A stretch of DNA of 64,000 bases, taken from contig NIVC01000598.1 of NCBI GenBank assembly GCA_002269645.1, positions 532,286 to 596,285 on the forward strand, read 5' to 3'. A program made the translations under genes and the position numbers. Positions 1 to 64,000 of this stretch are shown piece by piece (position 1 is the stretch's first letter; each line of letters starts with the position of its first letter). Below the pieces are notes generated by a model. That model searched no databases. It saw nothing but the letters and a program-made list of their open reading frames with translations, and had not been told where the DNA came from. This stretch comes from Macrostomum lignano (taxonomy: Eukaryota).

Positions 1-2988
1 GATTTTGTCGCGAATCTCCTTGATGCCAGCGCCGCTGCTCAGGTAGACGCAGCCAGACTCGCGAACGTAGCCGCGTCTGTTTGATGTGACATGAGGCCTG
101 TGGCGATTCTCAGGGCTGGATTGAGGCGATTCTCAGGGTTGGATTGGGGCGATTCTCAGGCTTGGATTGGGGCGATTCTCAAGGTTGGATTGAGGCGATT
201 CTCAGGGTTGGATTGGGGCGATTCTCAGGCTTGGATTGGGGCGATTCTCAGGGTTGGATAGAGGCGATTCTCAGGGTTGGATTGGGGCGATTCTCAGGCT
301 TGGATTGGGGCGATTCTCAGGGTTGGGTTGGGGCGATTCTCAGGGTTGGATTGGGGCGATTCTCAGGCTTGGATTGGGGCGATTCTCAGGGTTGGATTGA
401 GGCGATTCTCAGGGTTGGATTGGGGCGATTCTCAGGCTTGGATTGGGGCGATTCTCAGGGTTGGATTGAGGCGATTCTCAGGGTTGGATTGGGGCGATTC
501 TCAGGCTTGGATTGGGGCGATTCTCAGGGTTGGATTGGGGCGATTCTCACCATTTGATTGGGGCGATTCTTAGGGTTGGATTGGGGCGATTCTCAGGGTT
601 GGATTGGGGCGATTCTCAGGGTTGGATTGGGGCGATTCTCAGGGTTGGATTGAGGCGATTCTCAGGGCTGGATTGGGGCGATTCTCAGCCAATCTCAGGG
701 CTGGATTGGGGCGATTCTCAGGGTTGGATTGAGGCGATTCTCAGGGTTGGATTGAGGCGATTCTCAGGGTTGGATTGGGGCGATTCTCAGGGTTGGATTG
801 GGGCGATTCTCAGGGTTGGATTGAGGCGATTCTCAGGGCTGGATTGGGGCGATTCTCAGGGTTGGATTGGGGCGATTCTCAGGGTTGGATTGGGCGATTT
901 TCAGGGTTGGATTGGGGCGATTCTCAGGGTTGGATTGGGGCGATTCTCAGTGTCGGATTGGGGCGATTCTCAGGGTTGGATTGGGGCGATTCTCAGAGTT
1001 GGATTGGGGCGATTCTCAGGGTTGGATTGGGCGATTCTCAGGGTTGGATTGAGGCGATTCTCAGGGTTGGATTGGGGCGATTCTCAGGTTTGGATTGGGG
1101 CGATTCTCAGTGTCGGATTGGGGCGATTCTCAGGGTTGGATTGGGGCGATTTTCAGGGTTGGATTAGGGCCATTCTCACGGTTATATTGGGGCGATTCTC
1201 AGAGTTGGATTGAGGCGATTCTCAGGGTTGGATTGGGCGATTCTCAGGGTTGGATTGGGCGATTCTCAGGTTGGATTGGGGCGATTTTCAGGGTTGGATT
1301 AGGGCCATTCTCACGGTTATATTGGGGCGATTCTCAGAGTTGGATTGAGGCGATTCTCAGGGTTGGATTGGGCGATTCTCAGGGTTGGATTGGGCGATTC
1401 TCAGGGTTGGATTGGGGCGATTCTCACCATTTGATTGGGGCGATTCTTAGGGTTGGATTGGGGCGATTCTCACCATTTGATTGGGGCGATTCTTAGGGTT
1501 GGATTGGGGCGATTCTCAGGGTTGGATTGGGGCGATTCTCAGGGTTGGATTGGGGCGATTCTCAGGGCGGATATGGGCGATTCTCAGGGCGGATACGGGC
1601 GATTCTCAGGGCGGATATGGGCGATTCTTAGGGCGGATCGGGGTGATTCTCACCATTTGATTGGGGCGATTTTCACGGTTGGATCGGGGCGATTCTCAAA
1701 GCGGATTTGGGCGATTCTCCGAGCAGATTCGGGCGATTCTCAGAGTCAAAGCGGATTGAAGCGATTCTTATATGAACAACAAAAGCAATTTTCATAACTG
1801 AAAAGGGCAATTTTCATGAACACTTCATGGATGCCTCGATCTCCGCTCTCTCCCTCTCTCACTCAACTCACCTGCCGTTGCCGCCGCCGCCCCCCACGGA
1901 AGCCGGCGGTTCCAGCAGGCGAGACGAATTCGGCAGCAGCAAAATCGTCAGCATCGATTCCGCAGACGCAGCCCCGCCGCCACCACTGCTGGGAGACGCC
2001 GATCGAAGCAGGCCGTCTTCAAGCTCGGCAGCCGAGCCTGCAGACCGCATCAGTTCGGTCTCGTGCGGAGTGGCCGGCCTGACAGTCGCTCTGTAGCGCA
2101 GCTGCACGTGACGCCGCCTGTCCAGCCCGGCTGGCACCAGGCGGTCCAGCAGCTGCCGCTCCAGGCTGGCCAAGTCGCCGGGCTCAAGCCACGGATCGAA
2201 GCTCAGAACGCGCAGGTCCACCTTCAATCAGTGGAAGGTGTGGATACGGTGACTATTTCCATGTAGTTTCCTGGTAGTTCTGCCGATTGCACTCATACAC
2301 ACGCTCACACAGGGTGTACTGGCAGGTACTAGCTTGTTAGCACGCTCACTCTTGTTTGTTGCACCCCTAGACTCTTTCAAAAATCTCCTGAACACTTGAA
2401 TTTGAACCTTGCTTGATAATAATTATAATAATTTATTACACCTGCCGCAATTGAGCCAGATGTGCAACCGACAGCTCAGCCGCAGCTATTGCGGCGCATC
2501 TGAAGGCTGCGTACGGCTGTTCAGTCCAAGGACTGGGGGGTCGCCACACACAGCCTCAATTACCCCAGCTAATGCTGGCACCCATTTTACAGCTGGGTGA
2601 GCTGAAGCAATGCAGAGTGAAGTGTCTTGCTCAAGGACACAGATAGTTCCGAGTGAGTCAAGAATCGAACCCCCGACCTTCAAGTCGTGAGTCCGACGCT
2701 CTGACCACTAGGCTACAACCCCTGTATTATTGCTTCATAGCACAGGTCCCAGAGTCAGACGCGTCTGAGTTAGTTATCTGAGAACCTCACCTGCAGCTCT
2801 GGCTGTCGGTAATACAGACGGCTGATCTCGTCAGCTGGCAGTGGGTGTCTCTCAATGGTTGTCAGATGCCACCAGACTGGCACAAACAGCAGGCCAAACA
2901 GCAGGAATGCCAGGCTGGCATAGGCCGTACGCTTGGCTTCATCAATGCTGGGCGCTAGACGCTTGAGCTCTGCCTCGTCAACTAGCAT
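1..2988 (-). CDS. PIGS: GPI transamidase subunit PIG-S, 5' part (runs off the window start)
   Basis: Exons 2988-2791 (phase 0), 2221-1872 (phase 2) and 97-1 all have GT/AG ends and compatible phases. The N-terminus MLVDEAELK...AFLLFGLLFVPVWWHLTTIERHPLPADEISRL matches the PIG-S TM1 + WW-x-TT-x-x-R-x-x-LP pattern (recalled family knowledge). Confidence 0.8.
101..1770. repeat. 23-bp minisatellite (GGATTGGGGCGATTCTCAGGGTT)n filling PIGS intron 2
   Basis: Direct tandem units are visible and abut the CAG acceptor at 98-100. The overlapping ORFs repeat every 23 aa (3 x 23 bp). Confidence 0.97.
2415..2722 (-). mobile_element. tRNA-derived CORE-type SINE, copy 1 (PIGS intron 1)
   Basis: Minus strand reads GGGGTTGTAGCCTAGTGGTC (A box)...GGTTCGATTC (B box). 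The central segment CCCATTTTACAGCTGGGTGAGCTGAAGCAATGCAGAGTGAAGTGTCTTGCTCAAGGACAC resembles the MIR CORE domain. It has an A/T-rich tail and four other copies in the window. Confidence 0.85.
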
Positions 2989-3189
2989 TGTGTTTGCACT
3001 TCTATTCTTGATGTGAAATAAAAACTGCTGAAGTATATCCCAACGTGTAACATTCATTTTTTAGAATGGAAATAATATTACTTAGACATGAATGATAAGT
3101 ATTTTAGCATTTCTAGGCATCTTTAAAGCCTCATAATTAATTCAACTTGAACAATTAAATAGACTAGGGCCAAATAATATAAGTATTGA

Positions 3190-3400
3190 TTACACCTGCC
3201 CCAAATTGGGCCAGATGTGCAACCAACAGCTAGTAGCTTTTTTATGGCACTTCTGAAGGCTGCATATAGCTGTTCAGTCCATGGACTAGGGGGTCTTACA
3301 TATACCCTAAAGTACCCCTAATGCTGGTGCCAATTTTATAGCTGGGTGATCTGAAGCAATGCACAGTTAAGTGTGTTACTCAAGGCTCTTGCTCTAGGCT
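3190..3400 (-). mobile_element. Degenerate, 5'-truncated copy of the same SINE
   Basis: Aligns by eye to copy 1 (CACCTGCC...CCAGATGTGCAACC...CTGAAGGCTGC...GCTGGGTGA...CTCAAGG); CpGs are lost. Confidence 0.8.
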
Positions 3401-6400
3401 AGAGCCAAAATGATTCCCAACTTTTTTGTATCATCTTTAACTTTTACTAGGAGATTATGGTTTTTTATGCGTATATATTCCATTTAAATAGAGATAGGCC
3501 TAGTGTTTATGACTTGAAAATTTAAAAATGGTTAAAATATCATAAAGAAAAGAACTGCATACTAATATAAATAGTTTTTACTAAATTGAATTATTTTACT
3601 AAATTGCTATAGTTCTATTAAATAATCTAGTAACAGAACCTAAAACTCTTCTTTCTAGTTAATTATAGATCTTTTAGCAAAAATACAAATGAGACTAGTC
3701 AATCAGTTCAATCTTTAGAATTTTACAAACAAACAAACAGATCTTAGACATTAAGTAGATAGTAGATATATGGATAGATAGAAATCTATAAAAAGCAATT
3801 GACTATGCAGTCAGTCAGTCAGCCAAGGTCAAAATGTATTTATGCAGCCATTGAACATTTTTGGCAATCCTCTAGTTTCATACTTAATTATTTTTCCAAC
3901 TTAAAAAAATTGAATGAAGTTTTAACAAAATTAAACAATAGTTAGTAAATTTGTTGTCATATTTGGTTGCATTAGATATCATAGTAGTGCGCCATATATA
4001 AAAGTATATTGCTATTGCCAAAGGTGTTGCACAGTTGGCAATGTACCATAGGCCTAGAAATTGCAACAGCATTGCAGGTTGAACATTGCAATTGGAATTA
4101 TGCTAGTAGGTGCTACAAGGCATCTAGCCATGATAAAAAAGAGTTGTTACTCAAGATTAATAATCAAGATTGCTCAAGAAAGCAAGCAAGGCAATAAATC
4201 CCTCAGAATCCCAGTCCCTCCAACCTCAGTCCTTTTTAAAAAATAGGGAGCTATTGCAGGTTTTCACCATAGCCTATAGAGTCATAGACATAACTTTTAG
4301 CCATCTCAAACTAGGCCTAATAACTAGGCCTATAAACATATCAATGTTTGCCATCTCACTACCATGTCTTATACTTGTGCGAGTTCAAATATTTACTGGT
4401 GGTAACTAACAAAGTTGCTATTTTTGAAAAAATAATTAAATGTGCAAAACTTGAGGATTGCCCTTTTTTCTTTTGTATATAGGCAATATATAACAGTATT
4501 TCTGTTGAGGCCTATATAATAGAAAGAGAAAAGTTGTGGCTCAATTTTTATCAGAATATGAGTTGAACCAATCAAGAATTTAACCTTGTTTGGCTTTTCA
4601 TTGAAAGCATAGGGATTTAAACTCATCTTTTGAATATTTTACACATTGGCTTTATATCATTACGACATTAAAGCAGGTTAAAATAATATATAATGGTATT
4701 TATTTCAGATAATTACAAATCCTTTGGCAAAAATGCCAACAGATTCATCAAAATTGATTAATTGGTTAAATGTTTATAATAATAATTTACCTATTGGCTA
4801 TTGCTATAAATTATTTTTCGAACACCCTTTACTTTGTTATTTCTTATTAATATATAGCCAACTTATTTATTAGCCACACTTTTAAGCGACACTTTAAATC
4901 ACTTAGGTAAAATCACAAAACCATTTCTGTCAAACAATTGGCAAGCGCAATGTGACGCATGACAGCCAGACAAACGACTTGAAACGAGTAGGGCCGGTGC
5001 GCACGAAAAAAAATCCAGATAAATTTATTTTGTTGAATTTATAACGCATACAGGAGTAATAACTATCTGAATGTAATTGTTATTACTTTTTTAAATATCC
5101 TAACTTATATATAATAAAACTGACAAAATTTACTTATAAATAAATCAATATTGTTACAAAAACTGCTTTACCTTGTTTTTTCGTGTAAAGATTTCCGGTT
5201 TGGCATTTGCTAATCGGATTGCATTAGGCCATTGTATTGGGCGAATTATAAGGCCAAAAAATTCAGAGGTCTTTGCTATAACTAAAGCTTTGTGTCGTGA
5301 CATAAGTTTGCATGTTAATCGAAGACCATTTTATTAAAAAATTTGATAATGGCACAAACATGGCTCTTTTCTTTAGAGAATAAGTCATACAGATAACTAG
5401 GCCTACTATTTATCTTTTCTTAAATAATGTTGCTCAATAGAGGGCCCCTAGGCTATTGATAATTCTAGTTTTAGTAGTGCTAGTAGGATGTCAATAAAAA
5501 TAATTAATTTATAAATATAATCTGTAGATTTTATTTGTATTTTATTTTAGTGTTTTAATTTTATTAGAATTAGGGCCTAAATAATAAATCTATGTTGCTC
5601 AATACTCTCTATCTTACTCTTTATGGTTATAGATCAGACTAGCAATCTAGTGCCACCCCCTTCGGGGTGCAGGAGCAAAATTATTCATAGAAAAAATTAA
5701 AAAGCACATTTTCTTAAGAACCAATTTTCCTTCTTAAGTTTTAAAAATCACCTTATGGCTTATTCAAGTAAAAATGTCAACAGGCAAAGAGGTTTGCTAT
5801 GAATCTTTTTTTCTAGAATTAACAAAGAGAAGAGAAACCAAAAGAGAAAAATGCTTTGTTATAAAGAAAATACTTTAAAAAATATTTTTCTAGTTTTTGC
5901 ATTTTATTGCCATTGAGACAATAGCCAATTATGCCTTTTTTATAGAAGTGGCTTTTATAAAAATCCATTAGTATCACATAATTCATAAAAATAGACCTGT
6001 TTTTTATTTTGAAATTAACAAAATTGATCAGTTTTAATATAAAATTTGAAAGAAAAAAAATATAAAATGCAAAGCAAGTTACCTATTACTAAATAAATAA
6101 AGTTATATAAAAATATTTTTAAAAACCTAGTTTTTTGGCAGAAATAATCAAAGTAGAATATGATAAATCTGCTAAAGCAGGATTGCTTTATGTATAAATA
6201 GATTAGGCCTAAAAGTAGCAAATAGATTATTTATGTGTATCCCTATGCTAATCCTTTTATAAAATACCCTATATGAAGTTATAGGGGGAATTATCTATGC
6301 TATTTCCATTGTTTCTAAAAACAACCTTAAGGAAATAAACTAGGCCTAGTCAAGAATTTATACTAAATAGATGCCATATAAATTGACTATAGAAGTAAAA

Positions 6401-6489
6401 CCATAGCAAATTCAGTACATTTTAAAGAACTTGTAGGTTTGATTATATTTTGTTGAAAAGGAGTTTTAAATAATTGTAAATAACTTTGA

Positions 6490-6870
6490 ATTGCCCTTAT
6501 ACTAAGCTGTAATCTCCCTTGAAAATCGCCTTTATACCAGACTAATCTCCCTTGAGAATCGCCTAACACCAGGCTGTAATCTCCCTTGAGAATCGCCTTA
6601 TACCAGGCTGTAATCTCCCTTTAAAATCGCCTTATACTAGGCTATAATCTCCTTTGAGAATCGCCTTACACTAGGCTGTAATCTCCTTTGAAAATCACCT
6701 TATAACAGGCTGTAATCCCTTGAGAATCGCCTTATACTATGTTATAATCTCCTTTGAGAAATGCCTTACACCAGGCTGTAATCTCCCTTAAAAATTGCCT
6801 TCCTTTATACCAGACTAATCTCCCTTGAGAATTGCCTTATACCAGGCTGTAATCTCCTTTGAGAAGCTGT
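6490..6870. repeat. 34-bp minisatellite (GAGAATCGCCTTATACCAGGCTGTAATCTCCCTT)n; two more units at about 7265-7345
   Basis: About 10 degenerate tandem units seen directly. Confidence 0.9.
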
Positions 6871-7364
6871 AATCCTAGGTTTATTTTTTAAGCCATATGG
6901 GGTTTTTTGGCCCCTTGAAAATCTCATTGACAACTGGATTTTTGGCATCAGAGGCCAATCAGGCAACTTCATTTCCTTGTGCCAGTTGCCACTTTCAGAA
7001 AATGATTTTGCAAGTGTAATAAAAGTGCCATATGAATCTAAGTTGTGGCAAATACTAAGTTGCAAAAATTTACAATGTCAATAACAAGTCCCAGACAGTC
7101 TCATTCCCATAGTCATACAGTGCATACATGTTTAATGAGCCTCGGAAATATCTATCCTCAAGAATGTGGCTAGTTGCCAACGGGCAACCAAAAATAGCCA
7201 TTGGCAACTGGATTTTGAGCCCCAAGGGCCAGCTGGCAACTGGATTTCCAACCTTAAAAAAACCCTGCTGTAATCTCCTTTGAGAATCGTCCTACACCAG
7301 GCTGTAATCTCCCTAGAGAATCGCCCCTATATACCAGACTATGATCTAAATTTCTCATTATTGC

Positions 7365-8255
7365 ATGCCTCTGCCAACTGTGTCGTTGGTGCTGCTGAGA
7401 GCCGCCTTTCGTGGCATTCGCTGCCACAAGCTCCTCCTTGTTGCACAGCGGGCAAACAGTTTTACAACAAAGCCTTGCATTTGGACTGCGCAACCAGGCC
7501 AGCGTGCACTGTGCACTTCTAAATCGTCATCGTCTAATGTCGATGAAGAGGACGACAGCCAGTTAGACTACGACGAATATGTTGAATATCTCGGCGACGA
7601 TCGACGAGTTGACGAGGCGGCTATCAAGGCGGATCTGGCCGCCGCTGCCGCCGAAAGACGTCGCCGTTTTGTAGACGAGTGTCCAGTGGATGCAGTCCAG
7701 CGCGGCCGCACCGGGGTGATCGATCTAGGCGACCTAGTGCGCCTATTGCGGCACCGTAACGCTCGGGATATTGTTGTCATGGCAACTAGCCCGGTAAACA
7801 AATTCCGGCCATCGATTCGTCCTCCATATTTAGCCGTGTGCTCCGGCAGATCCTCGCGTCATCTTGTCAGCATCGCCGAATACGTGCTCCAGGTGTACAA
7901 GTCCCGAGTCCTGTCCGAGGGTCAGTGCCAAGATCAGGCCGCTGATCAGCTGCCTCGAATCGAAGTGGGCTCGAGTCCATCTCAGTGCAACTGGGCGGCT
8001 ATGGATCTGGGCAACTGCGAGCTGCACTGCTTCCTGCCGGCTGTTCGGACTCGCTACGATCTCGAATCCCTTTGGTGTCTAGGTCCCGAACTCGATTCCT
8101 CTTGTCAATCGAATGCTAGCGAAGACTCGAATTTGTCTACTTCAAATGGCATCGACTGGGACAAGGTGGCGCGTGAAGCCCTTGAAGAGAAACAGCAGCG
8201 CAGAATGAAGGCTGCTCAGGGCGATAGTGATAACAATGCTGCTCAGAATCATTGA
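7365..8255 (+). CDS. MALSU1: Mitochondrial assembly of ribosomal large subunit protein 1 (RsfS/Iojap family), single exon, 296 aa
   Basis: Arg-rich, acid-poor N-terminal presequence-like region. Motifs GRTGVIDLGDLVRLLR..NARDIVV, SGRSSRHL, WAAMDLGN..LHCF...RTRYDLESLW are typical of MALSU1. Confidence 0.85.
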   Translation: MPLPTVSLVLLRAAFRGIRCHKLLLVAQRANSFTTKPCIWTAQPGQRALCTSKSSSSNVDEEDDSQLDYDEYVEYLGDDRRVDEAAIKADLAAAAAERRRRFVDECPVDAVQRGRTGVIDLGDLVRLLRHRNARDIVVMATSPVNKFRPSIRPPYLAVCSGRSSRHLVSIAEYVLQVYKSRVLSEGQCQDQAADQLPRIEVGSSPSQCNWAAMDLGNCELHCFLPAVRTRYDLESLWCLGPELDSSCQSNASEDSNLSTSNGIDWDKVAREALEEKQQRRMKAAQGDSDNNAAQNH

Positions 8256-8424
8256 GTTATCATGCGCGTCACTGTCTTATTTCCTATTTAATATTAAATT
8301 CATATCGTTATGCTACATTCATGGCATTGGTCGTGTATATATCGTTTTCGTGTTTATCAAGCGTTTGTAAGTTCTGTTTATTTGCTGTGATCTTTCTTTT
8401 AGAGTAGAGAAGAACAAGTTTTCT

Positions 8425-8975
8425 CACAGAATCTACCTTGAGAATCGCCTGCAAAGCTAGATTCTCCCTTTGAGAATCGCCTGCAAAGCTAGAATCTCCC
8501 TTTGAGAATCGTTAGCAAAGCTAGAATCTCCCTTTGAGAATCGCCTGCAAAGCTAGATTCTCCTTTGAGAATCGCTTGCAAAGCTAGAATCTCTCTTGAG
8601 AATCGCCTGCAAAGCTAGAATCTCTCTTGAGAATCGCCAGCTAAGCTAGAATCTCTCTTGAGAATCGCCTGCAAAGCTAGAATCTCTCTTGAGAATCGCC
8701 TGCAAAGCTAGAATCTCCTTTGAGAATCGCCTGCAAAGCTAGATTCTCCTTTGAGAATCGCTTGCAAAGCTAGAATCTCTCTTGAGAATCGCCAGCTAAG
8801 CTAGAATCTCTCTTGAGAATCGCATGCAAAGCTAGAATCTCCCTTTGAGAATCGCCTGCAAAGCTAGATTCTCCTTTGAGAATCGCTTGCAAAGCTAGAA
8901 TCTCTCTTGAGAATCGCCTGCAAAGCTAGAATCTCTCTTGAGAATCGCCTGCAAAGCTAGATTCTCCTTTGAGAA
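8425..8975. repeat. 31-bp minisatellite (GAGAATCGCCTGCAAAGCTAGAATCTCTCTT)n
   Basis: About 17 tandem units seen directly. Confidence 0.95.
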
Positions 8976-9021
8976 TCCCCAAATCCCTAAAAGTTTGCAG
9001 CTAGCTGAAACAGCTGATCAA

Positions 9022-10519
9022 ATGTTCAGCTCGAACAGCGGCGCCAATTTTTCGCCGTCAAATCCCGGAGGCTTCGGCAATGGCATCATTCCGGAAAATC
9101 TTCGCGGCGCCGGCGGACCTCCCCTGATTGGGCAAGCGGCGGCTGGCGGCAGCGGCGGCCCTCCCATAGGCCGAGGCCGCGGCATTCGACCTCTGTCAAT
9201 GGACGACAATCGAAATCAGCAGCAGCCGCAACCTCCAACAGTGCCGGCCGCTGTCGCTACTGGCCAGGTGGAACAGGTAAATCTGCAGTCGAATCCGCCA
9301 GTTCGCGGCCGGGGTCGCGGAATTCGCCCGCTAGATTTAACCGAATTTGACGAGCTGCCGCAGCCTCCGAAGGTTGAGCAGCCGCAGCAACAGCAACAGC
9401 AGCAACCCGCTTGGTATGAGCCGCAGAATCCGCAGCAGCAATGGCGCCAAAGATCATCTCGTCCACACCAGCCCTGGCGCAAGCAGTCGCCACGGCTGCA
9501 GCAGCAGCAGCAACAGGTTCGTTAATTATCTAATTAAATCAGTACTTTTAGTGTCTGTTATTGTGTGTTTATGGGTCATAAAAGTTAGTATATTTGATCA
9601 AGATGATTTCGGTCCTGGTTTAGAATTAATAAACTTTATGCGGAATTCAACAACAAAAACAACCAGCAAAAACAAAACAACCAACATCAACAACAACAAA
9701 ATAAACGAAAACACCAAAAAACAACAACACTAACACGAACAAAACCACTACCAACAACAACAACGCCAAAAACAACAACACCAAAAACAACAAGAACAAC
9801 ACAAAAAACAACAACACCAAAAACAACAAGAACAACACAAAAAACAACAACACCAACAACAACACCAAAAACAACAACACCAACTACAACACCAAAAAAA
9901 CAACACCAAAAACAACAACACCAACAAGAACACCAACAGCAACAACAACAACACCAACAACGACACCAAAAAAGCAACAACAACAACAACAACAACACCA
10001 AAAACAACACGAAAAACAACAACACCACCAACAACACCAACAACAACACTAACAACAACACCAAAAACACCACCAACAAGAACACCAACTACAACAACAA
10101 CAACAACACCAAAAACACCAACACCAACAATGACAACAACAGCAAAGCGCACTTATCATCAAAGTCATCAAAGTCTTGAGCATAAAAAATGGTGATAGAA
10201 GTAACGCAGTTAGCCAGCAGGCAGTGGACAAAACGGGAATTCACATCACACCGTGTCTTTCCAGGTCTTTAGAATAGATTTTGAACGAAATAGTTCTTAT
10301 CCAACTCACTGCGCATCACAGGGGCGCCATTACCAGCAGCAGCAAGTGCAAGCGCTGTCCCCAGAGGACCTGGAGTTTGTCACAAGTCACAGTCTGCGAA
10401 GCATTGCTCTAAATTGCGATACCAACTTTGCCGGACAGTCGCTTGAAATTCGTTCAGTCGCTCTTGAGCTGCTGTTGGATAGGGAGCGAAGGCTCGCCGT
10501 TGCTGCGAACTCATCTTAA
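9022..10519 (+). CDS. Uncharacterised Gly/Pro/Gln-rich protein with two GRGRG motifs (putative 2-exon gene)
   Basis: Exon 9022-9516 ends CAG|GTTCGT (phase 0); exon 10265-10519 follows TTTCCAG (phase 0) and ends in TAA. Both are GC-richer than their flanks. No family recognised. Confidence 0.45.
9645..10142. repeat. Imperfect (AAC)n / AACACC low-complexity tract inside the putative intron
   Basis: Seen directly. Confidence 0.9.
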
Positions 10520-10664
10520 TAACGCTAATGATTTTTTTCCGAGCATTTTCAAACGCTGACTTAAATAACGAGGCAATAGGCTTGCCGTATATTTCACTGC
10601 GTTGCTAGTTTAAAGGCTTGTTAAAGCTGAATTTCGAGTTTTCCAAGTATTTCTGTGTGTTCCC

Positions 10665-11345
10665 TGAGAATCGCCCCCTCACACACCTGTAGCCTTCACT
10701 GAGAATCGCCCCTCACACACCTGTAGCCTTCACTGAGAATCGCCCCCTCACACACCTGTAGCCTTCACTGAGAATCGCCCCCTCACACACCTGTAGCCTT
10801 CATTGAGAATCGCCCCTCACACACCTGTAGCCTTCACTGAGAATCGCCCCTCACACACCTGTAGCCTTCACTGAGAATCGCCCCTCACACACCTGTAGCC
10901 TTCACTGAGAATCGCCCCTCACACACCTGTAGCCTTCACTGAGAATCGCCCCTCACACACCTGTAGCCTTCACTGAGAATCGCCCCTCACACACCTGTAG
11001 CCTTCATTGAGAATCGCCCCTCACACACCTGTAGCCTTCATTGAGAATCGCCCCCTCACACACCTGTAGCCTTCACTGAGAATCGTCCCTCACACACCTG
11101 TAGCCTTCACTGAGAATCGCCCCTCACACACCTGTAGCCTTCACTGAGAATCGCCCCTCACACACCTGTAGCCTTCACTGAGAATCGCCCCTCACACACC
11201 TGTAGCCTTCACTGAGAATCGCCCCTCACACCTGTAGCCTTCACTGAGAATCGCCCCTCACACACCTGTAGCCTTCACGGAGAATCGCCCCTCACACACC
11301 TGTAGCCTTCACTGAAAATCGCCCCCTCACAAACCTGTAGCTTTC
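10665..11345. repeat. 34-bp minisatellite (GAGAATCGCCCCTCACACACCTGTAGCCTTCACT)n
   Basis: About 20 near-identical tandem units. Confidence 0.97.
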
Positions 11346-11782
11346 ATCTGAATCACACTGTTTTTACAGCCTCAAGATGGCTAAAGTAATAAAAGTTTTA
11401 ATCTTACGTTGCATTGTCCGCCAGTTTGCTTTTAAAGTTTCTCTTTCAAGCAAAATCTCCATAATAAATCCGTGTGCCATAATAAAGAAATAATAAACAT
11501 CCTTAATAACTTCCCTACGATTATTTTTTTGCAAAATACGCTTTCTCTGACTACTGTCAGTAGAATTAACGAGTGCAACAAAGAATTTGTTGGTAGCATT
11601 TATCAATCCGCTACAAGTGCCAGTGAAGTACTCGCTGACAGGACAAGAATTCATTTCATTCAGTGCATTAGCGCGCGCTAATTCTAGCTTCAGAACGCCC
11701 AGTTACAATTGCTCAATTAAGCGGTGCGTCGCAGAGAACTCTCGTTTGCAATACAATGACGCAGGACAGTTTAAGTGCCGTT

Positions 11783-12234
11783 TAGAGGCGTAGCCAGAAA
11801 TTTTTCACGGGGGGGTACAACTGGTGAGACTACGAGCTACTGCTTATCAGTATGGTGTAAGGTAACTTTCACAAAAATTACATGCACCATCCACTGTGCC
11901 TGACTACTACTAGTACTACAAAATTTTAGCGCCGCGGGCACTTATTTGGGCGCCGCAGGTACTCATTTTAGCGCCGCAGGCACCTATTTTGGCGCCGCAT
12001 GTCCTCATTTTAACGCCACAGGCACTCATTTTAGCGCCCCAGGTACTCATTTTAGCGCCGCAGGCACTCACCGCGCTTCTACTTTGTATATAGCTATCTG
12101 TACACATTCTTTTAGATTAGACCATTTGTTTACTTTGTCTTTTTTTTACCTACTAACTTTTTTCATGCCCCACACCAGACCACAGCCTTACGAGGGGATT
12201 ACATCCCCTTATCACCCCCTTGCCTACGCCACTG
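11783..12234. mobile_element. hAT-like MITE with internal repeats of about 22 bp
   Basis: Imperfect TIRs TAGAGGCGTAGCCA / TGCCTACGCCACTG. Flanking duplication TGCCGTT at 11776-11782 and 12235-12241. Internal repeats GCAGGCACTCATTTTAGCGCC at about 11925-12070. Confidence 0.65.
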
Positions 12235-12689
12235 TGCCGTTAGGGCGAAAACCGGCCGCGTGACGCCGCAGCCTCTGAAGGTAAAATAAAGTAAGTGGCC
12301 AGCTTCCCGAGTAGGGCTCATGTGCGTTCAATTACATGTATTTGGCGAGCCGCCAACCAGTGGTTGCATGGATTTCCGACTGACTTCAATTTGATGATGA
12401 AGCTGAGTTCAAGAGCAAGAGATATCTGTTAATTGTCTTTTTTGCTGTGTTAGTGTTTGCGCGGTCTGTTTCTTTTCGATTTCCAAGTGAATGCATTTAA
12501 ATTTTAATTACAAGAATATAGTCGTAAAATTGTTTAATGTTAAATGTAATAAATGTTAATATACTCGTAGTTTTTTAGTTTTCCATTTTCACTATATACT
12601 GGTACATCTGCATTTGCACCATTTCAGGTCATATCTCCGGTACAGTACATCGAACTGAAAACCTAAGGGGAAGTAGAAAAGGTCGACTC

Positions 12690-13050
12690 AATGAGAGGCA
12701 GATTCAATGACTGAGGGAGCGGAGAGAGGCAGATTCAATGACTGAGGGAGCGGAGAGAGGCAGATTCAATGACTGAGGGAGCGGAGAGAGGCAGATTCAA
12801 TGACTGAGGGAGCGGAGAGAGGCAGATTCAATGACTGAGGGAGAGGAGAGAGGCAGATTCAATGACTGAGGGAGCGGAGAGAGGCAGATTCAATGACTGA
12901 GGGAGCGGAGAGAGGCAGATTCAATGACTGAGGGAGCGGAGAGAGGCAGATTCAATGACTGAGGGAGGGGAGAGAGGCAGATTCAATGACTGAGGGAGCG
13001 GAGAGAGGCAGATTCAATGACTGAGGGAGCGAGAGAGGTAGATTCAATTG
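12690..13050. repeat. 31-bp minisatellite (CAATGACTGAGGGAGCGGAGAGAGGCAGATT)n
   Basis: About 11 tandem units. Confidence 0.95.
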
Positions 13051-13281
13051 CTCAAATAACATTTGAAGCAGAAGGCGATTACTATAGACACATTTAAATA
13101 TAAATTTTCAGACAATACGCTGCTATTTCACAAGCCAAATATGCACAGACAAGCTGTCACCCAGCCTAAGCAGTAAATTTATGTTCAACGCGAATTCGTG
13201 CATAAAATACTACTAAAAAAGACGGAAAAGAAATCGACTCCGCGCTCCTCAGAGAGAAAGCAGACGGGCGAGTCACGGAAA

Positions 13282-14193
13282 TCACATGAAATCGTCGCTG
13301 TCATAGCCGCTCATGTCTTTATTGCTAACCATCTTGGACTCATCAAACAGCCTGTCGTAGGATTTCATCTGTTTCTCCTCCGCTTTGCGCTTCTTCTCCT
13401 CCTCGGCTGCTCGTTTCCGTTCCCGCTCGGCCGCTTTCAAATCCTGGCGCTCCCTGGCGTCCCGCTCCTCTCTGAGCGCGCGCAGGTCCGGGAACTCCTC
13501 GCGTTTGCTCTTCTCCAATGGCTTCAACAGCTGAGGCACCCGGCGCTCCACGTGCACCTTGCGGACCTGCTTGCTCTTGTGGAAGCCCACCTGGCCAACC
13601 GCCATATCTCCCGTCTTCTTCAGATTGTCCCACATGGTGTACACAATATCCACATTGTTCTGCTTGCTGCCCTCGATGCTGTTGGCTTTCACAAGCTGGG
13701 CGCAGGCGTCAATCACCTTCGGGATGAGTGGGGGATATCGGGTATTATAGGCTGCCACTCTGTGAATGGCAAGTTTTTAACCCACCACCTGCTTCTTTTT
13801 ATTCCATTGGGATTTTTATCCCATCTTCCCTAAGAAGTCATTATCCTACATCGCCTTCATTGGGGATCATTATCCCACATTCCCTTCTTACTTTGAGGAT
13901 TCATTATCCCACATCCACTCTTACTTTGGGGATCATGATCCCACATCCCCTTATTACTCTGGTGATTATTGAGACAATTAAAAGTACATATAGCACACCT
14001 GAGTTGGCACGTCGTCGAGAGTCTCGCCAGGCCGCAGCCGCAGATAGACGTGCGCGCTGCTGAGCTTGTCAACGTGAAACCAGACGTCCTCTGGCCAGCC
14101 CCAGCGAATTAGCTCCTCGTTCTCGTGCTTGTCAGCGCCCATGTACATTGTGTAGGGCGGGCTAACCAGGTCGCATGTGAAGTACAGCACCAT
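13282..14193 (-). CDS. CCDC25: Coiled-coil domain-containing protein 25 (NFACT-R domain), 209 aa
   Basis: Exons 14193-13999 and 13716-13282, phase 0. MVLYF...[37 protein letters not shown] and C-terminal [14 protein letters not shown] are hallmark CCDC25 sequence. Confidence 0.95.
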
Positions 14194-14261
14194 GACTTGT
14201 AGTTGCGATGCGCTGGAATTGGAAGTAAGGGTTCCACAAACTGCTTGCTTAAGCCTCACAC

Positions 14262-14768
14262 CTAATCACGTGACTTCAGCCAATAAAGTTTAAATCACGT
14301 GACTTCAGTCAATAAATAGCCTAAATCACGTGACTTCAGCCAAAAAAGCCTAAATCACGTGACTTCAGTCAATAAATAGCCTAAATCACGTGACTTCAGT
14401 CAATAAATAGCCTAAATCACGTGACTTCAGCCAATAAATAGCCTAAATCACGTGACTTCAGTCAATAAATAGCCTAAATCACGTGACTTCAGCCGATATA
14501 TAGCCTAAGTCACGTGACTTCAGCCGATATATAGCCTAAGTCACGTGACTTCAGCCAATAAATAGCCTAAATCACGTGACTTCAGCCAAAAAATAGCCTA
14601 AATCACGTGACTTCAGCCAATAAATAGCCTAAATCACGTGACTTCAGCCAATAAATAGCCTAAATCACGTGACTTAAGCCAAAAAATAGCCTAAATCACG
14701 TGACTTCAGCCGATATATAGCCTAAGTCACGTGACTTCAGCCAATAAATAGCCTAAATCACGTGACTT
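14262..14768. repeat. 31-bp minisatellite with 17 TCACGTGA E-boxes, upstream of CCDC25
   Basis: Unit AATCACGTGACTTCAGCCAATAAATAGCCTA; 17 CACGTG counted. Confidence 0.95.
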
Positions 14769-15859
14769 GTCCCACAAAGATACTACGAGCAATTATAATG
14801 GCAATAAAATAAAGCGTATTGACCGAATTAAAATGAACTTCACTCCAAGAGCTAATTGAGCTCCATTTAATAATTTTATTACAAACCCAAAAGCAATTTG
14901 TTGTAAGGTATATAGGTATATAGACACAAACTAGAATGCAATGGACTATTGCAACGACCGGTGGATGGAGGGCTGTAGCCGCCATATTAATTATGAATAC
15001 TACTTTTATATGCCTTATAAGATTTTATCTATCGGATACGCGAGAACCCGAGAGTCTAGCTGATTAAAAATGGACAATTTAAGAATAGCAGGATCATAAA
15101 TGACTCGAATGAGCCGTACTAAAACCTAGAAAAATTGGCTGAAGAGATCGGGAAGCTACAATTTCTCAAATCCCGATATGTAGCGAAAGATACTTTTAAA
15201 TTATATGAAATATTTCATTTGTATTGTAGCGAAAAATCTTAACAAAACTTGAATTTTTTATGTTATTACCTTTATTGCATTAGAAATGGGAGCAAATAAG
15301 CGCATCAGGCTACTGCTAGCAGCAGTTGAAACATTTTATGAGTAATAATTGAGAATCCCAAAAAATTTTGTAAGTTAGGATAATAGAGCACTTAAAAACC
15401 TGTAAAAAGAGCAAAAATTAGTAATAACATTGCGAACACTTTGAGCTAAAACTGCTCAAAATACGATGATTGCTCAATTTACAATTGCAGGTACATCATT
15501 GCTTGACAGGTGCATATATAAATATTTCAATTGAAAAATTGCAAATAAAAATACACAATCATAAACTTCAGACAGTACAGGTGAGAATTATCACAGGCAT
15601 TGTCGTTAAAACCGGTCACTACATGAATAATGAAATTACTATGCTAATTTTGGCAGGAGGAAGTACAATACATGTACTTTCACTTATCGGTATTACAAAT
15701 ATAAGCCTTTAGAATATATAGAGTACATAGCACCTTAAATTGCTCAGATACTAAAGACAAATTGTAAAAATCAGCTCCCAGCATTTTCAGTAGCACTTTG
15801 TCTTTATTTAACAGTTTAACAGATTTTCCTTTTTAACGTACCGAGAGACTAAGCTGTGA

Positions 15860-16497
15860 CTGTACATTGCACTGACTATTTAATGTACATTGGACTGACT
15901 AGCCAATGTACATTGGACTGACTAGCTAATGTAAATTGGACTGACTAGCTAATGTACATTGCACTGACTATTTAATGTACATTGCACTGACTAGCTAATT
16001 TACATTGCACTGACTAGCCAATGTACATTACACTGACTAGCTAATGTAAATTGCACTGACTAGCTAATGTACATTGTACTGATTAGCTAATGTACATTGC
16101 GCTGACTAGCTAATGTACATTGCACTAACTAGCCAATGTACATTGCACTGCCTAGCTAATGTACATTGCAGTGACTAGCCAATGTACATTGCACTGACTA
16201 GCTAATGTACATTGCACAGACTAGCCAATGTACATTGCGCTGACTAGCTAATGTACATTGCACTGACTAGCTAATGTACATTGCAGTGACTAGCCAATGT
16301 ACATTGCACTGACTAGCTAATGTACATTGCACAGACTAGCCAATGTACATTGCGCTGACTAGCTAATGTATTGATACATTGCACTGACTAGCTAATGTAC
16401 ATTGCACTGACTAGCTAATGTACATTGCACTAACTAGCCAATGTACATTGCACTGCCTAGCTAATGTACATTGCACTGACTAGCTAATGTACATTAA
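15860..16497. repeat. 23-bp minisatellite (GCTAATGTACATTGCACTGACTA)n
   Basis: Tandem units containing the palindrome AATGTACATT. Confidence 0.95.
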
Positions 16498-16650
16498 TCC
16501 TTTTCTGCATACATAAGTTTTACATGCTCCAACTCATAAAAAGCCTATTAGAATAGTTTCTGAACACTTTTTCATACATACTACTTATTAAGTAGGCAAA
16601 GTAGTATATATGATTCGAGAGTACTAGCAAACCTGGCTCCCAGTTAAAAA

Positions 16651-19573
16651 CTAGGCCTTGTTCTTAAATACTCTTAAACAGCCGTCGAAATCTGCGGTCA
16701 CAATAATCTCGCCTTTGGCGTCCCTCGGCAAGCTGCCACCGGAGGGCGCGGGCACGCGCACGGACTCTGGATCCGCTTGCTCGTAGCTGCGAGTGTTGCG
16801 TTTGTCCAGCACCAGCAGTGGCTGCGGCGAGAACACAGCGCAAGTGACCACGGCCGGGCTGGCCCGTATGGCCTCCCAGAATGCGTTTCGATCGCTGCGG
16901 ACTACGCTGAACCGCGATTGGCGCTTAAAGCCGTGCTCGGTGCGCCACAGGTAGAAACAGCTGTCCTCGGAGCCGCTGATCACGTATCTGCGTTTTTATG
17001 CGAGTGGCATAGCAACTGGGGATCTGAGATAGAGGCTGCCTTAGCAACTGAGGATATGGGATAGAGGCTGCCTTAGCAACTGGCGATCTGGGATAGAGGC
17101 TGCCTTAGCAACTGGGGATCTGGGATAGTAAAATGCCCTAGCAACTGGGGATCTGAGATAGAGGCTGCCTTAGCAACTGGGGATCTGGGATAGAGGCTGC
17201 CTTAGAAACTGGGGATCTGGGATAGAGGCTGCCTTAGCAACTGGGGATCTGGGATAGACGCTGCCTTAGAAACTGGGGATCTGGGATAGTAACATGCCTG
17301 ACTGGCCAGCAACTGGGGATCTGGGATAGTAACTTCCCTAGCAACTGGGGATCTGGGATAGAGGCCGCCCTAGCAACTGGGGATCTGGGATAGAGGCTGC
17401 CCTAGCAACTGGGGATCTGGGATAGTAACTGCCTTAGCAACTGGGGATCTGAGATAGAGGCTGTCTTAGCAACTGGGGATCTGGGAAAGAGGGCTGCCTT
17501 AGCAACTGGGGATCTGGGATAGTAACTGCCTTAGAAACTGGGGATCTGGGATAGTAACTGCCTTAGAAACTGGTAATCTGGGATAGTAACTGCCTTAGCA
17601 TGGTTAGCAACTGTGGATCTGGGATAGTAACTGCCTTAACAACCGGGATCTGGGATAGTAACTGCCTTAGCAACTGGGGATCTGGAATAGTAACTGCCTT
17701 AGCAACCGGGGATCTGGGATAGTAACTGCCTTAGCAACTGGGGATCTGGAGTGTGGCGATGGCTCATTCGTTTCTCTTCAAGGTCTCACCTGCCAGTGGG
17801 ACTGAAGTGCGCATTGATATGCGACTTATTGGTGGCTCCCTTGTACTTGCACACGACCTGATAATCTTTGAGGTCAATGAGCCTCTGTCTAGAGTCGTTG
17901 CTGCTAACCAGGATCCGATTGGCGTCACCAGGCATGGTCTCGATGCCTGTCACCTGTCAGTCAATTGACAAATAGCCAATCGGGTTTGCGCATTAAAATT
18001 TAATAGCAAACTGAATCTTCCTTAATTATTTGCACGACACCCAGAGTGACAAATTGACACCCAGAGTGACAGATTGACATCCAGAGTAACAAATTGACAT
18101 CCAGAGTGACAGATTGACATCCAGACTGACAAATTGACATCCAGAGTGACAGATTGACATCCAGAGTGACAGATTGACATCCAGACTGACAAATTGACAC
18201 CCAGAGTGACAGATTGACATCCAGAGTGACAGATTGACATCCAGAGTGACAGATTGACATCCAGACTGACAGATTGACATCCAGACTGACAAATTGACAC
18301 CCAGAGTGACAGATTGACACCCAGAGTGACAAATTGACACCCAGAGTGACAAATTGACACCCAGAGTGACAAATTGACACCCAGAGTGACAAATTGACAC
18401 CCAGAGTGACAAATTGACATCCAGAGTGACAAACTGACACCCAGAGTGACAAAATGACAACCAGACTGACAAATTGACATCCAGAGTGACAAATTGACAC
18501 CCAGAGTGACAAACTGACACCCAGAGTGACAAATTGACATCCAGAGTGACAGATTGACACCCAGAGTGACAAATTGACACCCAGAGTGACAAATTGACAC
18601 CCAGAGTGACAGATTGACATTCAGAGTGACAAATTGACACCCAGAGTGACAGATTGACATCCATAGTGACAAACTGACATCCAGAGTGACAGATTGACAT
18701 CCAGACTGACAAATTGACATCCAGAGTGACAGATTGACATTCAGTGACAGATTGACATCCAGAGTGACAGATGACACCCAGAGTGACAGATTGACATTCA
18801 GAGTGACAAATTGACATCCAGAGTGACAAATTGACATCCAGAGTGACAGATTGACATTCAGAGTGACAAATTGACACCCAGAGTGACAGATTGACATCCA
18901 GAGTGACAGATGACACCCAGAGTGACAAATTGACATCCAGAGTGACAAATTGACACCCAGAGTGACAAATTGACATCCAGAGTGACAGATTGACATCCAG
19001 AGTGACAGATTGACATCCAGACTGACAAATTGACATCCAGAGTGACAAATTGACATACATTCAGAGTGACAAATTGACACCCAGTGTGACAGATTGACAC
19101 AGTAACAGTTAAATCCAATTGAATTAGAGCAAAAAAGTCACCTTGAAAAATCCCCTATTCCTCTTTCTCCTCTTCACGGTGCTCTCCTTGTACAGATCGA
19201 TCAGGGTGTGGTAGGACAACTTCTCAGCCGTATCGTAGAACATCACCCGGCCATCGTAGGTGCCAACAGCCAATAATTGGCCACCCCGGCAGAAGCACAG
19301 CGCCGTGATCATATTGGTGTGCCTGGTTGGCACCTGACGCCAAGCCGAAACCTTCTTGTCCGACAGGCTCCACAGCCTCAGCTTGCCGTCCATGCTGCCC
19401 GACACGAACACGCGGTCGTCTTTGGGGTGGAAGGCGATGGCAGGCACGTAGTCGGAGTGGGAGAAGCTGCACAGGCAGTCCTGCTTGTGCACGTGCCACA
19501 GGCGGACCTGCAGTAGGGAAAGGGCGGGAGAGCAGAGCGGCTAACAAGCACTGAAACTCACCAGTATAAACTC

Positions 19574-19649
<76 letters not shown>

Positions 19650-19670
19650 CAGCCAGACAAACAGACAGGC

Positions 19671-19743
<73 letters not shown>

Positions 19744-19782
19744 TACACTAAGACAGACAGACAGACAGACAGACAAGACAGC

Positions 19783-19875
<93 letters not shown>

Positions 19876-19899
19876 GGACAGACAGACAGACATACACTA

Positions 19900-19995
<96 letters not shown>

Positions 19996-20003
19996 GTACA
20001 CTA

Positions 20004-20095
<92 letters not shown>

Positions 20096-20096
20096 G

Positions 20097-20171
<75 letters not shown>

Positions 20172-20172
20172 G

Positions 20173-20243
<71 letters not shown>

Positions 20244-20247
20244 CAGC

Positions 20248-20296
<49 letters not shown>

Positions 20297-23200
20297 CAGC
20301 CAGACAGACAGACAGACAGACAGACGGACAGACAGACAGACAGCCAGACAGACAGACAGACAAGCCACCCAGACAGCCGCCAGTCCCCACCGTGCAGTCC
20401 ATGGAGGCGCTGAGCAGGAAGAGGTTCCTAGACCAGCTCAAATCCAGCACGGGCGCCTCGTGGCCGCGGCAGACCAGGAACGGCTTGGACCGGAAGGGAC
20501 TCTTCCTAGAATTCTCCAACTCGTCGTCGGCCACGCTACTCCAGCCCTCGCTCTCGGCGGCGCCGCTAGCCGAAGAAACGCTGTCCAAGAAGTCGTCGTC
20601 ATCGTTGCTGATGGCCGCCTCCGTCCGGCTCATCAGGCGAACAATGGTGGACGAGCCCGAGGAAGCGGCCTCGAACCGGGCTGAGATTCTCTGCCTGGCA
20701 GCGTCGTACCGCCTGTAGTGAGTTCGAAGCACGAACATTCTCACGGCGTTGTCGTTGCAGCCTGTCGCTAGGAACACGCCGCATGGGGAGAAGCGCAGGC
20801 ACCAGACTGTGGCGCAGTGCTCGTGTCGGATCTCCTGCACCAGCTTGATGTTGATGAAGTCTTTGTCGCCTTTTTTAGCGCGGGCGGCTCTGCGGTAAGC
20901 AATGCCGGGGAGGCGAACCTTGTATTTTAGGGAAATTGAGCCTAATCTCACTGCTCTGTGTCTAATCTCACTGCTCTGTGTCTAATCTCCCTGCGACCCT
21001 GCTCTGTGTCTAATCTCACTGATGTGTCTAATCTCACTGCCCTGTGTCTAATCTCACTGCCCTGTGTCTAATCTCACTGATGTGACGATGTGTCTAATCT
21101 CACTGCCCTGTGTCTAATCTCACTGCTCAGTTCCTAATCTCACTGCTCTGTGCCTAATCTCACTGATGTGTCTAATCTCACTGCTTTGTGCCTAAACTCA
21201 CTGCTCTGTGCCTAATCTCACTGATGTGTCTAATCTCACTGCTCTGTGACTAATCTCCCTGCTCTGTGTCTAATCTCACTGATGTGTCTACTCTCACTGC
21301 TCTGTCCCTAATCTCACTGCTCTGTGTCTAATCTCACTCCCCAGTGTCTAATCTTACTGCTCTGTGTCTAATCTCACTGCTCTGTGTCTAATCTCACTCC
21401 CCAGTGTCTAATCTTACTGCTCTGTGTCTAATCTCACTGCTCTGTGTCTAATCTCACTTCTGGTGTCTAATCTCACTCCTCGGTGTCTAATCTCACTCCT
21501 CAGTTGCTAATCTCACGCCTCAGTGTCTATCTCACGCCTCAGTGTCTAATCTCACTCCTTAGTGTCTAATCTCACTTTTTAGTGTCTAATCTCACTCCTT
21601 AGTGTCTAATCTCACTCCTTAGTTTCTAATCTCACTCCTTAGTGTCTAATCTCACTCCTTAGTGTCTAATCTCACTCCTTAGTGTCTAATCTCACTCCTT
21701 AGTGTCTAATCTCACTCCTTAGTGTCTAATCTCACTCCTCAGCGGCTAATCTCACTGCTTAGTGTCTAATCTCTCTCGACGATGTCTAATCTCTTTTGAA
21801 CGTGCCTAGTCTCACTCTTTGCTATCTAGCTAAAGCCGCTTCATCATATGACGTCGAATTCGAAGCCGCAAACAGAACCGAGCCCACCACCCTCACCTGA
21901 ACTTCATGCCCTTGCTCAAATCCAGACAATAGTCAAGCTCCTCGTCCGACTCGGCCACCTGATGTCCGACATGACCCGGCCGGCCGTCCTGTTTGCGAAG
22001 CCGCCTACGAAACCCGGCCGCCTGGTCCAGTGCGTGCGCCAGCACCCGACCGATACTGGCGAATGGGCCGGTCGAGCGGAGGCCGGCCGAGCTGCCACCG
22101 TCCGAGTTGTCCGCAGAAGCGGCGGACGTTGCTGAAGTGGCGGCGGCTGTAGCGGGAGCCGATGCCCCGCCAGCAGCGGCCGGAGGAGCAGCAAACGAAC
22201 TCGGACCCGACGTTGAGACAGCGACAGGCGCTCCGTTACCGCCGTCAGGATCGGCTTCAACGCCACAAGGATCGTCTAGCTGACGGGCCGACAGAGTCGC
22301 CGCGCGTTCAATCATTGGCGCGTCCAGTGGAAACCGCGGCGGCTGCTGTGGCGGCTGAGTTGGCGGCGGCAACGACGACGGAAGCTCATCAGGTGGTGTC
22401 GGCGCCGCGGGCACTGACGGTGGCAGGGTAACAGTGCGAGGGTCGGGCAATCGGCGGCCACTGTCGAAATCGTCTTGCATGGCGGCGGCTGCGGCGGCGG
22501 CTGCAGTCAGCGTGTCGCAGGGCACCGCCTGAGGCAACGGCGGCGGCGTCGACTCGCGGTTCATCGACGATGGCATGGTGGCAGCGTGCAGGCGGAACGC
22601 GGGCATCGAGGGCGGACGCAGCGGCTGCGGCTCGCCAGCGGGATCGCAGAAGGCTGACGAGGACATATCGGGGGAGCCGTCTGGAACGGAGCTGGCGGCG
22701 TGGCGGCGAGCGGATTCGGGCAGCTGAGGGGAAGCGGAGTCGTCGCCTGGACAGTCAAAGAAGATCTCTGAGTCGGAGCCTTCTTCTTCTCTTTCATTAT
22801 TGTCTTCTTTTGCGGCAGCCTCGTTTGACGAGGAGGCTGGCAGTGTTGGGCACTTCCGTTACCGAGTAACTTGCAAATGGTAACGCAAGTTACTTTTTCG
22901 TAAAGCGTTCCTTACGCAAGTTACTTTTTTATTTTAGTAACGGAGTAACGGTAAGTTACTCAAATTTCGGAAGTCCGTTACAGTTACTTTGCAACAATCG
23001 CAATATTTAAATTTAAAACTGAAATGCTTAGCTATTACGCCGGTTATCACATGTTTTTGCATTTTTCATTCCTAAATTCAAAATTAAGTGAATAGTATCA
23101 TATGGTATTGTGCTTAAATTAATGAAGAAAAACTTGAAACATGTTTTACTTTGTTATAATTTCGGTAAAATATTTTTGCCTTTCATTTTCAAGTTACTAA

Positions 23201-23712
23201 AAATTTTGAAGTTTGATTCAAACAAACAACCAAAGAAATAAATTCATCTGTAGCCTCCACAAGTCCTTCCACTGGCACTGCAGTACACTACACCATTTTA
23301 TACAGTTCTATTTATTTTACTCTATTGAATTATTGATATTAGTTTATTTTATCATTTATAATTTTAATTATTGATTGCCATTGCCCATTGGTCCTTCTAA
23401 TTGCCTCACATCGTGTCGCCAATTCCTGTCTCTGTCTGTTAATCGGTTAATCTCAATGCCCAACGGCAAATTTTGGTAACAACAATGTGAAAAAATGTGC
23501 AATGTGAAAAAACAGAAAATTTTGTTAATAACATGGGTAACGGAAGTGAGTAACGGATAGTAACTTAAAAGTTATCGGGTTTTTGTCTAAAGTTACTAGG
23601 CTAACGTAAGTTACTTTTTAAAAATTGGTAACTTAATTTACAGTAACGCAAGTTACTTTTTTTGAGTAACTTGCCCAACACTGGAGGCTGGTGCAGTCAG
23701 TAGCGCGGCAGA
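16651..23712 (-). CDS. WDR44: WD repeat protein 44 (Rab11 effector); first exon interrupted by a hAT MITE
   Basis: Exons (23712-23692 + 22840-21897), 20889-20391, 19507-19142, 17953-17790 and 16987-16651 have consistent phases, giving about 777 aa if the MITE is removed. FFAT-like [12 protein letters not shown]; KFR|[29 protein letters not shown]; [29 protein letters not shown]; [20 protein letters not shown] are WDR44-typical. Confidence 0.9.
17010..17750. repeat. 32-bp minisatellite (GCAACTGGGGATCTGGGATAGAGGCTGCCTTA)n, WDR44 intron 4
   Basis: Seen directly. Confidence 0.93.
18035..19100. repeat. 20-bp minisatellite (CCAGAGTGACAAATTGACAC)n, WDR44 intron 3
   Basis: Seen directly. Confidence 0.97.
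19573..20365. repeat. (ACAG)n microsatellite, WDR44 intron 2
   Basis: Seen directly. Confidence 0.98.
20940..21815. repeat. 20-bp minisatellite (CTAATCTCACTGCTCTGTGT, grading to CTAATCTCACTCCTTAGTGT), WDR44 intron 1
   Basis: Seen directly; the unit changes along the array. Confidence 0.95.
22841..23683. mobile_element. Non-autonomous hAT element
   Basis: TIRs CAGTGTTGGGCA / TGCCCAACACTG. Perfect 8-bp TSD GAGGCTGG at 22833-22840 and 23684-23691. Many subterminal GTAAC/GTTAC motifs. Confidence 0.92.
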
Positions 23713-23895
23713 CTAGAATAAATTTGTTTGGCAATGTGAGGTTCGAACAAAAAGGTATTTAAAGGCCCTGTTTGCATAGCAATTTTGAAGTAGGCCCAAT
23801 GGGAACTGTGCTTAGATAAATATATATACAATGAACTTGGTTAATATACAGCTCTATTGAGCAATGGCTAGACTTATACTATTAATATATGTAAC

Positions 23896-24211
23896 CATAC
23901 ATGCACAACAGTCGGCCGAGTCGGCCGATTCGGCCGACCGATTTGGCGGCCAAACAAGGAAGTCGCAAAAATGCCCACCCGAAAAATACCCAAGTAGTAG
24001 TACTAAGTAGCTGACGAGGCATTTTGACTCAATAAGACAGTTATAGTTACTCCCGCCATTTAGCCAAAGTAGCGTTAATTTTGCTTTATGCTAGGGTTTT
24101 TTTACTTGTAAGTTGCATTTTTGGCCAAAAACTACGTTGCATATTTTTGTTAAAATGAAGTCGCATGGCTGACCGAATGGCCGACTGAATTTTAGAGGTT
24201 GCGCATGTATG
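23896..24211. mobile_element. hAT-like MITE (316 bp)
   Basis: TIRs CATACATGCACAAC / GTTGCGCATGTATG (1 mismatch). 8-bp TSD TATGTAAC at 23888-23895 and 24212-24219. Subterminal TCGGCCGA repeats. Confidence 0.88.
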
Positions 24212-27200
24212 TATGTAACTTTATTTGGACTTATATAGAGCTCAACAGATAATTCTTTAAATTTTCATAAGTTACTGTGTATTTATGCATGATGTAATTA
24301 TATTTATTCAATGTTAAAATCTATTTGTCTTGTGAGCAAGTTGCAATGGCAAATACTTCTTTATTTCTATTAGAACATTTATTAGGTAAAATTTTTGGAG
24401 TAAGATTATAAATGTATTTGTAACCTAAAAATGGGACAGTGATTTAATTGTTGTATATATTTTTTATTAATATAAAAATAATTTGGTAGTATAAGCCATC
24501 AAGCCATCTTTATAGATTATATTTCAGCCCTATTCAAAAGAGCCTTTTTATAACCTTACAATCATTTAGCAGTTTTTAAAATAATTCTATGCAATTATAA
24601 GAAAAATGATATTATTTTAAAGACTAAGAGTTTATTCCTATTATAGTATTAACTATTATACTCTTAAAGACTACAATACTTTTTTAAATTACAATGAGCA
24701 AGCCTACCTAGCATACTAACTGTAAATATAATAGGCAATAACAATATACAATATATTAGGCAATGATAATAAATAATTCATTTAATTAAATATTAAGTTA
24801 AGTTATAAAATTAAAAGTCTTCATTTTAATTTTCAAGGAATTGCCTTTTCTATTTATTTTATTTAGAGAACTTAGCAATTGATAGCAAGAGGCTAAGTTG
24901 CTAAACTAATAACTACTGATTTATTGTTTTTGCTTATACATAAAATTTATTAAAGCTTATGTTACAAATTACTTATTCTAGCTTGCTCAATAAATTTAAG
25001 TTACTAAGTCTATTAGGAGGCCTAATAATTAATAGGAAATAAGAACTTTGACATATTTAGGATTTTCACGAAGATTGGTTCTAGAACTAGGCCTAGAATA
25101 ATTCCAATTCTAGAACCAGAATCTGTAAGAAAAGGAAAAGCTTCAAAGTCCAAACCCATTTTATGTTTGTTAGTCTTTATAGGCCTAATTTAATATTGTC
25201 TTTTCATGACTTTGCTTTGTCTTGGATATGACAGAAAAACAGAGTACTAATATATAATTAATAATAAAAAATTGAAAATTTAAAATATATTTTACTGTTA
25301 AAATGTAAGCATGACAATGGATTGAGAAAATTTTTCAAAGCGAATTCCAGAATTGGATCACAGTTCTAAATAAGTTAAAAATGGAACAGACAATATGAAA
25401 AGCTTCGAACCAATTCTGGTTCTGGAATCAGTAATATGAAAAGCCTAATTGACTGCTTGCTTGGAAGCATTTTGTTAGAAATTTGCAAGGAGTGCAATGC
25501 ATATAAAACTTGCTCAACCAAGGTAATGTTGGATCATTAAACTTCTGGTCGCCAAAGTGACTGGTAGCCCCCTGCAGCTTTCGAGTTGCTAGCTTGTATG
25601 CTCTTATACCTATTCTACCTTGCATGCGGGCTCTACTATATGTACTTTTAGAAACGTTCCTATGCTCATCCCTCATACTCATGCTTTGTCTAGATTTGAG
25701 ACAATTTGATCTTGAATCTTGATAGACTTTCAAAGTCTAGATTAAAGAATAACGAACATAGACAGATGGCCGGGGAACCTTCGCTTGGTTTGGGAGCGTA
25801 GCACAGAGCGCGCCACGCTTCTGTGTAGACGGCCGTTGTGTTACGCTCCGCTACCGTCTAAGCGGTAGTCTATAGGGTGTCGCTTGTCGAATGTTGAGTT
25901 TCTCAGAAAAATCAGAATTGAAATAAGTTTAAAATTTTCGAATAATTCGTAATCACCTGCAATAATTCTGAGACACAAAAAACAGCTAAAATAATAAAAA
26001 ACTTCTTAGACTCAATTTTGCGAAAAAATAGCTAAATTGCTGCCAATGACGATCTTGCCTAATATAACGTTTTTAAACGTAATTTTGTATCCGGAAGTAG
26101 ACATTCTACAACTTTTTCTGTTTCTAGAACGAATTTGGGCATCACTATCTTTTTTAGTGGATAGAAGTTAATCAAAGACCTGAATTTAATCTGCTAACGC
26201 TATTAATTATAATGTTGTAGCGGACCACATCTTAGCAAACCGCTCTATGACTAACTGCTATTAATGCCTATTATTGCTAGTCTGCTAATTTTGCCAATTT
26301 TTCAGCATATTCCTAAACTGTCGAATTTTCTATTTTTGCCATATCAAAACCAGATTATTCAATATTCATTTCCATAAGATGATTATTCATCTCATTACTC
26401 ATCTCAAATTACTCATCTCATTACGATCATCTCAAATTACTCATCTTCTCTTTATGTCGACGTATAGACACAGCTGCATGTCGAAGGAAAATTTGAATAA
26501 AAAAAAGGCAATTTCGTGCAATTGGCCGGAATAACGTTGCCGAAAATTATGCCCGGCGCTTGCTGTGAGAGCATTTGACCTAATTTATGCATTTTAAACT
26601 GAGATTTTTAATTAGATTTTAAAATGGGCTTTATTCGTGTGCATATATCAAAGGACTAAAGTACTATGTACACTTGAGCAGACCATAAATGCTAAATTTT
26701 ACTTATAGCAACATTGAAAAGCCGCGACGATCCTCTCGCTACCTTTTGAGAATAAAAGTGAATTTTCTCTCTCATTTTTAAGAATAAGTATATGGTGATT
26801 TTTTCGTTTTCCATAATTTTTTGTCATTTCCGTTCCGTTCCGACATAAACATGATATTGCAACTTCGATTTTTGGCACTATTATTTGTGAATTGTAAGCA
26901 AAATGTTTGACTAATTAGCCTATAAGCATATGCAATGGTTGACCTTTTAACGCATTGAATTACTCCACCAATCTATTCAAAACAAAACGATACAATTTAT
27001 GCAATTAATACAAAGTACATATACACTCAATCCACCAGGCTATAGGAGCAAGGGCGCGCGTCGTCACAGCTTTTATTGTGGACAAATGAAATTCTTACAT
27101 GAAAATAAATTTCAATGCATTTGGAATGCATATTTTTGGCGCCCACATCAATCCAGTCCAGCAAGCTCATTAGCTAATTATGTACTCAATCTTAATAATG

Positions 27201-28276
27201 TACGTTAAAAGAGATGCAAGTGAAGTGAGCGTGAGCGCTATTGGGGGGGGGGGCGGCGACGAAACAAGATTAAAGCAATATTATTTTATAACCCAGCTCC
27301 CCAGTGGCAATGTCCTGCAGTATTTTTGCATTCAATAAAAAAAGAATATGACGTCAATGAAGAAGAGAAATATTGCTCGTAGCACAGATATATAGGCTGC
27401 ATTGCCACTTTAGAATCATAGCTATATATGCTCAATAGAGTTTTTGCAGCGCACCCAGATTCCAAAGTTCTTATTACAGCCGCTGGGTGCGCTCCGTATG
27501 CAGTATTTTTGTGTACGATGAGAGATCTCACAGTTTCTATTAAAAGCAGCGTGACGCATAATGGAGAGCAAATAAATGGAGACAGCTCTAGTAGGACTGC
27601 AGAAAAACTTAAATGTTAGATAGAAAAACAAGAGGGAACGCAGTGAAGAACTTGCATACCTTGCTTTTTTATCATTAAATTAAATCGTTCTTGGCCAGTC
27701 GCGATATAAATTGTCATCTGCTTTTTCTATTGCTAGCGTGCACTGACCGGCGTACGCATGCAGTAGTGTGGCGTCCATCGGATCTCAACCAATCGCTATG
27801 CATTTAATCAACCCACAATATGCTTGTAAACGATCATTGTACTCACATCGCAACAGCATTCAACACGCGCAATTTCTAGCACGAATTGCTGAACACACCA
27901 GAGGGGGTGAGGGGTTGCCAGGCAGGAGTGAATAAAAAATATTGAGAGGAGAGAGGAACAGGGGAGAGGGGGCTAAAGTCTACGCATACAATAAGAGGGA
28001 GCAATGTGAAGCAAGAGCATAGAATCTGCTATAGCCAAGCTCTTAACAATAAATTTCAGTAGTAGCTATATATTCAGCTAACGCATTGTCCAGCCAACCC
28101 CCCGCACATTGCAGCTGCCTCTCTCTTCTACCTTCGCCCCACCCAAGCAGCACCCCTGCAAACCAGCTCCTTTGAGTATAAAAAACCTTTCAACAAAAAA
28201 CGAAGACAAAAAACTCTTCTCAGTTTAGAAGCAGACTTAAATTTGAGATATCTCCTGCTGCACCACAACCAACGTC

Positions 28277-31200
28277 ATGCTGCAGGCAAAAATTTTGCTC
28301 ATCTTAGCCGCCGTCTGTTGCGGTCTCTTGACCCCGGTGGTAAGTCAGAACACCTACGGTTGCTCCGGAGCGGACCTCTCAAAGCGGAGGCTGACCAACT
28401 ATGGCAAATACACGTTCATCTTGCACGCCTTGGCACCGAACAGCAGCTATCTGGAGCCAAACATGGACTGCACCATCACCATCATTGGGTACAGTTCCAG
28501 CCGTTGGCTAGTCACCTTGGATACTATCAGCCTTAGCGCTTATCAGGTAAAGCTGATCGAATGCCTATCGGCCTTTTAAATAATGTATTCTTATACAAGT
28601 AGTGGATTTTACATGGTTTAGATAATAGAAGAGGATCAGGAGTAAGAATCAATTTTATCTTAGGACTTGGGATAGCTATACTCAGCAACATTGAAAAGTC
28701 GCCACTCTATGCGCCAGTGAGCAATTTCTCTTGGACTATTCTGAACTAAAAGGTACGAAAAAAACTGGTCAGGGTAACTTTAATCCATCCAATACCCGCC
28801 ACACCGCTCCACCACTTTATTCCTCAACTCAAGTCTGCCGCGGCGTAGCTGAATGCGTCACTCGCAAAGATTGAGAGACTTCGCATGCACTCTCAAAGGT
28901 GGCGACCACAGATGGAATCTTCTGTGATGGCGATTTTTCGATGTGCATTAAAAAGTCGCCACCTTTGAGAGTGCGCAGTAAATTCTAGCTCAGTATTGTC
29001 TTTTGAGCGACGCAACTTGCGCCAGAGTGAGGAGAGATTGGGAAGAGCGGAGGGCAAAGATTGGATGGATTGACGCTGCCGCCCGGTTTTCATGGTTTTT
29101 TCAAGCATTTTTAAGATCAAAATGGTTGGCCAGGTGATAGACGCTGGTCGAAAAACACTGCTCACTGGGTCAAAGGGTGGCGACTTTTCAATGTCGATGA
29201 TCCGTTATAGAAGTTCAATTCTTTTCTGGTAAGGCTGGATCTTTTTCATAAAGTACATTTTTAAGATGAGACGAGAACCGCATGCGTGGCGTGAGTTGCG
29301 TCACTTGGGTCTGATATCTAAACAAAGTTGACCATTGATTTCGGGGGTGGAAACTACTTTAACGTGTTGCTGAGTGCATGCACCAGAAAACAAAACGAAA
29401 AAAGTACGTATGAAGTGGTCGATCACTTGTGCAGACAAGTAAGCAGCATCTTCGATAAGAATGAGCGTTGATAAAATTTATTTTGATTTGATTTTTCGAA
29501 TAAAATTACTGAGACCCCAATCAGGCAAGACGCCAGGTTGTACTTTCATTAGATTTGTCAGTTTGCAGATAGTATGAGGTCTCCAAGTTTCTTAAGATCT
29601 AATACCAGAGTATAGCTCGTGAAACTCCAACTGCGAAGTGAGAATAAAAGCAATTTGTTTTGAGTCCCAAGCCTAAGTCTGATTATTCCATGGAATATAT
29701 AAGGTACTATATCTCTAGTGCTACATGTATACATCACGGACTACTTAAGTAGAAGGACGTAACACTCTAAAATGGTGCAAATTTTTTTGAAGGCCGATTT
29801 TTCAAACTGCTGCCATTTTTTTTCTTTGCAGATAAAGAGCTGATTCTTTCACCAGGTTGTCCAGAATTTATTCCAGTTTTATATAAAATATTAGTTTGTA
29901 GCTTTAAAAGCATTTTTGCGGAATAAAAGTACAGTAGAGTACATGTACCCCTAGAAATTCCAAAAGCTACGAAGCTAGGACACTATGAAGATGATCCTAC
30001 TGCTCTTTAAAAGTTACTCAAGATGACTAATTACTCAGAACTAGGCATACATTCATTCTCTACACAGTAACAAAAAAACAACGCAAAGACAATCGCATCC
30101 TGCAGACCTGCTGTAGGAAGCTGTAGCGAAAAGTTTTGTATAAAACTTGAAAGAAATAAACCTAGAGAATAATAAGTGATTTGTATTTACAAACTACAAT
30201 AAACATGTAAATAATAATTTCAAAAATGCAAAACGAAAACTTCTAAAACTTTACAAAAACTGTAAAGCACAAGCTAAACGATCTCTACTACAAGCAATAA
30301 ATCAAAGCAGAAAATCGGACTTCAAAAAAATTTCCACGAAATCCGAGTGTAACGTCCTCTATCTACTAGTGGTCCTTGGTATACATGTACGGGCAACAAG
30401 TAGCCGACTTCGCTTCCGTGCCAAGTCACATTAATTTGCGGCTGGTGCACGAAACTTCACCTGCGGCGGGCATGACAAGCGATCCCAACCCACACGAGAG
30501 GGCCAGCACCAAAGACAGAAAGACAGAGTTAGCATATATCTGACGCTGAGAAAGTCAGGGCCGCACTGTACAGCCCCCGTGCGAATGTGTGTGCCTGCGA
30601 AGAATGTAAGTGCGGTGCTCAGAGTTCAGCAGAATTGATTATAACTGCTAGCTTTCTTGCTGGCTTAAGATCAACAATCACCTTGATTTGCGGCCCTCTC
30701 TAATGCATGTGCGGCCATGAGAACGGAAGTACCGATAACGTTCCGAGAGGTCAATCGCCTGGGGGGTGCTAACTCCTGTTTTTCCTGTTTTTAGGCAACT
30801 GATAATAATAACAATAATAAAAAATTTATGACACCTTACCCTAATGGGCAGATGTGCAACCGCTATTGCGCGGCGCATCTGAAGGCTGCGTACGGCTGTT
30901 CAGTCCAAGGACTGGGGGGGGGGGGGGGGGTCGCCACACAGCCTCAATTACCCCAACTAATGCTGGCACCCATTTTACAGCTGGTGAACTGAAGCAATGC
31001 AGAGTTAAGTATCTAGCACAAGGACACAAATTCTTCCGAGTTGGGTCGAGAATCGAAAATCCGACCTTTCAGTCGTGAGTCCGACGCTCTGACCACTGGG
31101 CTACAACTAGGTTGACTGAAAATGTCGATATTTCTTCGCCCAGCAAGTCCCTAACCGGTACAATTCGTCACAATCTGTTTACGTCTCTTTCTCAGGCCGA

Positions 31201-32569
31201 GTTCGATGTCTACGAAGGCACCAGCACCAGAGGAAAGAACTTGATCTCTCTAAACAGCGCCGGGACTCTCTACCGACAGTTTGGCATCAGCAGCGGCAGC
31301 TTCACTGTCCGTCAGAAAACCAAATCAACGCCGGCCGGTAAGGCAACTGGCGTCCGGATGACCGTTGAACATCTGGAAACCTCAGATTGCCCAACTGGTT
31401 GGTACAAAGTCTCCAGCTCCGCTGGGTACTGCTACGGTGTGCCTAGACTGGCCCTGAACTTGACTTACGATGAGTCCGCTAAGGCCTGCAACATGCTGCT
31501 GGCCAACCTCGTCATGGGCAACTTCAACTACGACTCGATCTCGGCGGAGCTGTTCTCGGCGCCCTCGAGCGTTGTTAGCCCGCGACTGACATACTGGGTC
31601 GGCATGTACGAGAAGAACGACGAGCTGAAGTTCCTCAACAAGTACAACTCGCTTGAGTGAGTCTATTTTAACAGTTCATATCAAAGATTTTTGTAGTTGA
31701 TACCTTGGTCATAGTTGCAGATATTGTTAATAGGTGTTACCAAATTTCTTCGCATTGCCATCAGATTGAGTTTACAGAGTATAATTGAACGACTGGATAA
31801 TTGATGCTTAAGTCGTCCTTAAGATTCAACGCTGAATGCTTACAGACTGATTAAATGTCTTCCTTACAAAATACAATATGTACTCTCAAACAATTTTTCA
31901 CAACTTCGATGAACACGTTAGACCTCAACTGATTCTGATTCTTAACTAACTGGTCTACAATATTGCAGCAGCATTTCCGGCCGCCTGTGCAGTCAGACCA
32001 GCTCCGACTGCCAGTGCATCACTTACCAGAGCGGTCGCTTCTACAAAGACAACTGCAACACCAGGCGGCAGTACGTGTGCTACATGCCCAAGGGCGGAAC
32101 CGAGTCCTACTACAACCTTAAAAGCCAGATAAATTCAGCCAGCAACGTCATAAGCATGATTGCCATCGTGCTGACTGTCGGCTTCATTCTGGTCATCCTG
32201 ATCAGCCTCATCGTCGTCTTTGTCTGCTGCATTCGTCGGAACGCTGCCGCTAGACGAACTCGACGACAGAGCAACTTTAATGCCGCCAATTCCAACGTCA
32301 ACGCTGGACCATTCGTCATCGGCGAAGCCGCCGGAGTGCCGCCGTCCTACCCGATGCCGCCGCCACCCCCTCCGTTCACTGCCTCCCCCGCCGCTCCGCC
32401 CTACACAGCCACCGCGCCAGCCTACTCCACCTACTCCAACCTAGGCTTCGAGGCTGGCGGCAATGACGCTGCGGCGCCGGCGACGTCCGCTGGAGCCAGC
32501 GGCGGCGACAACGGCGAGAAACCGCCGCCCTACAATCCCGACTGGTCGAGAAACAATGTGGCGGCCTGA
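28277..32569 (+). CDS. Type I membrane protein: signal peptide + CUB-like domain + C-type lectin domain + TM + PPxY-rich tail, about 443 aa
   Basis: Exons 28277-28546 (phase 0), 31196-31656 (phase 2) and 31969-32569. CUB-like PNMDCTITI..RWLVTLDTISL..FDVYEG; CTLD CPTGW...YCY...A..AC...YWVG...C...C...YVC; hydrophobic span IAIVLTVGFILVILISLIVVFVCC. Confidence 0.85.
28679..29376. mobile_element. Degenerate Tc1/mariner-type non-autonomous element (same TIR family as 50913-51568)
   Basis: Left end TA|TACTCAGCAACATTGAAAAGT, right end TGTTGCTGAGTG. Internal inverted copies of AAAAGTCGCCAC near 28890, 28960 and 29180. Confidence 0.6.
30800..31106 (-). mobile_element. CORE-type SINE, copy 3
   Basis: High similarity to copy 1, with a short internal deletion. 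Confidence 0.85.
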
Positions 32570-32669
32570 TGATTTGGCAACCTATCGCGTAATATGGATA
32601 TAGAACGGGCTCTATGCTGCTAACTGACAAGCTACGCCCCATCAACGAAGGTGCCATGGCAACAAAAGC

Positions 32670-32939
32670 CAGGGGAGTCGCCACTTCCCCCAAGTAAAAG
32701 CTATTGGGGGACATGCCAATGCTCCCCCCCCACCCCACCTTGTGACCCGGTATGGAAAATCAATAATTTTGATTCAGGGCGACAAAATATAGCGCCTGTG
32801 GCGTCAAAATGAATGCCTGAAACACCAAAATGAGTGCCTGCAGCGCCAAATGAGCGCTGACAACGCCGATTCTTAAAATAGTGTACATGTAGAATTCTTT
32901 ACTTTGTCCCCCACCATAAAACCAATGGCGACGCTCCTG
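32670..32939. mobile_element. hAT-like MITE
   Basis: TIRs CAGGGGAGTCGCCA / TGGCGACGCTCCTG (2 mismatches). Flanks ACAAAAGC / ACAAAAGA (7 of 8). Internal AAAATGAGTGCCTGC motif shared with the element at 11783. Confidence 0.7.
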
Positions 32940-33083
32940 ACAAAAGATGAATACATTGAAGCATAGATCTTCCCTGTTAGTGTACGCCTCCAAATTTAAA
33001 TAATTCAAATTCACATTTTTCGAAAGTTTGAAAACCAGACTTAATTTCGGCAGTGACGAGCTACACGCTTAATATATGACTAA

Positions 33084-33343
33084 AGGCCTTTTCATATTGC
33101 TTGCTCTGGTTCCAGAACCAGAACCAATTTGTGAAGTATAACTTTTTGTCTCCATAACTAGAGGGAGATACGTGCTATAAAGTTTTTATTATTAAATGAC
33201 AATCGCCAAGAAGAAATTGAAAAATTGTGCTAAGTTAGGTTGTTAAGGCAGTCAAATATTAACAGAGTTTAATAGTTATACTGCTGTTTTTCTTGGAATT
33301 CCGAACTGATTCTGGTTCTGGAATTGGTAATATGAAAAGGCCC
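33084..33343. mobile_element. PIF/Harbinger-like MITE (a decayed relative lies at about 25090-25447)
   Basis: 15-bp TIRs AGGCCTTTTCATATT / AATATGAAAAGGCCC with TAA on both flanks. Confidence 0.8.
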
Positions 33344-34244
33344 TAAGAGTAGCTCGATCGAGACTGAAACTTAAAATTGAAGCTTTGGTCTACCGGGCAT
33401 ACAGGTCTACAGGTCAGGGCATACAGCTCGGTCGATGCTGCCTTTTACTTTTGAATGAGTCCAAGGTATTGGGCGTGTTTTAAATTTTGTGGCCAAAAAT
33501 TGATCATCAATTTATACTTTGCTTTAAAATATAATATTCATTGAATTTTTTGTCGTGTTCGGTGATTTATGTGCATCTTTAAAGGTACATTTTTCTGAGA
33601 AAACGTTTAAGAACTGGAAAACTTTTATGCACCTTTTTACATTTGGAATAATACGAGCGAGCGTACTTTGCTACCTGTAAATGCCTTGAAATTAGGGAGA
33701 ATCATTCAGGTTTTTCCGGTACTATATGAAAGATACTATTTTCTTTTGTTTCAATGTACTTCCTTAATTAGTGTCGATTTTCCAATTTCTTTTTTGTACA
33801 GCTCCGTGTTACTGTAGCGAGACATGAAATCTGCATATTCGAAACAAATTAGTAATGAATATTTTAAAGTAAACGATTAAAGCTCTAAATATTCAAGACC
33901 TTTGCAGAGAAGCACTTTAGGCTGGCAAAGTTAACACCAAGTTGCATTCAGATCTGACTTTAAGTTTACCCTAACTTGTGATTTTAATAAAATTATCTAT
34001 AATTTCTAATTAATAAACCGAATCATAAACTATTACGACATTTATAATAATGGAAATATTTGTTCACAAATTTATTGATTATATAAATAGTATTCATGAA
34101 GATAAGTCTATTCTCAATAACAAGCGGAATATTTGACGCAGACAAGTACATGTACGAGCATCCCATACAGAAAGAGAATAGATACTAGAGAGGGTGAGGA
34201 GAAGGAAACAGGAAATGGTGATAGGGCAGAGAAGTGGAGCTGAG

Positions 34245-34665
34245 ATGAGAGAGAACTGTGGAGTAGAGAGAGAGAGAGAGAGAGAGAGAGAAGTGGAGTA
34301 AAGGGAGAGAGAAGTGGAGTAGAGGGAGAGAGAAGTGGAGTAGATGGAGAGAGAAGTGGAAGTAAAGGGAGAGAGAAGTGGAGTAGAGGGAGAGAGAAGT
34401 GGAGTAGATGGAGAGAGAAGTGGAGTAGAGGGAGAGAGAAGTGGAGTAGATGGAGAGAGAAGTGGAGTAAAGGGAGAGAGAAGTGGAGTAAAGGGAGAGA
34501 GAAGTGGAGTAGAGGGAGAGAGAAGTGGAGTAAAGGGAGAGAGAAGTGGAGTAGAGGGAGAGAGAAGTGAAGTAAAGGGAGAGAGAAGTGTAGTAAAGGG
34601 AGAGAGAAGTGGAGTAAAGGGAGAGAGAAGTGGAGTAGAGGGAGAGAGAACTGTGGAGTAGCGAG
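34245..34665. repeat. 21-bp purine-rich minisatellite (GAAGTGGAGTAGAGGGAGAGA)n plus (GA)n
   Basis: Seen directly. Confidence 0.95.
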
Positions 34666-35245
34666 AGAGAGAGAGAAGACAGTGAAGTGGGGAGATGGTA
34701 GAGAATTAGAGAGAAAGGAAAATAGGAGAGAGATGAGATGACATTTACCAGACAAAGTTAACCTCCGGGAGATTCAAAGATTCAAAGATCAAAGATTCAA
34801 AGGATTGAAAGATCTGCATAAAATCTTGAACAGTGTAAGGTTTTTTGGAAGCTCGTAAAAGCCTAATAGAAAAAACCGACTTCAATAGAAGAGAAAGTAA
34901 ATATCGAATGCATCGAGTGTTATTTATTACACAGGGGAGGGCTAACTTTGAAGATTAAATGAGGATAAGCAATTTGAGAGACAATTAATTTCGAAAATGG
35001 AATTTTTTCACATGAATTCATATTAACAAATGAATTGACATTGTACAGAATGATAATCTATACCTATAAAAAATGAAAACTGTGTCTTCTATTTTAAATG
35101 GCAATCAGAAAACACGACTTCGGCCTGTCAACAATTACGTCGATACCTGTAGCTGTATTAACGTAAAATTGTGTACTCTATCTATAGGTAGAACAATGAA
35201 GCTTAGATTTATATATATAGATGAAGTCGTAACTAAATTGAGTCC

Positions 35246-37510
35246 TTACTGGTACAACGGTTTCAAGAGGCACTTTTTCGTTAGGGTGCAGGTGAACTCT
35301 GAAATCGTGCACGCGATCGTTGAATGGATCGGAAAACGAGCTCGCTCCATCTGAGCATTCACTCTGGTCATTATTTCCTTGATGTCTTCATCCGATTGAT
35401 GCTTCTCGATCTCGTTGCACACGGTCTGAACAAAGAAGGAGCCCGTCGTGCTGTTTCTGTAGGCCGGTGAGTCCTTGGTGCTCGATCTGCAGACCAGGAA
35501 GTCGCTTCCCTTAGGACTGAATCGTCTTTCCATCGGAGCGCTGTCAGTGGATTCTTCGCAGACTTCAATGGTTTGGCCTCGACAGGCCTGTACGAAGAAG
35601 ATCTTTGGCTTGCCGAGTAGGCCCGGACAGATGTCCGACTCGAAAGTCTCTAGAATGCGGTTCAGCTCCAGTGCATTGCCGTTGCTGCCAAAGATTGATT
35701 TTTCATTGCCGTGAGCCATGAGAAAGCAGACAAAGCAGCCGTGGTGCATAATTTCCTCCTCAATGGCAACTTCGTGCAGCAGTTTATCGATATCGTAGGC
35801 TGGCAGATCCTCAGCAACTCTCAATTCGAAGTCCAACCGTCCAAAGACCTCCTTGATGCGAGTGACATCCAGCTCTGAGCCAGGGCGGCAGTTAAACCCA
35901 GAGGAAGCGGAGTATTTGTTGATGTTAATCACCAGACAGACACCCTGAGGGGAGGTCATTGTGTATGACAGCAGGGGCACTCGTGGCTGAGTCCCAGAAA
36001 GGCCACCAACGCTGCTGCAAGTGAAGTTAAGAGTACGGTAAGTTCAAGTAAATTATTAACAGCGACTTGTGTGTATACTGACGTGTTTGGACGGTTGGGC
36101 TCAAGTTCCCCCGGCACCATCAAACTCTGGTCTTCGTGCTGCTGCAATTCCCATGCTGAGAGCAGTTCTTCCTGTTCGTTTCTGAAGTTCACATGCAAAA
36201 AAATAAAAGGGTCCCGTGCCTCAATTTACAACGGAAATGCAAGGCAGACAAGCAGAACGGTGGTAACTTACGTACGGTCTGCAGCTAGGGGTACAGTCTC
36301 CTTGTACTCTATTCCTTTAAGGCCTTCGATGGACCGACCACCTGAGATGTATGTTTGGGATTTATTCTTAGAGCCAGGATTTACGAATTTCATGCTTACT
36401 AATAAAACAGCTTTTCTTTACCGGTCTGGCGAGACTTTGTGGGCCATCGCTCAAGAGAGCGGACCTTCTGGTCACTCAATGGCGATAGTCTGGCGTAGGC
36501 AAATTTAGGACCGATGCGAACTCTGCTTCTGGTCTCTGCAGCGACGTGATTGTCTGGTTCTCGAAGTAGAAACACATACCTGCGATTGGAAAGCAAAGCT
36601 AGAAATTTACTTAGCGAATAATTAATAATAGTAATAATTGATAACACCTGCTCTAATGGGCAGATGTGCAATCGACAGCTCAGCCGCAGCTATTGTGCGG
36701 CGCATCTGAAGGCTGCGTACGGCTGTTCAGTCCAAGGACTGAGACGTCGCCACACCTAGCTCAATTACCCAAGCTAATGCTTGGCACCCATTTTACTGCT
36801 GGGTAAACTGAAGCAATGCAGAGTTAATGTCTTGCTCAAGGATACAAATTGTTCCGAGTTGGGTCGAGAATCGAACCTCCGATCTTTAAGTCGTGAGTCC
36901 GACGCTCTAACTACTAGGCTACAACGGCCCCTAGCCAATAAGCCATGCATCAATAGAGGAAATGAAAACTCACTTACATGTCGGGGTTAAGGCGTGATGC
37001 TTTGCTAGACGTGCTAGCCTTGCGCCAGAAGCCTGAGAGGTCACGGATACTTTCACCGAGTCGCTTCACCTGATAGCTCACGCTTTCATTTTCCAGAATG
37101 CGCCTCACAAAGTGCTCGCAATTGTTCTTTTGCAGGCTGTAGTGCGTTTCGCCAAGACACCCGAGACTCGTCTCAATGACAGCTTCACATTGCAGGTCGG
37201 AGCAGCTGCACTCAAACACGATTATCTTTGAGTCCTTGGCAACAGTATGGAAGTCTTCAACGGAAATGACGCCTTTACCGTCTTTCTTTGAGTTGGATAG
37301 TTGACAAATGATGTGACGCACGGGGCTGGACGCACCTGGGATGGATATTTCTCCAGCTTCCAATTTACTCAGGTACCCTTTGCCGATGTAGATAGCAAAG
37401 TGCTGATAGCAGCCTCTGTCAAAGGCCACAGCCCAGCCTGGCTTGAGCACTTCTAGAGCCTCGTCGACTTTGGCTTTTTCTTTGAAAACCAATTCCTTCT
37501 GCATGCACAT
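35246..37510 (-). CDS. LRAT/PLAAT (NlpC/P60)-domain caspase fusion protein, about 542 aa
   Basis: Exons 37510-36978 (phase 2, GTAAGT), 36579-36422 (phase 1), 36341-36272 (phase 2, GTAAGT), 36181-36083 (phase 2, GTCAGT) and 36014-35246 are all phase-compatible with no stops. LRAT motifs KPG...YQHFAIYIG and Y.L..NNCEHFV; caspase motifs GVCLVIN, RPGSELD, MAHG, KPKIFFVQACRG, DFL, AYRN..GSFFVQ. Confidence 0.85.
36620..36930 (-). mobile_element. CORE-type SINE, copy 4 (LRAT-caspase intron 1)
   Basis: Aligns to copy 1. Confidence 0.85.
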
Positions 37511-39324
37511 AATGCCGGCAAACTGAACGTCAGTGGTTTAGAATGCCCTCAAAGTCAAGTATAGCCACCTGAGATTCCCTAATAGAGTTTTTTATGGCCC
37601 TTGTTATAAACGATGCGTCTATAAGTCTAGCCTGGCAAATCCGTGGAAATTCCACGGCTAGCTGATGTATTTTTATCACTGACGTTTTATCTGCCTTTCA
37701 CGATGTTCATGTTGCGCTGAGATAACTATTAGTATGCATGCGTTCAGATATGGCTGACGGTCTAAAAATGCGAGTGCAATTTTGCTTGTTTTTGTCGCCG
37801 CTAATTTCTTGGAAATGGAGGTAAAGAAGTTTACTTCGCACAAACAAAAAACTATTTTGCTTCTAGAGAAAAAAACCGCCCAAAGCTGCCACTAAGTACA
37901 ATTGTCTAGAGATAAAACATCACTTCCTTTCGAGTACCTGCTAACTTGAGAATAGCTCTCGAGTCGTCATTTAAGGTCTTTTGATCTAATGGACAGGTGA
38001 AGTGATACATTCTAGGCACCAAAGTTTCTATTCTGAATTCTGAATGTTAAAAATCAATGAGAATGCTCCAGCAAGTAACAGCTGACCCCTGCTTCAACCA
38101 TTAGGAAGCGACAATGTACATGTACAAGGTAAGAAAATATTCCTATATAAATTCCTTTTAAAATCAAGTAAAGACTTCGCCTTATTTTGACCTAAACCCA
38201 GATAATCTTGACAATGAAGAATCCCTCCATTCCATACGCCGATTTAGCTATTAAGCGGATCTTTTTTAAACACAGGCTTCAACTTTTTGAGGCTCAAAAA
38301 GTGCAACACATACAGGATACTATTTCTTAGATTTGTAGGATCTGAGCTATCAAAGTTTGATCTCATATGTAAATACAAAAGTACTAGAAGTAGTAGTACT
38401 AGAAATACAAAAGCTCCGTTCCTGCCGACATGGTCAGCAGGGCTGGCCATAGACTATAGCTAGAATCTTAATGCGCCCCTGTGCAAAGCCTTTCTAGCCG
38501 AGAAGGGAGCATTTTATACTTGGCTTGGACAAATCTTGGGTCGAAAAAAACAGCTTCAAAGTGCATTTCACTTAATGCTCTCTGAATAGATTATGCAGTG
38601 TGTACACTAGCTACTCGATATCTAGCAATAGACACTGCAGTTCACTTTAAAATCTGCAAACAGGCCTTTTTGAAAGAGAAAGCACTGCACCTCCTTAATA
38701 CGAGTAGTGCATCATTTTATTGAAAAGTAAATCAGCTACAACCATGGACATTTTGCATACATCGGATTCTGAGACTGATGATGTAATCACAGAGAATGCT
38801 GAAACCGAGTCGCTGCATTCCATTGCAGATAAGTAGGACATTTTTCACCCATTTTCGTATGATCAGCGCTGCTATCTCTTCAAAAATGAGTAACGCGTAT
38901 CTTATATATATATATATATATATATACTTAAAAGCATTTTGAATATATTTATTGTTAATCCAGTCTTCTGCATTTCGAGTTCGCACAAACTATAGCTGGT
39001 AAAAACAACTCAAGTTGATTAAAAAAACTTATTACATTATACCAAAATAAATTTTACAATCGGTAGTAACTGTGAACTCGAATTAGAACATTGGCTTGCC
39101 GTTGCTTTTCGGGGACAAAATGGCAAAAGGAACAACTTTTGAAAACATAAAAATTGAAGCAAGGAGTCTGAAAAGACCAGGCGGATATATCATATATAAA
39201 GAGTGAACAGGGTTTAAGAAATGATGCTGAACAAACAATGAACTCTTGAGAACAATTGGAATTGATAATTTAGGAGAACATGGAGAAATACAGCCGAATA
39301 GGGATAGAATTCAGATATTCAGGG

Positions 39325-40665
39325 AATAATTCAGGTGAACAAGGGGAAAATTCGGGGAAACAAAAATTCTGGGGGATAAGGGGAGAATTCAGGGGGAACA
39401 AGGGGAGAATTCTTGGGGAATGAGGGGAGAATTCTCGGAGAACAAGGCGAGAATTCAGGGGGAACAAGGGGAGAATTCGGGGGGGGGGGCAAGGGGAGAA
39501 TTCGGGGAACAAGGGGAGAATTCTTGGGGAATAAGGGGAGAATTCTCGGAGAACAAGGGGAGAATTCGAGGGGAACAAGGGGAGAACTCTTGGAGGGACA
39601 AGGGCAGAATTATGGGGGAACAAGGGGAGAATTCGGGGAGAACAAGGGGAGAATTCTTGGGGGGACAAGGGGAGAATTCGGTGGAGGGGCGCAAGGGGAG
39701 AATTCGAGGAACAAGGGGAGAATTCGGGGGGAACAATGGGAGAATTCGGAGGGAACAAGGGGAGAATTCTTGGGAATAAGGGGAGAAATCTCGGAGAACA
39801 AGGTGAGAATTCGGGGGGAAAAAGGGGAGAATTCGGGGGGAACAAGGGGAGAATTCGAGGGGAACAATGGGAGAATTCTTGGGAATAAGGGGAGAATTCT
39901 CGGAGAACAAGGTGAGAATTCGGGGGGAACAAGGGGAGAATTCGGGGGGAACAAGGGGAGAATTCGAGGGGAATGAGGGGAGAATTCTCGGAGAACAAGG
40001 CGAGAATTCGGGGGGAACAAGGGGGGAACTCTTGGAGGGACAAGGAGAGAATTCGGGGTGGACAAGGGGACAATTCAGGGGGAACAAGGGGAGAATTCGG
40101 GGGGGGCAAGGGGAGAATTCGGGGAACAAGGGGAGAATTCGGGGAACAAGGGGAGAATTCTTGGGGAATAAGGGGAGAATTCTCGGAGAACAAGGGGAGA
40201 ATTCGGGGGGAACAAGGGGAGAATTCGGAGGGAACAAGGGGAGAATTCTTGGGAATAAGGGGAGAATTCTCGGAGAACAAGGTGAGAATTCGGGAGGAAC
40301 AAGGGGAGAATTCGAGGGGAACAAGGGGAGAACTCTTGGAGGGACAAGGGCAGAATTATGGGGGGAACAAGGGGAGAATTCGGGGAGAACAAGGGGAGAA
40401 TTCGGGGGGGCAAGGGGAGAATTCGGGGAGAACAAGGGGAGAATTCGAGGGGAACAAGGGGAGAATTCGGGGAACAAGGGGATAATTCGGGGGAACAAGG
40501 GGAGAATTCGAGGGGAACAAGGGGAGAATTCTTGGGGGGACAAGAGGAGAATTCGTGGGGGGGGGCAGGGGAGAATTCGGGGAACAATGGGGTAATTTGG
40601 GGAAACAAGGGGAGAATTCGGGGGGAACAAGGGGAGAATTCTTGGGGGGACAAGGGGAGAAAAAA
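39325..40665. repeat. 22-bp G-rich minisatellite (CAAGGGGAGAATTCGGGGGGAA)n
   Basis: Seen directly; EcoRI site in most units. Confidence 0.96.
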
Positions 40666-40685
40666 ATGAATAAAAGCTGAGCAGC

Positions 40686-41114
40686 TCAGTGAGAGCACAC
40701 AGCGCCAGCCAGATAATAAGCCGCTAACAGCTTTGCTGGCACCAGCACAGGTCCGCACAGTTTTCTCAACAGGAAGCTCTCAGCTGCGCTCACCACCAGG
40801 CGCTGCGGGTCGGACACTCGGCGGCGAAGGCGCGGCCATCTGGCCAGAGCGCGCCGGGCTGCGGTGGCGCCGCGCTCGTGCGCCGCGCTAGCTGAAGCCG
40901 GCAGCAGTGGTAGCAGTTGGCGCGAGGTGAACCGCAGGCGATAGCACAGCGTCCAGGCGCCAAATAGAAGACTGGCGCCAAGAACCTCGTGCACAACCAG
41001 GGTGGTAGCGAGACGCTGGCCCGAGAGGTCAACCCGGTGACCAATGAGGTCACTGAGCCTGTTCTCCCAGGCAACCCTGACACTGCCAATGCGACTTCTG
41101 TCTGGTTCTGTAGA
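40686..41114 (-). CDS. Uncharacterised small hydrophobic protein (142 codons, no in-frame ATG in this exon)
   Basis: GC-rich open frame from acceptor ACTTCACAG| at 41114 (STEPDRSRIG...VVHEVLGASLLFGAWTLCYRL...AESFLLRKLCGPVLVPAKLLAAYYLAGAVCSH*) amid AT-rich flanks. Family not recognised with confidence. Confidence 0.55.
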   Translation of the reverse strand, partial: STEPDRSRIGSVRVAWENRLSDLIGHRVDLSGQRLATTLVVHEVLGASLLFGAWTLCYRLRFTSRQLLPLLPASASAAHERGATAARRALARWPRLRRRVSDPQRLVVSAAESFLLRKLCGPVLVPAKLLAAYYLAGAVCSH

Positions 41115-43126
41115 CTGTGAAGTTTAATATTAACTTACAATTATAAATATTTTTTTACAATGAAACTTATTGATAGAGATTTCTAAAACTTTCCTTTTTC
41201 TTTTCAAAATATTTTACCAGTGCTAAAAGTTCAATGATAATATCTCAAAAGTTTATTTGATTCTGGTATAGTAGAAAGCATCTAATGTTCTAGCTATATT
41301 TGACTGATGTTAAACAAGTAGGTGTGCATTTATAAAATTTAACAATGGATTTCTTTAATTTTGTAAAACTAATTCAACTAGTTTGTTTAACCTTTAAAAG
41401 TAACAAGAAGCTGTATTGAAATCATAATTTACAAAACAAAATATATATCTATACTATAGATTCTGGCTCAAAATAAATCAATCTAACAGTATTACATATT
41501 TAAAATACAAATGCCCTATAGTGAGACTATGAAATTTTCAAATCTAATGAATACATATAATTTGACTAAGTAATAATGTATATTATTCTAATATAATATA
41601 CCATATTCATTCAAACTTTTTATTTTAATGCTGTATTTGAACATTTGAAGACTTTTGATAAAGTAAATTTTAAATGCTATATTAATTCTTACTTGACTTG
41701 ACTCAGCTGCAGGGGGCTCTGTGCATCCAGATGCAGCGAGGAGGCGTTGCCGCCCATTTCGCTAACCCCTTGCGGCTTAAATCATATTAAATATAGCCAT
41801 AGACAAAGTATGTAAATTCTACTATAGATGCAAATCTACTCGATGGACTTTGGCGTTTGAATAAATACTCAATAAAGCGGCATAGCGACATATTCCTCGG
41901 CTTCAGATAGAATCAAAGACCAATAAGAAGTTGCTCTAGCTGTTGATGGAAACTGATTTTTTCTGTATAAAATAAAAAATTCTCGGTATGCAAGTGTATA
42001 TTAAAGTATAAACCCGTCCTATGCGTATGCATGTGCCATGATTAGTCGTACTGTCTGCACGAGGCCACGAGCTCACTGAGTTTCTTAGAAATATCAGTGG
42101 CTTTTAAAATGGTGCAAAACGGTAATTCAAATATGCTCGTACAAGCGTAATTATTTTGGTATGTCCGGCATACGAGATGCATGATTCAAAAAGTGTCTAA
42201 ATTTTTTTAAGTTTTTGTTTTATCTGGACTGTAATATATCTCTCCATATAGTATATGTAAGCATATAGAGAGAGTAGAAAGCATCCTTTAACATTTTGGT
42301 AAATACTAAACTACAAGTCTTATTGTAGGTAGTGCGTGCTAGTTGACTCATTGTTTTATGAAGAGTCCTAATCCTAACCCACTCCATTGTTTTTTTCCAT
42401 AGTTAAAAAAAGGATCTCTGAAACTAGGCCTCAATAAAAAATTATACGTTTTTACTCAATATTTATTGGCTATGATCAGAAACTTTTTTCAAAAAAGCAT
42501 TACAATATGCTCTCATGAAATTGTTACGACGTTTTTGGATTTGACAGGACAATATGTAAGTGATAATGTATTTTGCTTTTACTTGAATTTACATAGAATA
42601 ATACATCATTATATTTTATTAGGAGCAAATTGATTCTTCTTGGAAGGTGACGAAACATTGGCACGTAACAACTCAATGCAAACGGGTATAGTATATACAC
42701 TAAATGAATTGATTTACATTATGCTACATCTACATGTAAGATATTTCTAAGTACCAATAGTTTTATAGAAATTTAATATTCAGTATGCATCTAGAGAAAA
42801 ACGATTAAAGATTACATTTTATTGACAGAAAAACATTCAAAGGTCTTAGATGGCTTTTAATTTTAGCGGTCAGTTTTTACCAAATTAAATTACCTATGCA
42901 TATACATGTAACGGCCAATAAGACAATTACGTACGCTTTTATTCCACCTTAAAATTTAAAACAAAAACGCCACGCCATGAATGCATGAGCTTTTGGTTAT
43001 GTCCGTAGCGAGAAGAGAAGTAATAGTTAATTTGAAAATTAAAACGGCCTACACGTCACCGGGTCAGATAAACCTTTGTCGCAGCAAAAAAATCGGTCAT
43101 TTTCAAAGCACATATAATATCCTTCA

Positions 43127-46100
43127 TCAAACGTACTCGCCGGATGCGCTTTCCATAAGTCGAATAAGATTATTTAGCCCAATCAGATAGCCGTCCTCGT
43201 GACTGCCAGGTGTCCAAGGTACGGTGTGCTGCAGTCTTTCGCCGTCCGGCCTCGGGAGGGTCTTAGCAAAGTCGATCATCCAGACGCCAGCACGTAGAGA
43301 CGCGTCGTGCAGGAACAGCAAGGAAGAGCCGATGAACTGCAGAAATTCAATGTGTAGGTTGTACCATTTGTCCCGTTATGATTATTCACATTATTCAGAA
43401 TTGACTCTCTCTATGCAATTCATTTACTCATGAACAAATGCATTATTATAAGTATGCATTGGTTTTGACTGTACAACTTTACCATTCACATGTAACAATA
43501 CATCGTAGAATACCCAATATTGCAAAACTTGTTCACACCACATTAACAATGACACCACATCACATTGACTGATATGTTGATGTATCTGAACAAGGCAGCT
43601 AAAATCAAATACAAACTACGAGCTAAGTAATCATGCAAAACTTTGGCTTTATTTAATGGCTGTGTCGCCATGACAACTTAATCGTGGATACTCAATGGCT
43701 GATTCTCTCTAGCGTCTCAAAGTCTCTCTAGCCTCCGAAACATTTTCTACTTCGGTTTTCTCACCTCATGCCTGGCAAAGAAGTCTGATTTCTCTAGCGC
43801 TGACTTGAGTTCACGCAGTCTGGCAGCAAACGAACGCATCACAGCGGCGTTGTAGGCGCAAAAGTAGTGAATGACGGGCAAAACCTACGAGATTTGGTAA
43901 ACAAGTTGAGCATGAGAAACCGATCAAGTACTCTCATCAAAAATCAATATGTTACTCATTGTTTCCAATAGATTTTGCGCTCAACACAAGCAATGCAGCC
44001 CCACATCATCAAGCATCGGTGGTTCAGTGGTAGAATGCTCGCCTGCCACCCGGACGGTCCAGGGTTCGAATCCCGGCCGTTGCAATTTATTTAGTACAGA
44101 AATACATTTTTCATACCTCGGACTCCGTTTTTATAGTTTTTAAGCGACGACTGTGCGCTGAACACGATTCCGGATCTCTTGTCTGGAAAAGTTAATAGAG
44201 ACTACGGATTAGTAAAGTGAAAAAAATTATAATTATATTATCGCTTTAAGACAGTAAATGTTAATATTTGTAACCTTGATTGCTTCCAAACGAAAGCCCA
44301 GAGAGACTGTAGTACTCTCCTGTTCTCGAAACTGCAGTGAAAAAATAATTTAAAGTTTATTTTGTATTCATTTCTTATATACTAAAAAGTGTGATTTATC
44401 CTAATAAGTTATTTTTCCTCCAATTCAAAAAACAATACCTCGTATGCTGAATTATTGAATTTGTAAGCTCTATGCAGCTTACCAGCATGTATCTCAGCTT
44501 GGTAATCGCTCCAGCTCTTCTCTCCTCCTCTGTCGGCTGGTTCGGGTCCACGGCCGTCATTTTCTTGTACAGGTCGGGCCGCAACTCGGGGTTGGCAGTG
44601 TCCGACTCCAGGAACGTGCGGCAGCCCATCTTCACGTCCATTATGCTCGGATTCGAGAAGTGCTGCATCAGGTCTTCCAGTTCTAAGTAAGCTATTGGAA
44701 CATTTCAGATACAGTATGCATGCCTCAAGTCTTTAAAGTCATGTGCGTGTGTACAACTGATAAAATAGATTCCTTCTCATCAACACCAATTCTTCCCCAT
44801 CTTTCCCTATCTAGCCAAATCCTTCCCTATCTATCCCAATCCTTCCTTATCTATCCTAATCCTTCCCTATTTAGCCCAATCCTTCCCTATCTATCCCAAT
44901 CCTTCCCTATCTAGCCCAATCCTTCCCTATCTAGCCCAATCCTTCCCCATCTATCCCAATCCTTCCCTATCTAGCCCAATCCTTCCCTATCCATCCCAAT
45001 CCTTCCCTATCTAGCCCAATCCTTCCCCATCTATCCCAATCCTTCCCTATCTAGCCCAATCCTTCCCTATCCATCCCAATCCTTCCCTATCTAGCCCAAT
45101 CCTTTCCTATCTATCCTAATCCTTCCTTATCTATCCTAATCCTTCCTTATCTATCCCAATCCTTCCCCATCTATCCCAATCCTTTCCTATCTATCCCAAT
45201 CCTTCCCCATCTATCCCAATCCTTCCCCATCTATCCCAATCCTTCCCTATCTAGCCCAATCCTTCCCTATCCATCCCAATCCTTCCCTATCTAGCCCAAT
45301 CCTTTCCTATCTATCCTAATCCTTCCTTATCTATCCTAATCCTTCCTTATCTATCCCAATCCTTCCCCATCTATCCCAATCCTTCCCTATCTAGCCCAAT
45401 CCTTCCCCATCTATCCCAATCCTTCCCTATCTAGCCCAATCCTTCCCTATCCATCCCAATCCTTCCCTATCTAGCCCAATCCTTCCCCATCTATCCCAAT
45501 CCTTCCCTATCTAGCCCAATCCTTCCCTATCCATCCCAATCCTTCCCTATCTAGCCCAATCCTTTCCTATCTATCCTAATCCTTCCTTATCTATCCTAAT
45601 CCTTCCTTATCTATCCCAATCCTTCCCCATCTATCCCAATCCTTTCCTATCTATCCCAATCCTTCCCCATCTATCCCAATCCTTCCCCATCTATCCCAAT
45701 CCTTTCCTATCTATCCCAATCCTTCCCCATCTATCCCAATCCTTCCCCATCTATCCCAATCCTTCCCCATCTATCCCAATCCTTCCCCATGTATCCCAAT
45801 CCTTCCCCATCTGTCCCAATCCTTCCCCATCTATCCCAATCCTTCCCCATCTATCCCAATCCTTTCCTATCTATCCCAATCCTTCCCCATCTATCCCAAT
45901 CCTTCCCCATGTATCCCAATCCTTCCCCATCTGTAACAATCCTTCCCCATCTATCCCAATCCTTCCCCATCTATCCCAATCCTTCCCTATCTATCCCAAT
46001 CCTTCCCCATTATACTTAAAGCCTTCTCAATCCGCCCAACGGCTTCCAATTCCCCCACTAGTAGGGAGTGAGCTGTATTATATTGCACATACTCAAGCGT

Positions 46101-48824
46101 ATCGAAAGTGCTACGCAAATGATATGCGGTTGGATCTTATTTCTGTTAGCAAGTCCGCATGAGAAGTATGATAACAAAGCAAAACTCACATTCGCCACTG
46201 AGCTGTACTTCTCGATGGAATTTCGGCACAAACTGCTGCATCCCGCTGTCCTGCAGCATCAGCTGCCTGTAGGCTGACAGCTCGTGCGACTCCGAGGCAT
46301 CTCGACGCTTCAGGATGGTCCACGGGCTGGAGACCGCAAATGCGCCTGATTAGCAGTTTGTTCGAATAGAATTTTATTGCTTGAAATATGCGGATAAAAT
46401 CTACAAGTATCAGTTTGTGTTACTAAGGATGATGCTAATGACCCTAATGGGCAGATGTGCAACTGACAGCTCAGCCGCAGCTATTGCGCGGCGCATCTGA
46501 AGGCTGCGTACGGCTGTTCAGTCCAAGGACTGGGGGGAGGGGGTCGCTATACACAGCCTCAATTACCCCAGCTAATGCTGGCACCCATTTTACAGCTGGG
46601 TGAACTGAAGCAATGCAGAGTGAAGTGCTCAAGGACACAATTGTTCCAAGTGGGTCGAGAATCGAACCACCGACCTTCAAGTCGTGAGTCTGACGCTCTA
46701 AACCTTAGGCTACAACCCCCACCTATAGGCTAAGCTTAAAGTGCTTTGCATTTACTCCTTATATTAAGGTCACAGGACGCTTAAAACTTCACGTGATGCT
46801 AAGAATGATATGTGACAGAACGTCCCGTAATGCAACAAAAAGAAATGTGATGCTAAAAATTCTAGTGTTGCTATAAGACAAGTTCTAATTGACACTTTTG
46901 ACAAACAACCTTGCGGAAGTTACGAGATGCCTAAAACTTGACTCTTACAGTACTTTTCCGTACATAAAATCAGATTACAACGATGGTCACACAGGTGCAA
47001 TCAGTTGAGCTCAACGAGCATATCAACTCACCGGAGTGGCCCGACAACTGCACAAACTCGTTCTTGCGACCCTGTTCCATGCCTGCCTTGTTCGTATCCA
47101 ACTCGGCTGTGAGCTGCAAATTGATCTTTGATTTGTTTATCGTTGAATCGTGGCATTGAAAAACCTCAAGCTTTCAGCAGTTGTCAGTCGCTTAGTTGAC
47201 AAGCGCTCTCAATAGTCTATGTTAAAAAAACGAATGTACAAGTACACATGTACATGAAAACAACACTGAAACTCTGATAGTACATTGCACTTTTGCTGTC
47301 TACTGTCACTGCTCCTGTCAACAGCTGTCAAATGTCCTGGTCTGTCTCTGTCGGCTGCTGCATGCTGCATGTACATCATAATATAATATAAGCTCTTAAT
47401 TCTCTTCCCCCATCATCTGTAGCCTCTCACTCATATTTTGACCACACCCATGATTCTAAAGTGCACAACTGCAGGCAGACCAAGGCATTTCTTGGGCTAG
47501 AAAGTAAGTGTGCTATCAAGCTACACACAGCTGAAGTTCCATCATCACAGTTTTAACTCGAATTATTCCAATATCGATCGTAACTCTCCCAGCGAGTTGC
47601 TGTGCGGTAGCTAGCTAACCATCAGAGTTCCGTTTAAGGATATCAACATGAAGCTGTATTAAGCCTCTACAGCAGGTGTCGGCAAACGTTTTTTCCCTCA
47701 AGAGCCAGATAAAAAATTCAGCTCATGGCTGTGGGCCAGATAAGAAAGGGAAAGGCGAGAGAATAGAAGATTCTAAGAGATAAGAGAGAGGAGAGACGAG
47801 AGATGGGATCAGAGAAGAGAGAAGGGAGAGAAGGGAGAGAAAAGAGGAGAGGAGAGGAGAGGAGAGGAGAGGAGAGGAGAGGAGAGGAGAGGAGAGGAGA
47901 GGAGAGGAGAGAAGAGGAAAGTGGAGGGGAGAGAGGAAGGAGAGGGGAGAGAGGAGAGTGGGCAGGAATGGAGTCAGTATGGCATAGCAGGGCAGTTGCA
48001 GTGTTGAGGTAGATAGGAAGTCTATTAAAAAAGAAAAGTCCAGTCCTGTACGCATTCCTCTTAAAGGAGGGGAGAGAGGAAGGAGAGAGGAGAGAGGAGA
48101 GAAGAGAGGGGAGAGAGGAGAGTGAATAGAGAAGAGACCCAAACCTTGAGCGGGCCGGATTACTATTGTGAAGTTTCAAAGGACTCGAAGGCCGGAGAGA
48201 CACTACGGGCCGCGTGTGGCCCGCAGGCCGAAGTGTGCCGAGCCCTGCTCTACAGCATGCTCGCACAAGTCCTCGCACAGCCTCTGGTTAACGAACAAAT
48301 CTTATCAAATCTTTTTAGCCTGATTAAACGCTGCGGCTCTGGCAAACTCAGCTTCCAAGATTATCTCACGGGTTTTCCAGAGCCGCCACCGCTCCCTGCG
48401 CGCTTTCTTATCATAAAGTTCAACTTCTAACGCCAAAATTTATTGCCCTAGTGCGCCTGAAGCTTCTCAAAATTACCAGAGTGAGCACGGAGGACTCGAC
48501 CCGCCAAGAGGTCTGCACGAACACTCGGTAGACGTCCTCCTCACTGAGCCAGTCGCTTTCACGATCGGCCAGCCTTGCCTTCAGCTCGATGGCGGCTCTT
48601 GTCGGAGTCGCTGGTGTCACCTCGTTGAACTGCCCGGTAGTGACGGTGGTTGACACCACAGTTGCCGCCGCTGTCGCTGCAGCAGCTACGCCTGTCCCTG
48701 GTACATAGCTGGAGTAAGCCGGGTTCTCAACTCCGTTGGAGCCACCGCCCTCCGGTATTGATTGGCTGCGGCTTCTGTGCCGGCGGCAGCAGCTGTTGTA
48801 GCGGCTACTTGCGCTGGCGCCCAT
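43127..48824 (-). CDS. IP3K: Inositol 1,4,5-trisphosphate 3-kinase (ITPKA/B/C family), about 415 aa
   Basis: Exons 48824-48477, 47113-47032, 46345-46190, 44691-44483, 44331-44275, 44182-44117, 43884-43765 and 43336-43127 have matching phases (1248 nt). Motifs [62 protein letters not shown] probable 5'UTR exon lies near 49556-49620. Confidence 0.9.
44013..44084 (+). tRNA. tRNA-Gly(GCC)-like sequence, probably a pseudogene, antisense in an IP3K intron
   Basis: GCATCGGTGGTTCAGTGGTAGAATGCTCGCCTGCCAC...GGTTCGAATCCCGGCCGTTGCA has intact A and B boxes and a GCC anticodon, but mismatches in the acceptor (T4-T), anticodon (two) and T stems. Confidence 0.75.
44790..46012. repeat. 20-bp minisatellite (CCAATCCTTCCCTATCTAGC / CCAATCCTTCCCCATCTATC)n filling most of an IP3K intron
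   Basis: Seen directly. Confidence 0.97.
46425..46719 (-). mobile_element. CORE-type SINE, copy 5 (IP3K intron)
   Basis: Aligns to copy 1. Confidence 0.85.
47673..48247. mobile_element. hAT (Charlie-like) MITE with an internal (GAGAG)n expansion
   Basis: TIRs CAGGTGTCGGCAAAC / GTGTGCCGAGCCCTG. Perfect 8-bp TSD CTCTACAG at 47665-47672 and 48248-48255. Confidence 0.88.
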
Positions 48825-48910
48825 CTCCCCTGTCCGATGCTTGCCTGCTGCTGCCGCTTGATAGCCCTGCTCAGAATTTGCTTCACAAAACTAATTAATT
48901 CTGACAAAAG

Positions 48911-49545
<635 letters not shown>

Positions 49546-50912
49546 AGCTCACTCACGGTCCACAGGAATGCTTCTGTTTCACTGCCGCTCTCCAGGTTTA
49601 GCTGGCCATGAAAAAATCACTCGATTCGAATTTCACTGCAGCAGGGAGTGTTGAGGAAGGACGCAGAAAGGGTATGCAGCTGACACGGGGCGGGCGGCCC
49701 TCATTGGATTCTTAAAGAACTGTCTTGGGGAAGCCAATCTGGAAAAGCGAGCCAGGAATGAAAGAGAGGCAGGCAGAGAGAGGGCGCGGCCTAAATAGAT
49801 GGGCGTTGTTCCCCCAGCATCCGCCCGTGCCTCATCAAACCGATGCTGCTTAATCTCTACTCCAGCTTGCGTATGCTCACATCTGGGCTCGCCAATTTGT
49901 TTGCCATAGGCTAAGATCGCTATGTCATGGAGTAGGAAAATTTGCTATCTAGGATGGAAACATGATTAAATGAAGTTGAATTTGTTCGACTGAGTTTTGT
50001 CTTTGGTAAAACCCCACTTCACGGTCTACAAAATCAAATGCAACATTTAAAAATTCGATTGCACTCATCTTAAGAAACTGCCAATCGTGTTCTATGGTCA
50101 AAACACCGCCTCTGATCTATGGCACAGCCGCAGGCACAGGCAGATCATTGAATCAGGGACTACTCAATACTCGGGACAGGTGACTACAAAAGTTGGAGGC
50201 CGATCTATTAACTCACTGACTACAAGGCAAAACATTTCCATGACATTTTCTACGGATTTAAGATTGCTCAAATCAACTTTGAAATGGCTCTGAGCCAACT
50301 GCACACTGATTTGAGCAATATGTGACTGACCCTCGGAGCTACTAGCGTTAATGCGATAATGTCCCTAAAATTAGCAGCAATAACTACAGGACAGCTGTAG
50401 GCCATCCTAGCGCAGCCGCTTCGCCAACATCGTCCAACAACCAACGCTGAGATAATTCCGCTGACAACAGGCGCGCCAATACTGTACGCAGGCATGCAAT
50501 CCTACATAGATAAAGTCCTTTACCAATGAAATACACGTTCGTTAAGCCCATTTCGAAACGATGCATTACATAACACTAAAAAGTTCTTTATTAAACACAC
50601 ACTGTGTAATATTGTTTGGTCCCCACGCTTCACATACTCTTTATTAGCATTAGGCCTTGATAGCAGCTTGACGAATTTTGAAATCTTGTTTTCTCTCACT
50701 ATGTCCTTGTCAAGTGAGGCACAAATAGAATATGATAAAAATAGGACAATAGAAAGATTACAACACGCTTTATGTAAGCTTTCTGTAAGATAAGCAAAAA
50801 TTATTGACTTCATTATTGTTAGCAAACAAAATTAACAGAATGCTTTGAAAAAGCTGGGAGGAGTCCAGTGAGATTCATTCTAAGCACAATTCTGCATCTA
50901 GAAAATTTAGTA

Positions 50913-51568
50913 CACTCAGCAACATTGAAAAGTGTCTACGTCTGCACAAAAGGCTACACTAGCTGAACGATTAGGGATTGAAAGGTTTTTAACTATTTTT
51001 GGGCCATAGACAGTCAAAATAAGGCAACAAAGATTGAACAGCGAAACAAGTCCATGCCCATTTCCACGCTGTGTACGTGTCTAAAGCACAGTCAGTAACA
51101 GGTATAGATAGCAACCACGAGCGTCCAACAGACCGCTCACTCGTCGAAGCATTCCCGAACAAGGCGCCGCAGAAAGTCTTGTGGAAGCTGTTGCCACGCG
51201 ACTGAAAGCGCATTGCGCAGCTGGACCATGTTCTGGGGGGATAGAGATTTTTGCACCGAATCGTACGCTTCAGGATATCCCACACGTGCTCAATCGAGTT
51301 CATATCCGGTGATCTGGACGGCCAACGAAGAGTGCGCCAATCAGTCATTTAGCGGACTATCGTTGTCACCTGCGTCCAGATGCCTCCAGTAAACCCCTGT
51401 ACACTCGTTACTGTAACGCTTTCCCCTGTGACACCAGATATCGGTCTTTACTCTTGCCTGCCCTTTTTGCTCATTTGTCTATGGCCCAAAACCAATTGGC
51501 GAAACCATCAATCGTGCTGCCCATGGACCCTTGGCGCAAGGGTGGGCACTTTTAAATGTTGCTGAGTG
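50913..51568 (-). mobile_element. Internally deleted Tc1/mariner element
   Basis: 22-bp TIRs CACTCAGCAACATT(G/T)AAAAGTG with TA on both flanks. Transposase C-terminal remnant WPSRSPDMNSIEHVW at about 51330-51280 (-). Confidence 0.9.
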
Positions 51569-51664
51569 TATTTACGAAAGACAAATGGTCAGGCTTCAAA
51601 CCAGTTGAAATTATATTTAATAGATTCTTGCGAAAATTCAGTCCATGCAGATCTCTTCAACTTC

Positions 51665-53232
51665 TCAAACCTTCTTCATGTAGCGAAGCCACAGGTAGCC
51701 GGCCACATGGAAGAGGATGAGGAACAGCAGGATGACGAGACAGTTGGCCCAGATTGGCAGAGGCTGGTCGGGCAAGTACTGGATGATCTCAGAGGACGGG
51801 AATGTGGTCTGGTTGTTCGCGTTCAGGTAGGTGCCGTTCAGGCAGCTGGGGTAGGCGCTCCTCAGGGTGGTGGCGCACCCGCGGAAGCTTTCGGAAAGGT
51901 CAGTGTCTCACGACAATTATTAAGTACCTGCAACGCCACCAGCACAGGCAGAAAAGCAAAGGCGGTAGCAATTCAGTTTTGTTAAAACAAGCTATAATAT
52001 TTTGGTAGCCACTGCACTCACAGAACATTGGCCAAGTTTTGCACGAGCAGCAGCAAGCAGAAGTGGTAGCAGTACCGGATGAACGACAGGTACTTGGCCC
52101 ACTCCAGCCAGACTGGGATGGCGATTGTGTAGAAGCCGCCTATGGGAAAGATGTAGACAATTGGCATCAATCACTTGTGCATACTATTGGTATAATAAAG
52201 GTCATTTTTCACGCCTAATCTCAATTAAACTTACCCATCGAAAATAAGTACACCATGAACAAGTAGGCGATGGACATGTTGGCCTTTGGATTGTCCGTTA
52301 GCAGACCAATGAATACTCCGGTAGCCTGCGAAATTATTTTAGTCAGTCTTTCACAGATTTCACGCATTCGTTTTTTTTAAAATGAAATATGAATTATTCT
52401 GGCGGCTGCACAACGCGGCTGGCGGCTCTTCAAACCAAAGTGCTACTATTTAGCAGCAAAAGAAATGCCACGACACGACCAATGCCAAAATTTGAAAATA
52501 TTTTCAGGTCATGTTACCTGGTGACCCATGCTGTTCACGAGAACTCCCAGAACGAAGGGCAAATACTCAATTCCGGTTCCCATACCGGCGATCCAGTACA
52601 ACAGATTAAGCATGACGAGTGGCAATACAAGAACCATCGGCAACTCCGTGATCATCTTGGCAACGTAGTAAGCGCCAATCTGGTACATGCCGGCGCGCCG
52701 TTCGTGCTTTACGATCATGATGTCCTCTTGGACTGGAAGCATTTTTAAAATTCGGTTTGCACATAATTTCTAAACAATGACTACACCGGTAATTAATGAA
52801 TTGCATGAATTTGCAGAGTACAAAAACATGATCTAGCTTACCTGATAAGATGGCTGCAAGAAGAGGCTCATAGCTGAGATTCGTTGACAAAAAAAACTTA
52901 TGAGAAATTTATGAATTCTCGTTAAAGAAAAATGAACGAAAATGCAACGGTTCATAGAACACGCAGTATTTAGACGCATTACCGAAACTTACACAACCTA
53001 TTATGCCCTTGACATGCTCCTCCGTACGAACTACTTGAAGCTCACCGCTGGGACCCATGACCGCCAGCAGGTTTCCACTCTTTGCGATGGCGCTCACGCC
53101 GTGCAGAATCTGCTTCTCTCTGGCGAACAGGCACAGACAATTAGCAGTCAGAGTCGTCTGCCTTCTCACGTCTTCGCCACTGAGAACTGGACTACGAGTC
53201 GTTTCTGCAAGTTCAGATTCCTGTGATACCAT
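51665..53232 (-). pseudogene. Internally deleted ABCG paralogue lacking NBD and TM1; may be a still-coding TMD-only gene of about 313 aa
   Basis: Exons homologous to exons 1, 5 (tail only) and 6-10 of the upstream ABCG: 53232-52993, 52896-52842, 52732-52518, 52325-52235, 52139-52022, 51887-51665. No in-frame stops on this path. Confidence 0.55.
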
Positions 53233-55997
53233 TCTTAGTGGGTTCGCGTTATCGAACGGAGAATTCTATGCTTTAGTTCGTATACAGAAATTTCGAAAAA
53301 CTGTTTAAAAATTATTGAATAAAGTTATATAACATAGCTCAAGCCTGCGCTGCAGAAAATTACTATACGAGCTACATTGTCTTCTCGACCAACCCGAAAC
53401 ACGCAGATAGCAACCCCAAACTTAACCCCTTAATTTCTTGAGCAGCTGTCTTTCGATTGTTCGTCTGGTTCTGCATTATACCGGTATGTGGCAACGAACA
53501 CCTTATTGGATTGCGTCGTGCAGGAGAAGCGTATACAGAGCTATTGTTATAAATTGTCAAGTTCGTATCTTTCCACCTGCCTGCCTGCCTGGTGAAGGCC
53601 CTGCCATATATCAGGGCCGTCAATGCCACAGCAGGATATGACAGTTTCAAGCACGACGACACCATCTCAGCTAATCAAGGAGGTTGTTCCAGACGCGAAA
53701 GCACGTGATATAAAAACTGACCTTTTGATCGATTATAATGTGACAGTGTGATTCGTAGAAGCGTGTATCGTATTTCTTTATTTTCATATGCATACCGTAC
53801 TACTACTGTATTCTTTCATTTATTTTAACAATATTCGTACGTATTATTATCGCGCTATTTTTCACAGTTAATTGCTTTGTTTTTGTAGCCTCGTATGTAT
53901 TTATTCTATTATTTGTATTTCATTCATATCGTTATTATTTCTCGTAAAGTAGTTCTATCTATGTACATGTACTGACGTATGTTATTCTTGCATGATATAT
54001 TTATCGATTAATTTGTACATGTACATTGCGCGCCGCGTGGGGGGGGGGGGGTTTGTCTGGGTTTTGGATTAGGGGTGTTGTTGTTTGTTATCTGTTTACC
54101 AACCAATTAAATATACGCTTGCAGTCAGCGGCCGCTCTTTCCCTTCGCTCCTGGGTTTTCGCTCCGCTTCTCGCGGGCGCCTTAGCCGTCGCAATTCAAT
54201 TGCTTTAGTCGCACTAAAATTAAGCAGCTACCAATCCAAACCTAACCTTCAATTCAACATACCAAATCTGAAATCTGCAATTTACGCTAAGGGAAGTCGG
54301 CTACTGGCTCTAGATTATCAAATTTAACCGCTACACAAATCGTACGTCTTCCCGCCTTTATTCGTCACAATAACATGAATCCTGTATCATTTTTGGTATT
54401 TTACGTGCATATCTTACTGTACTACTAACCTTGCGATTTAAAGTAGCATTTATTGTATGCGTAAAAATGTAAAATGCGTTGCTATTAAATCCTGCATGAA
54501 TTGTTTACACTTTTAAATCAATTTTAATACAAGCGCGTACTTCAAAAACTTGTTGTCTATTTGTTGGTGAATTCTTTTTGATTGGTGGATGACAGAATGA
54601 CCAAATTTCTGGTTTAGTTTTGTGTGCATCGCTGTCTAAGATGCGCTACAAAGCCGATCCTCACCCCATTTCGCTGAAGTATGGTGAGTATCCACTTACA
54701 TGTACATGCCACAAGTGTAGTTGAAACTTTTATAGTGTGTCTCCGCGTGACAAACTTGAACAGGAAATCTCGGATAAAGTTTCATATTTAGAAAAACTTA
54801 TTACAGCAGAGGATAAAGTATTTTACTCGATGACTCAATAAGTAGAGACATATGATGAAAATTCTAATAAAATGTATCAAAGACATGGTGAAAAAAAAGA
54901 TTGAATACTTGAATGTTTGCGGACGACATTTCAATTCCCATTACGTCAAAAAACTAAGAATATTTTATCCACTAGCTTTTCTATTTATTTTTTCTTTCGA
55001 TCGCTTCAATACTCGCAGTAGTTCGACTCAAATAAAATCATATAATATAAAAGTCAGCACCCTCGGCCAGTGCATTTAATTACAGCTCGTAATAAAAATA
55101 TGACGCTATGACCAATGAAAAATGTGACGCTTTAAAATGACACCAAAGCTGTGTTTGAAGCTGTTTCGGTGCTTGCTCCAGGATTAAAAGTGTCAAAGCT
55201 CTTAGGACACCCATTTTAGTAACCAAACATAACTAAAAATAATTTTGAATCATTTTCTGGCCTTGCATGTTCAACAAAAATAAAATCCTGGAAGAAATTA
55301 TGCTTACTACTCGTGTGTCCCAACAACCGATCGCGTTTTGCTGCAAAAGCACAATTTCACGTTCTGTCCTTCCCTCACAAGACGCAATCGTTCTTTGGCC
55401 CTACAATCTGAGGTTTCATATGCTCGTGTCACTCACTGACTATGACCATACTGGCATGTGTACCTGCGCAGAAAATATAAAACTTTATACATTACAACTT
55501 ATGATCGTTAGTTTTTAATTAGTTTTCGGTTGGTTTAACCTATTTATACCTTTCGACAGGATGTCAAAAAACTTATGTTATCTCGTCGAACATTTAGATT
55601 CTATTAAACATTTAAGAAAATCTGACGCATAGTACACAGTAGTATAATTTTGAAAATAGAATACAAGAGAAAATACCGGATTACTGTGCGTTGAATTTTA
55701 AATTTTACGCCAGACATGGGGTGAGAAAAACCGATGGCTCTATCGAAAAAGACACGATCGGATTGTGTTTCGCCTAGAGTGGACAGTAACCACCTATTAA
55801 AAAGTTTTTAGAAGCTTAGTCAGAATTCGATCAGACACAACCTTGTTTATTTTTCCCGGCTTAATAACTAGTAATATTTCACAACGTCTAAAAATATAAA
55901 CACGCCCAAAAGTTAACTATAAATTTTTACCAAAACAGATAAATAACACTGAATAGAGTATTGTGCGAATTCACTCCATGCAGATCTCTTCAACTTC

Positions 55998-58900
55998 TTA
56001 AACCTTCTTCATATAGCGAAGCCACAGGTAGCCGGCCACACGGAAGAAGACGAGGAACAGCAGGATGACGAGACAGTTGGCCCAGATTGGCAGTGGCTGG
56101 TCGGGCAAGTACTGGATGATCTCAGAGGACGGGAATGTGGTCTGGTTGTTCGCGTTCAGGTAGGTGCCGTTCAGGCAGCTGGGGTAGGCGCTCCTCAGGG
56201 TGGTGGCGCACCTGCGGAAAGTTTTTGAGATGGGTACGAAAGATGTGAAACGCTTTTCTGGATTTTTTGCAAGCCCTTTCTTGAAAGCAGAAAACTTTAT
56301 GGAAATCAGCATCAAGAATAAATAAAAGAAAAGTTTTCTTGATTTTGATTATTGATTTTGATTGATTTTGATACCCTAGAGTAAGAGAGAGGGAAAAGGA
56401 GTAAAGAGGGAGAGGAAGTAGAGAGGGAAAAGAAAACAGCCTTGTGTAATCATCCTCTTGAAAAGCATCCATCGAATTACGTCGCACCAAGTACACTTTC
56501 ATTCGGGCCGGATCTCTTTCTGCAACAAACTCAGCGATGCTACTAGAGCAGTAGGAAAGTAGCAACCAGCGGCTATGTACTTACACGAAACTATTGGAGT
56601 TTTGCATGGTCAGCAGCATGCTGAAGTGGTAGCAGTACCGGATGAACGACAGGTACTTGGCCCACACCAGCCAGTCAGGGATGGCGGTTGTGAAGAAGCC
56701 GCCTGCAAGAAAATCAGAAAATGACGGCACATCGATGAAGGGTGGGAAGATTCAAAGAATCACTGACGAATGCACATTTAAAATATGAGCTACAAAAATA
56801 ATTCAAATCATGGAAAAATAAGAGGTCAACAGTTTCCAGGACTCATAAGCATGTAATTGGGAGTACATAGACTTACAAACCAAATTTTAAAGGTAAGAAG
56901 CGCGTCACACTTCTTTCGTGCTTCTTACGTGTTTTAGGTTAAAGTATTATAGTGATTGTCTAATACGAGTTTTGATTTAAATAAGATAGCCGATTCTTCA
57001 CAGAGCAGCTGAGCGGCAAATGCGTCCGACTCTCGCGCCACAAGCTCTAGTTCAATACTGTGCACAGTCACATTACCTTAGGGCTTGTGCAAAATATAGG
57101 CCACAAGGATGTTATGCAATGAAAGCCACGAGGTTCAACCCGAAGACTCAGAGTGTACAGGTCTGATGATTAGAAAGTCAGGAGGGCCGCTTTACACCCT
57201 GTGTGAGCGGTGTATGAGTGCTTGCCTGTGTAATATATTGTCCGCGCTTGCATGTCCTCAGGAGGGAATGGGCAGAATTGCCATTAAACCTTGTCGACGA
57301 AGATATTGCTTCAGGGTGCTCATGGCTGTCCTACAAACACTTGGATATTTATTACTCACCAAGCAAAAGCGAGAACATCATGAAAATGTAGGCAATGGTC
57401 ACGTTAGCTTTTGGAGTGTCCGTCAGAAGGCCAACAAATATTCCGATGCCCTGGAGAATCATGCAAAATAAGACTGTTGTGTGAAAGAATTTTAGTAGGA
57501 TGGGGCGAGCTCTCGTCATTCAAACAATTAAACAATTCAAATTGAACAATACGCTGCTGAGTAAAGTACCTGACAAGCCACGCTGTTGGCAAGATATCCC
57601 AGTAGAAACGGCACGTACTCGACACCAGTTCCCAGACCGGCGATCCAGTACACCAGAGTCAGCATGATAAACGGTGCTACAATAACCAGCGGCATCTCTG
57701 TGGCCATCTTGGCAACGTAGTAAGCGCCAATCTGGTACATGCCAGCACGACGCTCGTGCTTCACGATCATGATGTCCTCTTGAACTGGAACAAACGTACG
57801 TTTTTACGCATCAGTGTCATTACATACTAGTTGATACTTCAAGTAGTTCTATCAGGCACATTATCGGTATTATAACATGCATAAAAAATTGATCTCACAT
57901 GATACGACGGCTTCGAGCAGGGGTGCAAAGCTAAGATTCGTTGCCAAGAAGAAAATCTGTATAAGTTAAAGAAATTTTCTCTTTTATTTAGAAGTACGCG
58001 TATCATGGTCGTAAATTTACTTCTAGTTAGAACCCCGCAAATGCCATCAAGACTTACACAACCCATTATGTCCTTGACGTGCTCCTCTGTGCGGGTAATC
58101 TGCCACCACAGCAAGCTGCAGATCAGACCCACAAACAGCGTTTGAATTATTGGAAACACGGATAGGAAACGGCTGCGAGCCAGGTAGAAGCCTCGAATGG
58201 TGAGCGCGTTGAGCTGACGACGCCACTTTACCCGAGTCACCTCCGACAGCTCGCGCTCGTCGCCATCGTCGTCGACGTACTCGATCGGAACCGGACCGGA
58301 CATCTCGAGGTGCGTGTCCGCCTTACCGTTCGCTTTGCCGTCCGCCTCCTCGTAGGCCGGGTTCACGTGACCGAGACTCACCGATGAGCCGTTGCCCTGC
58401 TTTTCGAGGCGGCCATTTCTGAAATTGACTTCGTCAGCATCTTCTCCATCGCCTCCGGCGCCTTGGTCTAGCAGAGCTCGAGAGTTGGCGGCAGCGATGA
58501 GCGACTTGAGCTGTCCGAGGTCCGAGAATCTGGCGCCCTGCTCGATGATGTGGTGCTTGTTTTCGGACGAGCCCTTCACGATCTCCACTGTAGAAATGAT
58601 GTAAACGTTATGATTATTGTAATGGATGGCGTAAACAAAATGCGCTAACTAAACAGTCTTCCATAACTACATTAATGTGCCTGCCTATCGTTATATGGTC
58701 ACTCACGCATGAAGTCGGCGGGATTCCAGTGCTTGTGAAAGGGTACGTCGATGCTCTCGAAGTAATCGACCATCCCGCTGCGCTTTCCGCTGTACGAGAT
58801 GTGACCGTCCGTCAGCAGCAGCAGGTCGTCGAACACGTGGAAAATCTGCGACGACGGCTGGTGGATGCTGGCGATGACGATCTTGTTCTCCTTGATCGAC

Positions 58901-60192
58901 CAGCGGCGCAGCAGGTCGATCAGCGTCATGGCCAGGCTGGAGTCGAGACCGGACGTCGGCTCGTCCAGCAGCAGCACGTCCGGATTGCGGAGCAGCTCGC
59001 AGGCGATGTTGGCTCGCTTCTTCTCGCCTCCGGACAGGCCGGGCATCATGAAGTTTCCCATGACTGTGAAACCGTTATTTTAAGGTATGTTAGTACTCGT
59101 ACGAGTATTATTCCGTTATAGCCATATTGCCGTCGTCATTTTTATTTCCCCGACGAGATATTTTTCCTAAACTGTTTTTAACATCTTGGTATATTTATGG
59201 TCAGTTCAAATCAGTTTCTACCAAACAATTAATTAATATATTTACGAGCAATACTAAATAAAAAGTGACACTAGAAATTTACTAGCGCATAATTATGGTT
59301 TTATGGTTTCTTGGCACGGTTTTTATGAAACATGCGTAAAAGTTCTTTCCATACTTATATTTTGTCAAAAAATCAAGTTCACACGCACTTGTCTCCATGC
59401 AATTCTCCAATTCCAAAGATTTTATCACTTCGTCGATGCGCGCTTTTCGCTCCTTCTCCGTCAGCGTGTCGGGGAGCTTCACTCGAGCGGCGAACTGAAT
59501 TATAAAGTACAATTTGTTATTTTTGTTCAAGTCGGAAAGCTAAACAAATGCGTGCCTGCCGTAAAGTCTCACCTCAACAGTCTGTCGTAGAGTTAGTGTG
59601 GGGAAGAACACGTCCATCTGAGTGACGTAGCCGAATGACTTTCGCATTCTGGGCGACACCGGCTTGCCGCCCACCGTGATGCTGCCCGACGTCAGGGGCA
59701 TCCGCCCGGAGAGGGCGTTCAAGAAGGTCGTCTTGCCGCTCCCTGGTAACGTGAAACATAGATAAAAGAAAAGCACGCCTAAATAGAGCGTTACTGAAAG
59801 GAAATGTCTCAGACAAAAAGCTTGGTAAATGTGATATTACATTAAATTTGTTAAAAGATTTACGAGGTCCAGAAAAGTCATTGCAGTTTCAGGGCTTTGC
59901 TTTGCGCTTCTGGTAAAATATAGCGAGATAACTTTAGTGGTCCTTCGCAATGTACCTTCATTCCTTAATTTCAATGCACTTTTAAATTAGCCTCACCGCT
60001 AGGACCCATCACCGACAGCAGGCTTCCACTCCTGGCGATGGCGCTCACGCCGTGCAGAATCTGCTTCGCTCCGGCGAACACACACAGCCGATCAGCAGTC
60101 AGAGTTGTCCGCCTTCTCACGCCTTCGCCACTGAGAACTGGATTACGCATCGTTTGAGTCGTTTGTGCAATTTCGGATTCCTGTGATGCCAT
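55998..60192 (-). CDS. ABCG-family (White-like) half transporter, about 684 aa
   Basis: Ten phase-consistent exons: 60192-59997, 59742-59573, 59494-59389, 59063-58707, 58587-58058, 57956-57899, 57784-57570, 57450-57360, 56702-56585, 56211-55998. Walker A GPSGSGKTT, signature LSGGEKKR, Walker B LLLDEPTSGLD, IHQPS, NPADF; NBD-TMD order. Confidence 0.92.
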
Positions 60193-60375
60193 TCTGAGTG
60201 CGTTTCTGAGTTTGGTAAAAGCACATTAAGTTACAGTTTTTAAGTGGCAGTTGACACTAAAAAATGCAGTTCTAGCCAACACAGCAAGCATAAATTGTCT
60301 TCTTAACCAACCCGAAAACCGCAGACGACACCCCAGCCGCAAACTTTCCACCCTCTCCTTGCGAGAGCAGCAATC

Positions 60376-60910
<535 letters not shown>

Positions 60911-61657
60911 CTATCTGCTCTTTCACAAAGTCAAGGCAAGGAGCATAAAGTTTCGCACTAATCTTGGAGATAAGTCCTATAGTAGACTGTGGTACTCTTA
61001 AAAATAAAATTTTCTTTAACATAGGGGTTTATGAAAGCACTGCACGGGGCACAGTCCGGGCTTTAAAGTCTATTGGCCATGCGAGGTAAAATCGAAAGCC
61101 AATATTTAATTAAGCAACAAAATCTTGTGATGCAAAAGTTTAGTTCGCAGTTGGAAGGCCGCACAGACGAACAGGTTTGCACTCGCACGCTCAGCGCGCT
61201 TCGAGTTTGCTATTAATTGAAACGTCGTAATAATGTTTTTACACTGCAAGAGCTAATTTCTTAAGTGACGCTTTTCGTCATTCTTGTGATATTTGTTCAC
61301 TTTACAGCTTTTTAAAGGGGATTCAAGCTATAGTCAAATATGTATATCTTATATTCGAGTGCTGTCCCAAAAGTAGTGTTACTTTTGTTTAGATCTCTCG
61401 TTCTGATGATTCAAAACTAATGTTGGTTTTAACATCTCTTAAAACAGACAATGGAAACAAAACTGAACAAAAGTTATGAATAAAAATGTAGCAGGAACTC
61501 GACTATAGAATTACAGTACGTCAACAAGCTAGCAGAAAGTAGCGAAAGTACTTTTGATTTAATGCACTCAGACTTCTTTGTTTAGGCTGCTGTGACAAAG
61601 AGATTAAAAAAAATTTTTCTATGGAAAGTTTGGAAAACCATAAAACTTTTAAAGCAG

Positions 61658-61779
61658 CGAAACGAGAATCGGCAAAATGAGATTCGGCGAAACGAGAATC
61701 GGCGATACGAGAATCGGCGAAACGAGAATCGGCGAAACGAGAATCGGCGAAACGAGAATCGGCGAAATGAGAGGTACCC
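61658..61779. repeat. 15-bp tandem (CGAAACGAGAATCGG)n, resembling a transposon subterminal array
   Basis: About 7 units ending GAAATGAGAGGTACCC. Confidence 0.8.
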
Positions 61780-63244
61780 TTGGAGGACATGGCACAGTGC
61801 AGCCGAGATTCATGTGCAACTTTAAACGGCTCATTGGTCTAATACAGTCATTTACCGCAGTCATTTTACACATTCACTGCAGCCAGTTACCCGTTTATCA
61901 GCTACCATTTCGTAATTTGGCTAACTTGTTGACTTACTGTAAGGCTATGGTCGAACATATGCTACATTTGAGTTCATAACTTCATTTCCATTGTCTGTTT
62001 CTGAAGATGTTAAAAGTGACTATAATGAAAGAGATTTTCCGCTATAATTTTGTGCAGAATTATGTTATTTAGATTAGGAAGCAATAATTAAGATTATAAG
62101 GTTATAAAACGCCTATTATCTACATTGAAATAAAAGCCATGGATGAAATATTCTGCCAGCCCAGCCATTTATAAGCTGGTTTGTGCTGCCAGCACTAACC
62201 GGCGTTTGTGTACACCGCCTACCCCCCGGCTTGCGCCCACCCCCCTCCCTCGGGAGGGTTTTTTTGCCTGCGGGCTAGCTGAGTTTGTGTCTTGCTGCGC
62301 GCGCAAATGCTTTTATGCTTTTTCGACTTAGTGAGCAATCCAGTTATATTCTTTCATCCAGGGCATGCTGTGACAAAGAGACATGTATGGAAAAACTTGG
62401 AGAACCATAAAACTTTTAACAGTAGAAAGACCATGGGGTGTATTTCAAATACACACATTTTTCGTTTGTCTGTATCTCCAGAAATATTCAACCAATTGCC
62501 ATGAAAATCCAGAACATGGGCTAAAATTTTTCGCTCTATTTGATGAAGCAACTTCGAAAATCACGAAAAATTGGCATCGTCGAGATATTTAACGATTCTC
62601 CTCGGGGTATCTGGTGGCAAAAACCACCAACATTGGCAAAAATTTTCTGCTCACAAAATCTCATCATGAAACCACGTCGGCTCAACGAACTACGTATATC
62701 GGTCGTGAGGCCTTTGTTCTCAGCGTCCCAGGCCCCAGGGTCCCCTTCAGCTCCGTCTGGAGCATCGGCGGCGACCGTCGGGACCTACAACAAAAGCACC
62801 CGATCGGCATCTCAGAAACGGCTGCGTTCCCAAAAACTGAAATGGAAGAATCCTCTTCTGCATGCAGCATTCAGTCAGTAGACATAATCGGTGAATGAAA
62901 TGGACGATGGCGACCCTCTAGGCTGACCTGTAGACAGACAAGCGACCTTCTGGACCTTCAACGGAGTGCCACCACGCGGCCCCGACAAGCTGGCCCCCCA
63001 ACATCGTGATTTTTCTATCAAGGCACCAAACCAGGATACAATGATCCTGCACCATGTTCAGCATTCAGCTCTGTCTGGACGACCTTCAGGACCTTCAACG
63101 GAGTGCCACCACGCGGCCCTGACGAGCTGACACCGCCAACATCGTGATTTTTCTATCAATGCTCCAAACAAGGCATTTCTGCATATTATACAATGCATTT
63201 AACTAGCGACTGAAAAAAAAATATTTAATTTCTTAAAAATGATA

Positions 63245-64000
63245 TTACAGTATGTCAAAAATGATGATATTACAGTATGTCAAAATGATACTACCGTATG
63301 TCAAAAATGAGCATGCAGCAAATTCAGAGCAGAAGGATCTGAACAGGCAGTTGGACACACACGTGAGCTCCTCAGAAAACCGGAATTCGCTCGTGTGTGG
63401 AGCCATGTTTTGAGTTGAATTCTTGAGATCGGCTTGCAGGCCACCACGAGTGCGCATCACTGTTCCAAGAAACGTGAATCCCATTTCCCGGTACAAGTGA
63501 TTGGCCAGCGCAAGACTCGAGAAGAATCTGTCACATGTGGTGCTGTGCCAGTGTCCTCTGAATGGATCAGCCATAGTGGCAAACAACTTGCCCACCACTC
63601 CACACCTCTGAGCCCTTGGCCAGCCGAGCATCGGATTCCTGATTCCTGTGATGCAAAAGTAGTGGACAGCAGTGTTCCTTTGCCAGCCAGTGCAGATTTC
63701 CGCATTAAACTCATAGCGGATTTCCATGTCATCCTGAATCTCTGGATTTCCAGCTCACGTCAGCAGGAACAGCTTGGCACCATTGCGACCGTTGGGGCCA
63801 AGCCCGGATCCTGCGGCAGTTTTCGAGAACTGCACTTCGGTGTTGAACTTCTTCGGGAAGGCGGGCGCGATCTGACGCCCGGTTCCAAGGGCCCTGGCCC
63901 GAGCGCGCCCGAATGGAAGAAGAAGAAGACCGGGCTTCTCCTTCAGAAAGACTGTGAAGTCACAGTTCACACCCCATGCCAGTAGACAATCAGAGATGTA
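63245..64000 (-). pseudogene. piggyBac-like transposase remnant
   Basis: LLPFGR, GAKLFLLT*AG (in-frame TGA), YEFNAEICTG, TTCDRFFSSLALANHL..GFTFLGTV and SEFRF...LTCVS resemble the piggyBac DDD core. Confidence 0.6.

What the first reader, a model, noticed from the sequence alone, without database searches (positions are those of the whole stretch)
35246..37510. LRAT/PLAAT lipid-enzyme domain fused to a caspase in one spliced gene
Seen: five exons join in frame (phases 2, 1, 2, 2; GT/AG ends; the last three introns are only 80, 90 and 68 bp), linking an N-terminal domain with H37 (YQHFAIY) and C131 (NCEHF) to a caspase through a ~120-aa linker. The caspase keeps His (MAHG, 35711-35713), Cys (QACRG, 35582-35584), both Asp-pocket arginines (RPGS, AYRN) and an IETD/S-like interdomain site (EESTD/S). 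Known: animal caspase prodomains are typically CARD, DED or short peptides; the LRAT/PLAAT/H-rev107 family are His/Cys phospholipase-acyltransferases linked to cell death, organelle degradation and antiviral responses. Inference: a membrane-acting lipid enzyme coupled to a protease. The LRAT domain may localise or activate the caspase, or auto-cleavage at linker Asp sites (NPD, AAD, HED) may release a lipase effector. The second catalytic His position looks like Gln (HIICQ), so lipase activity is uncertain. I do not know of a described protein with this architecture, but could not search.
Basis: partly seen in the sequence, partly recalled or inferred. Interest (0 to 1): 0.9.

Follow-up and report, generated by a model that had tools for sequence, protein, structure and literature searches.

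The report
Flatworm caspase with LRAT/PLAAT pro-domain
This is a real five-exon gene of the flatworm Macrostomum lignano that joins a PLAAT/LRAT-type lipid-enzyme domain to a complete caspase; the protein is already in sequence databases as an unnamed product, I found it in no other organism, and no paper I could search describes it.

Summary
Five GT..AG exons on the minus strand (37510-35246) splice into a 542-aa ORF. It has an N-terminal LRAT/PLAAT domain (Pfam 1e-15), a ~140-aa disordered linker and a C-terminal caspase domain (Pfam 2e-43). The caspase keeps His388, Cys431 (QACRG), both S1 arginines and an EESTD/S inter-subunit site.

The protein is 100% identical to the RNA-seq-derived Macrostomum lignano model PAA80090.1 (BOX15_Mlig004795g2). 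A paralog at about 40-47% identity has the same architecture, the same first three intron phases and an identical intron-1 position, so the fusion is old and is not a read-through artefact. That paralog has lost the caspase Cys and one Arg but keeps the LRAT His/Cys.

Active human PLAAT1 has Asn there, so activity is plausible.

An exhaustive search of 1.84 billion protein representatives found the LRAT+caspase combination only in M. lignano. A 2024 survey of lophotrochozoan caspases does not list it.

Verdict: a new variant of a known kind, a caspase with an unusual enzymatic pro-domain. It is lineage-restricted, and its function is untested. My preferred mechanism is a lipid/membrane-directed pro-domain driving proximity activation, and that is inference.

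The parts
36978..37510 (-). Exon 1 (533 nt, aa 1-178): start codon, the whole LRAT/PLAAT domain and an amphipathic helix at aa 146-165
   Evidence: ORF and GTAAGT donor. Pfam LRAT 1.1e-15. PDB hits to PLAAT3 at 2e-08. AF2 core pLDDT >90, and Foldseek gives PLAAT3 7zom at TMt 0.74. The ATG at 37510 is the first start after an in-frame stop.
37400..37402 (-). Codon of His37 (H-box, YQHFAIY), equivalent to the PLAAT3 His23 general base
   Evidence: Nearly invariant among 102 LRAT-family hits and invariant in both paralogs.
37301..37303 (-). Codon of Gln70 (HIICQ), the position equivalent to PLAAT3 His35, the third triad residue
   Evidence: Clade alignment aligns IICQL with LVCHF, LLCHL and YLIHY of M. 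lignano LRAT relatives. AF2 places aa 65-72 in a beta strand and K49 in a low-confidence loop. Gln is invariant in both paralogs.
37118..37120 (-). Codon of Cys131 (NCEHF), the LRAT/PLAAT nucleophile
   Evidence: N130, C131 and E132 are invariant in the 59-sequence alignment.
36580..36977 (-). Intron 1 (398 nt, phase 2, GTAAGT..CAG), containing a tRNA-derived SINE-like element at 36890-36922
   Evidence: The intron sits at the identical codon position and phase in the paralog.
36422..36579 (-). Exon 2 (158 nt, aa 178-231): conserved part of the linker (YVFLLRE...KFAYARLSP)
   Evidence: 41% identity to the paralog's exon 2. Open only in the frame used. AF2 pLDDT <50.
36272..36341 (-). Exon 3 (70 nt): linker
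   Evidence: The paralog's exon 3 is also 70 nt, with the same phases. Open only in the frame used.
36083..36181 (-). Exon 4 (99 nt, symmetric phase 2/2): linker, with no counterpart in the paralog
35246..36014 (-). Exon 5 (769 nt including the stop codon, aa 287-542): the whole caspase domain in one exon
   Evidence: Pfam Peptidase_C14 2.1e-43. Best solved structure is human caspase-3 at 1.2e-37. AF2 pLDDT is about 90 or above except in the inter-subunit loop 435-450.
35711..35713 (-). Codon of caspase catalytic His388 (MAHG)
   Evidence: Aligned to caspase-3 SHG. Coordinates.
35582..35584 (-). Codon of caspase catalytic Cys431 (QACRG)
   Evidence: Aligned to caspase-3 QACRG. Coordinates.
35885..35887 (-). 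Codon of Arg330 (RPGS), S1-pocket arginine equivalent to caspase-3 Arg64
35456..35458 (-). Codon of Arg473 (AYRN), S1-pocket arginine equivalent to caspase-3 Arg207
35543..35545 (-). Codon of Asp444 (EESTD/S), candidate inter-subunit auto-processing site
   Evidence: Aligned to IETD/S of caspase-3. It lies in a loop with pLDDT <50. Asp-Ser is also present in the paralog.

Best explanation
SHOWN. The region holds one expressed, five-exon gene of the free-living flatworm Macrostomum lignano (PAA80090.1 / UniProt A0A267G1Y2). It encodes a 542-aa protein built as two folded domains on a flexible tether:
- An N-terminal PLAAT/LRAT-fold domain. It has His37 and Cys131, Gln70 at the third triad position, and no transmembrane anchor.
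- A ~140-aa disordered linker.
- A caspase-3-like protease domain with a complete active site.

The fusion predates a gene duplication. A paralog at about 40-47% identity keeps the same architecture and the same intron positions and phases. That paralog has lost the caspase Cys and one S1 Arg but keeps the LRAT His/Cys/Gln. Both exist as near-identical homeologous copies in this polyploid genome.

INFERRED (about 0.35-0.4 on its own). The LRAT domain serves as an enzymatic pro-domain, taking the place that CARD, DED or ankyrin repeats hold in other long-pro-domain caspases. LRAT-family enzymes form a covalent acyl-thioester on the NCEHF cysteine when they attack a phospholipid. This would tether or concentrate the zymogen on a membrane. 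Crowding would then drive caspase-domain dimerisation and auto-cleavage at EESTD444/S and within the disordered linker. The Cys-less paralog would act as a heterodimerising regulator, in the way cFLIP regulates caspase-8.
For: Gene and splicing. All introns are canonical, each linker exon is open only in the frame used, and intron retention truncates the product.

Domains.

Identity to annotated models: the product is identical to an annotated protein, and an independent ML2-assembly model (A0A1I8GH60) also fuses the two domains. The Mlig_3_7 annotation was built from RNA-seq transcripts, with a pipeline that cuts transcripts at trans-splice and poly(A) sites (PMC5730564).

Paralog: it has the same architecture, phases 2,1,2, an identical intron-1 codon position and a 70-nt exon 3. 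Identity to the window protein is 50% over LRAT, 41% over exon 2 and 47% over the caspase.

Homeologs: the copy in L005 is intact, with 18 exon substitutions of which only 8 change an amino acid.

LRAT fold and active site: AF2 core pLDDT >90 and Foldseek gives PLAAT3 at TMt 0.74. H37, Q70 and NCEHF are invariant in both paralogs. Decayed relatives (L001 copy 3 and the fifth LRAT gene) have lost the His and Cys, which argues for selection on the dyad in the fused genes.

Gln70: human PLAAT1 is active with His-Asn-Cys, the third residue only orients the first His, and LRAT forms a thioester intermediate (PMC4624172).

Linker: aa 161-299 and loop 435-450 have pLDDT <50 and pTM is 0.48, which fits independent domains on a flexible tether.

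Caspase relatives: the closest caspase domains are long-pro-domain ANK-caspases of the same species, at 45% identity.
Against: No functional data exist. No lipid, acyl-transfer or protease activity, localisation or expression pattern was available.

No hydrophobic anchor follows the LRAT domain, whereas most PLAATs need a C-terminal transmembrane segment (PMC4624172). The best 19-residue hydropathy window lies in the caspase core.

From my memory of the literature, not checked here, a His-to-Gln change at the equivalent LRAT residue (H72Q) inactivated LRAT, so Gln70 could mean a slow or dead enzyme.

By sequence the caspase domain scores best against effector caspase-3, not an initiator.

I could not see model coordinates, so the triad geometry is unverified.

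I could not inspect RNA-seq reads, so a caspase-only isoform cannot be excluded. It could arise from a spliced-leader acceptor at exon 5, with Met306 as the start.
Confidence: 0.5

Rival explanations
1. Two-warhead death effector. Both domains are effectors. Once the caspase is activated by an upstream protease or by itself, it cuts the disordered linker. This frees an active PLA/acyltransferase that degrades organelle or plasma membranes, as vertebrate PLAATs do in lens organelle clearance, while the caspase cleaves proteins.
For: Both active sites are intact. The ~140-aa linker is disordered and contains six Asp residues, one of which (D214) is invariant in both paralogs. The caspase domain is closest to effector caspase-3. 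The paralog with a dead caspase still keeps the LRAT dyad, so LRAT chemistry matters in its own right.
Against: Most candidate linker Asp sites are not conserved between the paralogs. There is no transmembrane anchor, which PLAATs need for cellular membrane activity (PMC4624172). In the paralog the caspase cannot do the cutting itself. There are no activity data.
Confidence: 0.2
2. The LRAT-fold domain is a catalytically inert adaptor or regulatory pro-domain. It binds a partner protein or lipid, or auto-inhibits the caspase, and its conserved His and Cys are structural leftovers.
For: The third triad residue is Gln rather than His. There is no membrane anchor. Several relatives in the same cluster have lost catalytic residues, so non-catalytic LRAT folds do arise in this lineage. 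Viral 2A H-box/NC proteins of this fold are also structural matches.
Against: H37 and the full NCEHF motif are invariant between paralogs that share only 50% identity in this domain, while decayed copies lose exactly these residues. An amide residue at the third position is compatible with activity in PLAAT1.
Confidence: 0.2
3. Annotation artefact. An LRAT gene and a short-pro-domain caspase gene lie in tandem and are joined only in read-through or unprocessed precursor transcripts, and the mature mRNAs are separate.
For: About 7% of M. lignano transcripts are multi-gene precursors resolved by trans-splicing (PMC5730564). The exon-1 ORF ends in a TAA inside the donor site. Exon 5 has an in-frame Met306 just before the first caspase strand. 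One homeolog is annotated as a 279-aa caspase-only protein.
Against: That 279-aa model comes from two 1-nt homopolymer deletions in a copy that still carries the LRAT exon. The fused frame is kept across four introns here and three in the diverged paralog, with the same phases. The three linker exons are open only in the frame used, and exon 2 is conserved at protein level. The annotation pipeline cuts at trans-splice sites. A second assembly and annotation also gives a fused model.
Confidence: 0.05

Closest known systems
Vertebrate PLAAT/HRASLS1-5 and LRAT (Pfam PF04970, NlpC/P60 superfamily)
   Same: Same fold (Foldseek to PLAAT3 7zom, TMt 0.74). It has the H-box His and the NCEHF Cys. A polar third residue orients the His, and PLAAT1 uses Asn.
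   Different: The third residue is Gln. A ~20-aa insertion sits between strands 2 and 3 (aa 45-64, low pLDDT). There is no C-terminal transmembrane anchor. The domain is fused to a caspase. Sequence identity is only about 25-30%.
Human caspase-3/-7 (peptidase family C14A)
   Same: Best solved-structure match (1.2e-37). R64, H121, Q161, C163 and R207 equivalents are all present, QACRG is identical, and there is an IETD/S-like EESTD/S loop.
   Different: The pro-region is ~300 aa with an enzyme domain, against 28 aa in caspase-3. The whole caspase domain is encoded in one exon.
Ankyrin-repeat (ANK) caspases of platyhelminths, and other unusual lophotrochozoan pro-domains (kinase-like in M. lignano, PARP, Z-binding; Horkan et al. 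2024, PMC11463336)
   Same: The closest caspase-domain relatives are M. lignano ANK-caspases, at 45% identity and 199 bits. The principle is the same: a long non-CARD, non-DED pro-domain on a caspase.
   Different: The pro-domain here is an LRAT/PLAAT enzyme fold and not ankyrin repeats. The ANK-caspase gene has an intron inside the caspase domain and no shared intron position upstream. The survey does not list an LRAT pro-domain.
Caspase-8 / cFLIP pair (active caspase plus pseudo-caspase paralog)
   Same: The window gene has a complete caspase active site. Its paralog keeps the caspase fold (Pfam 5e-32) but has QTSQK in place of QACRG and lacks the second S1 Arg. This holds in both homeologous copies.
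   Different: There are no death-effector domains. Heterodimerisation is only an analogy and was not tested.

Membership tests
Caspases (Peptidase_C14, MEROPS C14A) | Significant match to the caspase domain profile, above the curated threshold | tested here: met
   PF00656 at 149.1 bits against a cut-off of 21.4, covering aa 311-534 and profile positions 2-231 of 233.
Caspases (Peptidase_C14, MEROPS C14A) | Catalytic His-Cys dyad in the (S/A)HG and QACxG motifs | tested here: met
   MAH388G and QAC431RG align to caspase-3 SHG and QACRG.
Caspases (Peptidase_C14, MEROPS C14A) | S1 pocket for Asp: two Arg and one Gln (caspase-3 R64, Q161, R207) | tested here: met
   R330, Q429 and R473 align to these positions.
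Caspases (Peptidase_C14, MEROPS C14A) | Asp-specific endopeptidase activity, with activation by dimerisation or inter-subunit cleavage | not testable with these tools
   Only a candidate site was found (EESTD444/S, in a loop with pLDDT <50).
LRAT/PLAAT (H-rev107) family, PF04970 | Significant match to the LRAT profile, and the PLAAT fold | tested here: met
   PF04970 at 58.4 bits against a cut-off of 24.3. PLAAT3 at 2e-08 by sequence. AF2 plus Foldseek gives 7zom at TMt 0.74 and probability 1.00.
LRAT/PLAAT (H-rev107) family, PF04970 | H-box histidine and NCEHF cysteine nucleophile | tested here: met
   H37 and N130-C131-E132-H133-F134.
LRAT/PLAAT (H-rev107) family, PF04970 | Third polar triad residue (His in PLAAT2-5 and LRAT, Asn in PLAAT1) | tested here: inconclusive
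   The position holds Gln70 by clade alignment and AF2 strand assignment. Pairwise HMMER and hhalign put Lys49 there.
LRAT/PLAAT (H-rev107) family, PF04970 | C-terminal hydrophobic membrane anchor (PLAAT1-4, LRAT) | tested here: not met
   No hydrophobic segment follows the domain. The maximum 19-residue Kyte-Doolittle score is 1.15 and lies in the caspase core. A disordered linker follows the domain. PLAAT5 also lacks the anchor, so this does not exclude membership.
LRAT/PLAAT (H-rev107) family, PF04970 | Phospholipase A1/2 or acyltransferase activity through an acyl-thioester | not testable with these tools
   Needs a biochemical assay.
CARD/DED initiator caspases | Death-fold pro-domain (CARD or DED) | tested here: not met
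   No CARD or DED hit in Pfam, even at E<=1.
Platyhelminth ANK-caspases | Ankyrin-repeat pro-domain | tested here: not met
   There is no Ank family hit. Only the caspase domains are related, at 45% identity.

The most novel reading that the evidence does not exclude
This is a lipid-triggered cell-death or innate-defence switch unique to macrostomid flatworms. The LRAT domain would covalently capture an acyl chain from exposed, damaged or foreign membrane phospholipid. That would nucleate caspase dimerisation on the membrane. A pseudo-caspase paralog carrying the same lipid-reactive head would tune the response. This would be the first caspase whose activation platform is an enzymatic reaction with a lipid and not a death-fold protein scaffold.
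Probability: 0.12. Interest if true: 0.8.

Novelty: new variant of a known kind. Interest (0 to 1): 0.55.

Why it matters
Caspase activation is normally explained by death-fold adaptors (CARD, DED). Recent surveys show that lophotrochozoans have swapped in other pro-domains (ankyrin, kinase-like, PARP, Z-binding) whose logic is unknown.

An LRAT/PLAAT pro-domain would physically couple a membrane-lipid-reactive cysteine enzyme to a protease. Vertebrate members of that enzyme family are themselves implicated in organelle breakdown, tumour suppression and picornavirus entry.

M. lignano has RNAi and transgenesis, so the gene and its natural Cys-less paralog give a tractable test of two questions. 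One is whether lipid chemistry can serve as a caspase activation platform. The other is whether caspases and phospholipases are deployed as a single death effector.

The significance is limited because, as far as my searches reach, the fusion occurs in only one species.

Tried and rejected
1. Lys49 as the third LRAT triad residue. Pairwise HMMER and hhalign place it opposite PLAAT3 His35. I rejected this because the eight-member M. lignano clade alignment lines up IICQ70L with the LVCH, LLCH and YLIH strands of relatives, K49 is not conserved in the paralog, and AF2 puts K49 in a low-confidence loop and aa 65-72 in a strand.

2. The 279-aa caspase-only annotation (PAA65912.1) as evidence for separate mRNAs. 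I rejected this because its locus carries the LRAT exon, plus two 1-nt homopolymer deletions.

3. Exon-shuffling signature. The closest ANK-caspase gene has no intron at the same position upstream of the caspase domain, and it has an extra intron inside the domain. This gave no support either way.

4. Literature searches. Searches for LRAT + caspase + architecture, for PF04970 + PF00656, and for the four gene identifiers found nothing relevant. Supplements of the 2024 caspase survey are not held.

5. Intron-1 tRNA-like sequence. ARAGORN and Rfam do not call it a tRNA. It is a dispersed repeat with three copies in the window.

6. A second, profile-based word-index search returned the same 15 proteins as the first.

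7. dN/dS between the paralogs was not attempted, because synonymous sites are saturated at about 45% protein identity. The homeolog comparison (10 silent and 8 replacement changes) is too small for per-domain statistics.
Full report
WHAT IS IN THE SEQUENCE.

On the minus strand, five exons join through four canonical GT..AG introns. The exons are 37510-36978, 36579-36422, 36341-36272, 36181-36083 and 36014-35246. The introns are 398, 80, 90 and 68 nt, in phases 2, 1, 2 and 2. The spliced reading frame is 1629 nt and gives 542 aa.

This is more than chance would give:
- Each of the three short linker exons is stop-free only in the frame that the splicing model uses.
- Retaining any intron gives a premature stop.
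- The ATG at 37510 is the first start codon after an upstream in-frame stop.

Pfam finds an LRAT domain (PF04970, aa 22-139, E=1.1e-15) and a caspase domain (PF00656, aa 311-534, E=2.1e-43), both far above the curated thresholds.

WHERE IT COMES FROM, AND WHETHER THE FUSION IS REAL.

The 542-aa product is 100% identical over its full length to NCBI PAA80090.1, 'hypothetical protein BOX15_Mlig004795g2', of the free-living flatworm Macrostomum lignano (UniProt A0A267G1Y2).

That annotation is not an ab initio prediction. The Mlig_3_7 gene set was built from RNA-seq-assembled transcripts. A pipeline cuts precursor transcripts at experimentally mapped trans-splice and poly(A) sites before ORFs are called (PMC5730564). 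A separate annotation of the older ML2 assembly (A0A1I8GH60, A0A1I8GKZ5, A0A1I8G067) also joins the two domains.

The strongest argument comes from a paralog, PAA65113.1 / PAA73134.1 (539 aa).
- It is about 40% identical by BLASTP and 47% in global alignment. By region, identity is 50% in LRAT, 41% in exon 2 and 47% in the caspase.
- It has the same two domains.
- Its locus (L001) has introns in phases 2, 1, 2, and intron 1 splits the same codon two residues before the shared VFLLR motif.
- Its third exon is 70 nt, exactly as in the window gene.

Only the window gene's 99-nt symmetric exon 4 lacks a counterpart. A reading frame kept across the same introns in genes this diverged cannot be a read-through artefact.

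Two further near-identical homeologous copies of the window gene exist in this polyploid genome. One (L005) is intact, with 18 exon substitutions of which 8 change the protein. The other (L004) is annotated as a 279-aa caspase-only protein, but it carries the LRAT exon and merely has two single-base deletions in homopolymer runs. That model is therefore not evidence for a separate caspase mRNA.

I could not look at reads, so an additional caspase-only isoform remains possible.

THE TWO DOMAINS.

The caspase domain is encoded entirely by exon 5. It aligns best to human caspase-3 (1.2e-37). The two sequences share an identical QACRG motif, the SHG/AHG histidine, both S1 arginines, the GSWFIQ-like motif, and an EESTD/S loop opposite IETD/S.

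The N-domain matches human PLAAT3, PLAAT2 and PLAAT4 by sequence (2e-08 and weaker). An AlphaFold2 model built with 59 homologs has a core pLDDT above 90. It superposes on PLAAT3 (7zom, TMt 0.74), PLAAT2, PLAAT4 and the Aichivirus 2A H-box/NC protein.

In the full-length model the two domains are confident. Residues 161-299 and the inter-subunit loop 435-450 fall below pLDDT 50 and pTM is 0.48, so this is two folded domains on a ~140-aa flexible tether. No hydrophobic anchor follows the LRAT domain.

THE THIRD LRAT TRIAD RESIDUE.

HMMER and hhalign place Lys49 opposite PLAAT3 His35. The M. lignano relatives of this domain resolve the question differently. Their (L/I)(V/L/I)CH(L/F)S strand, and YLIHYS in a shorter relative, align with IICQ70LS of the window gene and FICQLT of the paralog. 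The segment between, aa 45-64, is a lineage-specific insertion that is not conserved and is modelled with low confidence. Residues 65-72 form a strand.

This need not kill activity. The review PMC4624172 states that the third residue only orients the first histidine, and that active human HRASLS1/PLAAT1 has Asn there. From memory only, a His-to-Gln mutation at the equivalent LRAT position inactivated LRAT, so activity remains open.

FAMILY CONTEXT.

The paralog has QTSQK in place of QACRG and has lost the second S1 arginine, in both of its homeologous copies. It still keeps the LRAT His, Gln and NCEHF. It is a pseudo-caspase with an apparently intact LRAT head.

Next to it in L001 lie several related genes:
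- A decayed third LRAT-caspase copy. Its LRAT His and Cys are lost. Its caspase is split over three frames but still shows MAHG and QACRG.
- Two genes that join the same kind of LRAT domain to a sub-threshold UBR-box-like zinc finger.

The catalytic His and Cys are lost in the decayed copies but invariant in the two fused lineages. This argues that LRAT chemistry is under selection, independently of caspase catalysis.

The nearest caspase domains are ankyrin-repeat caspases of the same species, at 45% identity.

HOW IT PROBABLY WORKS.

What is shown is the architecture, the intact active sites, the disordered tether and the evolutionary retention.

My preferred mechanism is inferred, at about 0.35-0.4. 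The LRAT domain would be an enzymatic pro-domain in the structural position of CARD, DED or ankyrin repeats. By reacting with, or binding to, membrane phospholipid it would concentrate the zymogen. LRAT-family enzymes form an acyl-thioester on the NCEHF cysteine (PMC4624172). The caspase domains would then dimerise and auto-process at D444 and in the tether. The Cys-less paralog could act like cFLIP.

The rivals are:
- A two-warhead effector in which linker cleavage frees an active lipase (0.2).
- A catalytically inert adaptor or auto-inhibitory pro-domain (0.2).
- An annotation artefact (0.05).

D214 and the inter-subunit Asp-Ser are.

IS IT KNOWN?

The protein is in NCBI and UniProt under generic automatic names.

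An exhaustive HMMER search with aa 1-231 against 1.84 billion representative proteins gave 102 hits. Pfam scanning of all of them found a caspase domain only in the two M. lignano paralog clusters. Two word-index searches of 5.8 billion clusters, with the full protein and with a profile, listed PF04970+PF00656 only for three M. lignano clusters.

Full-text searches found no paper that describes the combination or mentions the gene identifiers. The most relevant study is a 60-genome survey of lophotrochozoan caspases that includes M. lignano. It reports only a kinase-like unusual pro-domain in this species and states that no other unexpected pro-domain was detected in platyhelminths (PMC11463336).

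These searches cannot exclude independent LRAT-caspase fusions whose LRAT domain is too diverged to be hit. A direct InterPro architecture query is the missing test.

VERDICT.

The functional interpretation is plausible but untested. This is a new variant of a known kind: a caspase with a previously undescribed, enzymatic LRAT/PLAAT pro-domain. It is lineage-restricted, and it comes with a natural pseudo-caspase paralog.

It fits the emerging picture of pro-domain diversification in lophotrochozoan caspases, so a specialist would be interested but not astonished. I score interest at 0.55.

Noticed in passing
window 36890-36922 (intron 1), 31072-31104, 2684-2716, all minus strand: A tRNA-like sequence, apparently a tRNA-derived SINE-like dispersed repeat, occurs three times in the window, against 0 expected by chance. 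ARAGORN and Rfam do not call it a tRNA.
   Followed up: partly
window 44013-44084 (+): A tRNA-Gly(GCC) gene (ARAGORN; Rfam 44.9 bits) lies inside the span of the neighbouring IPK-domain gene (about 43127-47080, minus strand).
   Followed up: no
window-wide, e.g. 102-1743, 18036-19099, 34228-34672, 39337-40661, 44794-46007: The window is packed with minisatellites of 20-34 bp period and long tetranucleotide arrays (24 TRF rows). The 21-bp array just 3' of the gene produces the repetitive 'LPLLHFS' pseudo-ORFs and the strong local GC-skew swings.
   Followed up: partly
window ~28277-32569 (+) and ~43127-47080 (-): The flanking annotated genes are a 443-aa product with a faint C-type-lectin hit downstream and a 288-aa inositol polyphosphate kinase (IPK) upstream. 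The lectin-like neighbour is also found beside the homeologous copies in L004 and L005, so the synteny is conserved.
   Followed up: no
L004 (NIVC01001607.1), equivalent to window 37322 and 36111: The homeolog annotated as a 279-aa caspase-only protein (PAA65912.1, Mlig004795g1) has the LRAT exon but carries 1-nt deletions in a C-run (exon 1) and a G-run (exon 4). This is either a PacBio homopolymer error or a young pseudogene.
   Followed up: yes
L005 (NIVC01003880.1) 4001-6516: A second intact 542-aa copy (PAA49434.1). It differs from the window gene by 18 exon substitutions (8 amino-acid changes) and has an extra ~259 nt in intron 1.
   Followed up: partly
L001 (NIVC01001680.1) 2851-5234: A decayed third LRAT-caspase copy lies upstream of the paralog. 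Its LRAT His and Cys are replaced. Its caspase part is split over three frames but still reads MAHG and QACRG.
   Followed up: partly
L001 9828-11441 and 12074-13669; also P0016, P0017: M. lignano has a small family of genes that join the same LRAT-type N-domain to a Cys/His zinc finger. The finger matches the UBR box only below threshold (17-19 bits against a cut-off of 25.2). Two of these genes sit directly beside the LRAT-pseudo-caspase paralog.
   Followed up: partly
aa 1-2 of the window protein and of seven relatives: All eight members of this LRAT clade begin Met-Cys. A conserved Cys2 could be an acylation site or, after Met removal, an N-terminal-Cys degron. The neighbouring UBR-box-like fusions make the degron idea worth a look, but it is pure speculation.
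   Followed up: no
P0004-P0007, P0012 (M. lignano proteins); L003: The free-living M. lignano encodes several ankyrin-repeat caspases. The 2024 survey (PMC11463336) states that ANK caspases are restricted to parasitic platyhelminths.
   Followed up: partly
P0003 / P0120, aa ~425-470: The LRAT-caspase paralog is a pseudo-caspase. It has QTSQK in place of QACRG and lacks the second S1 arginine, in both homeologous copies, while the caspase His (MAHG) and the LRAT dyad are kept.
   Followed up: yes
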